Notes under the pieces: model-generated | What the model was told of the DNA's origin: nothing | Database searches by the model: none | Seen by the model: the letters and a program-made list of their open reading frames with translations, nothing else | Made by a program: the position numbers and the translations under genes | Part shown: one piece after another, positions 1 to 49,849 of the stretch | Layout: every line of letters starts with the position of its first letter | Position numbering within the stretch: the first letter of the stretch is position 1 | NCBI GenBank assembly: GCA_016283075.1 | Contig: JAEEMF010000001.1 | Location: 1 to 49,849 of the forward strand | DNA from: Bacilli bacterium | Lineage (GTDB): Bacteria > Bacillota_I > Bacilli_A > RF39 > UBA660 | Direction: 5' to 3' | DNA: 49,849 bases

Positions 1-53
1 ATATGTTTAATATCTTCAAATACTTTTTCTGTATATTCTTTTATTTCATTCAT
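1..53 (-). CDS. 5' end of a DinD/Bro-N-like DNA damage-inducible protein (runs off the window start)
   Basis: Not in the ORF track. ATG at 53 preceded by AAAGGA; reads MNEIKEYTEKVFEDIKHI..., resembling the FEDIKH N-terminus of Firmicute DinD-family proteins. Only 17 codons are visible. Confidence 0.55.
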   Translation of the reverse strand, partial: MNEIKEYTEKVFEDIKH

Positions 54-69
54 TTTATCTTTTTCCTTT

Positions 70-2037
70 CTACGGACTACAAGTCTCTATTTTCAATTTA
101 TTATTTTTAATTTTAAACATAATACTGCCATCTTGATCTGTTCTATATATTTTTGATACTTTTAGATTATTTAAGACTTCTTTATTTGGATGACCATATC
201 TATTATTCTTTCCAACACTAATAATGGAATATTTAGGATTCAATTTATTTATAAATTCTTTACTACTACTTGTTTTAGAACCGTGATGTCCTATTTTAAG
301 TACATCTATATTTGGTAAATTATAATTACTTAGTATATCCTTTTCTTTTTCTACTCCGGCATCTCCCATAAACATAAATTTATATCCATTTATATTTGTA
401 TATATGACATTACTATTTTCATTTTCATCATTATACATTTTTGTATAAAAAAAGCTTAATATATCATTATCTATATTTAAATCTTTAATACATGAGTAAT
501 ATAGTATTTTTTTCTCATCTAATTTTTCTATTAAATTATTTTCTAATTCATTAACTTCTCCGCAATTAAATACTACTTTATTTACTTTATAGTTATTTAT
601 TAAATCGGTAGCTTCTCCCATATGATCAAAATCTCCGTGACTAAGTATTATTGTTACATCTTTAATTCCTTTTGATTTTAATACTGGTATTAACACTTTA
701 TTTCCTATGTCGTAGGAAGTACTACCTCCAGTATCAATTAATATATTCCCTTTATTATAAGGATATTCTATTAATATAGAATCTCCCTGCCCTACATCTA
801 TAAAAGTTACTTTATAACTACTATCTAAGAATTTAATATTACTTAAAATATAAATATAGATTATTAGTATAAATAGTTTCTTTATATTAAATCCTTTATA
901 TAAATAGAAAAATAATATGTAATATATACTTATGTAAATGATATTTAAATGAGGTATTATTACATTTATAGAGTATTTATTACAAAATATTGATATAGTT
1001 TCAAATATCTTTACTACTATAAGTAGATATCTATTTAAATAAGGAATAATAAAAGTGAGTAAAGATAAAGGAAATAATATAAAAGAAAGAAGCGGTATAA
1101 ATATAATATTTAGTAAAGGAGATAATATATTTATACTAAAGTTATTATTTATTGTTATAGGAAGACTTATTAAAAGGCAAAGTAAGCTAGTTTTAAATAG
1201 ACTTAATATATAGTTACTACTATTAATAGGAAATAATATTAATCCAATACTTATAGTAAAACTATATATAAATCCAGTATTATAAATATAAAATGGATTA
1301 ATAAATAGAAGTAAACACATTATAGATAAAATAATATCTATATTACTTATTCTCTTATTAAAGATACTTCTTATGATAAAAAATAGTGAACATCTTATTA
1401 CAGAAGGACTCATTCCAGTAAAAAAGATAAAGAATACTAAAAAGATAGATATGAGTATATTAGATACTATTTTTCTTTTAAATATCTTATTTAGCATTAA
1501 AGATAATACTACTATAAAGAATGTTATATGCATTCCAGATACACAGAATAAATGACTTATACCATTTAATTGATATGAGGAGTATATTTCATCATCTAAA
1601 TCATTTTTAGCTAAAATTAGGGTATTTAAATAATGATTATCTATCTTATTTAGTCTATTTATAACTATATTCTTTATTTTATAGAAAATATTAGTATTAT
1701 TCTTAATCTTAATACTATCTAAAGTAAATGTATTATATATTTTCTTACTTAATAGATAGTTTCTATAGTTAAACATATTAAAGTTAGTATTCTTACTAGG
1801 AAGATTACTTTTCCCTTTTACTATAACGTAATCTCCTAAAGAAATATTACTTTTAAAGTTATAATCATTTACTAGAGTATTATTTATAACAAATGATACT
1901 TTATTTTCATAATAAGTAATATCTTTAATAGTACCTTCAATACTTGTAAATTCTTTATATGGATACTTATATAAATTTATAAATAATAGTACATATATAA
2001 AAGTACTACAAAGTAATATAATCCTTAATCTTTTCAA
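70..2037 (-). CDS. comEC: DNA internalization competence protein ComEC/Rec2
   Basis: Competence domain (HLFCVSGMH, SPSVIR) with multiple TM segments, plus a C-terminal metallo-beta-lactamase domain (DVGQGDS, SHGDFDHMG, KIGHHGS, YGHP, RTDQDG). Overlaps comEA. Confidence 0.95.
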   Translation of the reverse strand: MKRLRIILLCSTFIYVLLFINLYKYPYKEFTSIEGTIKDITYYENKVSFVINNTLVNDYNFKSNISLGDYVIVKGKSNLPSKNTNFNMFNYRNYLLSKKIYNTFTLDSIKIKNNTNIFYKIKNIVINRLNKIDNHYLNTLILAKNDLDDEIYSSYQLNGISHLFCVSGMHITFFIVVLSLMLNKIFKRKIVSNILISIFLVFFIFFTGMSPSVIRCSLFFIIRSIFNKRISNIDIILSIMCLLLFINPFYIYNTGFIYSFTISIGLILFPINSSNYILSLFKTSLLCLLISLPITINNNFSINILSPLLNIIFIPLLSFILFPLSLLTFIIPYLNRYLLIVVKIFETISIFCNKYSINVIIPHLNIIYISIYYILFFYLYKGFNIKKLFILIIYIYILSNIKFLDSSYKVTFIDVGQGDSILIEYPYNKGNILIDTGGSTSYDIGNKVLIPVLKSKGIKDVTIILSHGDFDHMGEATDLINNYKVNKVVFNCGEVNELENNLIEKLDEKKILYYSCIKDLNIDNDILSFFYTKMYNDENENSNVIYTNINGYKFMFMGDAGVEKEKDILSNYNLPNIDVLKIGHHGSKTSSSKEFINKLNPKYSIISVGKNNRYGHPNKEVLNNLKVSKIYRTDQDGSIMFKIKNNKLKIETCSP

Positions 2038-2593
2038 ATATACTTTTTCCTATTCCTTTAACATTCATTATTTCTTCAATACTTTTAAATCCATTATTTT
2101 TATCGCGGTATTCTATTATTGCTTTAGCTTTAGATTCTCCGAGTCCCTTAATAGCTTTCAATTCATCAAGTGTAGCACTATTTATTGATACTTTAGTACT
2201 TTTTATAAAGTTTATTGTATCTATATTAGAAATATAGCTAGTAATTATAGATGAATTCTTTACTATAGGACAAATACATTCTTTATCAATATATTTAACA
2301 CTTGTATGAGTCTTATACATTTCTTCTACTTCTTTATCACTATAGATTATTATTACATCTTCATCTTTTAGTTTTCTTGCTAAATTAGTTACACTTATAT
2401 CAGATCCTTCTATTAAACCTCCACTTATATTAATAGCATCATTTGTAGTACTTCCTAGTTTTATAGTATATACTCCGGGATCTTTAACCATACCTTTTAC
2501 TTCTACAGTAATCATTTCTTCTTTAGTATAAGAAAGCGCTATAAGTACAATAATATTTACCACAATTAAAAAGACATTTATTATATTTTTCAT
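2006..2593 (-). CDS. comEA: Competence DNA receptor ComEA
   Basis: N-terminal TM anchor, SLBB domain (VEVKGMVKDPGVY) and C-terminal helix-hairpin-helix (INSATLDEL...IKGLGESKA...VKGIG); directly upstream of comEC. Confidence 0.95.
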   Translation of the reverse strand: MKNIINVFLIVVNIIVLIALSYTKEEMITVEVKGMVKDPGVYTIKLGSTTNDAINISGGLIEGSDISVTNLARKLKDEDVIIIYSDKEVEEMYKTHTSVKYIDKECICPIVKNSSIITSYISNIDTINFIKSTKVSINSATLDELKAIKGLGESKAKAIIEYRDKNNGFKSIEEIMNVKGIGKSIFEKIKDYITL

Positions 2594-2612
2594 ATCATCA
2601 CCTATTAATATG

Positions 2613-2638
2613 ATACGAGATTAAATGTCTATATCCTT
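2613..2638 (-). promoter_or_regulatory. Putative alternative-sigma (SigH-like) competence promoter of comEA
   Basis: Minus strand AAGGA-N15-TCGTAT ending about 20 nt before the ATG; the 12-mer TTAATCTCGTAT recurs exactly before radC. Confidence 0.6.
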
Positions 2639-2643
2639 TTTTT

Positions 2644-2676
2644 AAAAGAAAAAACTTATAAAAATTATAAGTTTTT
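2644..2676 (-). terminator. Intrinsic terminator of ftsW
   Basis: Inverted repeat AAAAACTTATAA/TTATAAGTTTTT with a U-tract on the minus strand. Confidence 0.6.
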
Positions 2677-3844
2677 AAGAATTTTGTCTATTTTCTATAT
2701 TAATTCTTTGTACTACTCCTAAAGCAGCTATAAAAGATATTGTAAATGATCCTCCATAACTAATAAGTGGAAGTGGTACTCCGGTATAAGGAAGAAGTCC
2801 TAGAAGTCCTCCAATATTAAATACTACATGAGCAAATAAGTAGCATGCTACTCCAAAGCAAATATATCTTCCTCTAAGGGTTTTAGATTGTTTTGCTACT
2901 TTAAGTATATTAAGTATTAAAATAAAATATAGTATTAATAAAGCAAGACCTATAATAAGTCCATCTTCTTCTACTATAATAGCGAAGATACTATCTGTAT
3001 ATGCTTCTGGTATATAAGAATATTTTTGCTTACTTTTACTAATTCCTACTCCTGTTAAACCACCATCATTCATAGCAATATAACAGTTACATATTTGATA
3101 ACCACTATTTTCATATTTAGAGCAAGGATTAAAGAACTCCGTTAAACGTTCTTTTTGCTCTTTAGTAAGAATATATCCTCTTGCTGCACCTAGTATAGGA
3201 AGAAGTACAATAGCTGTAGCCATAAGTATTAATATATGATTACGTTTATCTTTACTATCAAGTGGTCCTATTAAATATAATGAACCAGTTATAAATAGAA
3301 TAATACTAGCAGTACCAATATCTCCTGATAAAACAACTACTACTGGAATTAATGCTCCTAGAACTACCCATTTAAGTGTAAATTTCCAAGGATCCATTGT
3401 TCCTTTTTTAAATCTAAGTGATGCACTTTCAAAGAATACTGCTATTGCAAGTATTAGTATTGGTTTAGCAAATTCACTAGGCTGTATTGAAAAGTGTTTT
3501 GTTATTGGAATCCAGTTAGTTGCACCTCTTTTAGCAGAACCATAGATAAATAATCCTACTACCAAGCATGTTATAACGAGCCATAATCCTTTAGTTATAT
3601 ATTTATAAAGTTTAGTTGGAAATATCATAGCAACACTTCCAATTGCTACTCCTCCACCTATCATAATTATATGTCTAAAAAAGAAATTAAACATAGAATA
3701 GTGATATCTTGATACAGATTCATTGGCAGATGCACTAACAACACTTAATGTACCAAATATTATTAAAACAACTGTAATAAAAAAGATTGGTTTATTTATT
3801 TTACTAAAAAAGCCATTATTTTTACTAGTTCTACTTTCTGCCAT
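2675..3844 (-). CDS. ftsW: FtsW/RodA/SpoVE (SEDS) family peptidoglycan polymerase
   Basis: GATNWI, IQPSEFAK, GYQ, PEAYTDSIFAII-EE-G and TGVPLPLISYGGS motifs. Start moved to ATG 3844 after an AGGTGA RBS. FtsW versus RodA is not resolvable by eye. Confidence 0.85.
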   Translation of the reverse strand: MAESRTSKNNGFFSKINKPIFFITVVLIIFGTLSVVSASANESVSRYHYSMFNFFFRHIIMIGGGVAIGSVAMIFPTKLYKYITKGLWLVITCLVVGLFIYGSAKRGATNWIPITKHFSIQPSEFAKPILILAIAVFFESASLRFKKGTMDPWKFTLKWVVLGALIPVVVVLSGDIGTASIILFITGSLYLIGPLDSKDKRNHILILMATAIVLLPILGAARGYILTKEQKERLTEFFNPCSKYENSGYQICNCYIAMNDGGLTGVGISKSKQKYSYIPEAYTDSIFAIIVEEDGLIIGLALLILYFILILNILKVAKQSKTLRGRYICFGVACYLFAHVVFNIGGLLGLLPYTGVPLPLISYGGSFTISFIAALGVVQRINIENRQNS

Positions 3845-3968
3845 ACATATCACCTTTACTATATAAATATAATAACATATTTAATATATTTTTACTATTA
3901 ATAAATGCTTTACTTGTCACTTAGTAAACGTTTTTTTACCCTTAGCACTTATAAAAAAAGCAAAAATA

Positions 3969-3977
3969 TGGTATAAT
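3969..3977 (+). promoter_or_regulatory. Extended -10 promoter of the def operon
   Basis: TGGTATAAT 18 nt upstream of the def ATG. Confidence 0.55.
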
Positions 3978-3995
3978 GTATACCGGTGATGAAAC

Positions 3996-4544
3996 ATGTT
4001 TAAAAAAGTAGAAATTTTAGACGAAAAAGATCCACATTTAAGAAGAAAGAGTCTTCCATATGAAGAAGAAGTCTCTAAAGAAGAAAAGAAATTAGTGGAA
4101 CAAATAATAACTCATTTAACATATAGTCAAATTGAAGAATACGAAAAGAAATATGATTTAAGACCAGGAATGGGACTAGCTTTTCCTCAAGTTGGTATTA
4201 ATAAAAGACTTATCATAATAGTATATGAATATGATGAAGGAAAATTTGATAATTATGTAGTAGTTAACCCTAAAATTATTAGTCACTCTGAAGAAAAAAT
4301 TGCTGCTGAAGCTGGTGAAGGATGTTTATCTGTTAACCGAGAAGTAGAAGGACATGTTCCAAGATGGGCAAGAGTTACTATAACAGGACTTGATTTAGAC
4401 GGAAATGAAATAAGAATTAGAGCAAGAGAAGACTTATCAATTGCTTTCCAACATGAAATAGATCATTTAGATGGAATACTTTTCTATGATAGAATCGATC
4501 CAAAACATAGATTCTATACAGAAGATGAAATGAGGTTAATATAA
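3996..4544 (+). CDS. def: Peptide deformylase
   Basis: GMGLAFPQ, EGCLS and QHEIDHLDG motifs. Confidence 0.97.
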   Translation: MFKKVEILDEKDPHLRRKSLPYEEEVSKEEKKLVEQIITHLTYSQIEEYEKKYDLRPGMGLAFPQVGINKRLIIIVYEYDEGKFDNYVVVNPKIISHSEEKIAAEAGEGCLSVNREVEGHVPRWARVTITGLDLDGNEIRIRAREDLSIAFQHEIDHLDGILFYDRIDPKHRFYTEDEMRLI

Positions 4545-4547
4545 TAA

Positions 4548-6482
4548 ATGAGAACTAAGTATAAATTTATATTATTAATTATAGTTGCCTGTTTACTTTC
4601 TATAGCAATATTCTACTTATGTGAAAAACCAAATGAAGTCGAAAAAAGAGAATTACTTATTTCACATCAAAGTAAATTAGATATAGAGTATGCTATGAAA
4701 GAAGAATATACTTTTGATAATCCAAAAGTAGTATTAAATCCTTATGAAATATCCCCTCTTACAGCGCTTATTATATTTGAAACAAAAGATAGAACAAATG
4801 TAACTGTAACAATTAAAGGTAAGGATGATAAAACAACTATAACAAATGAATTTAAACCTACTAACGAACACTATTTACCTATATATGGTTTATATCCTGA
4901 TACAAATAATGAAGTAATTATCTCTATGAACGGAGAAAGTAAAACTATTTATATTAAAACTGATAAATTACCTGATGATTTTGTAAAACCAACTAATGTA
5001 TATGCTGATAGAAATGAACTTGGTACAGAAATGTACTTCTTTACTCCATCAAGTAATGGCTATGCTTCTGCATATGATATAAATGGAGATGTAAGATGGT
5101 ATTTAACTGAAACACTTACATGGGATATTCAAAGATTAAATAATGGTCACTTACTTTTAAGTACAAATAGACTTATGAATAATCCTTATTATATGACAGG
5201 TTTATACGAAATAGATTTATTAGGTAAAATATATTATGAATACTCTCTAGAAGGAGGATACCATCATGATGTATTTGAAATGCCTAATGGAAACTTACTT
5301 GTTGCAACAAATAACTTTAAATCAGATACAGTTGAAGATTATATAGTAGAAATAGATCGTACAACTGGTGATGTCGTAAAAGAAATAGATTTAACTGATA
5401 TACTTGATGTTAAGACTGGTAAAAATGAAGATTACTCTACTGATTATGATTGGTTCCATAATAACTCAGTATGGTATGATGAAAACACTAATTCAATTAC
5501 TTTATCTGGTAGACATGTTGATGCTATTGTAAATATTGACTACTCTACTAATAAAATAAACTGGATTATTGGTGATAGTACAAACTGGAGTGATGAATAT
5601 TTAAAATATTTCTTCAATCCACTTAAGAAAAACTTTACTTGGCAATATGCTCAGCACGCTGCAATGATGCTTCCAAACGGAAATATATTTGTATTTGATA
5701 ATGGTAATAATAGATCTAAAACAAAAGAAGGAAGTATAGATGCAAATAACAATTATAGCCGAGGAGTTATCTTTAAAATAAATACAAAGAATATGTCAAT
5801 TGATACAGTGTGGGAATATGGTAAAGAAAAAGGTTCAGCTTATTACTCTCCATATATCTCAGATGTAGATTATTTAAGTGAAAATCACTATTTAATTAAC
5901 TTTGGCGGACATAGTACTACAAAAGATGGTGTTAATAATAATCCAGCCGGTCTTACTGAAGTAACAAGTTTAAATAGTATTACTACTGAAATTAAAAATA
6001 ATAAAGAAATATTTAAAATAGAACTTCCTACTAATACTTATAGAGTAGAAAAATTATCTTTATATAGTAATGATTCATATTCAAATGAATTTGGTGAAAG
6101 ATTAGGAAGTCTAGGCAAAACTGAAACTTATAATAAAAGACCACTACTAATATTTACTAAAGATGCTGAAGATATTATTAAAAAATACAATATTAAAGTA
6201 GTAAAAGAAGAAGATAGATTAGTAGTAACAGGTACATACAAAAAAAGTGATAATGTAGATATTATCCTTGATAATGTATTTGATAAGAAAGATTATAAAG
6301 TAATAGTATCATATAAACCTTATACAGCACTATGTGTAGATTTAAATACAGGTAGTGATAAAGATAATACTTTAACAATTAATAGATATATTAATGATGA
6401 AGGTTTAAATGGTAAATATTACCTATTTATGAAAATTAATAATAAGATATATGATCTAAACTTATATGTAGATTATAGATAA
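4548..6482 (+). CDS. Membrane-anchored aryl-sulfate sulfotransferase (ASST family)
   Basis: N-terminal TM, NPYEISPLTA Ig-like domain, and HHDVFEMPNGNLL, DWFHNNSV, LSGRH, YAQHAA, FDNGN motifs typical of the arylsulfotransferase beta-propeller. Confidence 0.85.
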   Translation: MRTKYKFILLIIVACLLSIAIFYLCEKPNEVEKRELLISHQSKLDIEYAMKEEYTFDNPKVVLNPYEISPLTALIIFETKDRTNVTVTIKGKDDKTTITNEFKPTNEHYLPIYGLYPDTNNEVIISMNGESKTIYIKTDKLPDDFVKPTNVYADRNELGTEMYFFTPSSNGYASAYDINGDVRWYLTETLTWDIQRLNNGHLLLSTNRLMNNPYYMTGLYEIDLLGKIYYEYSLEGGYHHDVFEMPNGNLLVATNNFKSDTVEDYIVEIDRTTGDVVKEIDLTDILDVKTGKNEDYSTDYDWFHNNSVWYDENTNSITLSGRHVDAIVNIDYSTNKINWIIGDSTNWSDEYLKYFFNPLKKNFTWQYAQHAAMMLPNGNIFVFDNGNNRSKTKEGSIDANNNYSRGVIFKINTKNMSIDTVWEYGKEKGSAYYSPYISDVDYLSENHYLINFGGHSTTKDGVNNNPAGLTEVTSLNSITTEIKNNKEIFKIELPTNTYRVEKLSLYSNDSYSNEFGERLGSLGKTETYNKRPLLIFTKDAEDIIKKYNIKVVKEEDRLVVTGTYKKSDNVDIILDNVFDKKDYKVIVSYKPYTALCVDLNTGSDKDNTLTINRYINDEGLNGKYYLFMKINNKIYDLNLYVDYR

Positions 6483-6485
6483 CAA

Positions 6486-6518
6486 AAAAAGTAATCATTT
6501 AAATAATGATTACTTTTT
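6486..6518. terminator. Bidirectional intrinsic terminator between convergent genes
   Basis: Perfect inverted repeat AAAAAGTAATCATT-taaat-AATGATTACTTTTT. Confidence 0.85.
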
Positions 6519-6936
6519 ATTTGTTTATCATATTAAGTAAAGTAATTTTAAACATATCTTTTTCGCTATGTTCTTTTGATACCATTACACCTTTATATGT
6601 AACAAGTTCTGATTGATGACCTTCTGATAAGATATCTTCAGGTGTAAGTTTATCAAGCATTACTACTTTTTCATTTTCATATACTATGTAATGAAGAGTT
6701 ATATCTCCATGTACTTTAGAAAACATTATATCAGTTGGAAGTTTTAATTCATATGATTTACTTCCTTTAGAACTATTAGTTGAGACTAATTTACCTAAGA
6801 AGTTACCTTCTTTTAAAGCTGGATAATATTCAAAATATAACTTTTTGTATGCAAGCATATTATATTTTTTCAGTGAACGTTCTAGCTTTTTAAATTCGTT
6901 CTCATTGATATAATCGAATACGAAGTTTCCTTTCAT
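6517..6936 (-). CDS. Hypothetical protein, possibly RelE/ParE-like fold
   Basis: Own RBS (AAGGGGG) and consensus promoter. YELKL...ITLHYIVYENEKVVML resembles the RelE beta-sheet pattern; the function call is weak. Confidence 0.6.
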   Translation of the reverse strand: MKGNFVFDYINENEFKKLERSLKKYNMLAYKKLYFEYYPALKEGNFLGKLVSTNSSKGSKSYELKLPTDIMFSKVHGDITLHYIVYENEKVVMLDKLTPEDILSEGHQSELVTYKGVMVSKEHSEKDMFKITLLNMINK

Positions 6937-6968
6937 TTTTATACCCCCTTATACCCAATTTGTACCAT

Positions 6969-6997
6969 ATTATAACAAACAAGGTATAAATTGTCAA
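6969..6997 (-). promoter_or_regulatory. Consensus sigma-A promoter
   Basis: TTGACA-N17-TATAAT with TGn extension (TGTTATAAT). Confidence 0.8.
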
Positions 6998-7004
6998 GAA
7001 AAAG

Positions 7005-7280
7005 TTATTTATCTAAATTAATTTCTACTAAAGTACATCCTTGATTATAGTAATAAGTTTTATAAGCGATAACTTTCTTATTCTTTCTTAAAGTATCACT
7101 TGTAGTAGTTCTAAGAAGTCCTGAACCAATACCATGTACTATACAGAATAAATTATTCTTTTGTTTATAGTTATCATTTATAAAATCATTTATTAGTACT
7201 CTAGCTGTTTCACTATTTTCACCGTGAAGATCTATTTTCGGAAGATTATCAATGTAAATGACTTCGTCTATATGCATCAT
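7005..7280 (-). CDS. Stand-alone Smr domain protein
   Basis: IDLHG, IVHGIGSGLLR and C-terminal NQGCTLV; no MutS domain attached. Confidence 0.9.
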   Translation of the reverse strand: MMHIDEVIYIDNLPKIDLHGENSETARVLINDFINDNYKQKNNLFCIVHGIGSGLLRTTTSDTLRKNKKVIAYKTYYYNQGCTLVEINLDK

Positions 7281-7373
7281 ATTGAATCTCTCCTACTATA
7301 GATATTATATTATAAATACTATTATATTTCAATAAAAAAAACACTTTTTTATTTGTAAATATGTAAAAAATAC

Positions 7374-8684
7374 TTAAGAATTTTTACTTCTTAAGTATTC
7401 TTTATATTCGTTCATAATTCCTATTTGTTTAGGGCTTAAAAATAATACTACAGCATTTTCTAGTTTCTTTAAATCATCCCAGTTATCATCATGAAGCATT
7501 TTACCATTTTCAAGTTCTTTTACTAAGTTTTCAGATTTTACATCTGGGAAATCTTCTTGCTTTTCTCTAGCTGGGAATATATCTAATAAATATGATTTAT
7601 CAGCAAGAGATAAAGACTTAACCATTTCATCTTTAAAATCTCTTGTTCTTGTAAATGTATGTGGTTTAAATACTACGGCAACTTCTTTATCAGGATATTT
7701 TTGTCTTGCTGCTTTAATAACAGTTTTGATTTCAGTTGGATGATGTGCATAGTCATCAACTACAACTATATCACCTATTACTTCTTCATCAAATCTTCTT
7801 TCTGCTCCTTCAAAAGTCTTTAAGTATTTAAGTACTTCTTTAGCATCCATTCTTTCGTAATAACAGATACTAATTACGGCAAGTGAATTTAGTAGCATAT
7901 GTTTACCAAAGAAAGGTAAATCAAAGTGCCCATAGTAATTATCTTCAACAAATACATCAAATGTTACTCCTGAAGAAGAAAATTCTACATTTTTAGCTAC
8001 GATATCGTTATCTTCAGCAGTACCATAATAGAATATTGGTTTATTTAGTTCTAAGAATCTTGTATATGGATCATCACCGCAAGCTATAACCATTTTTTCA
8101 GCATTGTTTCCATATTCAGTATACGCATCTATTACATCATTAATATCTTTATAATAATCAGTATGATCTAGTTCAATATTTGTAATAATTGCATATGTTG
8201 GTTCATATACTAAGAAATGTCTATAATATTCACATGCTTCTATAACGAATTTTTTATTTTCTTTATTAGCATATCCAGAACCATCACCTATTAAATAGTT
8301 ACATCCTCCCATATTTGTAAGAACATGAGCCATTAATGCTGATGTAGTAGTTTTACCGTGACATCCTGCTACACTTATTAATTCAAACATATTTGCTACT
8401 TTACCAAGCATTTCGTGATAATTATATACTTTTAATCCTAATTCATTTGCTTTTACTATTACTGGATGTTCATCTTTTACAGCAGTACTTCTTACAATAA
8501 TAGTATTTTCATCTAAATTAGGTACTTTATTATCAATAGTTATATTTCTTTCTGTAAGTTTATCTTCAGTAAATACATGATTTACTTCGTCATCATAACC
8601 TTTTACTTCATAACCTAAGTCATTTAAAATAAGTGCTAGTGCACTCATACCAGTTCCTTTTATTCCTACAAAATAATATTTCAT
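7374..8684 (-). CDS. murC: UDP-N-acetylmuramate--L-alanine ligase
   Basis: YFVGIKGTGMSALA, AGCHGKTTT, EACEY, NIELDH, RRF and DDYAHHPTEI motifs. Confidence 0.96.
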   Translation of the reverse strand: MKYYFVGIKGTGMSALALILNDLGYEVKGYDDEVNHVFTEDKLTERNITIDNKVPNLDENTIIVRSTAVKDEHPVIVKANELGLKVYNYHEMLGKVANMFELISVAGCHGKTTTSALMAHVLTNMGGCNYLIGDGSGYANKENKKFVIEACEYYRHFLVYEPTYAIITNIELDHTDYYKDINDVIDAYTEYGNNAEKMVIACGDDPYTRFLELNKPIFYYGTAEDNDIVAKNVEFSSSGVTFDVFVEDNYYGHFDLPFFGKHMLLNSLAVISICYYERMDAKEVLKYLKTFEGAERRFDEEVIGDIVVVDDYAHHPTEIKTVIKAARQKYPDKEVAVVFKPHTFTRTRDFKDEMVKSLSLADKSYLLDIFPAREKQEDFPDVKSENLVKELENGKMLHDDNWDDLKKLENAVVLFLSPKQIGIMNEYKEYLRSKNS

Positions 8685-8769
8685 GGAGATCCTTCTTTCT
8701 TATTTATGCTTTTATATCTATTAAAATTATACCAAATAAAGTATGTATTTACAATAAAAAAGAGTATTG

Positions 8770-8973
8770 TTATTTATTAATACAATACCCTTTTCCAATT
8801 CTTTCTCCTTCAATATAAACTCCTTTAACTAGTTTACAAGAAGATTTAGTTATAGCATCTTTAACCTTACCTCCAAATAGTAAATATGAAGTAATTATAA
8901 AGAAAAGTATAACTATAAATAGAATACTAAATTCAAATACAGCTTTTTTACTTACAACTATTTCTTTTTTCAT
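8770..8973 (-). CDS. Small single-TM hypothetical protein
   Basis: ATG 8973 with AAGGA RBS just after the obgE stop; one hydrophobic segment and two Cys. Confidence 0.6.
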   Translation of the reverse strand: MKKEIVVSKKAVFEFSILFIVILFFIITSYLLFGGKVKDAITKSSCKLVKGVYIEGERIGKGYCINK

Positions 8974-8974
8974 A

Positions 8975-10252
8975 TTATTCCTTATATTCAAATTCTAAAT
9001 CTAGTATTCTTACAGTATCTCCTTCTTCAGCACCTAGTTCTCTAAGTTTATCATCGATACCCATTTTACGAAGTTTATTAGCAAATCTTTCAGCTGCTTC
9101 ATCAGTTCTAAAGCTTGTCATACGAAGTAGTTTTTCTACCTCTTCTCCTCTAACTACCCAAAGATTAGTTCCTTCATGAGATATTTGAAATGGTTTTTCT
9201 CTTTCAAATTTATAAAGTACATGACTTTCTATATTTTCTTCATCATAAAGTGGTTCTCTTTTTATAGTATCAAGCATATCTGCAAGTTTAATAAGTACTT
9301 TATCCATACCTTCTTTTTTAAGTGCCGATATTGGGAAGATTTCTTTATCTTTAACCTTTTCTTTAAATTTTTTAAGGTTTTCTTCAGCACCTTCCATATC
9401 CATCTTATTAGCGATGATAATCATTGGTTTTTTCATCATATTTTTATTAAAGTCTTCAAGTTCCTTATTAATAATTACATAATCTTCATAAGGGTCTCTT
9501 CCTTCGAAACCGCTCATATCTATAACGTGAGCAAGTACTCTTGTTCTTTCAATATGTTTTAAGAATTTATCACCAAGACCTTCTCCTAAAGAAGCTCCCT
9601 CTATTAAACCAGGCATATCTGCTACTACAAATGATCTATTATCAATAGTTTTTACTACTCCTAAATTAGGACTAAGTGTAGTAAAGTGATATGCAGCTAT
9701 TTTAGGTTTAGCAGCACTAATTTGTGATATTAAAGTAGATTTACCAACAGATGGCATACCAACAAGACCTACATCAGCAAGTAGTTTAAGTTCTACTTTA
9801 ACTTTTCTATATTCACCAGGTTCTCCATTTTCAGCAAAAGAAGGACATAAGTTGTTACGAGTAGCAAAAGCCATATTACCTCTACCACCACGTCCACCAT
9901 ATGCAGCTATTACTTCATCATCTTTTTTAGTTAAATCAGCAATAACAAGGCCTGATTCATAATCAGTAATAACAGTTCCAGCAGGTACTTTAACAATTAC
10001 ATCTTCTGCACTTGCTCCTTGTTTACCTTTACCTTCTCCGTTAGCACCTTTATTTCCTTTAATAACCCTTCTATAACGTAAATCTAGTAAAGTATTTAAT
10101 CCTTCATCTACTTTAAAGATGATACTACCACCTTTACCACCATTTCCGCCCCAAGGGCCTCCCATTTCTACAAACTTTTCACGGCGATATGCTAAACATC
10201 CATTACCGCCATCACCAGCCATAAGTTCAAGTGTTACCTCATCGACAAACAT
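8975..10252 (-). CDS. obgE: GTPase ObgE
   Basis: MFVDEV start, Gly-rich Obg domain, GMPSVGKST, YHFTTL, DMPG, NKMD and the C-terminal OCT domain. Confidence 0.97.
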   Translation of the reverse strand: MFVDEVTLELMAGDGGNGCLAYRREKFVEMGGPWGGNGGKGGSIIFKVDEGLNTLLDLRYRRVIKGNKGANGEGKGKQGASAEDVIVKVPAGTVITDYESGLVIADLTKKDDEVIAAYGGRGGRGNMAFATRNNLCPSFAENGEPGEYRKVKVELKLLADVGLVGMPSVGKSTLISQISAAKPKIAAYHFTTLSPNLGVVKTIDNRSFVVADMPGLIEGASLGEGLGDKFLKHIERTRVLAHVIDMSGFEGRDPYEDYVIINKELEDFNKNMMKKPMIIIANKMDMEGAEENLKKFKEKVKDKEIFPISALKKEGMDKVLIKLADMLDTIKREPLYDEENIESHVLYKFEREKPFQISHEGTNLWVVRGEEVEKLLRMTSFRTDEAAERFANKLRKMGIDDKLRELGAEEGDTVRILDLEFEYKE

Positions 10253-10310
10253 CTTTACCCCTCGCTTTCCTATCAAAATTATACACTACTAGTTATTATT
10301 TAACAAGAAA

Positions 10311-11516
10311 TTATTTTAATACAAATATTCCATCTTCTAAAACCTTATATTCTTTATTATCACTAGTAATACCAGTTATATTTAAATCATCTGTTCCTAT
10401 CATAAAATCAACATGATTTAAACAGTTATTAAGTCCTAAATTAAATAGCTCGTCTTTACTCATATTGTTTCCATTTTCATAACATTCTGGGAATGAATCA
10501 CCAAGTGCTATATGACATGCTGCATTTTCATCAAAAAGCGTTTCATAAAAGATTAATCCAGTTTTATTAATAGAAGAGGTTTTTTCTACTATTGCTACTT
10601 CCCCTAAGTAATCTATATTAGGAGTTGAACTAAGAAGTTCCTTAAGAGTATCATACCCAGTTTCAGCTTCAAAACCAGTTACCTTACCATCTTCAAAAGT
10701 AATATGAAAATTATCTATAATATTATCTTGGTAACTAAGTGGTTTAGAATTATATACTACCCCGTTTATAGATAATCTATCAGGTGAAGTAAATACTTCT
10801 TCTGTAGGAAAATTAACAAGTACTTTCTTATTATTTATCTTACTATATCCAGTTTCCCATATATGTTTAGTAGGAAGACCTATAGTAAAATTAGTACCAT
10901 TATTACTACTATATCTTAATTTAGAAAAATGATACTTATTTAATAAAGAGGCTTCATTTTCAAGTCTTTCTAATTTCTTATCCCAAAAACCTTCATCTTC
11001 TATATGACATATTTCAAATATAGTATTCCAAAGTCTATCTACATCTTCCCTTCCAAATATCTTTTTAGACCATAAAGAAGTAGGAACACATGCTATACAC
11101 CAAGGAAGCATATTTTTATCTCTTAAATCATCAAAATCTTTTCTGGTAGATAAACTATATGTAGTAAGTTCTGATATCTTTTTAGGATCTACATCTTTCA
11201 TTAATCCTGGCATCTCTGATGCAAGCATTAAAAATGCTGCTCCTTTTAAAGCATATTCATTCCATACTTTCTTATTAAAATATGGTGTTTCTTTAAGATC
11301 ATCTATACTCTTATTTAGAAGTAACTCATGCTTTTTATATGTATCAACACTTTCTATATAAATGTCTTTTACTCCTTTTTTAATTGCGAGATCTTTTATA
11401 ATATTTGCAAAATCTTCTCTTTCTTTATTAACACTTATAAATAAAGGTTTATCTATATCTATTTTTAAACAAGTATCAAGTATAATGCTTGCATATTTAA
11501 TCATTTTGTCTTTCAT
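10311..11516 (-). CDS. M29 family aminopeptidase (AmpS/PepS type)
   Basis: NFPTEEVFTSP, LGEVA, LFDENAACHIALG and HVDFMIG motifs. Confidence 0.92.
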   Translation of the reverse strand: MKDKMIKYASIILDTCLKIDIDKPLFISVNKEREDFANIIKDLAIKKGVKDIYIESVDTYKKHELLLNKSIDDLKETPYFNKKVWNEYALKGAAFLMLASEMPGLMKDVDPKKISELTTYSLSTRKDFDDLRDKNMLPWCIACVPTSLWSKKIFGREDVDRLWNTIFEICHIEDEGFWDKKLERLENEASLLNKYHFSKLRYSSNNGTNFTIGLPTKHIWETGYSKINNKKVLVNFPTEEVFTSPDRLSINGVVYNSKPLSYQDNIIDNFHITFEDGKVTGFEAETGYDTLKELLSSTPNIDYLGEVAIVEKTSSINKTGLIFYETLFDENAACHIALGDSFPECYENGNNMSKDELFNLGLNNCLNHVDFMIGTDDLNITGITSDNKEYKVLEDGIFVLK

Positions 11517-11545
11517 ATTACCACCTATAAAAAGTAGGTATTACC

Positions 11546-11869
11546 CTACTTTATTAATTTCTTTCCGTTAAATTTATCAAGATATTCTTTAAATTCTTCA
11601 TCAGTAAATAATGCTTTATTTTGTATAAGCATATTTCTTTTAGCATCTTCTACTGTTTTAAATACTGCTTCATTTATGTTAACAAAATACTGCGTAGCAA
11701 TACTAAGTTCCATGCAATAATTAAGATTATATGCTTTTAATTCGGCATCGGTCCAAGGTTTATCAAGCGCTTCTCTAATTTGATTTCTTTTCTCTTCCTT
11801 TTTCCTTTCATTATTTTCTTTAATTTTTAGTAGTTCAGACTTGATGTAATTTAAAAAATTCTTTTTCAT
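11546..11869 (-). CDS. Hypothetical protein
   Basis: AGGAGAG RBS and own TGATATAAT promoter (11895-11903); no recognisable motif. Confidence 0.7.
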   Translation of the reverse strand: MKKNFLNYIKSELLKIKENNERKKEEKRNQIREALDKPWTDAELKAYNLNYCMELSIATQYFVNINEAVFKTVEDAKRNMLIQNKALFTDEEFKEYLDKFNGKKLIK

Positions 11870-11917
11870 ATTACTCTCCTAACTCTATATAAGTATTATA
11901 TCATAAAAAAACGAATA

Positions 11918-12430
11918 TTATCTAAAATATCCGTTTTGTACCATTTTCGTTTCATTAACAATTATAAATGCTTTATCATCTAGTTCTTTAATTAGTTTTC
12001 TTAAAGAAGTAATTTCTTTCTTCTTTATTTCTATAATAAGCATATATCTTTTAACATCATCTTGACCTTTAACATCAAGAACACTTACAGCAAAACCATT
12101 TTTCCTTATAAAAGATACTACTTCATCATTTGCAGAAGAAAGTATTACTTGAACAGTTAAATTACCACTAATTAACTTTTCAGAGAAGAATCCTCCTACT
12201 AAAGTTCCTACCGCATAACCACCTGCATAACTCATTCCTACTAGAAAACTAGAATAATCTGTATTTAAAGCTTCTCTTACTATTAAGAACCATATTAATA
12301 CTTCTATAAAACCAATTATACTTGCTAAAACAGTTTTACCTTTAACAGTAATAATTGTTCTTACTGTACTTAAAGCAACATCAAATATTCTAACAAAGAA
12401 TATCTCTAAACATAATAATAAAACTTCCAA
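11918..12430 (-). CDS. DUF5698/DUF2179 (UPF0316-like) membrane protein
   Basis: RIFDVALSTVRTI...GFIEVLIW...YAGGYAVGT TM module plus a C-terminal soluble domain ending DDKAFII; TTG start after AGGAG. Confidence 0.85.
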   Translation of the reverse strand: MEVLLLCLEIFFVRIFDVALSTVRTIITVKGKTVLASIIGFIEVLIWFLIVREALNTDYSSFLVGMSYAGGYAVGTLVGGFFSEKLISGNLTVQVILSSANDEVVSFIRKNGFAVSVLDVKGQDDVKRYMLIIEIKKKEITSLRKLIKELDDKAFIIVNETKMVQNGYFR

Positions 12431-12456
12431 AGTATCAAGCTCCTAACTATTTATTA

Positions 12457-13236
12457 TTATCTTTTTAAGGAAACCATTTTATCAACTATATCTTTAACAT
12501 TGTTTTCATTAAATGGTTTTTGAAGTACATCTACTATAGGATAAGTAAATGCTCTCTCTACAGTATCTTTTGAGTCATCTCCTGTAATAATAGATACTGG
12601 AATAATATTATATAGATTATTTACATCTAAGTAATCTAATACTTCAAATCCATTAACATTTGGCATATTAAGATCAAGTAAGATACATGCAAGACTATCA
12701 AAAGTTGTTGTATTAAGTATATCTATAGCTTCTCTACCATCATGTGCTACTACTACATTATAAGTATTATTAAATATTTTAGAAATAAAGTTTCTAATAA
12801 TATCTGAATCATCTACAACTAAAATCGTTTTAGAATTAGGATTTAAAGTAACTTCTTCTTTAACATCTTGAATAGTTGTATTACCAATATATCTTTTTAA
12901 AGTACTAACCATTAAATTAACTTGGTTAAGCATTTCTTCATAAGAAGCATCTGCTCTAGATAAATTATTTTCTTTACCAGCTAGTTCTTCTTCATATGCT
13001 ACTTCAGCAAGTTTAGTAAATCCTAGATATCTTGCATCACTTTTAATTGAATGTGCATATATAGCAAAGTTTGCTAAATCATTATTACCCTTAGATTCTT
13101 TTAAATTATTTAATTTAGAATCAATTTCATTTAAGAAGTCAATTACAGTTTCATCATATGTTTCCATATCTCCTAAAACTTCTAGACTTCCATTAACATC
13201 AACCCCATTTTCAATTAAAATATTTACATCTTTCAT
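12457..13236 (-). CDS. Hpt-receiver phosphorelay protein (copy 1)
   Basis: Hpt motif AHSIKSDARYLG; receiver motifs VVDDS, LLDLNMP, ITG, KPF; no output domain. Confidence 0.88.
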   Translation of the reverse strand: MKDVNILIENGVDVNGSLEVLGDMETYDETVIDFLNEIDSKLNNLKESKGNNDLANFAIYAHSIKSDARYLGFTKLAEVAYEEELAGKENNLSRADASYEEMLNQVNLMVSTLKRYIGNTTIQDVKEEVTLNPNSKTILVVDDSDIIRNFISKIFNNTYNVVVAHDGREAIDILNTTTFDSLACILLDLNMPNVNGFEVLDYLDVNNLYNIIPVSIITGDDSKDTVERAFTYPIVDVLQKPFNENNVKDIVDKMVSLKR

Positions 13237-13250
13237 ATTATCCCTCGTTT

Positions 13251-15104
13251 CTATTTTGTAAGATACTTATTTAATATTTTACTTAATTCATCTTTGTTGA
13301 TTGGTTTAGCAAGATAGTCATCAAATCCATCATCAATATATTTAGTCTTTATTCCATTAGAAGAATTTGCTGTAAGTACTATTACTTTAGTATTAAATCC
13401 TTCAATAGTTCTAAGTTTTCTTAGAGTATCAACACCACTTAATTCAGGCATCATATCATCCATAAATATTAAATCAAAAACTTCATGATTTTTTATTTTG
13501 CTTATACAATCACTACCACTTGTAACACTATCTGTTAAACAGTTAAATGTCTTAAGTAGTCTTTCTACAACCTTTATATTTAAAGGATTATCATCTACAA
13601 TAAGTATTCTTTTACCAGTAAAATCAGTAAGTGCTGGAATATCTTTTTCATCTTTAATAATAGCATTAGATATTTTTTGATTTATTACTACTGTAAATTT
13701 AGAACCCTTTCCATAGACACTTTGTACCATTACAGTACCATGCATCATTTGAACTAGTCTTTTTGTAATAGCAAGACCAAGTCCTGCTCCTTCAACTTTT
13801 AAAGCTTTGGTTGTTTCAAGCTTTTCAAATTTTTTGAAGATTTTTTCTAAGTCTTCTTCTTTTATACCAATACCGGTATCTTCAGAAGATATAGTAAGCA
13901 CGCACTCACCATCAACAATCTTACTATCTACAGAAAATATTACTTTTCCGTGTTCAGTAAACTTAATACTATTAGATAGTAATTGATTCATGATTTGAGT
14001 AACTTGAAGAGGATCACCAAATAATACTTTTGGTAAATTAGGGCTAATGTCAAATATTACTTCAACATCTTTATTTCTAGCCCTTATTTTCATCTTCTGC
14101 TTTACTTCTTTTATTATATCATTAAGTGAGTAATCTGTCTCGTATAATTCAAATTTACCTGCTTCCATCTTAGAAATATCAAGTATTCCATTTACTATAT
14201 CCATAAGTACATATGAAGAATATTCTATTTCTTCTATACTTTCTTTAGTAGCATCATCACTTTTCTTTTCACTAAGAAGCTGAGAAAAACCAAGTATTGC
14301 ATTTAAAGGAGTACGTATTTCATGACTCATATTTGATAAGAAATCATCTTTAGCACTCGCTGCAGTTTCCGTTTGCTTTTTAGTAAACTCAAGTTCATTT
14401 ATAAGTTCAATATTTGGATTATCCAAAGTAAAATATAAAAGGAACAGAGTAAATGATATAGCAAAAGTATTAATTATTACCCCTGGAAATACTGTTTCTA
14501 AGACAAAACATATAAATGTTAAGAATATATATATAACATAAGTGATTAACTTATTAAAATCAATTTCATATAAATGTCTAGATAACTTTATAATCCATAT
14601 AATTGCATATATTATATTCATAAAGAATACAAATACCATTACTGGTCCTCTAAAGAAATATCTAGTATTATCTATATAAAAATGAATTGGCAATATCATT
14701 ATAATAATTGACTGAATAATAGTTATAGCAAATCCAAATATAATAATTCCTCTATTATATCTAAGACCTAAATTACAATATTCTTTTTTAATACCTTTAG
14801 TAGATACATGTAAGAAATATGTAAGGCATACTACATAAAATAACTGTAAGCATAAATAACTCTTAGTAAATAACACTTTACTTATGTTTTCACCAGGATA
14901 CTTATGCATAAAGTATACACTTATTATATTAATGATAATGGATCCTATAACAGATATTATTAATATAGAATAAATGGCGTTTTCTTCTGTTTTTAGTTTA
15001 CTCTTTTTATAAAAAACATAAGATATTATTAATATAAATATTAAACATATTATTGGAATATGTATAACATTAAGATAATCCAAATATTTTTCCATAGTAT
15101 ACAT
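13251..15104 (-). CDS. Membrane hybrid histidine kinase (multi-TM sensor, HisKA, HATPase, REC)
   Basis: [27 protein letters not shown] and receiver IVDDN...FMDDMMP...KP. Confidence 0.93.
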   Translation of the reverse strand: MYTMEKYLDYLNVIHIPIICLIFILIISYVFYKKSKLKTEENAIYSILIISVIGSIIINIISVYFMHKYPGENISKVLFTKSYLCLQLFYVVCLTYFLHVSTKGIKKEYCNLGLRYNRGIIIFGFAITIIQSIIIMILPIHFYIDNTRYFFRGPVMVFVFFMNIIYAIIWIIKLSRHLYEIDFNKLITYVIYIFLTFICFVLETVFPGVIINTFAISFTLFLLYFTLDNPNIELINELEFTKKQTETAASAKDDFLSNMSHEIRTPLNAILGFSQLLSEKKSDDATKESIEEIEYSSYVLMDIVNGILDISKMEAGKFELYETDYSLNDIIKEVKQKMKIRARNKDVEVIFDISPNLPKVLFGDPLQVTQIMNQLLSNSIKFTEHGKVIFSVDSKIVDGECVLTISSEDTGIGIKEEDLEKIFKKFEKLETTKALKVEGAGLGLAITKRLVQMMHGTVMVQSVYGKGSKFTVVINQKISNAIIKDEKDIPALTDFTGKRILIVDDNPLNIKVVERLLKTFNCLTDSVTSGSDCISKIKNHEVFDLIFMDDMMPELSGVDTLRKLRTIEGFNTKVIVLTANSSNGIKTKYIDDGFDDYLAKPINKDELSKILNKYLTK

Positions 15105-15105
15105 C

Positions 15106-16986
15106 CTACCTTAAAAATTTAATAAGTATTTCATCTAATTCTTCTACATTAATAGGTTTAGCTAAATACTCATCAAATCCTTGCTCTAAATATTTTTCTC
15201 TAATACCAGTAATAACATTTGCCGTAAGCATCACTACTGGAATATTAAATCCATTTATTTTCTTAAGTTTTTTAAGAGTTTCTGTACCAGATAAACTAGG
15301 CATAACATCATCCATAAAGATTAAATCAGTCTTATTACCAAAAATAGCATATTTAATAGCCTCTTCACCAGAACGAAGTGAAGTAACATTTATTCCATAT
15401 TTAGAAAGAAATTTAGTAATAACTTTAATACTAGTAACATTATCGTCTACTACAAGAACATTCTTACCTTTAAATAAGTTTAAAGAAGATACCTTTATTT
15501 CTTCTTTAACAGGTTTTATAACATTAGTATTAATACCTTGAATTAGTTCAACAGTAAACGTAGAACCCTTACCATATTCACTTGTAACAGATATCTTACC
15601 ATTCATAAGATCAACAAGCCTTTTAGTAAGTGCTAAACCTAGCCCAGTACCTTCAATTTGCATTTGTCTTTCTACACCAAGTCTATCAAATTTAGTAAAT
15701 AATCTATTTAAATCTTCTTTCTTTATACCAATACCTGTATCTTCTACTGAAATAATAAGAGTGCAGTATTTATCAGATAATTTGGCATTAATTTTAAAAT
15801 CTACATACCCTTCTTTAGTATATTTAATAGCATTAGTAAGTATATTAAGTACTACTTGTTTAACATGAATAAAGTCACCTATTAAATATTCAGGAATATA
15901 TGGATCAGCCCATGATCTAAATTCTATATTTTTACCATTTATTCTTGATTTACCAAGTAAACATAACTCATCAAATAATTTCTTAAATCTATATGAATTA
16001 GTCTTTATTTCAAGAATATTTGACTCTATTTTAGATATATCAAGAATACCATTTATAGTATCCAGTAAACTATTAGATGCAACGAGTATTGAGTTAACTC
16101 CATCATTAATTTCTGGATCCTTATTATTTTCTTTAAGTATTTCGGAAAAGCCCACTATAGAATTTAAAGGAGTACGTATTTCATGACTCATACTAAGAAG
16201 GAAATTAGTTTTACCTTCATTAACATCTTCAGCTTTCCTCTTAGCTTCTGTAAGTTGATTTATTATTTCATAATCAGGATTTTGTACAGTAAAGTACATT
16301 ATAACAAGTGTTATAGTAAGCATTATAGTAGCAGTAATATTCTTAATAATAAATACTTGTAAGATAGTATAAATATTAAAACCAAGTATTATAGTAAATA
16401 TTACATGCTTAGTAGGACTACTAACATACTTCCACCTTAGACATAATAAAAAAACTAGTACAATAATTCTAATTAGAAATGCCCCATAAATAAAGATCTT
16501 TATTGAAGAAAGACCAAATAATACAGCATTATTATAAGGAAGCATTAAAATAACACATAATTCTATAACAGATATTGAATAAGATAAAGCAGTAAAGTTT
16601 TTTATCGAATTATCTCTTTTTCTCTCATTACGTTTTGCATAATCAGCATCAAGAGACTTTAAAAATATTTTCGTTTTATGATAATCCGAATTAATTAGTA
16701 TTATTGAATACATAAGAATAATATTAATATTTAGTATTAATGCATAATAATATATAGCTTTTGTAATATATGATATATAAGAATTAGAAGTAAAAATTGC
16801 CAGTGAAAGAGAAGAAATAATATCTAAACAAATACATATAAAAACCATAAATAGTAAAAATGAATATTTCTTACTTTCAACATTGTTAATACGTTTTTTA
16901 GAGAAGTATGCAATAATCATTGCAATATTAAAAAGAAGCGCAACAATTTGTGTATCTATTTGGTCAAGTATTGTAACTAATTCCAT
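15106..16986 (-). CDS. Membrane hybrid histidine kinase (multi-TM sensor, HisKA, HATPase, REC)
   Basis: [27 protein letters not shown] and receiver VVDDN...FMDDVMP...KP. Confidence 0.93.
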   Translation of the reverse strand: MELVTILDQIDTQIVALLFNIAMIIAYFSKKRINNVESKKYSFLLFMVFICICLDIISSLSLAIFTSNSYISYITKAIYYYALILNINIILMYSIILINSDYHKTKIFLKSLDADYAKRNERKRDNSIKNFTALSYSISVIELCVILMLPYNNAVLFGLSSIKIFIYGAFLIRIIVLVFLLCLRWKYVSSPTKHVIFTIILGFNIYTILQVFIIKNITATIMLTITLVIMYFTVQNPDYEIINQLTEAKRKAEDVNEGKTNFLLSMSHEIRTPLNSIVGFSEILKENNKDPEINDGVNSILVASNSLLDTINGILDISKIESNILEIKTNSYRFKKLFDELCLLGKSRINGKNIEFRSWADPYIPEYLIGDFIHVKQVVLNILTNAIKYTKEGYVDFKINAKLSDKYCTLIISVEDTGIGIKKEDLNRLFTKFDRLGVERQMQIEGTGLGLALTKRLVDLMNGKISVTSEYGKGSTFTVELIQGINTNVIKPVKEEIKVSSLNLFKGKNVLVVDDNVTSIKVITKFLSKYGINVTSLRSGEEAIKYAIFGNKTDLIFMDDVMPSLSGTETLKKLKKINGFNIPVVMLTANVITGIREKYLEQGFDEYLAKPINVEELDEILIKFLR

Positions 16987-17034
16987 ATTCTCACTTCCCT
17001 ATCCTAACATTATTAGTATAACATAAATAAACAT

Positions 17035-17061
17035 AAAAAAAAACAGATAAAAATCTGTTTT
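17035..17061 (-). terminator. Intrinsic terminator after Hpt-REC copy 2
   Basis: AAAACAGAT-aaaa-ATCTGTTTT with a long U-tract on the minus strand. Confidence 0.65.
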
Positions 17062-17839
17062 ATAAGTTTGAATTAATAGATATCATCTTTTCAATTACAA
17101 GTCTAATATCTCTTTCATTAAATGGTTTTTGAAGAACACCTACTATTGGATAATTAAATGCTCTAGTAGTAGTTTCCTTAGAATCATCACCAGTAATGAT
17201 AGCAACTGGTATTTTAACAAATAAATTATTATTTTTTAAGTAATCTAATACTTCAAACCCATTTACATTAGGCATATTTAAATCTAAAAGCATACCAATA
17301 ATATTACCATATGAATTAGTACCAATTATATCAAGTGCTTCTTTACCATCATGAGCAACTAATACTAAGTAATTATTATCGAATATCTTTTGAATAAATG
17401 TTCTAATTACATCAGAATCATCTACAACTAAGATAGTTTTATCTTTTACAGCAGGAGCTGGTGCTACAGTAGTAGTAATAGCTTCTCCCATATATGTTTT
17501 TAAAACATTTATAATTCTATTAGCCTCACCAACAAGTGCATCATAATTTTGATATACATAATTTATATCATTAGCTTTACTTTGCATTTCATGGTTATAA
17601 GCAAGTTCAGCAAGTTTAGTAAGTCCTAAATATTTAGCATCACTTTTTAAAGAGTGAACAAGTATTGCATAATTAGGCATATCACCTGCTACTTTATATT
17701 TTTCGATATCAGCAAGTTTAGTAGTAACACCTGCTAAGAAATCTGTAACAGTTTCATCATATGTAGCCATATCACCAAATAGTTCTAGACTACTAGCAAC
17801 ATCTACTCCATTTGAAGTTAATATATTTGAATCTCTCAT
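17060..17839 (-). CDS. Hpt-receiver phosphorelay protein (copy 2)
   Basis: Hpt motif VHSLKSDAKYLG; receiver VVDDS, LLDLNMP, KPF; same length (259 aa) as, and clear paralog of, 12457-13236. Confidence 0.88.
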   Translation of the reverse strand: MRDSNILTSNGVDVASSLELFGDMATYDETVTDFLAGVTTKLADIEKYKVAGDMPNYAILVHSLKSDAKYLGLTKLAELAYNHEMQSKANDINYVYQNYDALVGEANRIINVLKTYMGEAITTTVAPAPAVKDKTILVVDDSDVIRTFIQKIFDNNYLVLVAHDGKEALDIIGTNSYGNIIGMLLDLNMPNVNGFEVLDYLKNNNLFVKIPVAIITGDDSKETTTRAFNYPIVGVLQKPFNERDIRLVIEKMISINSNL

Positions 17840-17878
17840 ATCTTCACCTTCTCTATAATCATTATAACATATAATTTA

Positions 17879-19686
17879 TTAATTATCTAAGAATTTAGTC
17901 ATTATTATACTTAATTCCTCTTTTTTAAGAGGCTTAGCTAAATAATCATTAAATCCTAAATTAATATATTTATCTCTCATACCAGTAATAGCATTTGCTG
18001 TTAAAGCAATAGTTGGTATATTAAATTCTGGTAACTCTTGAAGTTTTTTAAGAGTTTCAACACCACTCATCTTAGGCATTAAATCGTCCATAAAGATTAA
18101 ATCAAAGTGTTCACCACTAGATATCTTATTAATTGCTTCTTGACCACTTTGAACAGCTTCAGTGTCAATTTTATACTCTCTAAGAAGTCTTTGAGCAACC
18201 TTAATATTAACCATATTATCATCAACAATAAGAAGTTTCTTACCAGAGCAATCAATTACTTTAGAAGATTTTTCATCTTTACCAAGTACTTCTTCAACAG
18301 GAACATCTTTAGCAATAGCTTGATCTATAGCAATAGTAAATTTAGAGCCTTCTCCGTAGATACTTTGTACTACAATGGAACCATTCATTAAATCAACTAA
18401 CTTCTTAGTAATAGCAAGACCAAGTCCAGTACCTTCAATAGTAATTTCTTTTTCTACACCAAGTCTATCAAATTTACTAAATAATCTATTAATATTAGCT
18501 TCTTTAATACCAATACCAGAGTCTTCTACAGATATAATTAATCTACACATATCTCCTTGAATAATAGAACTAATTCTAAAATCAATATATCCTTCTTTAG
18601 TATACTTAATAGCATTAGTAAGTATATTAAGAATAACTTGTTTAATACGAGAGTGATCTCCATATAATACAGGAGGTATCGTAGGATCTATATTATATCT
18701 AAAGTCGACTGAACTTTCTCCTATACGAGCCTTAGATAAAGTAACAAGTTCATTAAATAATTTATGGAAACTATAATTACTATCAATAATATCTAATTTA
18801 TTAGCTTCAATCTTAGAAATATCAAGAATACCATTAACTATTTCAAGAAGTGTATTAGAAGCAGAAATAATATCTTCTACTTCATCTTTAGCACTTGCAG
18901 GAATATCTTCTTCCTCTAAAGCCTGTGAGAAACCAACAATAGCATTTAAAGGAGTACGTATTTCATGACTCATACTAGCTAAAAACTCGCTCTTAGCATT
19001 GTTAGCATCATCAGCTTGTTTCTTAGCTACTTCAAGTTGCTCTACCATCTTAACATCAGGATTTTCAATAGTATGAAACATTATAAAAACCGTTAAGAAA
19101 TGAACAGCAGTCGAAATAGTAAAATCCGGATTATATTTTTGAATAAAAGTTATAATTAACATTAAAAGAACTAATAACAACATAGGGAAAAATTTTGAAA
19201 ATTTATTAGCTTTCCTATTTGAAAGAAAAACTATAAAAAATATAACAAAAAGGATTGAAGAATATATATAAATAAAATCAACGCAAGTACCCGAAGCATA
19301 TCCTTTATGTTGTTCAAAAGGCAACACTAAAATTAGTATTGTTGAAATAAGATATATTATCCACGAAATAAACTTAAAGTTTTTTGAAAATGACTTATCA
19401 TGGAAACCCACTTTATATATTTCAAATTCGTAGAAAAGAATGATAGATAAAAATGTAATAATATAAACGAAATATAGTTTAATTATTACAGTAGTCAGTG
19501 CTGTATTTAAATACATATTACTAAGATAAATACTAAGCATTTCTAAAATAATACCAATCATGTTGGTAATTATAAGTAACTTATAAATAATAGTTTCCCC
19601 AGAAACAATGCTTTTTTTGTAAAAAAAGCAATAATCAAAGACAAACTAAGAATAAAACAAAGACCTAACATTAATAAATATTCCAT
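17879..19686 (-). CDS. Membrane hybrid histidine kinase, 5' end frameshifted at homopolymer runs (phase-variable, recoded, pseudogene or assembly error)
   Basis: Kinase and receiver motifs are intact in 17879-19561. The likely true start is ATG 19686 with an AGGTGGTGG RBS; its frame stops at 19570, but one extra base in the T7/A7 runs (19612-19627) fuses it to the long ORF and restores the F-x-KK...E...Y pattern of both paralogs. Confidence 0.85.
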
Positions 19687-19751
19687 AAAGCCACCACCTG
19701 TATTTTATATATCCTACTTCATTATATAACACATTTAGAATTAAAAGCAAT

Positions 19752-19777
19752 AAAAAAGAGTCATTAGACTCTTTTTT
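19752..19777. terminator. Intrinsic terminator after the adenylate-forming enzyme gene
   Basis: AAAAAAGAGTC-atta-GACTCTTTTTT. Confidence 0.85.
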
Positions 19778-19781
19778 GAAA

Positions 19782-21737
19782 TTAACTTATTTTAAAAGTT
19801 TTAACTTTCTCAGTTTTTTTAACATTAAAATCAGCTATACTATCAATTGATATAAGCTTATCCTTATTGTCCTCTTCTCTTAAAGCCCTAATGCTTCTCT
19901 TACCACTAGGGTCAACAGGAAAGCCTTCAATAAAGCTATGTATTCTAAATGAAATTCTAGGAATGATTTCAACTGATATTTCATTATAAATTCTTAATTT
20001 ACATGAAGCTAAAATATATTCCATACTTTTCTTAGAGTCTGGTTGTTTTTCGATATGACAAACATAACTATTATCATCATTTTTAATTACTGTACAAGAT
20101 AAAATGTTCTTAGTATCTTTTGAAATTGATTCTTCAATCTTAAATGTTGGAAACATTTCTCCATTTGATAAAGTTACATAATCATTAATTCTTCCCTTAA
20201 TTTTTAAACTTCTATAATATGGATCAGCAATATATCCTAACGCACCCATTTTCATCCATTTTTTTCCATATTTATCTGTTACAAATACATCTTCGTTTAA
20301 TGAATCATCTAAATATCCACTCATGTTAGCTGGCGAGTCAACAACTAGAATACCAGGTTCATTTACATCGCAATAGCTACCATCTGGTTTTAGAACATTA
20401 TACTCAGCAAGTTTAACAGGAAGTAAACCTAAAGAATAATTTTTTCCACGAATTTTTACCTTATTATTTTGAAGTGCGTGAAATATAGTAAAGAATAATC
20501 CGCCTGTCTCGCAAGTTCCACCGCCTAGTGAAAAGGTAACTGGTGATAATGGGAAAGGTAATTTACCTGTTCCAAAAGCATGTCTTCTAGCAATTTTATT
20601 TAAAAACTTTTCTTCACCAGCAGAACATCCTTCGCCAACCAGATCAGGCAACATTAAAGATGGAAATTTTACATGTTTGTATTCCTTGCTTAAAAGTTTC
20701 TTTCCTAAATCAATCCATGTACCAGCTGTTTCTTGACAATAATTAGGTTTGTTAATTAATAATGATGTCATAAAAAATTCTTTATCCCTAAATGGCTCAG
20801 CAGCATAAGTACAATTGCAAAATAATGTATCTGTTACATTACTTAAATTAGTATGAGAGTAAACAGGAATACCAAACTGAGTAACCAAGTTCTTCATTTC
20901 TGGCATTTTAGAAACATCAGATGACTTAAATCTAGAAACTGTCACATACACTCTATTCGAATGCTTAACAGCCTTTGGACGATTCTTATTTGTAGTACCG
21001 CTTGTATAAGAAATAGTAGCGATATCATCTAATGACTGTTCTTCAATAACATTTTTATCATATGCTTTTCCTAAATCAATAAATTCATCTTGAGAAAGAA
21101 TCTTTTTATAAGAGAATGATTTATATAAATTAATACGGCTTCCAAAATCATGATTTTTTTCAAATGATTGAAATGGATTATATGGTTTACCATTTTTTTT
21201 CATCAATGAATCACTTAATGAAGGTATAATAATATTTTTAATATTACTTTTTTCAAGTGTTGAAGATATTTTAGAATAGTTATCCTCAGAAACAAACATA
21301 GTTTTACAACCTGATTCGTTTATTGTAGAAAGAAGAAAATCTTCATCAAAATATGAAGGCATAAAGTGTGATGTTACACCTATCATATTACATGCAATAA
21401 AAATATATAGGTATTCAGGTGTATTTGAAACACAGATTGGAAGAGTATCACCTTTTTTTAATCCTAATTGTTTCAAAGATTTAGCATACTCAAATGCTTT
21501 TTTATACATTTCTTTATATGTAATTTTATTACCTCTATATAATATTGCAGGTTTATCTAAATAACCACTTTTTTTATTCCTTTCATACATATAAATAGAC
21601 CAAGCAGTATTATGATTAAATTCAATATCTTCTAAAACTTCTCGCGCTTTTTTGTCTAAACGATTGCTATAAATATGATTATTTGGTTTCATACTTAAAC
21701 CTTGTATTTCTTTTTCAAATTGTTCTAGAATTTCCAT
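19782..21737 (-). CDS. Class I adenylate-forming enzyme (acyl-CoA ligase/AMP-binding family)
   Basis: YTSGTTNKNRPKAV P-loop, GGGTCE, MSGY, IKGRIND and SGKR motifs. Start moved to ATG 21737 after an AGGGGGG RBS. Substrate unknown. Confidence 0.85.
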   Translation of the reverse strand: MEILEQFEKEIQGLSMKPNNHIYSNRLDKKAREVLEDIEFNHNTAWSIYMYERNKKSGYLDKPAILYRGNKITYKEMYKKAFEYAKSLKQLGLKKGDTLPICVSNTPEYLYIFIACNMIGVTSHFMPSYFDEDFLLSTINESGCKTMFVSEDNYSKISSTLEKSNIKNIIIPSLSDSLMKKNGKPYNPFQSFEKNHDFGSRINLYKSFSYKKILSQDEFIDLGKAYDKNVIEEQSLDDIATISYTSGTTNKNRPKAVKHSNRVYVTVSRFKSSDVSKMPEMKNLVTQFGIPVYSHTNLSNVTDTLFCNCTYAAEPFRDKEFFMTSLLINKPNYCQETAGTWIDLGKKLLSKEYKHVKFPSLMLPDLVGEGCSAGEEKFLNKIARRHAFGTGKLPFPLSPVTFSLGGGTCETGGLFFTIFHALQNNKVKIRGKNYSLGLLPVKLAEYNVLKPDGSYCDVNEPGILVVDSPANMSGYLDDSLNEDVFVTDKYGKKWMKMGALGYIADPYYRSLKIKGRINDYVTLSNGEMFPTFKIEESISKDTKNILSCTVIKNDDNSYVCHIEKQPDSKKSMEYILASCKLRIYNEISVEIIPRISFRIHSFIEGFPVDPSGKRSIRALREEDNKDKLISIDSIADFNVKKTEKVKTFKIS

Positions 21738-21782
21738 AAAATCCCCCCTAGCATCAAGCCATAACCCCTTGACTTGCAAGTT

Positions 21783-21810
21783 ATTATAGCATATTTTTCT
21801 ACTTTGTCAA
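21783..21810 (-). promoter_or_regulatory. Sigma-A promoter of the adenylate-forming enzyme gene
   Basis: TTGACA-N16-TATAAT with TGC extension. Confidence 0.7.
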
Positions 21811-21877
21811 TTTTACACAAAGTGGCTTAAAAACTAGAAAAAAGAGCCTTTTATAGAAAAAGCTCTCTTTAATGTAA

Positions 21878-22459
21878 TTATTTACCTAATTTATTTTCTT
21901 TATACCAGTTAATGAAGTCAAATTTAGCATTACCCCAGAACTTTGATTCATAATCTCTATCTATCTCTCTTAATTCACTAAGTGTCTTAGTTTCTCCATC
22001 AGGAATATAGAAGTGATCATGCCATCTTCCTAAGTTTCCTTTTGACTCATATGATATAGTTCCTGTACTAGAACCAGTAAATACTACTGGGTCTTTACCA
22101 GGTTCACAATAAGCAAATGTATCTTCAAGTCTAGCTTTTCTATTAGTTTCATTTTTAATAAGTTCTAAGAAGTGTTCTACTCCTATCTGCTTATCAAAAT
22201 ATGCATTATATGGTCCTGGAAGACCTCCTAGACAATCTAAATACAAGCCTGAATCTGATTTAACACATGGTCTACCTAGTTTCTCAGCCATATATTTTAC
22301 TGAGAACTCTACTACCTCGCCACATGTTTTTGCTTGTATTTCAGGTATTTCAAAATCTGGAGTAGCTATTTCAATATCAATACCATTCTTTTCAAATAGT
22401 CTTTTAGCTTCTTCAAATTTACCTTTATTAGTAGTTAAGTATATTACTTTATTGTTCAT
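21878..22459 (-). CDS. Ham1/ITPase-family NTP pyrophosphatase, divergent (no SHR motif), copy 1
   Basis: TTNKGK, EIQ, DSGLYLDCLGGLPGPY and IPDGETKTLSE; the canonical SHR is replaced by FWGN. Confidence 0.85.
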   Translation of the reverse strand: MNNKVIYLTTNKGKFEEAKRLFEKNGIDIEIATPDFEIPEIQAKTCGEVVEFSVKYMAEKLGRPCVKSDSGLYLDCLGGLPGPYNAYFDKQIGVEHFLELIKNETNRKARLEDTFAYCEPGKDPVVFTGSSTGTISYESKGNLGRWHDHFYIPDGETKTLSELREIDRDYESKFWGNAKFDFINWYKENKLGK

Positions 22460-22463
22460 AACA

Positions 22464-23258
22464 TCACTTCCTTTTATATAAATCTATTAAGTTTTTAATA
22501 ACCATTACTGTTGTAATAGGTCCTACTCCGTTAGGAACAGGTGTAATTAATGATACTTTATCTTTAATACTATCAAAATCAGTATCACCATATAACCTAT
22601 TACCCTCTCTAATTATAGCACAATCTATGATAATAGAGTTATCTTTTACCATATCTTTAGTAATTAAATTACGTTTCCCTGCTGCAGATATTAAAATATC
22701 TGCAGAAAGTGTATTTTCTTTTAAATTAACTGTTTTAGTATTACATATAGTAGGATTAATACCTTTTGAAATAAAATATTTTTCAAGAGGTTTTCCTATC
22801 AAAGAACTATATCCTACTAAAGTAATATTTTTATTATTTATATCAATATTATAATTATTTAGTATTTCAAGTACTGCAAGTGCTGTACAAGGCATAACTA
22901 AATTATTTTTTGTAAGTCCATCAACGTCTTTAGATAGATCTATTAAATTAATTATTTCTTCTTTATCTAGATAATCTGGAAGTGGTAGTTCTACCATAAT
23001 ACCAGTTACTGAACTATCATTATTAAGTTTATTTATTAAACTAGTTAAATCTTCCTTACTTATATAATCAAAATATTGTATATCACAAGAAATATTACAT
23101 TCTTCACATACTTTCTTTTTACTTCTAACATATATATTACTAGCTTCATTATCTCCAATGCATATAATTGATAGTTTTATATTATAATTATTATTTATTA
23201 TTTCTTCTTTATATTTAGAAATAAGATTATTTCTAATACCAATACCATCTACTACCAT
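22464..23258 (-). CDS. folD: Methylenetetrahydrofolate dehydrogenase/cyclohydrolase
   Basis: YVRSK, GIMVELPLP, KDVDG, PCTA, GKPL and ITPVPNGVGPIT motifs; start placed at ATG 23258 after GGGAG. Confidence 0.92.
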   Translation of the reverse strand: MVVDGIGIRNNLISKYKEEIINNNYNIKLSIICIGDNEASNIYVRSKKKVCEECNISCDIQYFDYISKEDLTSLINKLNNDSSVTGIMVELPLPDYLDKEEIINLIDLSKDVDGLTKNNLVMPCTALAVLEILNNYNIDINNKNITLVGYSSLIGKPLEKYFISKGINPTICNTKTVNLKENTLSADILISAAGKRNLITKDMVKDNSIIIDCAIIREGNRLYGDTDFDSIKDKVSLITPVPNGVGPITTVMVIKNLIDLYKRK

Positions 23259-23301
23259 AATAAAGACTCCCATCAAACATAATAATTATAACATAAAGTA
23301 A

Positions 23302-24138
23302 TTATAAATTTAAAATATCTATAATATATTTTATTGAATAAATAGTATCTTCAAACATAACATTCTTAGCATATTTAAGTTTCTTTTGGTAGTTACTAAA
23401 TAAATCATTTAATATGGTACTATCTTTAATTATTTCATAAATTTCATTTAAATAATCTTTATTTAAAATAGAATTTCGATGTTTAAATGTTCTTTCTATT
23501 GCTTTAATTAATGTTTCAGTATTAATACTTTCCTTGTGTTCATTTATTAGCATATAAATGTCATAAAAGTCTTTTGCTCTAGTTGTAGATATATTTTTAC
23601 TAATAATACTTTCAAATTTTTCTGCAATTATCGTTTCAATAGTATATGCCATAATATTAATTCTTTTATCTTCAAAAATAGATTTATATTTATATATTAT
23701 TTCTCTTGGAGTAATTATGTCTCCTGTTGATACTTCTATAAAGAAGTGAGTTTTAATTCTATCAAACTCAGCATATACATTAATTCTATAACCACCATAT
23801 TCATCTTCTAATCTAATATCATTGATGCTATCAATTCTAAATGATATTCCATCATTAGTATCTATAGATAATATTTCATTAAAGATAGTTAGAAGAGATT
23901 CTGTATTTAATGAAATACCTTTTAAAGTGGCATCTATATCCTTAGTAGTACGCATATCACATCCAATAATAGATGAAAGAAGCACACCACCTTTAAGGAT
24001 AATATTATCTCTATATTTGCTTTTTTCAAGTCTCATTAATACATGTTCAAAAAAATACATTTGATGAAGATGTAATGATAAATCATTACTACCATTAGCT
24101 TTATTTTTTATAATTGCATTTAATTTGTCACTATTCAT
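23302..24138 (-). CDS. AbiEii-family nucleotidyltransferase toxin (type IV TA)
   Basis: ILKGGVL...RTTKDID, TGDIITP, ETIIAEK and TRAKDFYD motifs; translationally coupled to the upstream antitoxin. Confidence 0.92.
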   Translation of the reverse strand: MNSDKLNAIIKNKANGSNDLSLHLHQMYFFEHVLMRLEKSKYRDNIILKGGVLLSSIIGCDMRTTKDIDATLKGISLNTESLLTIFNEILSIDTNDGISFRIDSINDIRLEDEYGGYRINVYAEFDRIKTHFFIEVSTGDIITPREIIYKYKSIFEDKRINIMAYTIETIIAEKFESIISKNISTTRAKDFYDIYMLINEHKESINTETLIKAIERTFKHRNSILNKDYLNEIYEIIKDSTILNDLFSNYQKKLKYAKNVMFEDTIYSIKYIIDILNL

Positions 24139-24731
24139 TAAAAGATAACCTGCATAATATCTACAACTTCTTTTTCAATATTTAATTTTTTAGAATATTT
24201 TGTAAGTTTTAAAAGATCTTTATCTTTTCTTTTAGCATACCATTTCAATGCCTTAGTATAAATTTCTTTATCCATATGATTTTTATCTTTAATAATGTCA
24301 CAAATAGTTCTTTCTAAATCATAACATTTAATATTCATTCCAAATGGAGATTTGATAGTTTCCACACCTAGATAAAATATTTTATTATCAACATAATGAA
24401 GTAATACTGAATCAATATTTTGAAGCGATCCACCATATCCACGAGGAACAGTTACATCAAAATAAAGTGGAGTTCTGTCTGATAAATCATGTAAAAATAA
24501 TGATGTAGTATAAGAAAAAATAGCATTCTTACTTTTAGAAAGAATTTTATAATACTCATCAGTAATTATATTAGGAAGTGAATAAAATCCAGTTGATATT
24601 CTTTCTAACAATTCGCCATCACACAATCTTTTTAAAGCCATTTTATTTAAACCATTATCTACTACTTCTTTTGTAGTAATATAACCGCCGTTTTTTTGAA
24701 CTAACTCCAAAATTTTTTCTAAATCAGTCAT
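24138..24731 (-). CDS. AbiEi-family antitoxin (type IV TA)
   Basis: N-terminal wHTH (GYITT...LERISTGFY), FSYTTSLFLHDLSDRTP and YDLERTICD. Confidence 0.92.
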   Translation of the reverse strand: MTDLEKILELVQKNGGYITTKEVVDNGLNKMALKRLCDGELLERISTGFYSLPNIITDEYYKILSKSKNAIFSYTTSLFLHDLSDRTPLYFDVTVPRGYGGSLQNIDSVLLHYVDNKIFYLGVETIKSPFGMNIKCYDLERTICDIIKDKNHMDKEIYTKALKWYAKRKDKDLLKLTKYSKKLNIEKEVVDIMQVIF

Positions 24732-24807
24732 AAAAACGCCTCCTTAATTATAATAAGTTCTTTCTTACTGAAATTGTAACATATATTAATACTAATGAAA
24801 ATACTTT

Positions 24808-24857
24808 TTGTTACTTTTTTAATTATTTTCAATATATTTTAAGTTATAAAGTAACAA
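24808..24857. promoter_or_regulatory. Inverted repeat upstream of abiEi, putative AbiEi operator
   Basis: TTGTTACTTT (24808-24817) and AAAGTAACAA (24848-24857); AbiEi proteins are known to autoregulate via promoter inverted repeats. Confidence 0.5.
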
Positions 24858-24865
24858 TTTTATAT

Positions 24866-24892
24866 AAAAAGAAGACTTAGTAAACTAAGTCT
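24866..24892 (-). terminator. Terminator of the lysR...rsmB/F operon
   Basis: AGACTTAGT-aa-ACTAAGTCT followed by a U-rich tract on the minus strand. Confidence 0.7.
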
Positions 24893-24895
24893 ATA

Positions 24896-25753
24896 TTATT
24901 TAATCTTTTCTAATTTAGATATAAAGAATCCTTCAAACTCTTTAGTAGGAAGTACTGTTATAGTACCCTCTAACGAGTTTGGAAGTGCTGGTAAATTTTT
25001 TGAATCAAGTGGAACTAGTTTAACATTTCCTTTAGAAAGTACTTTCTTTATTTGCTCTTCATTTTCTATAGGAAGAATAGAACATGTTGAATAAAGAAGA
25101 GTTCCTCCTACTTTTAAAAGTTCTATAGCTTTATTTAGAAGTATTTCTTGTACTTTAACTGATCTAGTAATTAATTCTTCATCAAACGTATCTAAATCAC
25201 TTATATTTAAAGTGCCTGTTCCAGAACAAGGAGCATCCAAAAGAATCTTATCAAATTTAAAAAAAGGATCTATATTTCTAGCATCTTCATTTAATACTGT
25301 AACTCTTTTTACTCCAAGTTTATCTAGATTATATTTTAATCTATCACATCTTATTTTATTCTTCTCAATAGCAGTAATTTTAACATCTTTTAAAGACGCT
25401 ATTAAAGAAGTTTTACCACCAGGAGCTGCTGTCATATCAAGAACTGAATCATTATCATTTAAGTCCATATATAAAGGTGGTAACATACTAGATATACTTT
25501 GAATATATATCTTTCCTTCGTTATATATATCTAGCGTTCTTATATCATAGTTATCTTTTAAGATAATTGCATTATCATAAATATTCGATATTTCATAAGT
25601 GATACTATTACTATTCAATATAGAAGTAATTTCCTCTATATTAGACTTCAAAGTATTGACTCTAAAAGTAGTATATCTATCTTTAGAATATCCATCAATT
25701 ATTTTATTATATTCATCTTTAGTATAAATACTACTAAGTCTATCTTTTAACAT
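24896..25753 (-). CDS. RsmB/RsmF/NOP2-family RNA m5C methyltransferase
   Basis: FRVNTLK, LDMTAAPGGKT, LLDAPCSGTG, YSTCS and EGFF motifs. Confidence 0.92.
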   Translation of the reverse strand: MLKDRLSSIYTKDEYNKIIDGYSKDRYTTFRVNTLKSNIEEITSILNSNSITYEISNIYDNAIILKDNYDIRTLDIYNEGKIYIQSISSMLPPLYMDLNDNDSVLDMTAAPGGKTSLIASLKDVKITAIEKNKIRCDRLKYNLDKLGVKRVTVLNEDARNIDPFFKFDKILLDAPCSGTGTLNISDLDTFDEELITRSVKVQEILLNKAIELLKVGGTLLYSTCSILPIENEEQIKKVLSKGNVKLVPLDSKNLPALPNSLEGTITVLPTKEFEGFFISKLEKIK

Positions 25754-25769
25754 AATATCACCTACTTCA

Positions 25770-26201
25770 TTATATCATATCTAAATACATACTTACTGCT
25801 TTTATTTGATAAGGAAGAAAAAGTTTAGAAAGTATTTCTTCTTTACTTACTTTAACAAGAGAAGACTCTTGTTCTAAAGGAGTATATTCTTTATCAGAAA
25901 CACTTACTACATAAAAATGTGCAAGAGAATTTACATAATGACCATGATTAGTTACCCAGTAACAGTCTATTGTTATTAAAGGAGTAGTACTTTCTATTTC
26001 AAGTCCTGCTTCTTCCATAAATTCTCTTTTAAGAGTCTCTATATGAGACTCGCCTTCTTCAATTCCTCCACCTATTAAAGAATAATCATTATTATTAATA
26101 GTTATATAAAAACTATTATTTTTATATACTATTCCAAAACAAGTTTCTCTAAAAAAGTAATCTTTATCTATTTCTTTAATACCAAGAGTTATTTTATCCA
26201 T
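25770..26201 (-). CDS. NUDIX hydrolase
   Basis: Nudix box GGGIEEGESHIETLKREFMEEAG. Confidence 0.92.
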   Translation of the reverse strand: MDKITLGIKEIDKDYFFRETCFGIVYKNNSFYITINNNDYSLIGGGIEEGESHIETLKREFMEEAGLEIESTTPLITIDCYWVTNHGHYVNSLAHFYVVSVSDKEYTPLEQESSLVKVSKEEILSKLFLPYQIKAVSMYLDMI

Positions 26202-26594
26202 TTATTTAAAATACTCCTTTAATTTATCCATAATGTCATATTTATTAAGTTCTTTTACATTTATAAATGTAGGTTCATAGTAGTTAGAATCACTCATTCT
26301 ATCAAGTTCTTCTCCATTTAAAGTGAAATTACCACTTATATACTCACAGTTATAAATGTATTCTACTCTATCTTCTGTTTCATTTGTAAAAGCTAAATCT
26401 TTTACATTTACATCTATATTAAGTTCTTCTTTTAATTCTCTTTTTAATCCGTCTATTACTTCTTCACCAGGATTTATTCCTCCTCCTGGTAAAACATAAT
26501 ATTCTTTAGTAACTCCATCTGTAATCTTTCTTCTAAAGATTACAGCTAAACCTTTATCAGTAATAACAATACCTCTAGCACTAATTCTTTTCAT
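26202..26594 (-). CDS. NUDIX hydrolase
   Basis: Nudix box PGGGINPGEEVIDGLKRELKEELN. Confidence 0.92.
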   Translation of the reverse strand: MKRISARGIVITDKGLAVIFRRKITDGVTKEYYVLPGGGINPGEEVIDGLKRELKEELNIDVNVKDLAFTNETEDRVEYIYNCEYISGNFTLNGEELDRMSDSNYYEPTFINVKELNKYDIMDKLKEYFK

Positions 26595-27294
26595 TATTAT
26601 TTCTCCTTAATCTAAAATCTAATATATTTCTTAGCACTTTATTTGCTGATGATTCTTCTATTGTTCTATCATCACGATACTTAATTTCAGTAAAATTATC
26701 GACTTTAATTGTTGGAATAGATGCACCTATAGCAGCATCGACACCTCTTTTAGAATCTTCAATACTAATACATTTATAAGGTTTTAATTGAAGTTTATCT
26801 AAAGCAATTAAATATTCTGCTGGATTAGGTTTTAATAATTCATGAGGAACATCATCCCTAGCAATAATAATATCAAATGTATTATGTAAATCATATAAAT
26901 CTAACAACTTTGAAATATACATTCTTCTACAAGTAGTAACTAAAGCAACAATTAAACCCGAATCCTTTATTTCTTTAATAAGGTTAAAATTGTCTTTTGC
27001 CTCCTCTTCTCTAATTACACTTTCAAAAAATGGCATATAATTTGCATATAATTTTTGATATATAGTATCATCTGATACATCTCGAATACTTTGATATTCA
27101 TTTCTTTTGAAGTCAAGTAATTTAGCATTTTGTTCTAATTCATACTTTTTATATTCATCTTTAGATATAACTACATTATATTCTTTAAGCAGAATATCTT
27201 TATAAGCCTCAAAAAACGCTTTTTCACTATTGATTAGCGTACCATCTAAATCAAGTAAAAGCGCTTTTATATTATCTATATTTATTTTATTCAT
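26581..27294 (-). CDS. HAD-superfamily (subfamily IA) phosphatase
   Basis: DLDGTLINSE (motif I), VTT (II), KPNP (III), IEDSKRG (IV). Confidence 0.92.
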   Translation of the reverse strand: MNKINIDNIKALLLDLDGTLINSEKAFFEAYKDILLKEYNVVISKDEYKKYELEQNAKLLDFKRNEYQSIRDVSDDTIYQKLYANYMPFFESVIREEEAKDNFNLIKEIKDSGLIVALVTTCRRMYISKLLDLYDLHNTFDIIIARDDVPHELLKPNPAEYLIALDKLQLKPYKCISIEDSKRGVDAAIGASIPTIKVDNFTEIKYRDDRTIEESSANKVLRNILDFRLRRNNNEKN

Positions 27295-28333
27295 TATTTT
27301 CTTTTACAAGAAGGATACTAATAAGTTCTTTAAGGCTTTGTGAATGAAATATTATAGAGTTCTTTAGATCAATGCTATTCTTTTTAATGATTTGAAGCAT
27401 ACTATCTTCACCAGCAATTATTAAATTGTCAATTGAAATATTTAATTTACCAAAGAAATGTTTAAAGAATACCTCATTTAATTTGGTAATATATGTAACA
27501 TTACATTTATTTCTATTTAATAATTCTGCAACAACAAGTAATTCTTTGTTATCAAATACTAAATTATCTACAAAATCATCAACAATAGGTTCTAATACAG
27601 AATATAAGCTTTTATTCTTGCGATATTCGCCCCATTTTATATTTGAACCTGCTGCTTTACTTATCTCAGCTTTATATTTTTTAAAGAATTCTTTTTCATA
27701 TTTAACTAAATAATCATCTATATCAACATATATACTCTCTGTTTCATTTTTAGAAGAGTATTTATCATTAATATTTTTAGCAACTACATCTCTATAAGGT
27801 CTAGTTTCTTCTTTCAAGCCTAAATCTTTGAAATTATTAATAAAAGTTCTTAGAGCATAATTAAGTTCTTCTCTTTTAGCATCTAATTCAGAAATAATTT
27901 CAAATTCAACAAAACCACCTATATTAGGTAATTTATCTATCATAATACTATATTTGTATTGGCCATCTTGCTTTGTAAAAGTAAGACGTTCTTTCTCTAC
28001 AATAACATAACTATAGAAACCAAGTGATGTAAATAAAGAAACAAAGTTTTCATATTCATCAATATTTGCACTTATATTATTTTCTAATTTGCAATATTGA
28101 CCAAGAAGTGAACTAGATTTACCTTTAAATGTAACTTCCATTCTAGAATTATTTGTTTTTCTAATTCTTAAACATGTTCTATTTTCAATAAATTCACTAT
28201 TAATGTCTGTAAAATATTCATCACTTTCAACTTTGGAATCAAGTTCAGCAAAGCCAAGTTCTTTTATTCTTTCAATTAGTTTCTTAGAATCTAAGCAGTA
28301 ATACTTTTCTTCTGTTTCAATTTTAATAAGCAT
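27287..28333 (-). CDS. CYTH (CyaB-like triphosphate tunnel) domain fused to a degenerate HAD-like domain
   Basis: ETEEKY, DEYF, LRIR, TFKG, KER and FVEFE CYTH motifs in the first ~180 aa; the C-terminal half begins IYVDIDDYL. Confidence 0.8.
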   Translation of the reverse strand: MLIKIETEEKYYCLDSKKLIERIKELGFAELDSKVESDEYFTDINSEFIENRTCLRIRKTNNSRMEVTFKGKSSSLLGQYCKLENNISANIDEYENFVSLFTSLGFYSYVIVEKERLTFTKQDGQYKYSIMIDKLPNIGGFVEFEIISELDAKREELNYALRTFINNFKDLGLKEETRPYRDVVAKNINDKYSSKNETESIYVDIDDYLVKYEKEFFKKYKAEISKAAGSNIKWGEYRKNKSLYSVLEPIVDDFVDNLVFDNKELLVVAELLNRNKCNVTYITKLNEVFFKHFFGKLNISIDNLIIAGEDSMLQIIKKNSIDLKNSIIFHSQSLKELISILLVKENNE

Positions 28334-28336
28334 AAA

Positions 28337-29371
28337 TTAATCCTCCTTCTTTATGTATGCAACCATATATTTACCTAGAATATTAGTAAACATATCATAT
28401 TTAATGTCATATTCTTTAAAAGATGAAGAAACTACGCTTTTAAATTGCATCTCATTTAAGAAGCATTCTCCGTTGTCTTTTAAAAATTTTCTATATAACC
28501 ATTTATTTAATAATTTTGGAAGACCAAGATGTTCTCTTGGATCAATAATTTCTATAATAACAATTCCAGTTTTAGAAATATTATCCATAAGATTTAGTAA
28601 ATTATTGATACCTATTAAACTATTCATATGATGAAGTGTATTTTTACAAAATACAACATCATAACTATTATTTTTAATATTATTGTATTCAACATTGTCG
28701 TTAGTATAAACAACATTTTTATATGGAGTTTGAGATAGATATTTTATGCAAACATCATTACCAACTACTGTCTTATAACCATGTTTTGAAGCAACTTCAA
28801 ATAAATCTGTACTATCACCACATGATATATCAATTATAGATTCTTTGTTTGGTAAAATATCATAAATCATTTTTTTAAATTCAGCTTTTTTTCTTTTCTT
28901 TTCAGTAAGTATATATCTCTTTATATATTTTTCATGAAATTTATATCTATTAATATATTTTAAAGATGTTTCAATCTCTGTATTAACTGTTGAAGATATA
29001 TATGAAAGATTAAAATTATCTATATGAAATTTAACAAGCTTTTTATATTTATCAGGGATTTGATTAATTGGAACTCTGTTAAGTTCAGATGATTCCACAT
29101 TCCCTACACGAAATGCAAAAACAAGAGTATCATTGCAAAAACAAACAGGATAGTAATTCTTTATCTTTAATTTATAAGTATTTGATATTTCATCAACAAG
29201 ATTAAGTATAGAATTAGTCTTATTATATTCAGGGAACTTATCTTTCTCTAAGTAATAATAATATTTATCATCAAAAACTAAAACAAGTAGTTTTTTATTA
29301 GAAACAGGCAATTTTAAAACTTTAAGATTATAATGTTTCTTATAAAATCTAGTTAAATCATTAGTTTTCAT
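28337..29371 (-). CDS. Class I SAM-dependent methyltransferase with an uncharacterised N-terminal domain
   Basis: IIDISCGD (motif I variant), VVGND and YDVVFCKNTLHHM. Confidence 0.78.
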   Translation of the reverse strand: MKTNDLTRFYKKHYNLKVLKLPVSNKKLLVLVFDDKYYYYLEKDKFPEYNKTNSILNLVDEISNTYKLKIKNYYPVCFCNDTLVFAFRVGNVESSELNRVPINQIPDKYKKLVKFHIDNFNLSYISSTVNTEIETSLKYINRYKFHEKYIKRYILTEKKRKKAEFKKMIYDILPNKESIIDISCGDSTDLFEVASKHGYKTVVGNDVCIKYLSQTPYKNVVYTNDNVEYNNIKNNSYDVVFCKNTLHHMNSLIGINNLLNLMDNISKTGIVIIEIIDPREHLGLPKLLNKWLYRKFLKDNGECFLNEMQFKSVVSSSFKEYDIKYDMFTNILGKYMVAYIKKED

Positions 29372-30248
29372 TTAGTATTTCTTCCTCTATAAATAAATTT
29401 GCAGCCTTAGTAAGATTATTGTTTATCTTAACAATATTTATTTCCATTTTAGGTAAATTAACATCTATTTCCAATTTCTTAATTATTCCAGCATCTACTA
29501 AATAACCTACAGCATCCTCTACTACATATCCTACTCCTAAATTTCTTCTTACGGAGTCAATAATTAACTCTTCAGTACCGAATTCAAGAGTAATATTAAC
29601 ATTAAGAGAGTTCTCGTCAAATATCTTATTTATATTTTTTCTAAGAGAACTTCGAGATATAGGTAAAATAATATCTTCATTTTCTAAATCTTTTATAGTA
29701 GCGATATCATTATTATTTTTTGTTGAAGCTATAAAACAAGTATTAAGAGAGCAAACCGGTGTAACAGAAATATTGTTATATATAGTATCAATCGGAGATG
29801 AATCAATGACAAAATCTAATTTTCTTGCTTCTAATTGTTCCATCATTTGATTAGTAGACATATCAATTAATTCAATTTTAATTTTAGGATGTCTAGCTTT
29901 AAAACTATCAACTTTATTCATAAGATAATTTCTAACAATATGTGATTGAACACCTATAACCAATGTGCTATCTTCAACATCATTAACAGCCATCAAAGCT
30001 CTATTACATGAATAAAGCAGATCATTGGCCTCTTTTAAATAATTATATAATATTTCACCCGATTGTGTTAAAACAATACCTTTGTTTGCTCGAAAAAATA
30101 ATTTGACATTTAAATCTTCTTCAAGTTTTGACATACTCTTACTAATAGCAGGTTGTGAAACAAATAATTTATTTGATGCTTCCAAAAAACTTTTAGAACT
30201 TGCCACCTCATAAAATATTTTTAAAGAATTAAAGTTAATGTTATTCAT
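29361..30248 (-). CDS. LysR-family transcriptional regulator
   Basis: SFLEASNKLFVSQPAISKSMSKLEEDLNVKLFFR HTH, a substrate-binding domain and typical length (295 aa). Confidence 0.95.
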   Translation of the reverse strand: MNNINFNSLKIFYEVASSKSFLEASNKLFVSQPAISKSMSKLEEDLNVKLFFRANKGIVLTQSGEILYNYLKEANDLLYSCNRALMAVNDVEDSTLVIGVQSHIVRNYLMNKVDSFKARHPKIKIELIDMSTNQMMEQLEARKLDFVIDSSPIDTIYNNISVTPVCSLNTCFIASTKNNNDIATIKDLENEDIILPISRSSLRKNINKIFDENSLNVNITLEFGTEELIIDSVRRNLGVGYVVEDAVGYLVDAGIIKKLEIDVNLPKMEINIVKINNNLTKAANLFIEEEILNEN

Positions 30249-30271
30249 ACATATCCCCCACTTTAAAAAGT

Positions 30272-30300
30272 ATTATAATTTTTATTTGTTATAATGTCAA
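30272..30300 (-). promoter_or_regulatory. Consensus sigma-A promoter of the lysR operon overlapped by an inverted repeat
   Basis: TTGACA (30295-30300)-N17-TATAAT (30272-30277); the ATTATAA-N10-TTATAAT dyad spans the spacer. Confidence 0.8.
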
Positions 30301-30372
30301 ATAATATTTTTTTATATTGTTATAACTTTTAGGAATAATAGGCTACAAAATAAATAAAAGGTAATTATCCTT

Positions 30373-30933
30373 TTATTTATTGTTTTTCCCTAGCAAATAT
30401 TTTGCAATGTCATCATAAGCACTTGTATTCCATAACTTAAATCTTTCACTATCTGGAAAATGCGCCATGGTTTTATCATGACCTTCAGGTATAAAAATCG
30501 GATCAATTCTAAGCCCATATTTTCCACTTTTTCTTTTGGCAATAGAGCCTGGTGTAATGCAAGTAAATACTACTGGTTCTTTTCCATATTCACAATAAGC
30601 AAATGCTTCTTTATAATACGCAGTTCTATTTGTCTTGCCTTTCATTAATTTTAAAATACCTTCAGTACCAATTTGATTCATAACATCATGTGTGTATGGA
30701 CCTGGGAACCCTCCTAGTGCTTCTATAAAGAATCCAGTATCATTTTTTAAAACAGAACACTTTAATTTATCACTTGCTTCCTTAGCTGAATGCATTGCTA
30801 TTTCCTCTACTGAATCAGATTGGATTTCAATTGTATCCATTTTTTCATTGTCAACATCAATACCATATGGATTTAAAAACTGTCTTGCACTAATTAATTT
30901 TTTCATATTACCTGTAACTAAAATTACTTTCAT
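30373..30933 (-). CDS. Ham1/ITPase-family NTP pyrophosphatase, divergent (no SHR motif), copy 2
   Basis: VTGNMKK, EIQSDS, NDTGFFIEALGGFPGPY and DPIFIPEGHDKTMA; SHR is replaced by WNT. Confidence 0.87.
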   Translation of the reverse strand: MKVILVTGNMKKLISARQFLNPYGIDVDNEKMDTIEIQSDSVEEIAMHSAKEASDKLKCSVLKNDTGFFIEALGGFPGPYTHDVMNQIGTEGILKLMKGKTNRTAYYKEAFAYCEYGKEPVVFTCITPGSIAKRKSGKYGLRIDPIFIPEGHDKTMAHFPDSERFKLWNTSAYDDIAKYLLGKNNK

Positions 30934-30942
30934 TTTTTCCTC

Positions 30943-31548
30943 CTAATTATAAAAATTTTTCATAAAGTCCTTATTTTTTATTAATTTTAAACTTTTTGTT
31001 TTACCACTTTCGCTGCTTTCATAAATATCCATAAAATCACAATAAAGTTTTTCCATATTGTCTGTATAAGATATTAATAAATAATCGTATAAATCGATGC
31101 TTTTTTTAGTTTGTTCGATTCCTAATGAATATCGTTGTATCCCCCTATTGCCCATTCTTCTCAAAACTTCTTCTTTATTTGGTGGCAATATATATATCAA
31201 TGATGAATCAGGTCTAATATTTTTTAAAGAAACAGCACCTTGATACCCCATATTAAACAATATTTGTTTATCTTTTAATAATTCCAATGCTTTTTTCAAG
31301 GTCCCATAATAATTCCCATCATGTCTTACATATTGTATTAATTCATCATTATTTACATATTCGAAAAACTTTTCTTGCGTAATAAATTCAGTATTTCCAA
31401 CTTCTCCAATTCTACGTGGACGAGTAGTTATACCTGGCGCTTCCTCAAAAATTTTATTTTTCTTTTTTAAATACTCAATTAATTCTGTTTTACCAGCACC
31501 TGAAGGCCCTGATAAAACTATTGGTGAATAGCCTTCACATATAAGCAT
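30943..31548 (-). CDS. Guanylate kinase-like nucleoside monophosphate kinase, divergent
   Basis: SGPSGAGKT P-loop, TTRPRR-GE, GNYYGT, QGA and IYILPP; base-contact residues altered. Start placed at ATG 31548 after GGTGA. Confidence 0.85.
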   Translation of the reverse strand: MLICEGYSPIVLSGPSGAGKTELIEYLKKKNKIFEEAPGITTRPRRIGEVGNTEFITQEKFFEYVNNDELIQYVRHDGNYYGTLKKALELLKDKQILFNMGYQGAVSLKNIRPDSSLIYILPPNKEEVLRRMGNRGIQRYSLGIEQTKKSIDLYDYLLISYTDNMEKLYCDFMDIYESSESGKTKSLKLIKNKDFMKNFYN

Positions 31549-31549
31549 A

Positions 31550-32092
31550 TTAATCACCAAAACTTTCTAAAGAATCACGTATATCTTCAACCCAAAAGAA
31601 ATGAACCCAACTATCTTTTTTTGACTCATAACCTGCATTAAATGTCATAATTGGATTATCGTTTTGAAAACTTTCATCAACAACCAATGCATAGAGATCG
31701 CTTGTATCTATATTCTTTTCTTTAAGATGTTTAATAACTCCCGATGATGTTTTACCTTTATATAATATATCATCAAAAATGATGAATTTTGTTTTCCCTG
31801 GTTCTATATATTCACTAATCAATTTAAATTCTCCATAGTCATGTGGAGTATCACTATTAGTCATTTTACATTGCATAAATGAAATATTTCTAAAATTTAG
31901 TAATTGTGAAACAGTTACTGCTAATGGCAATCCACCTCTTGCTATACCTAAAAAACCCAATGTAGGATCGTTAAGATCATATTTGTTTTTTATATCGTCT
32001 GCTATTTTTTTGCAGGCATTCATATACATATCATAATTAAAAATATTATCATCATTACATAATATTTTATCATTAATAAAAATTTTTTTCAT
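31550..32092 (-). CDS. Type I phosphoribosyltransferase, Gpt/Hpt1-like, divergent
   Basis: GIARGGLP, PRPP loop IIFDDILYKGKT and C-terminal WVHFFW. Confidence 0.85.
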   Translation of the reverse strand: MKKIFINDKILCNDDNIFNYDMYMNACKKIADDIKNKYDLNDPTLGFLGIARGGLPLAVTVSQLLNFRNISFMQCKMTNSDTPHDYGEFKLISEYIEPGKTKFIIFDDILYKGKTSSGVIKHLKEKNIDTSDLYALVVDESFQNDNPIMTFNAGYESKKDSWVHFFWVEDIRDSLESFGD

Positions 32093-32766
32093 TATATCTC
32101 CTCGTTCTTTTTAAATTTTGATACATAATATAAAAATGGGGTATCTAGAAAAGCTATTATTATTTTGAAAATAATAGTAGTAATAGCCATTTCAATAACA
32201 TTTGCGAAAGGAATAACACCTAAATAAGCAATAACTACAAATATAATTGTATCTGATAATTGACTTACTATAGTGCTACCGTTATTACTAACCCATAATC
32301 TGTTATATTTATTTTTTAATATTTTATACATTCTAGCATCAATAAACTGACTTAGAATACAATTTATAAGACTTGCAATTGTTATTCTAGGCAAATAATT
32401 AAATACTATTTTTAATGATTCATTTGTCGTATCAACAGCACTCGGAACATATTGAAGAAACATACTCATCGATAAAGTAAATATAAGAAGTGTTAAAAAA
32501 CTAAAAATTATTGCTTTTCTCGCTTCTTTTTCACCATATATTTCACTAAGAATATCAGTTGTTAAAAAAATTGCACCATATGAAATATTACCTAGTGAAG
32601 TCGTCAAGCCAAACATATCTACTATTTTAATTGCTTGTATGTTACAAATTATAGTTGAAACACACATCCAAACAAATAATCCAACCCTTCCATATTTTTT
32701 ATAACAAGCACATGTAATTGAAAATGTGCCCAGCAAATAAATTGCTGAAATAAATAAATTAACCAT
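32092..32766 (-). CDS. yhhQ: Queuosine precursor transporter (YhhQ/QPTR, Vut_1 family)
   Basis: CNIQAIK, GNISYGAIFLTTDILSEIYG, PRITIAS, SQFID, NNGSTIVSQLSDT and KIIIAFLDTPFLY motifs; AAGGAGG RBS. Confidence 0.9.
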   Translation of the reverse strand: MVNLFISAIYLLGTFSITCACYKKYGRVGLFVWMCVSTIICNIQAIKIVDMFGLTTSLGNISYGAIFLTTDILSEIYGEKEARKAIIFSFLTLLIFTLSMSMFLQYVPSAVDTTNESLKIVFNYLPRITIASLINCILSQFIDARMYKILKNKYNRLWVSNNGSTIVSQLSDTIIFVVIAYLGVIPFANVIEMAITTIIFKIIIAFLDTPFLYYVSKFKKNEEI

Positions 32767-32772
32767 ACTTTT

Positions 32773-32824
32773 TCCTCCTTATGCGTTTATTATATCTCGC
32801 AGATTAAAGAGTTAATCATACCGG
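32773..32824 (-). promoter_or_regulatory. Candidate SD-proximal pseudoknot or riboswitch-like element
   Basis: GAUUAA-CUCU-UUAAUC hairpin, then UGCG...CGCA hairpin directly before AAGGAGG; the CUCU loop can pair with the SD. It does not match canonical preQ1 consensus by eye. Confidence 0.3.
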
Positions 32825-32871
32825 TTTTTTATAATTATAATAAGAAATAGTTATTAAAATAATTTAATAAG

Positions 32872-32916
32872 AAAAAATAAAAAAATTGCATATCAACGAA
32901 TTTGACACACAATTTT
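32872..32916 (-). terminator. Intrinsic terminator inside the long leader upstream of yhhQ
   Basis: AAAAUUGUGUGUCAA-auucg-UUGAUAUGCAAUUUU: a 15-bp stem with 3 G-U pairs that form only on the minus strand, followed by UUUAUUUUUU. Confidence 0.7.
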
Positions 32917-33194
32917 ATAAAAATCAAATATAAATATTTGGCATACACAGATAAATAAAAAGTTATACCAAATACCAATTTTTTTAAATAAACATATAGA
33001 TAATTAAACGGATTATAATATAATATTTTTTAATCAAAAACTTTTATAATTGTATAAGTATTTTTATATATTAAAATGATTTATACTAATATAATTAATT
33101 ATAATATCAATTTTAAAATATACATTATATTTATATCATTTCTATTATAAAAACAAGACATAATTTTTTTGTAAATAATAGATAAAATAATTTT

Positions 33195-33665
33195 TTATTT
33201 ATCTTTATTGATAATATGTTTAAATTCTGATGAATTAATCATATCTTTAACACATGCTGGTTGAATAGATAAATCTTTAACTTTATCTAAATCATACCAA
33301 GATTCATGTTCACCTGGGTGATCTAATACTTCGATATTATCAAAGTTTTTAAATGCTTTACCATTAACTTCATATAAGAATAAGTATTCATGATAATTTT
33401 TATTATCAAGAGAGAAGAAATTCTCAACAAGTCCTATTAACTTAGCATCTTCTTTAGAAACTTTAGTACCAGTTTCTTCTTCAATTTCTCTTATAAGTGC
33501 AGATAGACTATCTTCACCTGCTTCACATCTACCTCCAACTGGTACTAGATAATCAGTAAGATCATTTGCTTCTAATAAAACTTTACCTTCCTTTTTAATA
33601 AATGCACAGCATCGTACATTTAGTTTGTAGTCTCCTACCATTATACTTAAATCATTTTTTGCCAT
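33195..33665 (-). CDS. NUDIX hydrolase
   Basis: Nudix box GGRCEAGEDSLSALIREIEEETG and the ENFF...YHEY subfamily pattern. Confidence 0.92.
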   Translation of the reverse strand: MAKNDLSIMVGDYKLNVRCCAFIKKEGKVLLEANDLTDYLVPVGGRCEAGEDSLSALIREIEEETGTKVSKEDAKLIGLVENFFSLDNKNYHEYLFLYEVNGKAFKNFDNIEVLDHPGEHESWYDLDKVKDLSIQPACVKDMINSSEFKHIINKDK

Positions 33666-33695
33666 ACTAAAATCACCTTCCTATTTATTATAACA

Positions 33696-34181
33696 TTATA
33701 CTTGGTATAATTTATTAATGTTTTCTAATTCTTTATTTACTTTTTCTACTTCTTTTCTATCTCCTTCGATAGCTATTACATACATTTTTGGTTTAGAATA
33801 ATCATCTATTTCAAATGTAACATTGTTTTTCTTATAAACATATCTTGTACGTTTATTATCAGCACACAGTTTAAATTCTAAAGTGTCCAACATAGAATTA
33901 ATGAACTTTCTATTTGTATCATCTACTTTAATAGATAATGACTCTAATGAAATATTTAAATTTTCTTCTCTACTAGTAATATTTTTAAAATCAAAAGTTG
34001 TTTTTCTTCTTTCATTTACTACTGTAGTAGTAAGTCTTGCTATTACATTAGAAAGTTTTTCATTGTCATAAACCTTCCTATTTTGTAAGACAGCTGGTTC
34101 CTTTCTATAACCATTTTCCTCACAATAAGTGATATAAGGTTTTAAATTACTAACCTTATAACTATACTCGTATTCTTCCAT
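33696..34181 (-). CDS. CYTH domain protein
   Basis: EYEYSY, ARLT, FDFK, RTRYVY, FEIDDY and IAIEG, a CYTH-like motif order. Confidence 0.75.
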   Translation of the reverse strand: MEEYEYSYKVSNLKPYITYCEENGYRKEPAVLQNRKVYDNEKLSNVIARLTTTVVNERRKTTFDFKNITSREENLNISLESLSIKVDDTNRKFINSMLDTLEFKLCADNKRTRYVYKKNNVTFEIDDYSKPKMYVIAIEGDRKEVEKVNKELENINKLYQV

Positions 34182-34210
34182 AAAATTCCTCCCTTCTAAT
34201 TTTATAGAAC

Positions 34211-34239
34211 AAAAAAAGTATAGGAAAAAAACCTATACT
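34211..34239 (-). terminator. Terminator of rplU-prp-rpmA
   Basis: AGTATAGG/CCTATACT stem with a U7 tract on the minus strand. Confidence 0.75.
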
Positions 34240-34525
34240 ATTTTTCTGGATATACGCTTACTTGCTTTCTATCTTTTCCAACACGTTCAAATTTAACATA
34301 ACCAGATACTTTTGCATATACTGTATCATCTGATCCAATACCACAGTTAACACCTGGATAAATTTTTGTTCCACGTTGACGATATATAATAGATCCACCA
34401 GTAACAAATTCACCATCAGCAGCCTTTGCTCCTAATCTTTTAGCAATAGAGTCACGACCGTTTTTAGTTGAACCTTGTCCTTTTTTGTGGGCAAATAATT
34501 GAATATTTAACTCTAAAAACTTCAT
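34238..34525 (-). CDS. rpmA: 50S ribosomal protein L27 with Prp-cleaved N-terminal extension
   Basis: [26 protein letters not shown]...RQRGT; ATG 34525 after AGGAGGTG. Confidence 0.98.
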
Positions 34526-34537
34526 TGAGGACACCTC

Positions 34538-34843
34538 CTATATAATATTTATTTTAATGTTATTTTTATATTGCTCTTTTAATTCTGTTAATAAATCTAA
34601 CATATTATTAATAAGCAAGTCGATTACATTATCATGTAAATTAATAGTTATTTCTAAATCATCATCTTGAACATAACTAATTGCATCTTTGTTATATTTT
34701 AGTATTGCATTAACGCTTGTTATAACAATACTAGATGCTGCAGCACATACTATATCTTTACCATAATCATCATATCCTGCATGACCTGACATAGTAATTT
34801 TATTAATAGTGCTATCTTTTTTACTAATATTTACTTTTATCAT
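34538..34843 (-). CDS. prp: Ribosomal-processing cysteine protease Prp
   Basis: SGHAGY...GKDIVCAAAS; located between rplU and rpmA. Confidence 0.96.
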   Translation of the reverse strand: MIKVNISKKDSTINKITMSGHAGYDDYGKDIVCAAASSIVITSVNAILKYNKDAISYVQDDDLEITINLHDNVIDLLINNMLDLLTELKEQYKNNIKINII

Positions 34844-34846
34844 AAA

Positions 34847-35143
34847 TTATTTAATAGATGTAATTTCAATTTTAGTATATGGTTGACGATGACCTTGAGT
34901 TCTATGATAGTTTTTCTTTTGGTTGTATTTAAAGATTTTAATTTTTTTAGATTTACCATTTTTTAAAACTTTTGCTTTAACTTGAGCACCACTAACATAT
35001 GGGCGTCCAACAACACCGTTAGCCATTAAAACTTTATCGAAAACAACTTCTGAATCAGCTTCAGCATTTAATTTTTCTACATATAATACTGTACCAACTT
35101 CAGCAGTATATTGTTTTCCTCCTGTTTCGAATATTGCTGTCAT
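34847..35143 (-). CDS. rplU: 50S ribosomal protein L21
   Basis: [12 protein letters not shown]...GHRQPYT; true start ATG 35143 after AGGAGG (the ORF-track extension runs through the leader). Confidence 0.98.
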
Positions 35144-35164
35144 TTTTATTCCTCCTATTCTCCA

Positions 35165-35232
35165 AGACTCGCCATTAAGGTGCATATTTGCTTTAAACCT
35201 TTTCTGCGCGGTTGTAGAGTAAGGCTCTACAC
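35165..35232 (-). ncRNA. L21 ribosomal protein leader
   Basis: GUAGAG-cctta-CUCUAAC-type hairpin (GTAGAG/CTCTAC), then CAACCGCGCAG...AAGGU...ACCUU...UGGCGAGUCU, matching the Firmicute L21 leader pattern and position. Confidence 0.8.
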
Positions 35233-35239
35233 GCAAACA

Positions 35240-35269
35240 ATTATACAACAATAAATCCTTTATTGTCAA
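35240..35269 (-). promoter_or_regulatory. Sigma-A promoter of the rplU operon
   Basis: TTGACA-N18-TATAAT directly upstream of the L21 leader. Confidence 0.8.
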
Positions 35270-35285
35270 CGGTTTTTATATAAAA

Positions 35286-36167
35286 TTACACTAATTTAAA
35301 CTCTCTTGAAATAATCCTCTCATCAGAGCAATATTTAATGACATAATCATTATTTTGCCTACAAATAATAATACCTACGGTCTTATTTTCAAAAGGAGTT
35401 TTCATATTCATATCAATGTAGTTCATATAAGTCATTATTTGGCCTGTATGTTCTTTCTTAAGTTCAGTTACTTTTAACTCCACTACAACGTAACATTTGT
35501 ATTTAATATTATATAAAAGAAGATCAATATAATTATATCTATCACCTATTTTAATTGGATATTCACTTCTTATATAAGTAAAACCATCCCCTAATTCATC
35601 TAAAAAGTTTTCTATATCTTCTAATATTATTTTTTTAAGCACTTTCTCTGAAATAAAAGTATAGCTATTACTTTTATTAATTATAATGGGATTCTTTACA
35701 AAATCAATTACATTTGATTCATCCTTATTTATTAAATTATTCTTTGTATTATCAGGTAATCGTTCGTACTCTCTATACTTTATTCTTTCACGTAATTGTC
35801 TTACTGATAAATTATTTAATTCAGAAATTTTTATATAGTACTGGAACTTATTATCGTCGAACCAAAGGATTTCGCAATAATGGCTCCAACTTAATTTGGC
35901 AGACAGTGTCTGCCATTTTTGAAACACTTTATATAGTTGTCTCATATTTCTTAGATTTCTTTGACTATATCCCTTTCCTAACTCTTTAGTTAATCTTATT
36001 GAATACTCTTTAATAATACCTTCTCCATACTTATTACCTGCATCTAATAAAAGTTTACCAACATTATAATAGGTATCCAGATCACTTTTGTTAATAGAAT
36101 AATGTTTAACTTTTCTATTAACTTCATTATTAATTAGTAAATTCTTAATTTCATTATAATAATTCAT
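35286..36167 (-). CDS. YhcG/DUF1016 PD-(D/E)xK nuclease family protein
   Basis: GYSQRNLRNMRQ, LSWSHY, FLDELGDGF, YIDLLLY, VVVELK and GQIMTYMNY. Confidence 0.92.
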   Translation of the reverse strand: MNYYNEIKNLLINNEVNRKVKHYSINKSDLDTYYNVGKLLLDAGNKYGEGIIKEYSIRLTKELGKGYSQRNLRNMRQLYKVFQKWQTLSAKLSWSHYCEILWFDDNKFQYYIKISELNNLSVRQLRERIKYREYERLPDNTKNNLINKDESNVIDFVKNPIIINKSNSYTFISEKVLKKIILEDIENFLDELGDGFTYIRSEYPIKIGDRYNYIDLLLYNIKYKCYVVVELKVTELKKEHTGQIMTYMNYIDMNMKTPFENKTVGIIICRQNNDYVIKYCSDERIISREFKLV

Positions 36168-36179
36168 ACATTACTCCTT

Positions 36180-36866
36180 TCACTTAATTATATTATTTTC
36201 ATAAAAACTATAGTATTTATCTTTGCCAATAATAATGTGATCTTCTACTGGAATATTAAATAGTTTACCTAGTTTAACAAGATTAGAAGTAGAATTTAAA
36301 TCTTCTTTACTTGGAAGAACATTACCGCTAGGATGGTTATGTATACAAATAATAGATGATGCGTTATATATACAGGCATACTTAAATACATCTCTAGGAT
36401 GTACCATACTGGCATTTACTGTTCCTTTAAATAATAATTTATCTTCGATTAATTTCTTAGAAGAATCTAGATATAATGCATAAAAAACTTCTTGTTTTAA
36501 ATCTTTTACTTTATTTGCATAACTTTCAAATATTATCTTAGGACTACTTAGTTTAGTACTAACTTTAACATCTTCAGACTGATACACTCTTCTTCCTAGT
36601 TCCATTGCTGATAATATAGTTACAGCTTTAGATACCCCTACTCCTTTAATAGAAACTAATTCTTTTAAAGTAATATCTTTTAAATTAGATATACTTCCTA
36701 TATATTTAAGAAGCGATAGAGATATATCTTTAACCGAAATACTCTTAGTACCAGTATTAAATAATATAGAAAGAAGTTCATCATTAGACAAACTACTAAC
36801 TCCTAAATTAACGAGTCTTTCTTTAGGTCTATCATTAATAGGAAGATCCTTTATTCTTACGTTCAT
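36180..36866 (-). CDS. radC: RadC (JAB domain) protein
   Basis: RPKERL, LSNDELL, HhH, GTVNASMVHPRDVF, HNHPSG and DHIIIG. Confidence 0.96.
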   Translation of the reverse strand: MNVRIKDLPINDRPKERLVNLGVSSLSNDELLSILFNTGTKSISVKDISLSLLKYIGSISNLKDITLKELVSIKGVGVSKAVTILSAMELGRRVYQSEDVKVSTKLSSPKIIFESYANKVKDLKQEVFYALYLDSSKKLIEDKLLFKGTVNASMVHPRDVFKYACIYNASSIICIHNHPSGNVLPSKEDLNSTSNLVKLGKLFNIPVEDHIIIGKDKYYSFYENNIIK

Positions 36867-36886
36867 TTAATCACCTCATATATAAC

Positions 36887-36913
36887 ATACGAGATTAATA
36901 TGCCAATTTCCTT
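36887..36913 (-). promoter_or_regulatory. Putative alternative-sigma (SigH-like) competence promoter of radC
   Basis: AAGGA-N16-TCGTAT ending about 21 nt before the ATG; shares TTAATCTCGTAT with the comEA promoter. Confidence 0.6.
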
Positions 36914-36942
36914 CAAAAAAAAATAGAATTTATTAAAAAATT

Positions 36943-37392
36943 CTATTTTTTATTATTAAACATATATATTTCTAAAGTATATTTTACTTCATTTGTTATA
37001 TTAGGATTATTTTTAATACTAGAAAGTGGTTCCCACTTATATGAATCATGCTCTGTTAGTATTATATTATTTATATTTTTTACCTTAATTGCAAAATTAT
37101 ACTGACGAGCTTTCTTACCACTGGATGAAAGATAATCAAATGTGTTTATAAAAGAAAGAACACTTTCTACATCAAGATTTGTTTCTTCTTTTACTTCTCT
37201 AATAAGAGCATCATAAATACTTTCGTTAGGTTCTAGATTACCACTTGGTAGTTCGTCTATACCTCCCATAAAATCATCTGACTTTCTAGTAAGTACTAGT
37301 ACTTTATCGTCATTTACTATTACAGCTCCTACAACATTTTTGATAATACCAACATCTTTTGATTTATTAAGTAATAAATCATAGAAATTCAT
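36943..37392 (-). CDS. NUDIX hydrolase (MutT-like)
   Basis: ELPSGNLEPNESIYDALIREVKEETNL and EHDSYKW; ATG 37392 after GGGGAGG. Confidence 0.9.
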   Translation of the reverse strand: MNFYDLLLNKSKDVGIIKNVVGAVIVNDDKVLVLTRKSDDFMGGIDELPSGNLEPNESIYDALIREVKEETNLDVESVLSFINTFDYLSSSGKKARQYNFAIKVKNINNIILTEHDSYKWEPLSSIKNNPNITNEVKYTLEIYMFNNKK

Positions 37393-37405
37393 AATATACC
37401 TCCCC

Positions 37406-39211
37406 TTAGTTTTTAATTTCAAAACCAGTTCTTTTAAATGATTTTAATAGTTCATAATTTGAATAAAATATCATAGTTGGTCTACCATGTGCACAGTTAA
37501 ATGGATTATCACATTTAGATAAGTCTTCTAGAAGCTTTTCCATTTCTTTAATAGTTATATTTGTATTAGCTCTTATACTCATTTTACAAGCACACATTGC
37601 ATATACTGAGTTTAAGAATTTTTCTATATCAAAGTTCTTTTCTTCTTTTATAACGCTTTCAATAATTCTTTTAATTATTACTTCTTCATTTTTATTAATC
37701 CATACTGGATGAGATTTAATAATAATAGAATTTAATCCAAATTCTTCTACATCAATACCTAATATATCAAGAACTTCTTTATTTTCTTTAAGTATTATAA
37801 AATCAGTATTTGTTAGTTCCATAGTAATTGGAATAATAAGGTCAGTCTTACTAGTAGTTTTTTCTTTTCTAGCTTTTTGTATTCTTTCAAGATTAATTCT
37901 TTCTGCTGCGGCATGTTCATCTACTAAATACATACCATCTTCTGACTGACAAACTATAAATGTACCGTGTATTAATCCTACTGGATACATTTTAGGAAAA
38001 CGACTTTCTTCTTTTACAGGTTCTTCTATAACTACGTCTTCCTTACATGTACATTTATCACTTACTATTAAATCTTCATTTACTGCTATATAAGGAGCAC
38101 TATCATTTACTACATTAAAATTAAGTGCTATTTCTTCATAAGATTCTTTTTTATTAATTTTTTCATTTATTTCATCTTTTAAAGTAGATTCTTCATCATT
38201 AAGATGTTTCTCTACTTTAGGAATAATTGTCTTATGATCTAGTTTTTCTTTTATTAAAGATGTAATTAACTCAGTAAGAGATTCCATCTTACTAAACTTA
38301 ATATCCATTTTAGTAGGATGAATATTAACATCTATTAAAGATGGATCTACTTTAATATCAAGTACTACTATAGGATATCTATTATCTGGTTTATATGAGT
38401 GATATGCATCATTTATAACTCTATTAAGTTCTATATTTCTTACTACTCTACCATTTACTACTATAACAATATAGTTTCTATTAGCTCTTGTTACTTCTGG
38501 ATAACTTATATAACCATTTATTATATAGTCATCATTTTCACCTTTTATTTCATACATTTTTTTTGCTACTTCAAAGCCATATATATCTTTAATAGTTTTT
38601 AAAAGTTCTCCTCTACCATCTGTTTTTAAGATAGTTTGATCATTATTTGTTAAACTAAACTTTATATCAGGATGAGATAAAGCTATTTTATTCATATAAT
38701 CAGTAACACTTGCTAGCTCTGCATATAAACTTTTAATATGTTTAAGTCTAGCTGGAGTATTATAAAATAAATCATTAACACTCATAATAGTTCCGCGTCT
38801 AGCATCACCATTTGTTTGATTAATTAATTTACCTCCAGAAATATGTACTACTGTTCCTACATCTCCTGTACTAGTTTTAAGTACTATATTAGATACACTT
38901 GCTATAGAAGGAAGAGCTTCTCCTCTAAACCCTAATGTATTTATTCTAAATAAATCATCTTCACTTAAAAGTTTACTAGTAGCATGTCTTTGAAAAGCAA
39001 TAACTGCATCTTCTTTATCCATACCTTTTCCATCATCTATTACTCTTATCATTTTAGTACCAGCATCTTCTAGTTCTACACTTATACTTTTAGAATCTGC
39101 GTCTATACTATTTTCTACTAGTTCTTTTACTACGGAAGAACATCTTTCTACTACTTCTCCTGCTGCAATCTTATTTGCAAGTAGTTCATCCATTACATGA
39201 ATTTTACTCAT
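37406..39211 (-). CDS. mutL: DNA mismatch repair endonuclease MutL
   Basis: IAAGEVVER, ELVENSIDA, GFRGEAL, DVNIHPTK, DEHAAAER, ACK and CAHGRP. Confidence 0.98.
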   Translation of the reverse strand: MSKIHVMDELLANKIAAGEVVERCSSVVKELVENSIDADSKSISVELEDAGTKMIRVIDDGKGMDKEDAVIAFQRHATSKLLSEDDLFRINTLGFRGEALPSIASVSNIVLKTSTGDVGTVVHISGGKLINQTNGDARRGTIMSVNDLFYNTPARLKHIKSLYAELASVTDYMNKIALSHPDIKFSLTNNDQTILKTDGRGELLKTIKDIYGFEVAKKMYEIKGENDDYIINGYISYPEVTRANRNYIVIVVNGRVVRNIELNRVINDAYHSYKPDNRYPIVVLDIKVDPSLIDVNIHPTKMDIKFSKMESLTELITSLIKEKLDHKTIIPKVEKHLNDEESTLKDEINEKINKKESYEEIALNFNVVNDSAPYIAVNEDLIVSDKCTCKEDVVIEEPVKEESRFPKMYPVGLIHGTFIVCQSEDGMYLVDEHAAAERINLERIQKARKEKTTSKTDLIIPITMELTNTDFIILKENKEVLDILGIDVEEFGLNSIIIKSHPVWINKNEEVIIKRIIESVIKEEKNFDIEKFLNSVYAMCACKMSIRANTNITIKEMEKLLEDLSKCDNPFNCAHGRPTMIFYSNYELLKSFKRTGFEIKN

Positions 39212-39262
39212 ATAAATCACCTAATATTTATTATATTATAAAAAAGAAAAATAGAGAATACT

Positions 39263-41053
39263 CTATTTTTCTAGTTCTTTTAAATATTCTATTAAATCAG
39301 TAGCTACTTTATTTGAAAGTATACTAGATAATTCATCTATACTTGCTTCTCTCATTTTCTTTAGAGATCCATATTTTTTAAGAAGTTCTTTCTTTCTAGC
39401 AGGTCCTATCCCATCAACATTATCTAGAATGCTTTCTAAGGATCCCTTACTTCTTAGCTGTCTATGATAATTAATAGTATAGTTATGTACTTCATCTTGC
39501 ATTCTTTCTAAATAGTAGAATAAATTACTCTTTTTATCTATTTCGATTTCTTCTAGTGGATAGAATGCAAGGAGTCCTTCAGTGCTATGGTGGTTATCTT
39601 TTTTAAGTCCTACTACGGGAATATCTAAGTTTAAAGATGATATTATCTCTCTAGCTGCGTTTATTTGACCAACTCCTCCATCAACAATAATTAGATCTGG
39701 TCTTTCTAAATCATCCATAAGAACTCTATAATATCTTCTATAAATAACTTCTCTCATAGAAGCATAATCATCATTTTTATCTATACTTATCTTATATTTA
39801 CGATAATCATTTTTACTAGGTTTACCATTTTTAAATACGACCATACCAGATACTGTATAAGTACCAAATAGATGAGCATTATCAAATAGTTCTATTCTAT
39901 CTAGTTTATCTAAATGAAGTATTTCTCTAAGTGATTCATTAGCATTAATAGTTTTATCTTCATCTTTCTTAATAAGCTCAAATTTCTCATATAAGGCTTG
40001 TTTAGCATTATCATTTGCCATTTTAAGTAAATTCTTCTTTGAACCTTTTACTGGCGTTAAAACTGGTATATTTAAGTAATTAGAAAGCAGTTCTTTATCG
40101 ATTATATCTGGAACTAATATTTCCTTAGGAGGAATAATATCTTTTTCATAGAATGACGCTATATAATTTGTTAAATCTTCTTTGATATCATCTACTAAAG
40201 GAAATATCTTAGAACGCCTTTCTAAAATCTTACCACCTCTAATAAAGAATACTTGGATAGATAAATATCCTTTATCTGTATAATATCCAAAGATATCTCT
40301 ATTTGTAATATCATTTATTTCAACTTTTTGTTTAGTTAAAGTAACATTTAAATAATCAAGCATCTCCTTATATTCTTTAGCTTTTTCAAAGTTAAGCTTT
40401 TCAGACGCATTATTCATTTCTTCTTTAAGTTTCTTTATAACAATATCATCATTGCCGTGTAAGAATGAAAGTATTTCACTTTCCATTTGTTTTATTTTTT
40501 CTTCTTCTACTTTTAAAGCGCAGTATCCTAAACACTCCCCTATATGGTAATAAAGACAAGGAGTCTTTTCATAAGTCTTACATTTAGGTAAAGGATATAA
40601 TCTATTAAGTAGATTTACCGTATAACGGCATGCCGTAACATTAGGAAAAGGACCAAACATTCTAGAATGATTCTTTCTCTTTCTATTAATGTTTCTTACT
40701 ACATTAAGTCTTGGTACTTTATCAGTAGTAAGTTCTATATAAGGATAACTTTTATCATCTCTAAGGAGAATATTATACTTAGGATCATATTTTTTAATTA
40801 AGTTTATTTCAAGAACAAGTGATTCTGTTTCAGTATCTACTACTATATATTCAAAATCATATATTTCACTAACAAGTTTAGCAGTCTTACCAGTTTGAGT
40901 TCTATTAAAGTATGAAGATACTCTTTTATGTAAGTTTTTAGCTTTTCCTACATAGATGATTACTCCATCTTTATTCTTCATTTGATAAGATCCTGGCTTA
41001 TTAGGAACAAGTTTTAATTTATCTTGAATTCTTTTCTTAACACTTTCATCCAT
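39263..41053 (-). CDS. uvrC: Excinuclease ABC subunit C
   Basis: GIY-YIG (IIYVGKAKNL), YNILLRDDKSYPY, DDYASM, PDLIIVDGG and C-terminal HhH. Confidence 0.98.
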   Translation of the reverse strand: MDESVKKRIQDKLKLVPNKPGSYQMKNKDGVIIYVGKAKNLHKRVSSYFNRTQTGKTAKLVSEIYDFEYIVVDTETESLVLEINLIKKYDPKYNILLRDDKSYPYIELTTDKVPRLNVVRNINRKRKNHSRMFGPFPNVTACRYTVNLLNRLYPLPKCKTYEKTPCLYYHIGECLGYCALKVEEEKIKQMESEILSFLHGNDDIVIKKLKEEMNNASEKLNFEKAKEYKEMLDYLNVTLTKQKVEINDITNRDIFGYYTDKGYLSIQVFFIRGGKILERRSKIFPLVDDIKEDLTNYIASFYEKDIIPPKEILVPDIIDKELLSNYLNIPVLTPVKGSKKNLLKMANDNAKQALYEKFELIKKDEDKTINANESLREILHLDKLDRIELFDNAHLFGTYTVSGMVVFKNGKPSKNDYRKYKISIDKNDDYASMREVIYRRYYRVLMDDLERPDLIIVDGGVGQINAAREIISSLNLDIPVVGLKKDNHHSTEGLLAFYPLEEIEIDKKSNLFYYLERMQDEVHNYTINYHRQLRSKGSLESILDNVDGIGPARKKELLKKYGSLKKMREASIDELSSILSNKVATDLIEYLKELEK

Positions 41054-41067
41054 AAAGATTCTCCTTT

Positions 41068-41451
41068 CTAATATTTTCTTTTATTACTATTATTAAATCC
41101 TTTTGTATTTATTAAAGATTTAACCTTTCTATTATTTTTCTTAATACTTTGTTTATTTTCAAATGGTGGATACATATTATTTAAATATCTAATATCATAA
41201 TTTGATATATGAGTATACCTAATTAGTTCATCTGAAAAAGTATTTAATAAAGAAAACATTCTTTTATATCTTTCTTCTACTAAAGATACTTCTTCATTTA
41301 ATAAATCTAATACCTCACATACTTCTATTACATAATCATCAAAAGATATTTTATTATCTTCTACGGTATAATCAATACCTTCTTTAACAAGCTCTTTAAT
41401 AAGTTTTCTCATAGTTAAACCTACGTCACTGGTATAAATAATATTTGGCAT
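41068..41451 (-). CDS. Hypothetical protein
   Basis: GGTGA RBS and TGCTATAAT promoter; upstream of uvrC; basic C-terminus. Confidence 0.6.
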   Translation of the reverse strand: MPNIIYTSDVGLTMRKLIKELVKEGIDYTVEDNKISFDDYVIEVCEVLDLLNEEVSLVEERYKRMFSLLNTFSDELIRYTHISNYDIRYLNNMYPPFENKQSIKKNNRKVKSLINTKGFNNSNKRKY

Positions 41452-41524
41452 ATATATCACCAACTTTATTATAGCATATTTGTCAATAATACCTTTTTAG
41501 TATATAATTTAGTCAGGTGATATT

Positions 41525-42115
41525 ATGAAAACTATCTCTAGTAATGTAGAAAATGAAATAGTTATTAATAAATCTAGATTTATTTGCAGGATATATAAAG
41601 TATATAGTGAGGATGAAGTTCTTAATATACTTAGTAATATAAAAAAAGAATATAAAGACGCAACTCATTATTGCTACTCATATATAATAGATAATACTAA
41701 AAGATTTAATGATGATGGAGAGCCTGGTGGTACAGCAGGAATGCCAATATTAAACGTTTTAGAAAGTAATAATTTAAATTATATACTTGCAGTAGTAATA
41801 AGATACTTTGGTGGTATTAAACTAGGTGCTGGAGGTTTAGTAAGAGCATATACTAACTCTGTTGTAGAAGCCTTAAATAAAGGAGCATTTAAGGAAATTA
41901 AAAAAGGTATTAATATAACAATTAACTTTTCATATGATAAAGTTAAATTAATAGATAATACCTTAAAAAATATAAATATTAAAAATAAAGATTTTAATGA
42001 ACTTATAACATATAACTTTGATATCAATATAGAAGACTATAATAATATTAAAGAAATACTAAATCAAAATGTATCTGATATATCTATAAAAGAAGATATC
42101 TTTATAGAAGAATAG
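41525..42115 (+). CDS. yigZ: YigZ/IMPACT family protein
   Basis: KSRFI, ATHYCYSY, DDGEPGGTAG and RYFGGIKLGAGGLVRAY. Confidence 0.95.
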   Translation: MKTISSNVENEIVINKSRFICRIYKVYSEDEVLNILSNIKKEYKDATHYCYSYIIDNTKRFNDDGEPGGTAGMPILNVLESNNLNYILAVVIRYFGGIKLGAGGLVRAYTNSVVEALNKGAFKEIKKGINITINFSYDKVKLIDNTLKNINIKNKDFNELITYNFDINIEDYNNIKEILNQNVSDISIKEDIFIEE

Positions 42116-42150
42116 AAAAAAGAGGTTTTAAAACCTCTTTTTTATTTTAA
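42116..42150. repeat. Bidirectional terminator, copy 1 of a ~34-bp direct repeat
   Basis: AAAAAAGAGGTTTTAAAACCTCTTTTTTATTTTAA; near-identical to 42576-42608. Confidence 0.75.
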
Positions 42151-42552
42151 ATAAAGTTCTACTTCATATTTAATAGATTTCCAAACATCTCTTAAACCCG
42201 AATAAGATAATTTATCATATACGTCATCAAAAGGAACCCAAATAGTTGGATGAGTATCAGGACTATCATTATTACTAGGTCCTCCATCCTTACCTAAAAA
42301 GTAATACATTCTTACATCTTCTCCACCAGATGTAACATATTCTTCGATATATATACATTCCTTTTTAAGTAAAATGCATTCTCTTTTAGTTTCCTCTGCA
42401 GTTTCTCTAAGAGCACATTCTTCAACTGTTTCGCCTAGTTCTATATGCCCTTTTGGAAAAGAAAAATCATTTTGCTTTTCACGATATACAAGCGCGACTG
42501 TTTTATTAGTAGGATTAATCATTATACAACCAGCTTTAATAACCTTACTCAT
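42142..42552 (-). CDS. NUDIX hydrolase (Ap4A-hydrolase-like FPKGH type)
   Basis: FSFPKGHIELGETVEECALRETAEET; ATG 42552 after GGAGGT. Confidence 0.9.
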   Translation of the reverse strand: MSKVIKAGCIMINPTNKTVALVYREKQNDFSFPKGHIELGETVEECALRETAEETKRECILLKKECIYIEEYVTSGGEDVRMYYFLGKDGGPSNNDSPDTHPTIWVPFDDVYDKLSYSGLRDVWKSIKYEVELYLK

Positions 42553-42575
42553 TTGTACCTCCAAATTTTACTAGT

Positions 42576-42608
42576 AAAAAAGAGGCTTTAAACCTCTTCT
42601 TATTTTAA
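42576..42608. repeat. Terminator, copy 2 of the ~34-bp direct repeat
   Basis: AAAAAAGAGGCTTTAAACCTCTTCTTATTTTAA. Confidence 0.7.
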
Positions 42609-43340
42609 TGAATCTTTATTTATTTCAGAAACATTATTTACTGCTGCAAAGAATACTGCAAGTGTTAAATCATCTTCAATTTTAGATCCTGATTTTAAAT
42701 TAAATAGAATCTTATAAACATATCCATCTTTATCTACCCAGCAAGCAGCATCTGTATCTTTAGTAAATCTAATATCATTTACTGAAGTATCAGCAATAAC
42801 TCTTTTCATAACAGCTTTACTAACTTTAAATGAATATTTTTGATATGCTTCTCCACTTATTTCTTCAGTAACTGGTTTTTCAACACTTTTAGCTTTTAAT
42901 AATGTTTTTAAGAATAAATCTGTATCAGTAAACGGAACTTTCTTATCAGTTTTTTCATAAGTTCCAGTTTCTTCAACGATTTCACCATCTTCACCGATAG
43001 TTGCACCAAAATCATAACCTAATTCTAATTCATCATTATCTTTTTCAGGAGCAATATATTCATAGTTTACTCCATCAACTCTATAATAAGTTTTATTATT
43101 ATTTGAATCTACTATTTTAAATCCTTTATTTAAATAGTTTTGAACTAAAAAAATATCACTTACCTTTTCACCATTATATAAACCATATAATCTAATATTA
43201 ACTTGATATCCAGATATTTGATTTTTACCAGATCCAACGCTCATCTTCTTATAAGCACTATATAGATCAGCCTTTCCACATCCAGTTAATAATAAAGTAA
43301 TACCTAAAAGTGAAATAAATAATTTTAATTTATTTTTCAT
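42600..43340 (-). CDS. Lipoprotein of unknown function
   Basis: Signal peptide with lipobox LLLTGC; beta-rich body with an acidic insertion. Confidence 0.8.
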   Translation of the reverse strand: MKNKLKLFISLLGITLLLTGCGKADLYSAYKKMSVGSGKNQISGYQVNIRLYGLYNGEKVSDIFLVQNYLNKGFKIVDSNNNKTYYRVDGVNYEYIAPEKDNDELELGYDFGATIGEDGEIVEETGTYEKTDKKVPFTDTDLFLKTLLKAKSVEKPVTEEISGEAYQKYSFKVSKAVMKRVIADTSVNDIRFTKDTDAACWVDKDGYVYKILFNLKSGSKIEDDLTLAVFFAAVNNVSEINKDSLK

Positions 43341-43418
43341 AAGAACCTCTCCTATTCTCTATAATTAATAATATAACATAGCACCAAATTAGTCAAGATT
43401 TCTTAGCTAATTAAAGTA

Positions 43419-43769
43419 CTATTTTAAATTGTTATAAAAATCTTTTATAAAGTTAATTATATCTTCATTATTTTCTTTTACTTTAGGTAAAGTAAGTAAT
43501 TCATCTAGGGAGAAATATTCTCCGTCTTTAGTAGTATCTACTTCATAAAAATAATGATGATAAGTTCTATTTTCATTATGTGATACTGAGTATTTATCAT
43601 GTACTTTATCAAATAGTAGTTTTACTTTATCAGTATTATACATATCTTTTATAGTATTAATATCATTACCTTTTATATTAGGAAATAAATACATACCCCA
43701 TCTATCATCAAAATAGTTTAAATATTTATTACCTTTTTTAATAATTATTATTGAGTGAACACTTTCCAT
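43419..43769 (-). CDS. Hypothetical protein, possibly NUDIX-fold lacking the Nudix box
   Basis: SIIIIKKGNKYL...RWGMYLFP and YFSLDEL mimic the strands that flank a Nudix box, but no REUXEE helix; start placed at ATG 43769. Confidence 0.6.
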   Translation of the reverse strand: MESVHSIIIIKKGNKYLNYFDDRWGMYLFPNIKGNDINTIKDMYNTDKVKLLFDKVHDKYSVSHNENRTYHHYFYEVDTTKDGEYFSLDELLTLPKVKENNEDIINFIKDFYNNLK

Positions 43770-43818
43770 ATTTAATCTCTTTTCTATTATATATTTATAA
43801 TTATACATTAAAGTTTAT

Positions 43819-43844
43819 AAAAAAGATACAACTAAGTTGTATCT
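43819..43844 (-). terminator. Intrinsic terminator
   Basis: AGATACAAC-taa-GTTGTATCT with a U-tract on the minus strand. Confidence 0.75.
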
Positions 43845-45471
43845 AGTTTTCAAATAAAGTTTTCCCTGAGTAAGTATAGTAACTTTCTTTACCATTTTTT
43901 CTTACTTTAATATATTCATCTGTATATAGTACGTCACCTTCAAGTTTTAATATAACTTTCTTAGTATTTAAATCTACTACTTCTTCATAGTCGTTATACT
44001 TAGCCGATGCATAATCTTTACCAAGTTTAGTACGTACTGTTATATCACAATCAGAACATGAATATATTTCATTTTCTTTTTTATCTAAAAGAGAATATTT
44101 ATCATTAATTTTAACACTGTAATAACTATTATTATCAGTTTTTTCATAATAAATATTATCATATTCTTTAGAAAGTTTATTTCCTTTAGAATTCATTAAA
44201 TAATACTTTTCATCAGTTTTAACTCTATATATATTATCTTTAGATGGATTAAATACTTTAAATCCATAATTAAATGCTTCTTTACCATCTAAAGTAAATA
44301 CATGATATAACTGATCTTTTCTATTATATAATGCGTAGAATTCTTTAACGTTTAAATTTTGTAAATAAGTAGTTTTAATTTGATAATCTTTTAATCTTTT
44401 TACTTCTTTATCATTTCTTATAAATACAACTTCACCAGAATCCATCTTAACATAGTTATGTTCATCATAGAAGAACTCATTTTTAGAATACTCTCTTCCT
44501 AATTTATAATCACTTGTTAAGAAATAATCATCATAAGAAGATTTTGCTCTTGTACAAAGAATAGTATCATCTACTTCATCAATATCGTAGCAGTTTTCAT
44601 CTACATCTATTACTTTACCTCTAGAAATTACTTTATGTTCTTTTCTATTAGGACTACTATTTAAATCACGGCAGTGACTTAATAAAGTATCTCCACTTGA
44701 TAAGTCTTCCATACAATATTCAGTATCAGATTCAAATTTAGTTATAAGTTTATCATTTGATTTATCAAATAAATAATTAGTTCCTTCTAAGAATATAAGA
44801 GCATATTTATTATTTGCATATATTCCAGTATCATCATTATATTTGCTTTCATATCCTTTAACATTTTCCCTAATTAATTCTTTACCATCTTTACCAAATA
44901 CGATAAATTCTTTTTTATTACTAATAGTTATATAGTAATCTCCCATATCTTCTACTGAATATCCAGTAGCATCAAATACTTCTTTACCACTACTTGTAAT
45001 AATATTAGTTTTACCATCTTCATAAAGTGTTAAATAATATCCAGAACTTGTATAAAGTGAGCTTGGACTAGTTGCAGAAACAACTGCATATCCTTTTTCA
45101 TCAAGTACTAATGATGTATTACCAGTTCTAGCAAATGCTTTTCCATCAAATGGAGTAGATACTGAAGTATAAACAAAGTCTGTTAGTTTATCTCCATCTG
45201 CATTAAATAAAGCATATTTACTAGTACTACTATTTTTTAAGAAGAATATTACTTTCTTTAAATTAACATTATTTTCTTTATTAGAAGTTTCTTCTTTAGT
45301 ATCATTTCCTTTTAAAAGGAATAATGAAATTACTCCAAGTACTAAAACAAGTACTCCTCCTATTATTATAAGTGGAAGTTTACTACTTTTCTTAGGACTA
45401 TTTGTTACATTAGTTCCGCAGTTAGGACAAAAACTTCCTGTAAAACTTGTACCACAATTTGGGCAGTTCAT
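43843..45471 (-). CDS. Zinc-ribbon, single-TM, extracellular beta-repeat (WG-repeat-like) protein
   Basis: CPNCG...FCPNCG, one TM, then repeated K-Y-x-L-x-[ND]-x-x-G-K units. Confidence 0.8.
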   Translation of the reverse strand: MNCPNCGTSFTGSFCPNCGTNVTNSPKKSSKLPLIIIGGVLVLVLGVISLFLLKGNDTKEETSNKENNVNLKKVIFFLKNSSTSKYALFNADGDKLTDFVYTSVSTPFDGKAFARTGNTSLVLDEKGYAVVSATSPSSLYTSSGYYLTLYEDGKTNIITSSGKEVFDATGYSVEDMGDYYITISNKKEFIVFGKDGKELIRENVKGYESKYNDDTGIYANNKYALIFLEGTNYLFDKSNDKLITKFESDTEYCMEDLSSGDTLLSHCRDLNSSPNRKEHKVISRGKVIDVDENCYDIDEVDDTILCTRAKSSYDDYFLTSDYKLGREYSKNEFFYDEHNYVKMDSGEVVFIRNDKEVKRLKDYQIKTTYLQNLNVKEFYALYNRKDQLYHVFTLDGKEAFNYGFKVFNPSKDNIYRVKTDEKYYLMNSKGNKLSKEYDNIYYEKTDNNSYYSVKINDKYSLLDKKENEIYSCSDCDITVRTKLGKDYASAKYNDYEEVVDLNTKKVILKLEGDVLYTDEYIKVRKNGKESYYTYSGKTLFEN

Positions 45472-45515
45472 ATACACACATCCTTTACCATAACTAATTA
45501 TAACAAAAAAACTAG

Positions 45516-45959
45516 TTAGATACTAGTTTTTACATATGGTTTTACACCATTTTCTTTTAACGATTCAAATTCTTCTTTTGTATGAAAAGAATTACTTACA
45601 AGTTTGCCATTTTTAACTTCTTTTTCAAGTTCATGAAGATGTCTATTAGTACCAATTCTATCTACAATATCATCAAATGATAACTTTGAATATAATACTA
45701 AATAATCTGAATAAGAAGTAAGACCACACTTAATACATCCATAGTAGTGACCATTAAATTCATTATCAGATATCACTACTATTTCATGATTACATTCTCT
45801 ATATTTATCTAGACTAGCTTCTTCTAAAGATGAATCAATATTACCTATTGCACTAGCTAAACTAGCATAAGTTCTTACTTTTGGATCACTCATTAACTTC
45901 TTCATTTTATCAAGTATAGTTTTTTTACTAGCATTTAGTCTTTCATATGATGTATTCAC
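45516..45959 (-). CDS. Hypothetical protein with C-x-H...C-x2-C metal-binding motif
   Basis: CNHEIVV...YYGCIKCG; GTG start after GAGGTGA. Confidence 0.65.
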   Translation of the reverse strand: MNTSYERLNASKKTILDKMKKLMSDPKVRTYASLASAIGNIDSSLEEASLDKYRECNHEIVVISDNEFNGHYYGCIKCGLTSYSDYLVLYSKLSFDDIVDRIGTNRHLHELEKEVKNGKLVSNSFHTKEEFESLKENGVKPYVKTSI

Positions 45960-45996
45960 ACTTTCACCTCTTTTGGTAAATGATATTATACTACAT

Positions 45997-46023
45997 AAAA
46001 AAGATTAAGCAAGGCTTAATCTT
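45997..46023 (-). terminator. Intrinsic terminator after the EamA gene
   Basis: AAGATTAAGC-aag-GCTTAATCTT with a U-tract on the minus strand. Confidence 0.75.
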
Positions 46024-46921
46024 AAATATCCATAAATGCTAGTATTACTATACCTATTACTGCTATAAAAAGGAATAAGTATTTTGTTTTAGATAATTTT
46101 TCTTTTAGGAATATACTAGATAATATCATGGATAAAATACAGTAACTTCCTACGATAGAAGCATTAATAGTAGAATCTGCACCCATAGCAAATACATAGA
46201 AGAACTGTCCTAGTGTTTCAAGTCCTGCAGCAGTCCACATACTAATATTCTTTTTAAAAGTAATTTTTTCTTTTTTCTTACTTAAATAAATAATACCAAT
46301 AATTGCTACTACTAAGAATGTATATTCATAACTTACTAAAGCTATATTTTCACTTACTATTCCAAATTTATCTAAGTATAAAGCATCTAAGAATGTCCCT
46401 AGTCCATCTATTACGCAGTATCCTACTGGAAATAGTATTGCTAAAATACTTTTTGTTTTAGATACTTTTACTACTTTATTTTCTTTCTTTTCAATTAAAG
46501 ATACAAAGAAAACTCCAATAAATATTAAAAAGAATGCTAAATATGCTACCCATGGTAGAGTCTCTTTAAAAAATAATAGTAGTAATAAACTTGTTATAAC
46601 ACCACTTGTATTTTGTACAGGACTTGAAATAGAAAGTTCTATATATTTAAGTCCTTTATATCCTATATACATAGAAAGAATATAACACATAGATACTGGT
46701 AAATACTTAACTGAATCTAATAAATTAGAACCAAAGTTATTAAAGGTAATTCCATTATAAATAATGAATCCAGTTGCATATATACCCATTACTATACCTA
46801 CAACAATAGCTGTTTTTAAATCACTATATTTATCTTTATCATTATTAGATTTTTTATAAAATAAATCAGCAGTCCCCCAAAAAGCAAAACAAAGTAAACT
46901 AAATAATGTACTTATTTTCAT
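46022..46921 (-). CDS. EamA/DMT family transporter
   Basis: About 10 TM in two repeats; FWGTADLFYK, LSISSPV, FFKETL and IFLKEKL. Confidence 0.88.
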   Translation of the reverse strand: MKISTLFSLLCFAFWGTADLFYKKSNNDKDKYSDLKTAIVVGIVMGIYATGFIIYNGITFNNFGSNLLDSVKYLPVSMCYILSMYIGYKGLKYIELSISSPVQNTSGVITSLLLLLFFKETLPWVAYLAFFLIFIGVFFVSLIEKKENKVVKVSKTKSILAILFPVGYCVIDGLGTFLDALYLDKFGIVSENIALVSYEYTFLVVAIIGIIYLSKKKEKITFKKNISMWTAAGLETLGQFFYVFAMGADSTINASIVGSYCILSMILSSIFLKEKLSKTKYLFLFIAVIGIVILAFMDI

Positions 46922-46965
46922 ATTCTCACTCCAAACTTGTCTAATTATAACAAAAAAGAGAATGA

Positions 46966-47844
46966 TTAATCAATCTCTTTTAGTATACTTTCAGTATTTA
47001 TTTCTATTTCCAAAGAAGGAAGTCCTATTTCAGGATGAATTCCATCTGTTGCATGAAAGTCAGATCCTACTGTAACAAATTTATTACATTCTTTTGCAAC
47101 TTTAAGCCACTTATCTATATCATTATGCATATTATTATCTCTATCTACATATAGATAGTATGCTTCTACTCCGTCAGCATTCATATCACTAATAATACTT
47201 TTTATATCACCAGGAGTTAAACCATCTTCATAAGAGTATGCTACTGGATGAGCAAGTACTACTTTACCACCAGCTAATCTAATTAAATCAGCAGCTTCTT
47301 TAGGAGTAATACTTTCTTTTTTAGCATATGCTGGGCATCCTTCATTCATTATAGTTTCAATAAATAATCCCTTACTAGGAATAGTATTAAACTCTTTTAA
47401 TAGAAGTTTTTCATTATCTTTATTTCCTATTATATCAAGTGCTATATGAGCTTTAGTTACTGCTTCTATTTTATCTAGTTCTTCTGTATTAACTTTATAA
47501 CCAAGTTCTTCTAATTTACTTGCTACATTATATAAATAATCATGTCTAGCATTTCTTACTTTAGATAACTTTTCTATAAAATCAGTATTATTTATATCAA
47601 TATTATAACCTAGTACATGAATACCACATTTACTTATTTTAGTAGATATTTCTACTCCTTTAATTAAGTTAATACCTTTTTCTTTAGCATAATCTATTAA
47701 CTCTTTAGAATAAGCATCTACTGTATCATGATCTGCTATAGATATAGTAGTAACTCCATTTTCTAAAGCTTTATCAATAACTTCAAAAGGAGTTAAACTT
47801 CCATCTGAACAGTTTGTATGTATATGTAAATCTATTTTTTCCAT
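46966..47844 (-). CDS. PHP-domain phosphoesterase (TrpH/YciV-like)
   Basis: DLHIHTNCSDG, IADHDT, GVEIS, HVLGY, LAHP and GSDFH. Confidence 0.93.
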   Translation of the reverse strand: MEKIDLHIHTNCSDGSLTPFEVIDKALENGVTTISIADHDTVDAYSKELIDYAKEKGINLIKGVEISTKISKCGIHVLGYNIDINNTDFIEKLSKVRNARHDYLYNVASKLEELGYKVNTEELDKIEAVTKAHIALDIIGNKDNEKLLLKEFNTIPSKGLFIETIMNEGCPAYAKKESITPKEAADLIRLAGGKVVLAHPVAYSYEDGLTPGDIKSIISDMNADGVEAYYLYVDRDNNMHNDIDKWLKVAKECNKFVTVGSDFHATDGIHPEIGLPSLEIEINTESILKEID

Positions 47845-48785
47845 GACATCACCTTTTCTTTAAATACTTCTTCAAGTTCAGGAGTTTGATGTCTACGTCT
47901 AGTTGATTCTACTCCTGTTACTTTTAATATATCATATAATGTATCTACATCAAAAGTTCTTACTAAGAATCTTCTAGTATCTAGTAATCTTTCTTCTAAA
48001 TAACCATTAAAATTATATTCAGTAAAACTATTTAAAAAATCATGTACAAAGTTATATCCAGTATCATCTTTTTGCCACTTTTTTCTAAGAGATAAAGGAT
48101 GTATTGATACATAAGGAGTATATTCCCCTTTCATATATTTTAAAGTTTCTGAACGAACATTAATGATACATTTAGTAAGTTCACTTTCTTCTATTATATG
48201 AGTATCAATAGGAAGCATTATACTAGGCATCTTACCATTTTTTAAATCATCACTTATTCTTTTAAAATCATTAATAGTTTTAACAGGATCTTTATCTGAA
48301 GTACTAAATCCATTTTCGCTTAGTAAGTATTCAAAGATTAAAGAGCATTCATTTACTTTTCCATCTTCACAAACAAACCACATATCAAGGTCCCCTAGTC
48401 TATTAATAACTTTTCTAGGTTTTAATTCATTATCAATATTTGGACATGGTTTACACTTACACTTTAAGTCAGCCATCATGCTTCCATAATCTCTTAAACA
48501 TTCTTCACATTTCCATTCATCACTTTGAAGTAAAATGCTTTTATTTCTTAATTCATCATTATATCTTAGCTGCTCAGATATTATAGGTAATTCTCTATTA
48601 AAGTTTCTATCTATAACGTAGAAAGGATATCCAGTACCAAAGGTACCTTTAAAAAAGTTTATTTTTCCTGCTACTTCATTAAATTTAGAAATATTTATTT
48701 TTAAATATTCTTTCTTTAAAGAAGTATTACATCTTTCAAAATCATCTGATATATCTGCAACTAATGAACCTACATTTTTTAACAT
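47832..48785 (-). CDS. Hypothetical protein with Cys cluster and nucleotidyltransferase-like DxD
   Basis: CEEC...CKPC; RLGDLDMWFV; LPIDTH; overlaps the PHP start by 13 nt. Confidence 0.65.
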   Translation of the reverse strand: MLKNVGSLVADISDDFERCNTSLKKEYLKINISKFNEVAGKINFFKGTFGTGYPFYVIDRNFNRELPIISEQLRYNDELRNKSILLQSDEWKCEECLRDYGSMMADLKCKCKPCPNIDNELKPRKVINRLGDLDMWFVCEDGKVNECSLIFEYLLSENGFSTSDKDPVKTINDFKRISDDLKNGKMPSIMLPIDTHIIEESELTKCIINVRSETLKYMKGEYTPYVSIHPLSLRKKWQKDDTGYNFVHDFLNSFTEYNFNGYLEERLLDTRRFLVRTFDVDTLYDILKVTGVESTRRRHQTPELEEVFKEKVMSWKK

Positions 48786-48843
48786 ATTATCCCTCTTTTA
48801 GATTAATATATTACCATATTATATAAAAAAATAAAACAAATAT

Positions 48844-49335
48844 TTAATTTGTTTTATTTATTATCATATTAAAAGGTTCAATATTACTTTTTCTAAATGT
48901 TTCTTCTTCTATAAATTTTTCTATATCTTTAGTAGAAGCCCACATAACGCTTTCTACTTCAGATTCTTGAAGTATAACTTTATCTAAATCAACATCTTTT
49001 TTAGTATAGTATACTTCACAAAAAATACCTGGATATTTAACAGTAGAGATGTACTTAACTTCTTCCTTAGATAAGTCTAAGTCAAGTTCTTCTTTTGCTT
49101 CCTTTAAAACAGTAGTAATTCCATCATCACCATATGTAACATGCCCACCAGTAGTAGCAATAACAGATCCTTTTGCTTTAGAAGTCTTTTGCATTAAAAA
49201 CTTACCTTCACTATTTTCAATAAATAGTAAAACTATCATAAAGTTTTTACCACTTTCTAAATCATGTTTATTAGATCTAGCTATTTTTTCATATAACATA
49301 TTCTTATCGTCATCAAATACTTGTAAATATTCCAT
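48844..49335 (-). CDS. NUDIX hydrolase (IDI/YfcD-like)
   Basis: FLMQKTSKAK...TTGGHVTYGD...KEAKEEL and LQESEV. Confidence 0.88.
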   Translation of the reverse strand: MEYLQVFDDDKNMLYEKIARSNKHDLESGKNFMIVLLFIENSEGKFLMQKTSKAKGSVIATTGGHVTYGDDGITTVLKEAKEELDLDLSKEEVKYISTVKYPGIFCEVYYTKKDVDLDKVILQESEVESVMWASTKDIEKFIEEETFRKSNIEPFNMIINKTN

Positions 49336-49345
49336 ATATTCTCCT

Positions 49346-49849
49346 TTATTTTATATATTGTTTAGGCATTTCTTTAGCCATATTATAGTTTTTATAAGCT
49401 TTATCATCAGTTACATCTTTAATAACTTCAATAAATTCAGGAGCACTTACTACTTCATTTTCATCACTAAGTTCTATCTCCATAATAGCCTCTTTATCCC
49501 ACTCTGGATAAATATCTATTTCAAAGTAATGGTTATTATATGATAAACAATATCTTGTTTTAGTAATTGTTTTTCTTTCAGGATCAGCTTCATCAAGTAA
49601 ACTTAAGTATTCTTTTTCAGTTAAACGTTTTTCAACTTCAACTCTCTTAAGCTCATTAATCTTTTTCTTCTCAGTAAGATAAAGCATATAATCTCCATCA
49701 ATACTTCTTTTTCTAATTCTTCTTTCAGTATCATCACCAGATTTTAAATATGTCTGAGTAATTTCTACCTTAGTACAGTTAGGCATATCAAGAAGATTAT
49801 TTAAATTAGGTCTTTCTATCAAATATTTTCTTTCTATTTCGAGAGGTTC
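49346..49849 (-). CDS. C-terminal CYTH domain of a larger protein truncated by the window end
   Basis: The frame is open to 49849 and reads EPLEIERKYLIERP (CYTH ExExK), plus ITQTYL, RIRKR, KTRY, FEIDIY and MEIEL. Confidence 0.88.
   Translation of the reverse strand, partial: EPLEIERKYLIERPNLNNLLDMPNCTKVEITQTYLKSGDDTERRIRKRSIDGDYMLYLTEKKKINELKRVEVEKRLTEKEYLSLLDEADPERKTITKTRYCLSYNNHYFEIDIYPEWDKEAIMEIELSDENEVVSAPEFIEVIKDVTDDKAYKNYNMAKEMPKQYIK

Follow-up and report, generated by a model that had tools for sequence, protein, structure and literature searches.

A conserved permease, phosphoribosyltransferase and kinase module with a Ham1 pyrophosphatase in gut Bacilli may supply a dedicated nucleotide pool

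A tightly packed four-gene operon on the minus strand

The window analysed here is a 49,849-nt stretch of the genome of a Bacilli bacterium (assembly GCA_016283075.1, contig JAEEMF010000001.1, positions 1 to 49,849); the source genome assembly, G000, is 77.7% complete. On the minus strand of the window, positions 30373-32766 hold four tightly packed genes encoding a YhhQ/QPTR permease, a type I phosphoribosyltransferase (PRTase), a guanylate-kinase paralogue and a Ham1 pyrophosphatase. According to the list of open reading frames, the first two genes overlap by 1 nt and the second and third by 11 nt (or they abut, if the second ATG is the start), while 9 nt separate the third from the fourth. 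The features of the region are as follows.

33195..34181, minus strand: NUDIX hydrolase (156 aa) and CYTH-domain protein (161 aa), between rpmA and the operon and directly upstream of the latter
32767..33194, minus strand: AT-rich leader/promoter region of 428 nt upstream of yhhQ, no known riboswitch match
32092..32766, minus strand: YhhQ/QPTR (COG1738, Vut_1) permease, 224 aa, first gene of the operon (PF02592, TIGR00697)
31550..32092, minus strand: Gpt-like type I phosphoribosyltransferase of a small subfamily, 180 aa (Pribosyltran; hhalign to Hpt)
30943..31560, minus strand: guanylate-kinase paralogue, 205 aa (Guanylate_kin; below the TIGR03263 cut-off)
30373..30933, minus strand: Ham1/ITPase-family NTP pyrophosphatase, archaeal-like, 186 aa (Ham1p_like)
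30272..30300, minus strand: sigma-70 consensus TTGACA-17-TATAAT in the 124-nt gap past Ham1 (12/12 matches; a consensus match only)
29361..30248, minus strand: LysR-family regulator (Pfam/NCBIfam profiles)
25770..29371, minus strand: overlapping genes for a SAM methyltransferase (344 aa), a protein with an N-terminal CYTH/CyaB-like domain (348 aa), a HAD phosphatase and two NUDIX proteins

All four proteins scored above the Pfam gathering scores (Vut_1 145 bits, Pribosyltran 31.6, Guanylate_kin 70.2 and Ham1p_like 112.7). Together with the open reading frames, these assignments confirmed the four abutting or overlapping genes described at these positions in the first-pass annotation. The transporter exceeded the TIGR00697 cut-off, whereas the three enzymes scored below every curated NCBIfam equivalog cut-off.

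The perfect sigma-70 site past Ham1 probably starts the next unit, from the LysR gene onward, suggesting that the four genes form a separate unit. The LysR protein, a probable regulator of the cluster, shares 38% identity with the LysR half of a viperin-LysR fusion encoded upstream of the four genes in two related loci (L011 and L019), and in L011 a CYTH gene precedes the viperin-LysR gene, as one lies upstream of the window operon. The downstream methyltransferase, CYTH, HAD and NUDIX genes may act on the same nucleotide as the operon, although their association with it is uncertain. The yhhQ leader contained several promoter-like sites, in a number no higher than in shuffled sequences, and a permissive Rfam scan of it returned a single chance-level sRNA match (E 0.82) and no riboswitch. 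At the gathering threshold, Rfam matched only an L21 leader in the whole window. PADLOC gave no matches for the four window proteins and only generic NUDIX and methyltransferase matches in the flanks.

The permease belongs to the YhhQ family and tracks the phosphoribosyltransferase

The permease scored 178.4 bits against TIGR00697 (cut-off 50.95) and 145 against PF02592 (cut-off 27.2), placing it in the QPTR/YhhQ family, and fell below the E. coli-type equivalog NF008406 (65.7 versus 252). It is encoded by a single-copy gene, the sole homologue found in the source genome. Every YhhQ/QPTR member tested to date carries preQ0, preQ1 or queuine (PMC5372724; PMC11130926), and section 2.4 of the former presents COG1738 as a heterogeneous family that may carry other purines.

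The first-pass annotation had linked the operon to a 7-deaza or otherwise modified guanine, and no direct tie to 7-deazaguanines emerged. Neither the window nor 15 related loci gave an Rfam match to a preQ1 or purine riboswitch; the related loci (143 kb) matched one tRNA only. No que or tgt gene adjoined any of the 16 regions scanned, and the tgt of the source genome lies on another contig. Across the family, tgt was present in 98 of 101 genomes and YhhQ in 21, suggesting that the window YhhQ is not the general importer of queuosine precursors in this lineage. Every YhhQ at least 44% identical to that of the window adjoins a PRTase, wherever the contig permits a look. Across the family, YhhQ tracks the PRTase module and not tgt. 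The locus resembles the known QPTR/YhhQ salvage into TGT in its bona fide permease (178 bits by profile) and in the presence of tgt in the genome. The known systems, however, send the base to TGT directly or via QueF, QueK, QueL or Qng1, without a PRTase, a kinase or Ham1, and the window operon differs from them in having no riboswitch or que linkage and in its PRTase-linked YhhQ.

The three enzymes keep their catalytic motifs and deviate at base-contact positions

The PRTase belongs to the type I PRTase family by PF00156 (31.6 bits versus 26.3) and scored below the equivalogs for hpt (TIGR01203, 27.1 versus 150) and Gpt/Xpt (NF006613, 25.3 versus 138). The PRPP loop FIIFDDILYKGKT (DDILYKGKT in the window protein), the PPi loop ARGGLP and a Gpt-like C-terminal W..FFW motif are conserved within its family. 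Alignment with canonical Hpt by hhalign (98.3% probability) placed Tyr111 at the position of the Hpt Asp (human D137) and Asp139 at that of the Hpt Lys (human K165). In human HGPRT, the side chains of this Asp and this Lys contact purine N7 and O6/N7, respectively, as listed in Table 2 of PMC2228302. Tyr111 and Asp139 occur together in 39 of the 143 family members, and Tyr111 with another residue in two; members with Asp111 mostly carry Lys and are distant and canonical-like. By alignment, the Tyr/Asp pair is a coupled and conserved switch, which does not look like drift.

A viral origin of the PRTase was considered and rejected: no close relative was found in viral contigs, and the 52 distant Gpt-like PRTases from phages that a looser profile recovered nearly all have the canonical Asp. 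The looser search also yielded a Tyr-type member, L129, with no que genes nearby. In a protein atlas, the PRTase homologue P0014 groups with generic PRTase clusters, some of them viral, which we note as a lead only.

The kinase scored 96.7 bits against the guanylate kinase equivalog TIGR03263 (cut-off 160.45) and matched PhnN weakly (TIGR02322, 17.7 bits). It keeps the P-loop and the TTRxxR, GE and YYG motifs. On the base side, a Ser-to-Gly change and a Tyr deletion distinguish all 22 cluster kinases from 12 canonical Gmk sequences. The Glu that we take to pair with guanine N1/N2 is replaced by Gln in the window's subgroup (6/6) and is present in 15 of the 16 kinases of the other subgroup, so the changes in the pocket are not uniform. 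A canonical gmk with the canonical residues lies elsewhere in the source genome (G000:C21, 230.4 bits).

The Ham1 protein belongs to its Pfam family (112.7 bits), keeps the metal-binding acidic residues and is closest to MJ0226 and PH1917. It fell short of the RdgB/Ham1 equivalogs TIGR00042 (124.6 versus 145.35) and NF011396 (168.1 versus 203). The SHR stretch is missing, with LWNTSAY in place of the ISHRKKAF of MJ0226, and Leu occupies the position of human ITPA Phe149; both sites are altered in all 12 cluster Ham1 copies. Arg178 and F149 are given as substrate-discriminating residues of human ITPA in PMC9016069. A second copy, 91% identical, lies at G000:C72, and cluster-type Ham1 was found in 30 of the 101 family genomes, and many of these lack the PRTase. 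In L027, the module is present and no Ham1 gene lies within 3.1 kb downstream.

The alignments agree with the first-pass annotation that phosphate and catalytic motifs are kept in the PRTase, kinase and Ham1 protein and that base-contact positions deviate. With base contacts altered in each of the three enzymes, the base is probably other than plain guanine or hypoxanthine.

The core gene order recurs in varied surroundings and the window operon lies on an island

Of the 33 loci in the set, 31 were metagenomic and 2 came from genomes; together they held 25 distinct PRTase sequences, which grouped into 14 clusters at 80% identity and into 4 at 60%. The first-pass annotation had treated the gene families as a set to be sought together elsewhere, and their core order, YhhQ-PRTase-kinase, was found in all 27 loci whose sequence continued for about 300 nt or more past the PRTase. 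Since this order recurs amid flanks that vary between related loci, it is not due to chance.

The PRTase was found in none of six congeners, and in samples of 201 order, 400 class and 399 phylum genomes strong matches were limited to the source genome. An island of roughly 10 kb (window positions ~24000-34190), to which the downstream genes at 25770..29371 also belong, had no blastn match in the six congeners save two short pieces (65-68%) within the LysR gene and an RsmB-like gene. The adjacent rplU-rpmA and radC do match. As part of the best explanation, we take the operon to be accessory and horizontally acquired.

Full-text literature searches returned no published description of this gene set, consistent with the first-pass statement that no described operon of such composition was known to it. 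Tables S2 and S3 of PMC11130926 and the viperin-neighbour tables of 10.1101/2023.09.13.557418 might list such sets.

Sister clusters add viperin or other modifying enzymes

Sister clusters add to the module a prokaryotic viperin, or FemAB and a kinase-methyltransferase fusion, or a radical-SAM protein with a DegT aminotransferase, NUDIX and HAD proteins. The viperin-family radical-SAM gene (PADLOC pVip, 137.5 and 133 bits) adjoins the module in L011, L019 and L044, which makes 3 of 42 related loci. Within the 6-kb flanks, no radical-SAM gene appears in the majority of the FemAB-type subgroup, and three unknown sister-cluster proteins had no match in PDB sequence searches. A partnership in which a kinase supplies the substrate of viperin is documented in a preprint (10.1101/2023.09.13.557418). 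Since the sister clusters carry viperin-type or other NTP-modifying enzymes, the likely role of the module shifts towards feeding a dedicated nucleotide pool.

In the window, tblastn detected no viperin gene or remnant, and the best viperin-like match in the source genome reached 46 bits against a cut-off of 180. The window operon contains no radical-SAM or other obvious modifying enzyme, so the module here may simply be a salvage route. The window methyltransferase has no detectable similarity to the kinase-methyltransferase fusion of the sister subgroup.

Within the same bacterial family, a third architecture combines a YhhQ orthologue (46-50% identical) with a PRTase, a TMK-like kinase, two NUDIX proteins and a HAD protein, and so keeps the functional logic with non-homologous parts. 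Its PRTases keep the canonical Asp, which, beside an orthologous YhhQ, is compatible with an ordinary 6-oxopurine.

Salvage genes elsewhere in the source genome and family

In the 77.7%-complete source genome, tgt was found and hpt, queA, queC and queF were not. The operon PRTase is the only PF00156 PRTase found there and, apart from one weak match, also in genome G202. None of the Ham1-like genes of the source genome reaches the RdgB cut-off or has the SHR stretch, and the cluster type scores best. The first-pass annotation had raised the matter of separate canonical genes; gmk and tgt were indeed found, but in this incomplete genome no other hpt-type PRTase and no SHR-bearing ITPase were. 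Canonical hpt occurs in only 6 of the 101 family genomes, so its absence from the source genome argues nothing. The PRPP synthetase gene (prs) was not found in G000, possibly owing to an assembly gap, or in G202; G201 has both the cluster and prs.

A proposed supply route for a guanine-like base and its alternatives

We propose, with a probability of roughly one half, that this accessory operon acquires a guanine-like base from the gut environment and converts it into nucleotides, feeding and policing a dedicated nucleotide pool. The YhhQ-type permease would import the base, and the Gpt-like PRTase would join it to PRPP to give a nucleoside monophosphate. The guanylate-kinase paralogue would then make the diphosphate and general kinases the triphosphate. 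Ham1 would return the triphosphate, or analogues of it that are unwanted, to the monophosphate level, either as a safety valve or to release a product. A triphosphate pyrophosphatase within an activating operon looks futile unless it is selective. The module would be the constant core of variable clusters in small-genome gut Bacilli, the window holding a stripped version without a radical-SAM partner, and the dedicated pool would be fed in a lineage mostly without purine PRTases. We infer the direction of flux, the base and the part played by Ham1 from the gene order, the protein families, the residue changes, their distribution and the contents of the sister clusters.

An alternative is ordinary purine salvage, in which guanine, hypoxanthine or xanthine is taken up, GMP and GDP (or IMP/XMP) are made, Ham1 is the normal cleaner of ITP/XTP, and the oddities reflect drift in an AT-rich, fast-evolving small genome. 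The sole PF00156 PRTase of G000 (and, but for the weak match, of G202), the missing hpt, the cluster-type Ham1 as the best-scoring of its kind, the Gpt-like Trp motif and the canonical Asp of the third architecture all suit such a role. We nevertheless find it doubtful: 6/6 congeners and almost all sampled relatives live without the operon, hpt is rare in the family, a canonical gmk coexists with the paralogue, the coupled Tyr/Asp switch is unlike drift and the kinase changes are fixed in 22/22. The leading candidate for the base is a 7-substituted 7-deazaguanine akin to preQ1, preQ0 or queuine, which would fit the altered PRTase pocket. The reading offered at first pass, a stand-alone route activating imported preQ0, preQ1 or queuine to nucleotides, is a tentative one. 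It agrees with the substrates of tested YhhQ/QPTR members noted above and with the loss from the PRTase of the N7-contacting Asp, which a 7-deaza base could not use; the acidic residue at the Lys position could pair with a cationic 7-aminomethyl group. PRTases for 7-substituted 7-deazaguanines exist (TubE shown, ToyH proposed; PMC6112128), and a primary amine could be a target for the FemAB and methyltransferase proteins of the sister subgroup. Against this stand the missing riboswitch and que or tgt neighbours, the third-architecture YhhQ orthologue working with a canonical-looking PRTase, the heterogeneity of COG1738, and the fact that such nucleotides have no known use in a bacterium that makes no deazapurine. 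We also consider it rather unlikely that a salvage-fed 7-deazaguanine nucleotide pathway yields a GTP analogue that the sister enzymes (viperin, FemAB/methyltransferase or radical-SAM/aminotransferase) process to antiviral or bioactive nucleotides while Ham1 shields the host polymerases.

The remaining explanations are far less probable. The kinase might be a PhnN-like enzyme that phosphorylates ribose 1,5-bisphosphate and so provides the adjacent PRTase with PRPP in Prs-less genomes, as the weak TIGR02322 match, the retention of phosphate-binding residues with loss of base-side ones and the missing prs of G000 and G202 could suggest. The far stronger guanylate kinase match, the presumed guanine-pairing Glu of the sister subgroup and the presence of both cluster and prs in G201 make this very improbable. 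Nor do we give much credence to a set of unrelated neighbours, in which YhhQ would only bring in a queuosine precursor for tgt and each enzyme would do independent house-cleaning in a nucleotide-hygiene island. Such an arrangement would suit a genome in which tgt is present and queA, queC and queF were not found, and a window rich in NUDIX, CYTH, HAD and Ham1 genes, but not the overlapping junctions, the order kept in every informative locus despite varied flanks, or the restriction of YhhQ to a fifth of a family with near-universal tgt. Least plausible is a reversed route, also floated at first pass, in which Ham1 converts NTP to NMP, the PRTase turns NMP and PPi into base and PRPP, and YhhQ exports the base, thereby detoxifying or recycling odd nucleotides. 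The products of Ham1, NMP and PPi, are just what the PRTase would need in order to run in reverse, and the missing prs would fit, although this is weak evidence because the genome is incomplete. However, PRTase equilibria favour nucleotide formation. A kinase is out of place in degradation, and the characterised YhhQ proteins are importers (PMC5372724; PMC11130926); we found no support for a backward or detoxifying route.

Significance and comparison with known systems

If the preferred reading of a pool fed from an imported guanine-like base is true, the operon would be a portable supply line with which a purine-auxotrophic, PRTase-poor bacterium builds a private nucleotide pool. Its recurrent association with viperin-type and other NTP-modifying enzymes would also widen the known pairing of viperin and kinase into a complete chain from import to triphosphate, pyrophosphatase included. 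The coupled replacement of Asp by Tyr and of Lys by Asp marks out a small group of PRTases that may act on a non-standard purine. It could provide a handle for finding new gut-bacterial nucleotide analogues and for asking whether queuosine precursors have non-tRNA fates. If the enzymes use plain guanine, the finding shrinks to an unusual but ordinary salvage operon.

The operon enzymes share their three folds and formal reactions with Hpt/Gpt, Gmk and RdgB/ITPase and keep the PRPP loop, the P-loop and the Ham1 metal-binding acids, but they lie below the equivalog cut-offs and are altered where the base is contacted. To our knowledge, the canonical salvage and sanitation trio is not normally found in one operon with a permease. 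Compared by their published description, the TubE/ToyH systems of Streptomyces (tubercidin and toyocamycin) are alike in that a type I PRTase puts a 7-substituted 7-deazaguanine on PRPP, followed by nucleotide tailoring, a Nudix step and a cluster transporter (PMC6112128). In those clusters the base is synthesised de novo (GCH I, QueD and QueE), and GMP reductase and PurA/PurB-type steps are present (PMC6112128), whereas the window operon encodes an importer and lacks genes for deazapurine synthesis. The pairing of viperin with a kinase (CMPK2 in animals and the pVip-associated kinases) is similar in linking a dedicated NMP kinase to viperin, as in the three loci where pVip lies beside the module. 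The module differs in its longer chain of importer, PRTase and kinase plus a pyrophosphatase, and the window version is without viperin. Its kinase is of the guanylate-kinase type, whereas most viperin-associated kinases are related to CMPK2 according to the preprint (10.1101/2023.09.13.557418).

A four-gene operon of divergent enzymes

The first-pass annotation had placed four abutting or overlapping genes at 30373-32766, and ORF calls returned exactly those limits, on the minus strand.

Genes of the operon, with NCBIfam model scores

32766..32092, minus strand: YhhQ/QPTR permease, 224 aa, Pfam Vut_1; TIGR00697 178.4 (cut-off 50.95)
32092..31550, minus strand: phosphoribosyltransferase (PRTase), 180 aa, Pfam Pribosyltran; hpt 27.1 (cut-off 150), xpt 25.3 (cut-off 138)
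31560..30943, minus strand: guanylate-kinase paralogue, 205 aa, Pfam Guanylate_kin; gmk 96.7 (cut-off 160.45)
30933..30373, minus strand: Ham1 pyrophosphatase, 186 aa, Pfam Ham1p_like; RdgB/Ham1 124.6 (cut-off 145.35)

The junctions are, in order, a 1-nt overlap, an 11-nt overlap and a 9-nt gap. The permease scored well above its family cut-off, and the three enzymes each fell under every NCBIfam equivalog cut-off. A perfect sigma-70 consensus (a consensus match only) lies in the 124-nt gap 3' of Ham1, before the LysR gene that begins a second unit of LysR, methyltransferase, CYTH, HAD and two NUDIX genes. With the consensus in this position, the four genes look like a single unit followed by a separate LysR-to-NUDIX unit.

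Base-recognition positions are altered in all three enzymes

A profile of ten close homologues, searched against 1.84 billion representatives, revealed a small PRTase family with 250 members at E<=1e-3, of which 21 reached E<=1e-30. The family retains the RGG loop, a PRPP loop of the form [DE]D-I-[IL]-Y-K-G and a Gpt-like C-terminal Trp motif. Profile-profile alignment to 12 canonical Hpt proteins of the same class (98.3% probability) placed Tyr111 at the invariant Hpt Asp and Asp139 at the invariant Hpt Lys. Table 2 of PMC2228302 gives the contacts of the human HGPRT counterparts: Asp137 touches the purine N7 and Lys165 touches O6 and N7. In the 143 family members with 140 or more residues, Tyr at position 111 was paired with Asp at 139 in 39 and with a different residue in 2. 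Phe at 111 had an Asp partner in 5 of 6. Where Asp was retained at 111, its partner was most commonly Lys (14) and seldom Asp (5). On these pairings, the two substitutions form a coupled switch rather than anything resembling drift. The same Tyr-Lys variant of the PRPP loop (VDDMIYKGST) was observed in a phage Gpt-like PRTase on a viral contig (L129:7947-8417), whose neighbourhood there gave no functional clue. Almost all of the 51 other phage PRTases found carry the canonical Asp, with His, Ser or Gly in a few.

The kinases were compared as 22 distinct cluster proteins against 12 canonical Gmk proteins of relatives. The cluster kinases retain the P-loop, TTR, GE and YG motifs, and 22/22 have Gly in place of an invariant Gmk Ser and lack an invariant Tyr through a deletion. 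An invariant Gmk Glu is Gln in 6/6 of the window's subgroup and Glu in 15/16 of the other. We take these Ser, Tyr and Glu positions to be guanine-binding positions of Gmk. The operon Ham1 most resembles MJ0226 and PH1917, both of them archaeal. In all 12 cluster Ham1 copies the position of human Phe149 is occupied by Leu, Met or Trp, and the SHR stretch is replaced by W-N/D/S-T/N-S/D/E-A/G-Y. F149 and Arg178 are listed among the substrate-discriminating residues of the human enzyme in PMC9016069. The alignments of PRTase, kinase and Ham1 thus each bear out the first-pass proposal that all three enzymes deviate at base-recognition positions.

The core recurs in three architectures

Genome and metagenome scans identified 33 related loci, in which the families co-occur as the pathway proposal had anticipated. 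YhhQ lies directly 5' of the PRTase in 31/33 loci, the exceptions being L044 (another arrangement) and L045 (short), and the kinase comes next in 27/27 loci with sufficient downstream sequence. The 25 distinct PRTase sequences collapse into 14 clusters at 80% identity, or 4 at 60%, so that many loci are near-duplicates. Flanking genes vary from locus to locus. Three architectures share a common logic of importer, PRTase, NMP kinase and NTP pyrophosphatase.

Architectures of the related loci

Group 1 (window, L010, L011, L017-L021, L025): YhhQ-PRTase-kinase-Ham1 with a LysR regulator
Group 2 (L022-L043, L046, L090): upstream, an HTH-WYL regulator together with two GreA-like genes; kinase and Ham1 are separated by a FemAB-family gene and a thymidylate-kinase-like::SAM-methyltransferase fusion
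Group 3 (L091-L095, all of the window's family): HTH-WYL, 323-aa unknown, PRTase, NUDIX, radical-SAM enzyme, TMK-like kinase, DegT-family aminotransferase, YhhQ, HAD-like gene, second NUDIX

L090 shows that group 2 also occurs in the window's bacterial family. At L031:7191-9465, L090 and other group 2 loci, the FemAB gene best matched a FemX alanyltransferase model (103 bits, cut-off 500), and Ham1 is followed by two conserved ORFs of 331 and 228 aa with no family match; the fusion in L031 is 436 aa long. L027 has YhhQ-PRTase-kinase and no Ham1 within 3.1 kb downstream, Ham1 being present in 16 sister loci. The group 3 operon was found at L095:4871-11649, in L091, L092 and L094, and partly in L093. 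Its PRTase retains the canonical Asp, its YhhQ is 46-50% identical to that of the window, and its TMK-like kinase is a weak PADLOC VakA match. The radical-SAM enzyme is weakly MoaA/viperin-like and the aminotransferase belongs to DegT/DnrJ/EryC1; together with NUDIX and phosphatase genes, they make a set whose logic presumably parallels that of aminonucleoside biosynthesis.

A gene of the prokaryotic viperin (pVip) type was present in 3/42 loci. In L011 and L019 (group 1), LysR carries a fused viperin-family radical-SAM domain (129 bits against NF038283; 137.5 bits against the PADLOC pVip model "associated with kinases"), and the group 2 variant L044 has a separate pVip (133 bits). The fusion is a single ORF of 558-564 aa directly 5' of the YhhQ operon (L011:2450-4126, L019:3439-5130), preceded by a CYTH gene, and may be real or reflect a lost stop codon. 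The window LysR shares 38% identity with the LysR half of the L011 fusion; no viperin gene or remnant was found in the window. A preprint (10.1101/2023.09.13.557418) describes viperin-kinase linkage as a substrate-supply partnership, and matching its text for transporter and pyrophosphatase terms turned up neither.

The module may supply a dedicated nucleotide pool

That NTP-modifying enzymes were repeatedly recruited beside the core suggests a role for it in feeding a dedicated nucleotide pool, and the group 3 exchanges of Ham1 for NUDIX and of a Gmk-type for a TMK-type kinase point to the same. The permease would import a guanine-like base, the PRTase would convert it to the phosphoribosylated nucleotide, phosphorylation would lead to the diphosphate and then onward, and at the triphosphate Ham1 would serve as a selective valve. 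The window's core may work alone or together with the unit downstream of it (methyltransferase, CYTH, HAD and NUDIX genes). We assign a probability of about 0.5 to this reading, an accessory feeder from an imported guanine-like base to a nucleotide pool. Plain housekeeping purine salvage is an unlikely explanation, and less weight still falls on a reversed route, on PRPP formation by the kinase paralogue and on chance adjacency of the genes.

The window's own assembly, G000 (1.19 Mb, 85 contigs, 77.7% complete), was searched for separate canonical enzymes, as the first-pass annotation had proposed. Canonical gmk (230 bits, canonical residues kept) and tgt (520 bits) are both present. No hpt was found in this 77.7%-complete assembly, and 0/5 Ham1-like genes reach the RdgB cut-off or carry SHR. 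YhhQ is single-copy, the operon's PRTase is the only PF00156 member found, and searches for queA, queC, QueF and prs were likewise negative; because the assembly is incomplete, these absences are provisional. The other Ham1-like genes lie at window 21878-22459, at C72:8706-9254 and on contigs C80 and C36; the C72 copy, beside a histidine phosphatase and a HAD gene, is 91% identical to the operon Ham1. In a sample of 101 family genomes, G000 included in each count, hpt above cut-off occurs in 6, tgt in 98, a YhhQ homologue in 21 and Ham1 of the operon type in 30. Since hpt is rare in the family, its absence from G000 is no sign of displacement, and the tgt and YhhQ counts mean that YhhQ is not a general queuosine-precursor route of the lineage. 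Near-universal tgt, with no queA, queC or QueF found in G000, hints that a late queuosine precursor is salvaged directly there.

The best candidate for the imported base is a non-standard, 7-substituted 7-deazaguanine. According to PMC5372724 and PMC11130926, every YhhQ protein tested transports preQ0, preQ1 or queuine. In the PRTase, the side chain serving N7 is lost and the charge beside O6/N7 is reversed, which would be a good match for a cationic 7-aminomethyl group; the pockets of the kinase and of Ham1 are altered as well. There are precedents for PRTases acting on 7-substituted deazaguanines: TubE, for which this is shown, and ToyH, for which it is proposed (PMC6112128). However, a route specific for 7-deazaguanine nucleotides remains doubtful: none of 16 regions scanned has a purine- or preQ1-class riboswitch, no que genes lie near the operon regions, group 3 places an orthologous YhhQ beside a canonical-looking PRTase, the Gln/Glu change in the kinase is not uniform between subgroups, and COG1738 is acknowledged as heterogeneous in PMC5372724. 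Full-text literature searches yielded no description of the operon's gene set. The components are of known kinds; as variants, the PRTase subfamily and the way the genes are combined are new.

The operon lies in an accessory island

The PRTase was found in 0/6 other species of the genus, and 201 order, 400 class and 399 phylum genomes gave no strong match besides G000. When window 24000-37000 was compared with the six congeners by blastn, rpmA-ysxB-rplU and radC matched, as did two short 65-68% pieces inside LysR and an RsmB-like gene. The remainder of ~24000-34190 (~10 kb) gave no match at that sensitivity and is an accessory island. It holds the operon, the LysR-to-NUDIX unit, an upstream NUDIX and CYTH, and two genes nearest to an AbiE pair. 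Its nucleotide-handling genes, adjoining rplU-ysxB-rpmA, amount to three NUDIX, two CYTH, a HAD, a methyltransferase and the four-gene operon. The pair at the island edge (23302-24731) encodes an AbiEii nucleotidyltransferase toxin and AbiEi antitoxin (type IV TA, abortive infection). The second window Ham1 (21878-22459) is just beyond the stretch compared. An ordinary ribosomal protein L21 leader (RF00559, 47.1 bits) lies 5' of rplU at 35155-35223.

Follow-up and report, generated by a model that had tools for sequence, protein, structure and literature searches.

A divergent Gpt-like phosphoribosyltransferase with an exchanged base pocket in a putative nucleotide-pathway operon of gut Bacilli

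In this study, we describe a small phosphoribosyltransferase (PRT) from a Bacilli bacterium in which two residues at the O6/N7 edge of the base pocket have been exchanged together and whose gene lies in an operon with genes for a base transporter, a nucleotide kinase, and a nucleotide pyrophosphatase. Taken together, the sequence comparisons make it probable that this enzyme is a dedicated PRT for a non-canonical base and that it works within a nucleotide pathway of its own. Its substrate may be a 7-substituted 7-deazaguanine, for example preQ1, a tentative identification that rests on two residue positions and a neighboring gene and to which we give somewhat less than an even chance. The window, that is, the whole stretch of DNA analyzed (49,849 nucleotides of contig JAEEMF010000001.1), has a G+C content of 26%.

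The PRT is encoded on the minus strand by a single open reading frame (31550..32092; 180 amino acids), and its translation contains, all on the same strand, the motifs that the initial annotation had singled out, DDILYKGKT (31748..31774), ARGGLP (31925..31942), and WVHFFW (31592..31609). The E. coli Gpt sequence taken from NC_000913.3 served as the reference for comparison. The DDILYKGKT stretch (D107-T115) aligns with D88-T96 of Gpt and is the PRPP/5′-phosphate loop; it belongs to a PRPP motif, FIIFDDILYKGKT, that consists of a hydrophobic strand, two acidic residues, and x-x-x-x-G-x-T, and in the alignment D107/D108 and G113/T115 pair with D88/D89 and G94/T96. R52-G53-G54 of the ARGGLP loop, which we take to bind pyrophosphate, align with R37-G38-G39 of Gpt, and this loop shows no variation across an alignment of 16 relatives. 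The C-terminal hood (W162-V163-H-F-F-W167) aligns with W134-I135-E-Q-P-W139, which places W162 on Trp134, presumably the base-stacking residue of E. coli Gpt, and the hood motif W-x-x-F-[FP]-W is common to the PRT and its Asp-type Gpt-like relatives. A flexible loop, KMTNSDTPHDYG (K76-G87; 31832..31867, minus strand), is a family-specific signature conserved in the relatives, with M77, N79, S80, D81, D85, Y86, and G87 invariant in the alignment of 16, and is the region of lowest confidence in the AF2 model of the PRT (pLDDT 66-76).

These features, together with profile and structure comparisons, bear out the earlier description of a 6-oxopurine-PRT-like scaffold. The PRT passed the PF00156 gathering cut-off (31.6 bits against 26.3; E=1.2e-7; residues 23-137) and fell far under the cut-off of every NCBIfam equivalog, including Gpt (NF006613, 25.3 bits against 138) and hypoxanthine PRT (TIGR01203, 27.1 bits against 150). 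Its closest solved relative by sequence was the XGHPRT of Helicobacter pylori (7kl6; E=1.5e-6, 31.4 bits), which matched over nearly the full length (residues 14-175). The initial annotation had named grouping with PyrR or UPRT as an outcome that would speak against its proposal, and neither the profiles nor the matches to PDB sequences placed the PRT there: the UPRTase model PF14681 reached 19.2 bits against a cut-off of 27, no PyrR model of NCBIfam matched the PRT at E<=0.01, PyrR chains in the PDB matched residues 96-144 alone with at most 19.3 bits, and the UPRT and PyrR models scored below the Gpt and HPRT models. Structure prediction gave a PRT fold (pLDDT 84.7, pTM 0.82), for which Foldseek returned 361 PDB matches at E<=0.001; the top-listed ones were all PRTs, among them archaeal HGXPRT/purine PRT, PyrR (TM about 0.6), and Gpt. 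The best explanation of these sequence data is that the PRT is a type I PRTase descended from the small Gpt (XGPRT) lineage, in a family that is rare, with 21 representatives at E<=1e-30 among 1.84 billion.

The departure from Gpt lies in the base pocket. D107-D108-I-L-Y111-K-G-K-T of the PRT aligns with D88-D89-L-V-D92-T-G-G-T of Gpt, so that the N7-acting loop Asp of Gpt is absent from the PRT and Tyr111 (codon 31760..31762, minus strand) occupies the position of Gpt Asp92 and human HGPRT Asp137. The loop norm with a third Asp, from which the initial annotation had argued, is seen in D92 of E. coli Gpt and in 40 of 109 rows of the family alignment, and the Asp-to-Tyr change itself proved genuine: all 16 aligned relatives have Tyr, and the residue is conserved through the clade and is found in 24 of the 26 closest database clusters, the others being one with Gly and one fragment without the motif. 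The role ascribed to this Asp agrees with published structures, as D137 of HGPRT, described as invariant in 6-oxopurine PRTs, lies within 2.8 Å of N7 in transition-state complexes (PMC11089518), and in the human HGPRT-GMP complex the distances are 3.6 Å from N7 to Asp137 OD2, 3.4 Å from N7 to Lys165 NZ, and 2.3 Å from O6 to Lys165 NZ (PMC2228302, Table 2).

A second exchange, absent from the initial annotation, affects the Lys that binds O6 and N7 (Lys115 in E. coli Gpt, which we equate with human Lys165). The PRT has Asp139 in its place (codon 31676..31678, minus strand), and this Asp is invariant in the alignment of 16 relatives. Tyr or Phe occupies position 111 in 30 of the 109 family rows and is accompanied by Asp139 in 28 of these 30, and Lys accompanies Asp in 22 of the 40 Asp-type rows. 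A single 42-row branch of the small Gpt-like family holds all 30 Tyr/Phe rows; its SH-aLRT value in a “quick” tree is 89, unstarred, and the distribution of these rows on the tree requires 4 changes, compared with a mean of 26.5 when the states are shuffled. Because some members carry Phe in place of Tyr111, the Tyr hydroxyl is not essential. These results indicate that Tyr111 is a conserved, clade-defining residue and not a chance variant.

The PRT gene is predicted to be translationally coupled within a four-gene operon, a setting that the initial annotation did not describe, in the order QPTR/YhhQ transporter, PRT, GMP-kinase-like protein, and HAM1-like protein, with stops and starts either overlapping or set very close together. 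The first gene (32092..32766, minus strand) encodes a membrane transporter of the QPTR/YhhQ family (COG1738, Vut_1), and its identification as an adjacent YhhQ holds: it matched PF02592 with E=3e-42 and TIGR00697, “queuosine precursor transporter,” with 178.4 bits against a cut-off of 50.95; against NF008406, the model of the E. coli preQ0/preQ1 type, it scored 65.7, under the cut-off of 252. Its stop and the start of the PRT gene share base 32092 (TAATG). Upstream of it lies an AT-rich leader/promoter region of 428 bp (32767..33194, minus strand) without a recognized riboswitch; an Rfam scan of the whole window at gathering thresholds gave an L21 leader as its sole match, and a permissive scan of 32700-33250 gave two matches far under the gathering scores and no preQ1 riboswitch. 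Promoter-like sites occur at 33151-33083, in a number no greater than in shuffled sequence.

The third gene (30943..31560, minus strand; true start likely at ATG 31548, giving 201 amino acids, as in a 201-residue database copy, P0180, that is 100% identical) encodes an NMP kinase of the GMP-kinase type (PF00625, E=2.3e-19) with an altered base site. It scored 96.7 bits against the guanylate kinase equivalog TIGR03263, under the cut-off of 160.45. The P-loop and the TTR arginines are retained, and the motifs of the canonical GMP site (S-x-TTR, G-x-x-Y-x-F, E, YG[TS], and D-I-D-x-Q-G) are altered: compared with E. coli Gmk, the protein has no SH before TTR and no HY of GEHYFF, FLEH is replaced by LIQY, and LDIDWQG is replaced by FNMGYQG. 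We take these motifs to comprise the guanine-contact residues of Gmk; in the literature search, no paper turned up that names these residues for guanylate kinase. The 37 clusters to which the protein belongs form a family of their own, with a gap in score between them and canonical Gmk, and lack S-x-TTR, DY-F, and D-I-D, whereas the next-best canonical Gmk matches (P0219 onward) have them.

The last gene of the operon (30373..30933, minus strand), with AGGAGG 7 nucleotides before its ATG, encodes a paralogue of the HAM1/RdgB family of NTP pyrophosphatases (PF01725, E=2.6e-32, 112.7 bits against a cut-off of 22.5). It fell short of the RdgB equivalog TIGR00042 (124.6 bits against 145.35), and compared with E. 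coli RdgB it keeps TGNxxK, EIQ, NDTG, and GFPGPY while GFGYD is changed to GLRID and SHR to LWN. Loss of the base-pocket motifs FGYD and SHR was found in all 15 operon-linked HAM1 copies from the loci and the window. A second HAM1 paralogue in the window (21878-22459) is 37% identical. A sigma-70-type promoter match, TTGACA-17-TATAAT (30272..30300, minus strand; 12 of 12 positions, a consensus match only), lies between the HAM1 gene and a gene for a LysR-family regulator (29361..30248, minus strand; PF00126 and PF03466) and marks the 3′ boundary of the operon. The regulator may be functionally linked to the operon; in one related locus, L002, a LysR domain gene (6248-7108) with 38% identity stands directly upstream of yhhQ.

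Fifteen genome loci from uncultured gut Bacilli show this gene order again, and the counts that follow overstate independence because many of these loci come from nearly identical genomes (L007-L013). The PRT gene is followed by the GMP-kinase-like gene in 15 of 15 related loci, and HAM1 is present in all 13 loci long enough to show it. The transporter gene lies directly upstream of the PRT gene in 12 of the 15 and is missing there in L003, L004, and L013. Accordingly, the agreement with YhhQ that had been pointed out earlier is borne out by the overlapping stop and start, the conserved order, and a YhhQ::PRT fusion (P0176), but it does not extend to these three loci. No tgt or que gene was present in the window or in the flanks of the loci (up to 8 kb per side), and the window contained no other gpt/hpt or gmk gene.

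The placement of the PRT in a four-gene operon that runs from base to NMP and on to NDP/NTP suggests a dedicated nucleotide pathway in place of plain salvage. We propose that the PRT has been re-specialized away from guanine, xanthine, and hypoxanthine and toward a different base. It would have kept its handling of PRPP, ribose 5-phosphate, and pyrophosphate (D107-D108, G113-x-T115, and R52-G53-G54) and the Trp hood that would stack on a bicyclic base, and it would have undergone a coupled exchange at the O6/N7 edge, from the Asp general base to Tyr111 and from Lys to Asp139; it is presumably catalytically competent. The base would be imported by the co-translated QPTR/YhhQ transporter and joined by the PRT to PRPP to give the 5′-mononucleotide. 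The GMP-kinase-like enzyme, with its altered guanine contacts, would form the diphosphate, general kinases would form the triphosphate, and the HAM1 paralogue would return the triphosphate to the monophosphate and so serve as a safety valve or form a step of the pathway. The direction of flux and the role of HAM1 in this scheme are presumed from the gene content. A dedicated kinase and a pyrophosphatase acting on one nucleotide would look futile unless HAM1 acts on something else.

The initial annotation had proposed a 7-deaza or 7-alkyl purine as the substrate. The part of this proposal that gains from the present data is a base that differs from guanine at position 7, which is backed by the Lys115-to-Asp exchange and by the altered pockets of the GMP-kinase-like and HAM1-like proteins; the 7-deaza or 7-alkyl identity would still be one choice among several bases. 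Our best guess is preQ1, because its C7 aminomethyl cation, at the site of HGPRT Lys165, could pair with Asp139 and because C7 needs no proton shuttle, with preQ0 and queuine as alternatives. Several observations count against this guess: the low score of the transporter with NF008406, its absence beside the PRT gene in three loci, the lack of a preQ1 riboswitch ahead of the operon, and the lack of tgt and que genes in the window and the locus flanks.

Some relatives carry further genes that suggest a fate for the nucleotide. Three PRT::radical SAM/SPASM fusions (P0177-P0179) are 42-46% identical to the window PRT, one of them (P0178) having 6 members on 5 contigs; their radical SAM domain is weakly viperin-like (36 bits), and no homologue of it was found in the window or in loci L001-L017. 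In L002, a CYTH gene, whose product is only distantly similar to a CYTH protein of the window (28% identity), and then a pVip-like radical SAM gene stand directly upstream of LysR-yhhQ-PRT. The latter matched the PADLOC model pVip “associated with kinases” with 137.5 bits (E=1.4e-40) and NF038283 with 129 bits, under the NCBIfam cut-off of 180; it occurs in 1 of 16 loci, the window included, and no homologue of it was found in the window or in L001-L017. The clade B loci carry a thymidylate-kinase-family::methyltransferase fusion, a WYL regulator, and a FemAB-like gene. A 344-residue methyltransferase of the window was considered as a counterpart of the clade-B fusion and set aside (E=0.078). 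In some lineages, the nucleotide is probably handed on to the fused radical SAM enzyme, to the viperin-like enzyme, or to the clade-B FemAB-like and kinase::methyltransferase enzymes.

Membership of the operon in a defense system was considered, and no PADLOC model matched YhhQ, the PRT, the GMP-kinase-like protein, or HAM1. The window also contains an AbiE toxin-antitoxin pair. A phage origin of the PRT was likewise considered, and tblastn found it in none of 50,697 phage genomes. With the PRT::radical SAM fusion as the query, the matches were confined to radical SAM genes of jumbo phages, at 25-30% identity and across one quarter to one third of the fusion. A Foldseek search of BFVD returned generic viral PRTs only (14-18% identity), and look-alikes in the Atlas were clusters named “PRT domain protein” and “radical SAM” only, partly viral, which gave no functional lead.

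Other readings of the operon have to be weighed against a dedicated pathway for a non-canonical base. It could be an ordinary route of 6-oxopurine salvage, with uptake, GMP synthesis, GMP kinase, and ITP/XTP clean-up, in which the odd residues reflect fast evolution in a reduced genome of 26% G+C. The families of all four genes make up such a route, the hood and PRPP motifs are intact, the window has a low G+C content and no other gpt/hpt or gmk gene, and HAM1 enzymes classically police the ITP and XTP that arise from hypoxanthine and xanthine salvage. We nevertheless regard this reading as improbable, since the “invariant” Asp and the O6/N7 Lys are both replaced by a conserved, covarying pair and the PRT family is so rare. 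The window moreover holds a second HAM1 paralogue, and an essential housekeeping Gmk is hard to reconcile with a discrete GMP-kinase-like family whose 37 clusters consistently lack the motifs kept by the next-best canonical Gmk. A role outside forward synthesis, either as a PyrR/PurR-like sensor of PRPP or nucleotides or in disposal, with HAM1 converting the NTP to NMP and PPi, the PRT converting the NMP to base and PRPP, and YhhQ exporting the base, is in our judgment very improbable. PyrR presumably has Tyr at the same loop position and is among the Foldseek matches, the products of HAM1 would be both substrates of the reverse PRT reaction, and loss of the general base could mean that forward catalysis has been lost; however, the PyrR sequence matches are partial and weaker than the full-length match to the Gpt type (31.4 bits), NCBIfam has no PyrR model that matches, the PRT has kept the PRPP/PPi motifs and a conserved flexible loop, as an enzyme would, PRT equilibria favor nucleotide formation, and a dedicated NMP kinase fits neither a regulator nor a disposal route.

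The operon could instead supply tailored, perhaps antiviral, nucleotides, with a pyrimidine or 6-amino base (cytosine, uracil, adenine, or 2,6-diaminopurine) carried to the triphosphate for a viperin-like or radical SAM enzyme and HAM1 protecting the host pool. An Asp where Gpt has its O6-binding Lys would be well matched to an exocyclic amino group and could just as well signify a 6-amino purine or a pyrimidine, and the links to radical SAM and viperin are reminiscent of CTP/UTP/GTP chemistry. The PRT::radical SAM fusions, the pVip-like gene of L002, the clade-B kinase::methyltransferase fusion with its WYL regulator, and the AbiE pair of the window fit such a supply, as does the reported finding that a nucleotide kinase accompanies 12% of bacterial viperin genes (10.1101/2023.09.13.557418). 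Against it, the pVip-like gene is confined to a single locus and scores under its cut-off, the fused radical SAM domain is weakly viperin-like and without homologues in the window and the loci, PADLOC recognizes none of the operon proteins, and the PRT is unmatched in the phage genomes. A base of purine shape is what one would expect from the Trp hood, the GMP-kinase scaffold, and the QPTR transporter, and the UPRT and PyrR models score under those of Gpt and HPRT. We consider this supply role unlikely.

The enzyme can be compared with known systems. Like the Gpt/XGPRT enzymes of E. coli and H. pylori (PDB 1A95-1A98 and 7KL6), it is a small type I PRT of about 150-180 residues with an RGG loop, an acidic pair with G-x-T, and a C-terminal W-x-x-F-[FP]-W hood with its stacking Trp. 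It differs from them in Tyr for Asp92 and Asp for Lys115, in having one more conserved loop (KMTNSDxxHDYG) and about 15 additional residues at the N terminus, in an identity of only about 17% in the Foldseek alignments, and in its operon with a transporter, a kinase, and HAM1. PyrR, the pyr attenuator with weak UPRT activity, is a type I PRT fold of similar size but lacks the Gpt hood motif. A precedent for a purine-type PRT that joins a 7-deazaguanine to PRPP and thereby opens a deazapurine pathway at the nucleotide level is offered by the tubercidin and toyocamycin clusters of Streptomyces, in which TubE is a 7-carboxy-7-deazaguanine (CDG) PRTase and ToyH a proposed deazapurine (preQ0) PRTase, and the tubercidin pathway includes a Nudix hydrolase step (PMC6112128). 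There, as described in that source, the base is made by the cell's own cluster (GCH I, CPH4 synthase, and radical SAM), whereas none of these genes is nearby in our case and the transporter would supply the base.

The QPTR/YhhQ family is reported to import preQ0, preQ1, or queuine as free bases (PMC11130926, PMC5372724). The transporter of our operon belongs to the same family, but in known queuosine-precursor salvage the free base goes to tRNA via TGT, without a PRT, an NMP kinase, or HAM1. With L002 and the radical SAM fusions, the operon also resembles modules of viperin and a CMPK2-type kinase, in which a nucleotide kinase stands beside an NTP-remodeling radical SAM enzyme; unlike those, its kinase has the guanylate-kinase fold and not that of CMPK2/thymidylate kinase, and most loci have no radical SAM gene in flanks of up to 8 kb per side. 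The passages of 10.1101/2023.09.13.557418 drawn on here describe neither a PRT nor a base transporter for viperin systems. In our literature search, no paper connected YhhQ with a PRT or described a module of a 7-deazaguanine PRT and a guanylate kinase, which suggests that the four-gene operon, made up of known enzyme kinds with altered base sites, is undescribed in the literature searched.

The furthest-reaching proposal is that gut Bacilli turn preQ1 or a related queuosine precursor into ribonucleoside mono-, di-, and triphosphates, with HAM1 controlling the triphosphate, and that sister lineages process the nucleotide further with the fused radical SAM, the viperin-like enzyme, or the aminoacyl-transferase and methyltransferase into a new class of modified nucleotides with antiviral or signaling functions. 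This proposal is speculative, and we think it unlikely. In the current view, as set out in PMC10516641, 7-deazaguanines reach nucleic acids solely through post-synthetic base exchange, and a preQ1 nucleotide pathway, if true, would contradict it.

If the PRT turns out to be a guanine PRT of the ordinary kind, it would show that 6-oxopurine PRTs can do without their “invariant” catalytic Asp. If our preferred reading of a dedicated PRT for a non-canonical base is true, the enzyme would represent a new specificity class of purine PRTs, with an annotation signature of Asp to Tyr/Phe and Lys to Asp, and the operon would provide three co-evolved enzymes (a PRT, an NMP kinase, and an NTP pyrophosphatase) for making modified nucleotides. 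The radical SAM and viperin-like links hint at an antiviral nucleotide chemistry fed by scavenged bases. Queuosine precursors are micronutrients contested by gut microbes and their host, and the operon would add a new fate, besides tRNA, for these precursors or for another unusual purine.

The PRT gene is a single ORF of 180 aa on the minus strand (31550–32092) of a window with 26% G+C. The loop DDILYKGKT (31748–31774), ARGGLP (31925–31942) and WVHFFW (31592–31609), all three reported in the initial annotation, were confirmed by translation. Pfam assigned PF00156 to the protein narrowly (31.6 bits against a gathering score of 26.3), and the UPRTase model stayed under its cut-off (19.2 versus 27). 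All NCBIfam equivalogs fell far under theirs (HGPRTase, 27.1 of 150; Gpt, 25.3 of 138; “OPRT-like,” 32.3 of 115), with no PyrR model of NCBIfam matching at E ≤ 0.01. When solved structures were searched with the profile of A1, our alignment of 16 PRT relatives, the best sequence was Helicobacter pylori XGHPRT (7kl6; E = 1.5e-6, residues 14–175), and this match extended over the C-terminal W..FFW motif. HPRTs ranked after it (∼1e-3), and PyrR chains covered just residues 96–144 at ≤19.3 bits. The AlphaFold model built from A1 (pLDDT 84.7, pTM 0.82, with residues 71–90 the lowest-confidence part) had archaeal HGXPRT/purine PRTs, PyrR and Gpt as its Foldseek neighbors (TM 0.6–0.7); the fold by itself does not tell these subfamilies apart.

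We aligned the PRT family with the translated E. coli K-12 gpt. R52-G53-G54, D107-D108, G113, T115 and W162-V163 of PRT corresponded to R37-G38-G39, D88-D89, G94, T96 and W134-I135 of Gpt, respectively. Tyr111 stood in place of Asp92, and Asp139 in place of Lys115, a second change that the initial annotation had overlooked and that amounts to a charge reversal. We take Asp92 and Lys115 to be the counterparts of Asp137 and Lys165 of human HGPRT, from motif position and the Gpt structures. In one study of human HGPRT, D137 is termed “invariant” and lies ≤2.8 Å from N7 in transition-state complexes (PMC11089518); Table 2 of another lists, for HGPRT-GMP, distances of 2.3 Å for O6-Lys165 NZ, 3.6 Å for N7-Asp137 OD2 and 3.4 Å for N7-Lys165 NZ (PMC2228302). 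On this correspondence, neither of the two side chains that recognize the O6/N7 edge is kept in PRT. Asp92 and Lys115, two defining features of Gpt, are absent from PRT, which also falls short of the Gpt equivalog cut-off. The protein probably functions as a purine PRT and is of the Gpt lineage by descent; it should be labeled neither Gpt nor HPRT nor PyrR.

Tyr111 and Asp139 were each invariant in A1 (16/16), E156 and D160 were invariant in the family as well, and the alignment contained a conserved loop of the family’s own, KMTNSDxxHDYG. Among 26 clusters from a word-based search, 24 had Tyr at the position of Tyr111, one had Gly (P0012) and one was a fragment without the loop. An exhaustive profile search of 1.84 billion representatives found 253 proteins at E ≤ 1e-3; tightening the threshold to 1e-10 left 51, and to 1e-30, 21. 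The strong matches read [DE]D-I-x-[YF], and the weak ones had a loop either of the Gpt type, DD-I-x-D-[ST]-G together with W-I-x-F-P-W, or of the Gly type. For the tree, we kept proteins of 140–200 aa with the C-terminal hood motif W-x-x-F-[FP]-W, leaving out fragments and anything longer as well as 18 close relatives that were redundant. With the PRT of the window and E. coli Gpt included, the alignment had 109 rows. The Tyr111 column held Asp in 40 rows, Tyr/Phe in 30, Gly in 17 and other residues in 22; Asp139 accompanied Tyr/Phe in 28 of 30 rows, and Lys accompanied Asp in 22 of 40. In a “quick” IQ-TREE run that excluded the trait column, all 30 Tyr/Phe rows fell within one branch of 42 rows, and the Tyr/Phe label changed 4 times on the tree compared with a mean of 26.5 after shuffling. 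Because the SH-aLRT support of this branch was 89 and not starred, its monophyly is likely but not proven. The 17 Gly-type rows, small Gpt-like proteins among P0077–P0175 from the database searches, read DDIVG[STY]G, usually have Asn or Asp at the Lys position and lie apart from the Tyr/Phe clade; they probably form another uncharacterized specificity class.

In the window, the yhhQ gene (32092–32766, minus strand), assigned to the QPTR/YhhQ transporters by Pfam and NCBIfam, lies upstream of PRT, and the two genes overlap at the stop of yhhQ (TAA) and the start of PRT (ATG). The downstream guanylate kinase-like (GMK-like) gene is listed at 30943–31560 (minus strand), with a TTG start giving an 11-nt overlap with PRT; an alternative ATG at 31548, one base past the PRT stop, is the more likely start because a 100% identical database copy has 201 aa. 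The HAM1/RdgB-like gene (30373–30933, minus strand) follows nine bases after the GMK-like gene, with AGGAGG in front. A perfect consensus match to TTGACA-17-TATAAT separates HAM1 from the next gene, a LysR gene, and we therefore read the operon as probably comprising four genes.

A scan of genome contigs yielded 17 loci. Fifteen of them (L001–L015), from uncultured gut/rumen “Bacilli,” Erysipelotrichaceae or “Tenericutes” MAGs, were 41–75% identical; the remaining two were Campylobacterales Gpt-like genes (22–26% identical) without the operon context. The GMK-like gene followed PRT in 15 of 15 loci (broken by frameshifts in L015), HAM1 was present in each of the 13 loci whose sequence extends far enough, and YhhQ lay directly upstream of PRT in 12 of 15 (weak in L005), counts that overstate independence since L007–L013 are near-identical to each other. 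L003, L004 and L013 had no YhhQ at this position; there, PRT adjoins a WYL regulator. In clade B, the sub-group of operon-bearing loci L003–L015, a FemAB-like aminoacyl-transferase gene and a thymidylate-kinase-family::methyltransferase fusion stood between GMK-like and HAM1 (13/13), a ∼325-aa protein matching neither Pfam nor NCBIfam followed HAM1 (10/13), and a WYL-HTH regulator (12/13) with GreA-C-domain proteins lay upstream. The example at 5392–13095 of L007 runs GreA-C protein(s), WYL-HTH, (YhhQ), PRT, GMK-like, FemAB-like, kinase::SAM-methyltransferase, HAM1 and the ∼325-aa protein, which looks like a tailoring pathway on the same core. At 8001–13133 of L015 (CP091726.1, the one complete-chromosome MAG), the PRT, GMK-like, FemAB, kinase::MTase, HAM1 and 325-aa genes lie in several frames, either as pseudogenes or through assembly homopolymer errors.

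The downstream enzymes were compared with E. coli Gmk and RdgB. The GMK-like proteins retain the P-loop and the TTR arginines, lack the “SH” ahead of TTR and the “HY” of GEHYFF, and have LI[QE]Y for FLEH, YYG[TVM] for YYGT and FN[MVI]G[YL] for LDIDWQ; the contacts between Gmk residues and guanine atoms are taken from the yeast and E. coli structures. They form a discrete family of 37 clusters at ≥134 bits, followed by a score gap beyond which lie canonical guanylate kinases with S-x-S-x-TTR, DY-F and D-I-D-W-Q-G. At least nine PRT/GMK-like cluster pairs report an identical size of the longest contig, which fits co-location. The operon HAM1 retains TGNxxK, EIQ, NDTG and GFPGPY; GFGYD is replaced by GLRID in clade A, the other sub-group, and by GWSWD in clade B, and SHR mostly by [LV]WN, with LWD in L002 and LWS in L014. 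A second HAM1/RdgB-like paralogue in the window (21878–22459, minus strand; 193 aa), which shares 37% identity with the operon HAM1, adjoins folD and also lacks SHR, reading FWGN, so that two atypical HAM1 enzymes are encoded within 9 kb.

Searching longer proteins revealed a YhhQ::PRT fusion (P0176) on a single 1.4-kb contig, which could be an artefact, and Tyr-type PRTs fused to a radical SAM/SPASM domain (P0177–P0179), among which P0178 has six members on five contigs, the longest 61 kb. The fused radical SAM part matched W-cofactor maturase (67 bits), MoaA (53 bits) and PADLOC pVip (36 bits) only weakly; in the Atlas, it resembles ∼282-aa radical SAM proteins of phages and Bacillota that are not fused to another domain. 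In L002 (4902–7126, plus strand), a CYTH gene and then a 558-aa ORF lie immediately upstream of yhhQ-PRT-GMK-like-HAM1. This ORF joins a viperin-like radical SAM part (aa 3–232; PADLOC pVip “associated with kinases,” 137.5 bits; NF038283, 129 bits, under the cut-off of 180) to a complete LysR regulator (aa 266–545). The joined ORF may represent a genuine fusion, read-through from a truncated pVip, or a misassembly. The viperin-like gene was sought and not found in the window and the other loci.

Several further genes of the window were recorded. Two CYTH (triphosphate tunnel) proteins (33696–34181 and 27287–28333, both minus strand) flank the operon region; L002 likewise carries a CYTH gene, immediately ahead of the viperin-like gene. 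Of the two in the window, the second (348 aa) scores above the cut-off of the class IV adenylate cyclase model (67.7 versus 57.95 bits), has a C-terminal half of ∼170 aa without assignment, and is preceded by a methyltransferase and followed by a HAD phosphatase. Six NUDIX hydrolase genes (33195–33665, 25770–26201, 26202–26594, 36943–37422, 42142–42564 and 48844–49335, all minus strand) lie within 50 kb, an unusually high density for nucleotide-pyrophosphate hydrolases, with one directly upstream of the operon leader. An AbiEii nucleotidyltransferase toxin (PF08843, E = 4.8e-34) with an AbiEi-like antitoxin (PF13338) at 23302–24731 (minus strand), ∼6 kb from the operon, forms a type IV toxin-antitoxin/abortive-infection pair. 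At 12457–19561 (minus strand), three paralogous hybrid histidine kinases (560–626 aa) alternate with two 259-aa proteins that have a C-terminal receiver domain, an arrangement suggestive of a sensing module duplicated in tandem. A gene of the YhcG/DUF1016 PDDEXK nuclease family (35286–36167, minus strand) lies between radC and the rplU-prp-rpmA ribosomal operon, with an L21 leader (RF00559, 47.1 bits) at 35155–35223. A 644-aa arylsulfotransferase (4548–6482, plus strand; PF05935, E = 1.6e-96) belongs to a family uncommon in small-genome Bacilli.

The retention of the PRPP, PPi and hood elements argues that PRT is an active enzyme on a bicyclic, purine-shaped base. That the N7 general base and the O6/N7 Lys were lost together speaks for a base unlike guanine along the N7/O6 edge. 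A 7-deazaguanine has no N7 to protonate. In preQ1, the cationic C7 aminomethyl group would come to lie at the position of HGPRT Lys165 NZ, where an Asp would be the expected partner. The transporter co-translated with PRT is of the YhhQ/QPTR family, which imports preQ0, preQ1 or queuine according to PMC11130926 and PMC5372724, and TubE, as described in PMC6112128, is a natural precedent for PRPP-dependent ribosylation of a 7-deazaguanine. Because of the pocket swaps, the co-translated transporter and the TubE precedent, we favor a preQ1-type substrate with modest confidence.

An acid at the O6 position would, however, fit a 6-amino or pyrimidine base just as well, and the associations with radical SAM and viperin-like genes hint at nucleotide chemistry of another kind. 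Against preQ1 also speak the lack of a riboswitch ahead of the operon in an Rfam scan of the window and a permissive scan of the yhhQ upstream region, the lack of tgt or que genes in the window and locus flanks, the 3 of 15 loci without YhhQ and the heterogeneity of the YhhQ family. A kinase paired with a pyrophosphatase would moreover look futile, unless HAM1 serves as a safety valve or has its role elsewhere.

In the literature we found no paper linking YhhQ with PRT or describing the operon yhhQ-PRT-GMK-like-HAM1. Precedents exist for this class of enzyme and for a deazapurine PRT as a concept, but we found none for the signature of two residues, for the co-evolved kinase and pyrophosphatase, or for an operon fed by a transporter. 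PRT, the GMK-like protein and HAM1 all kept their phosphate-handling motifs and altered the base-facing ones, and the simplest explanation is a non-canonical base that the three enzymes have in common.
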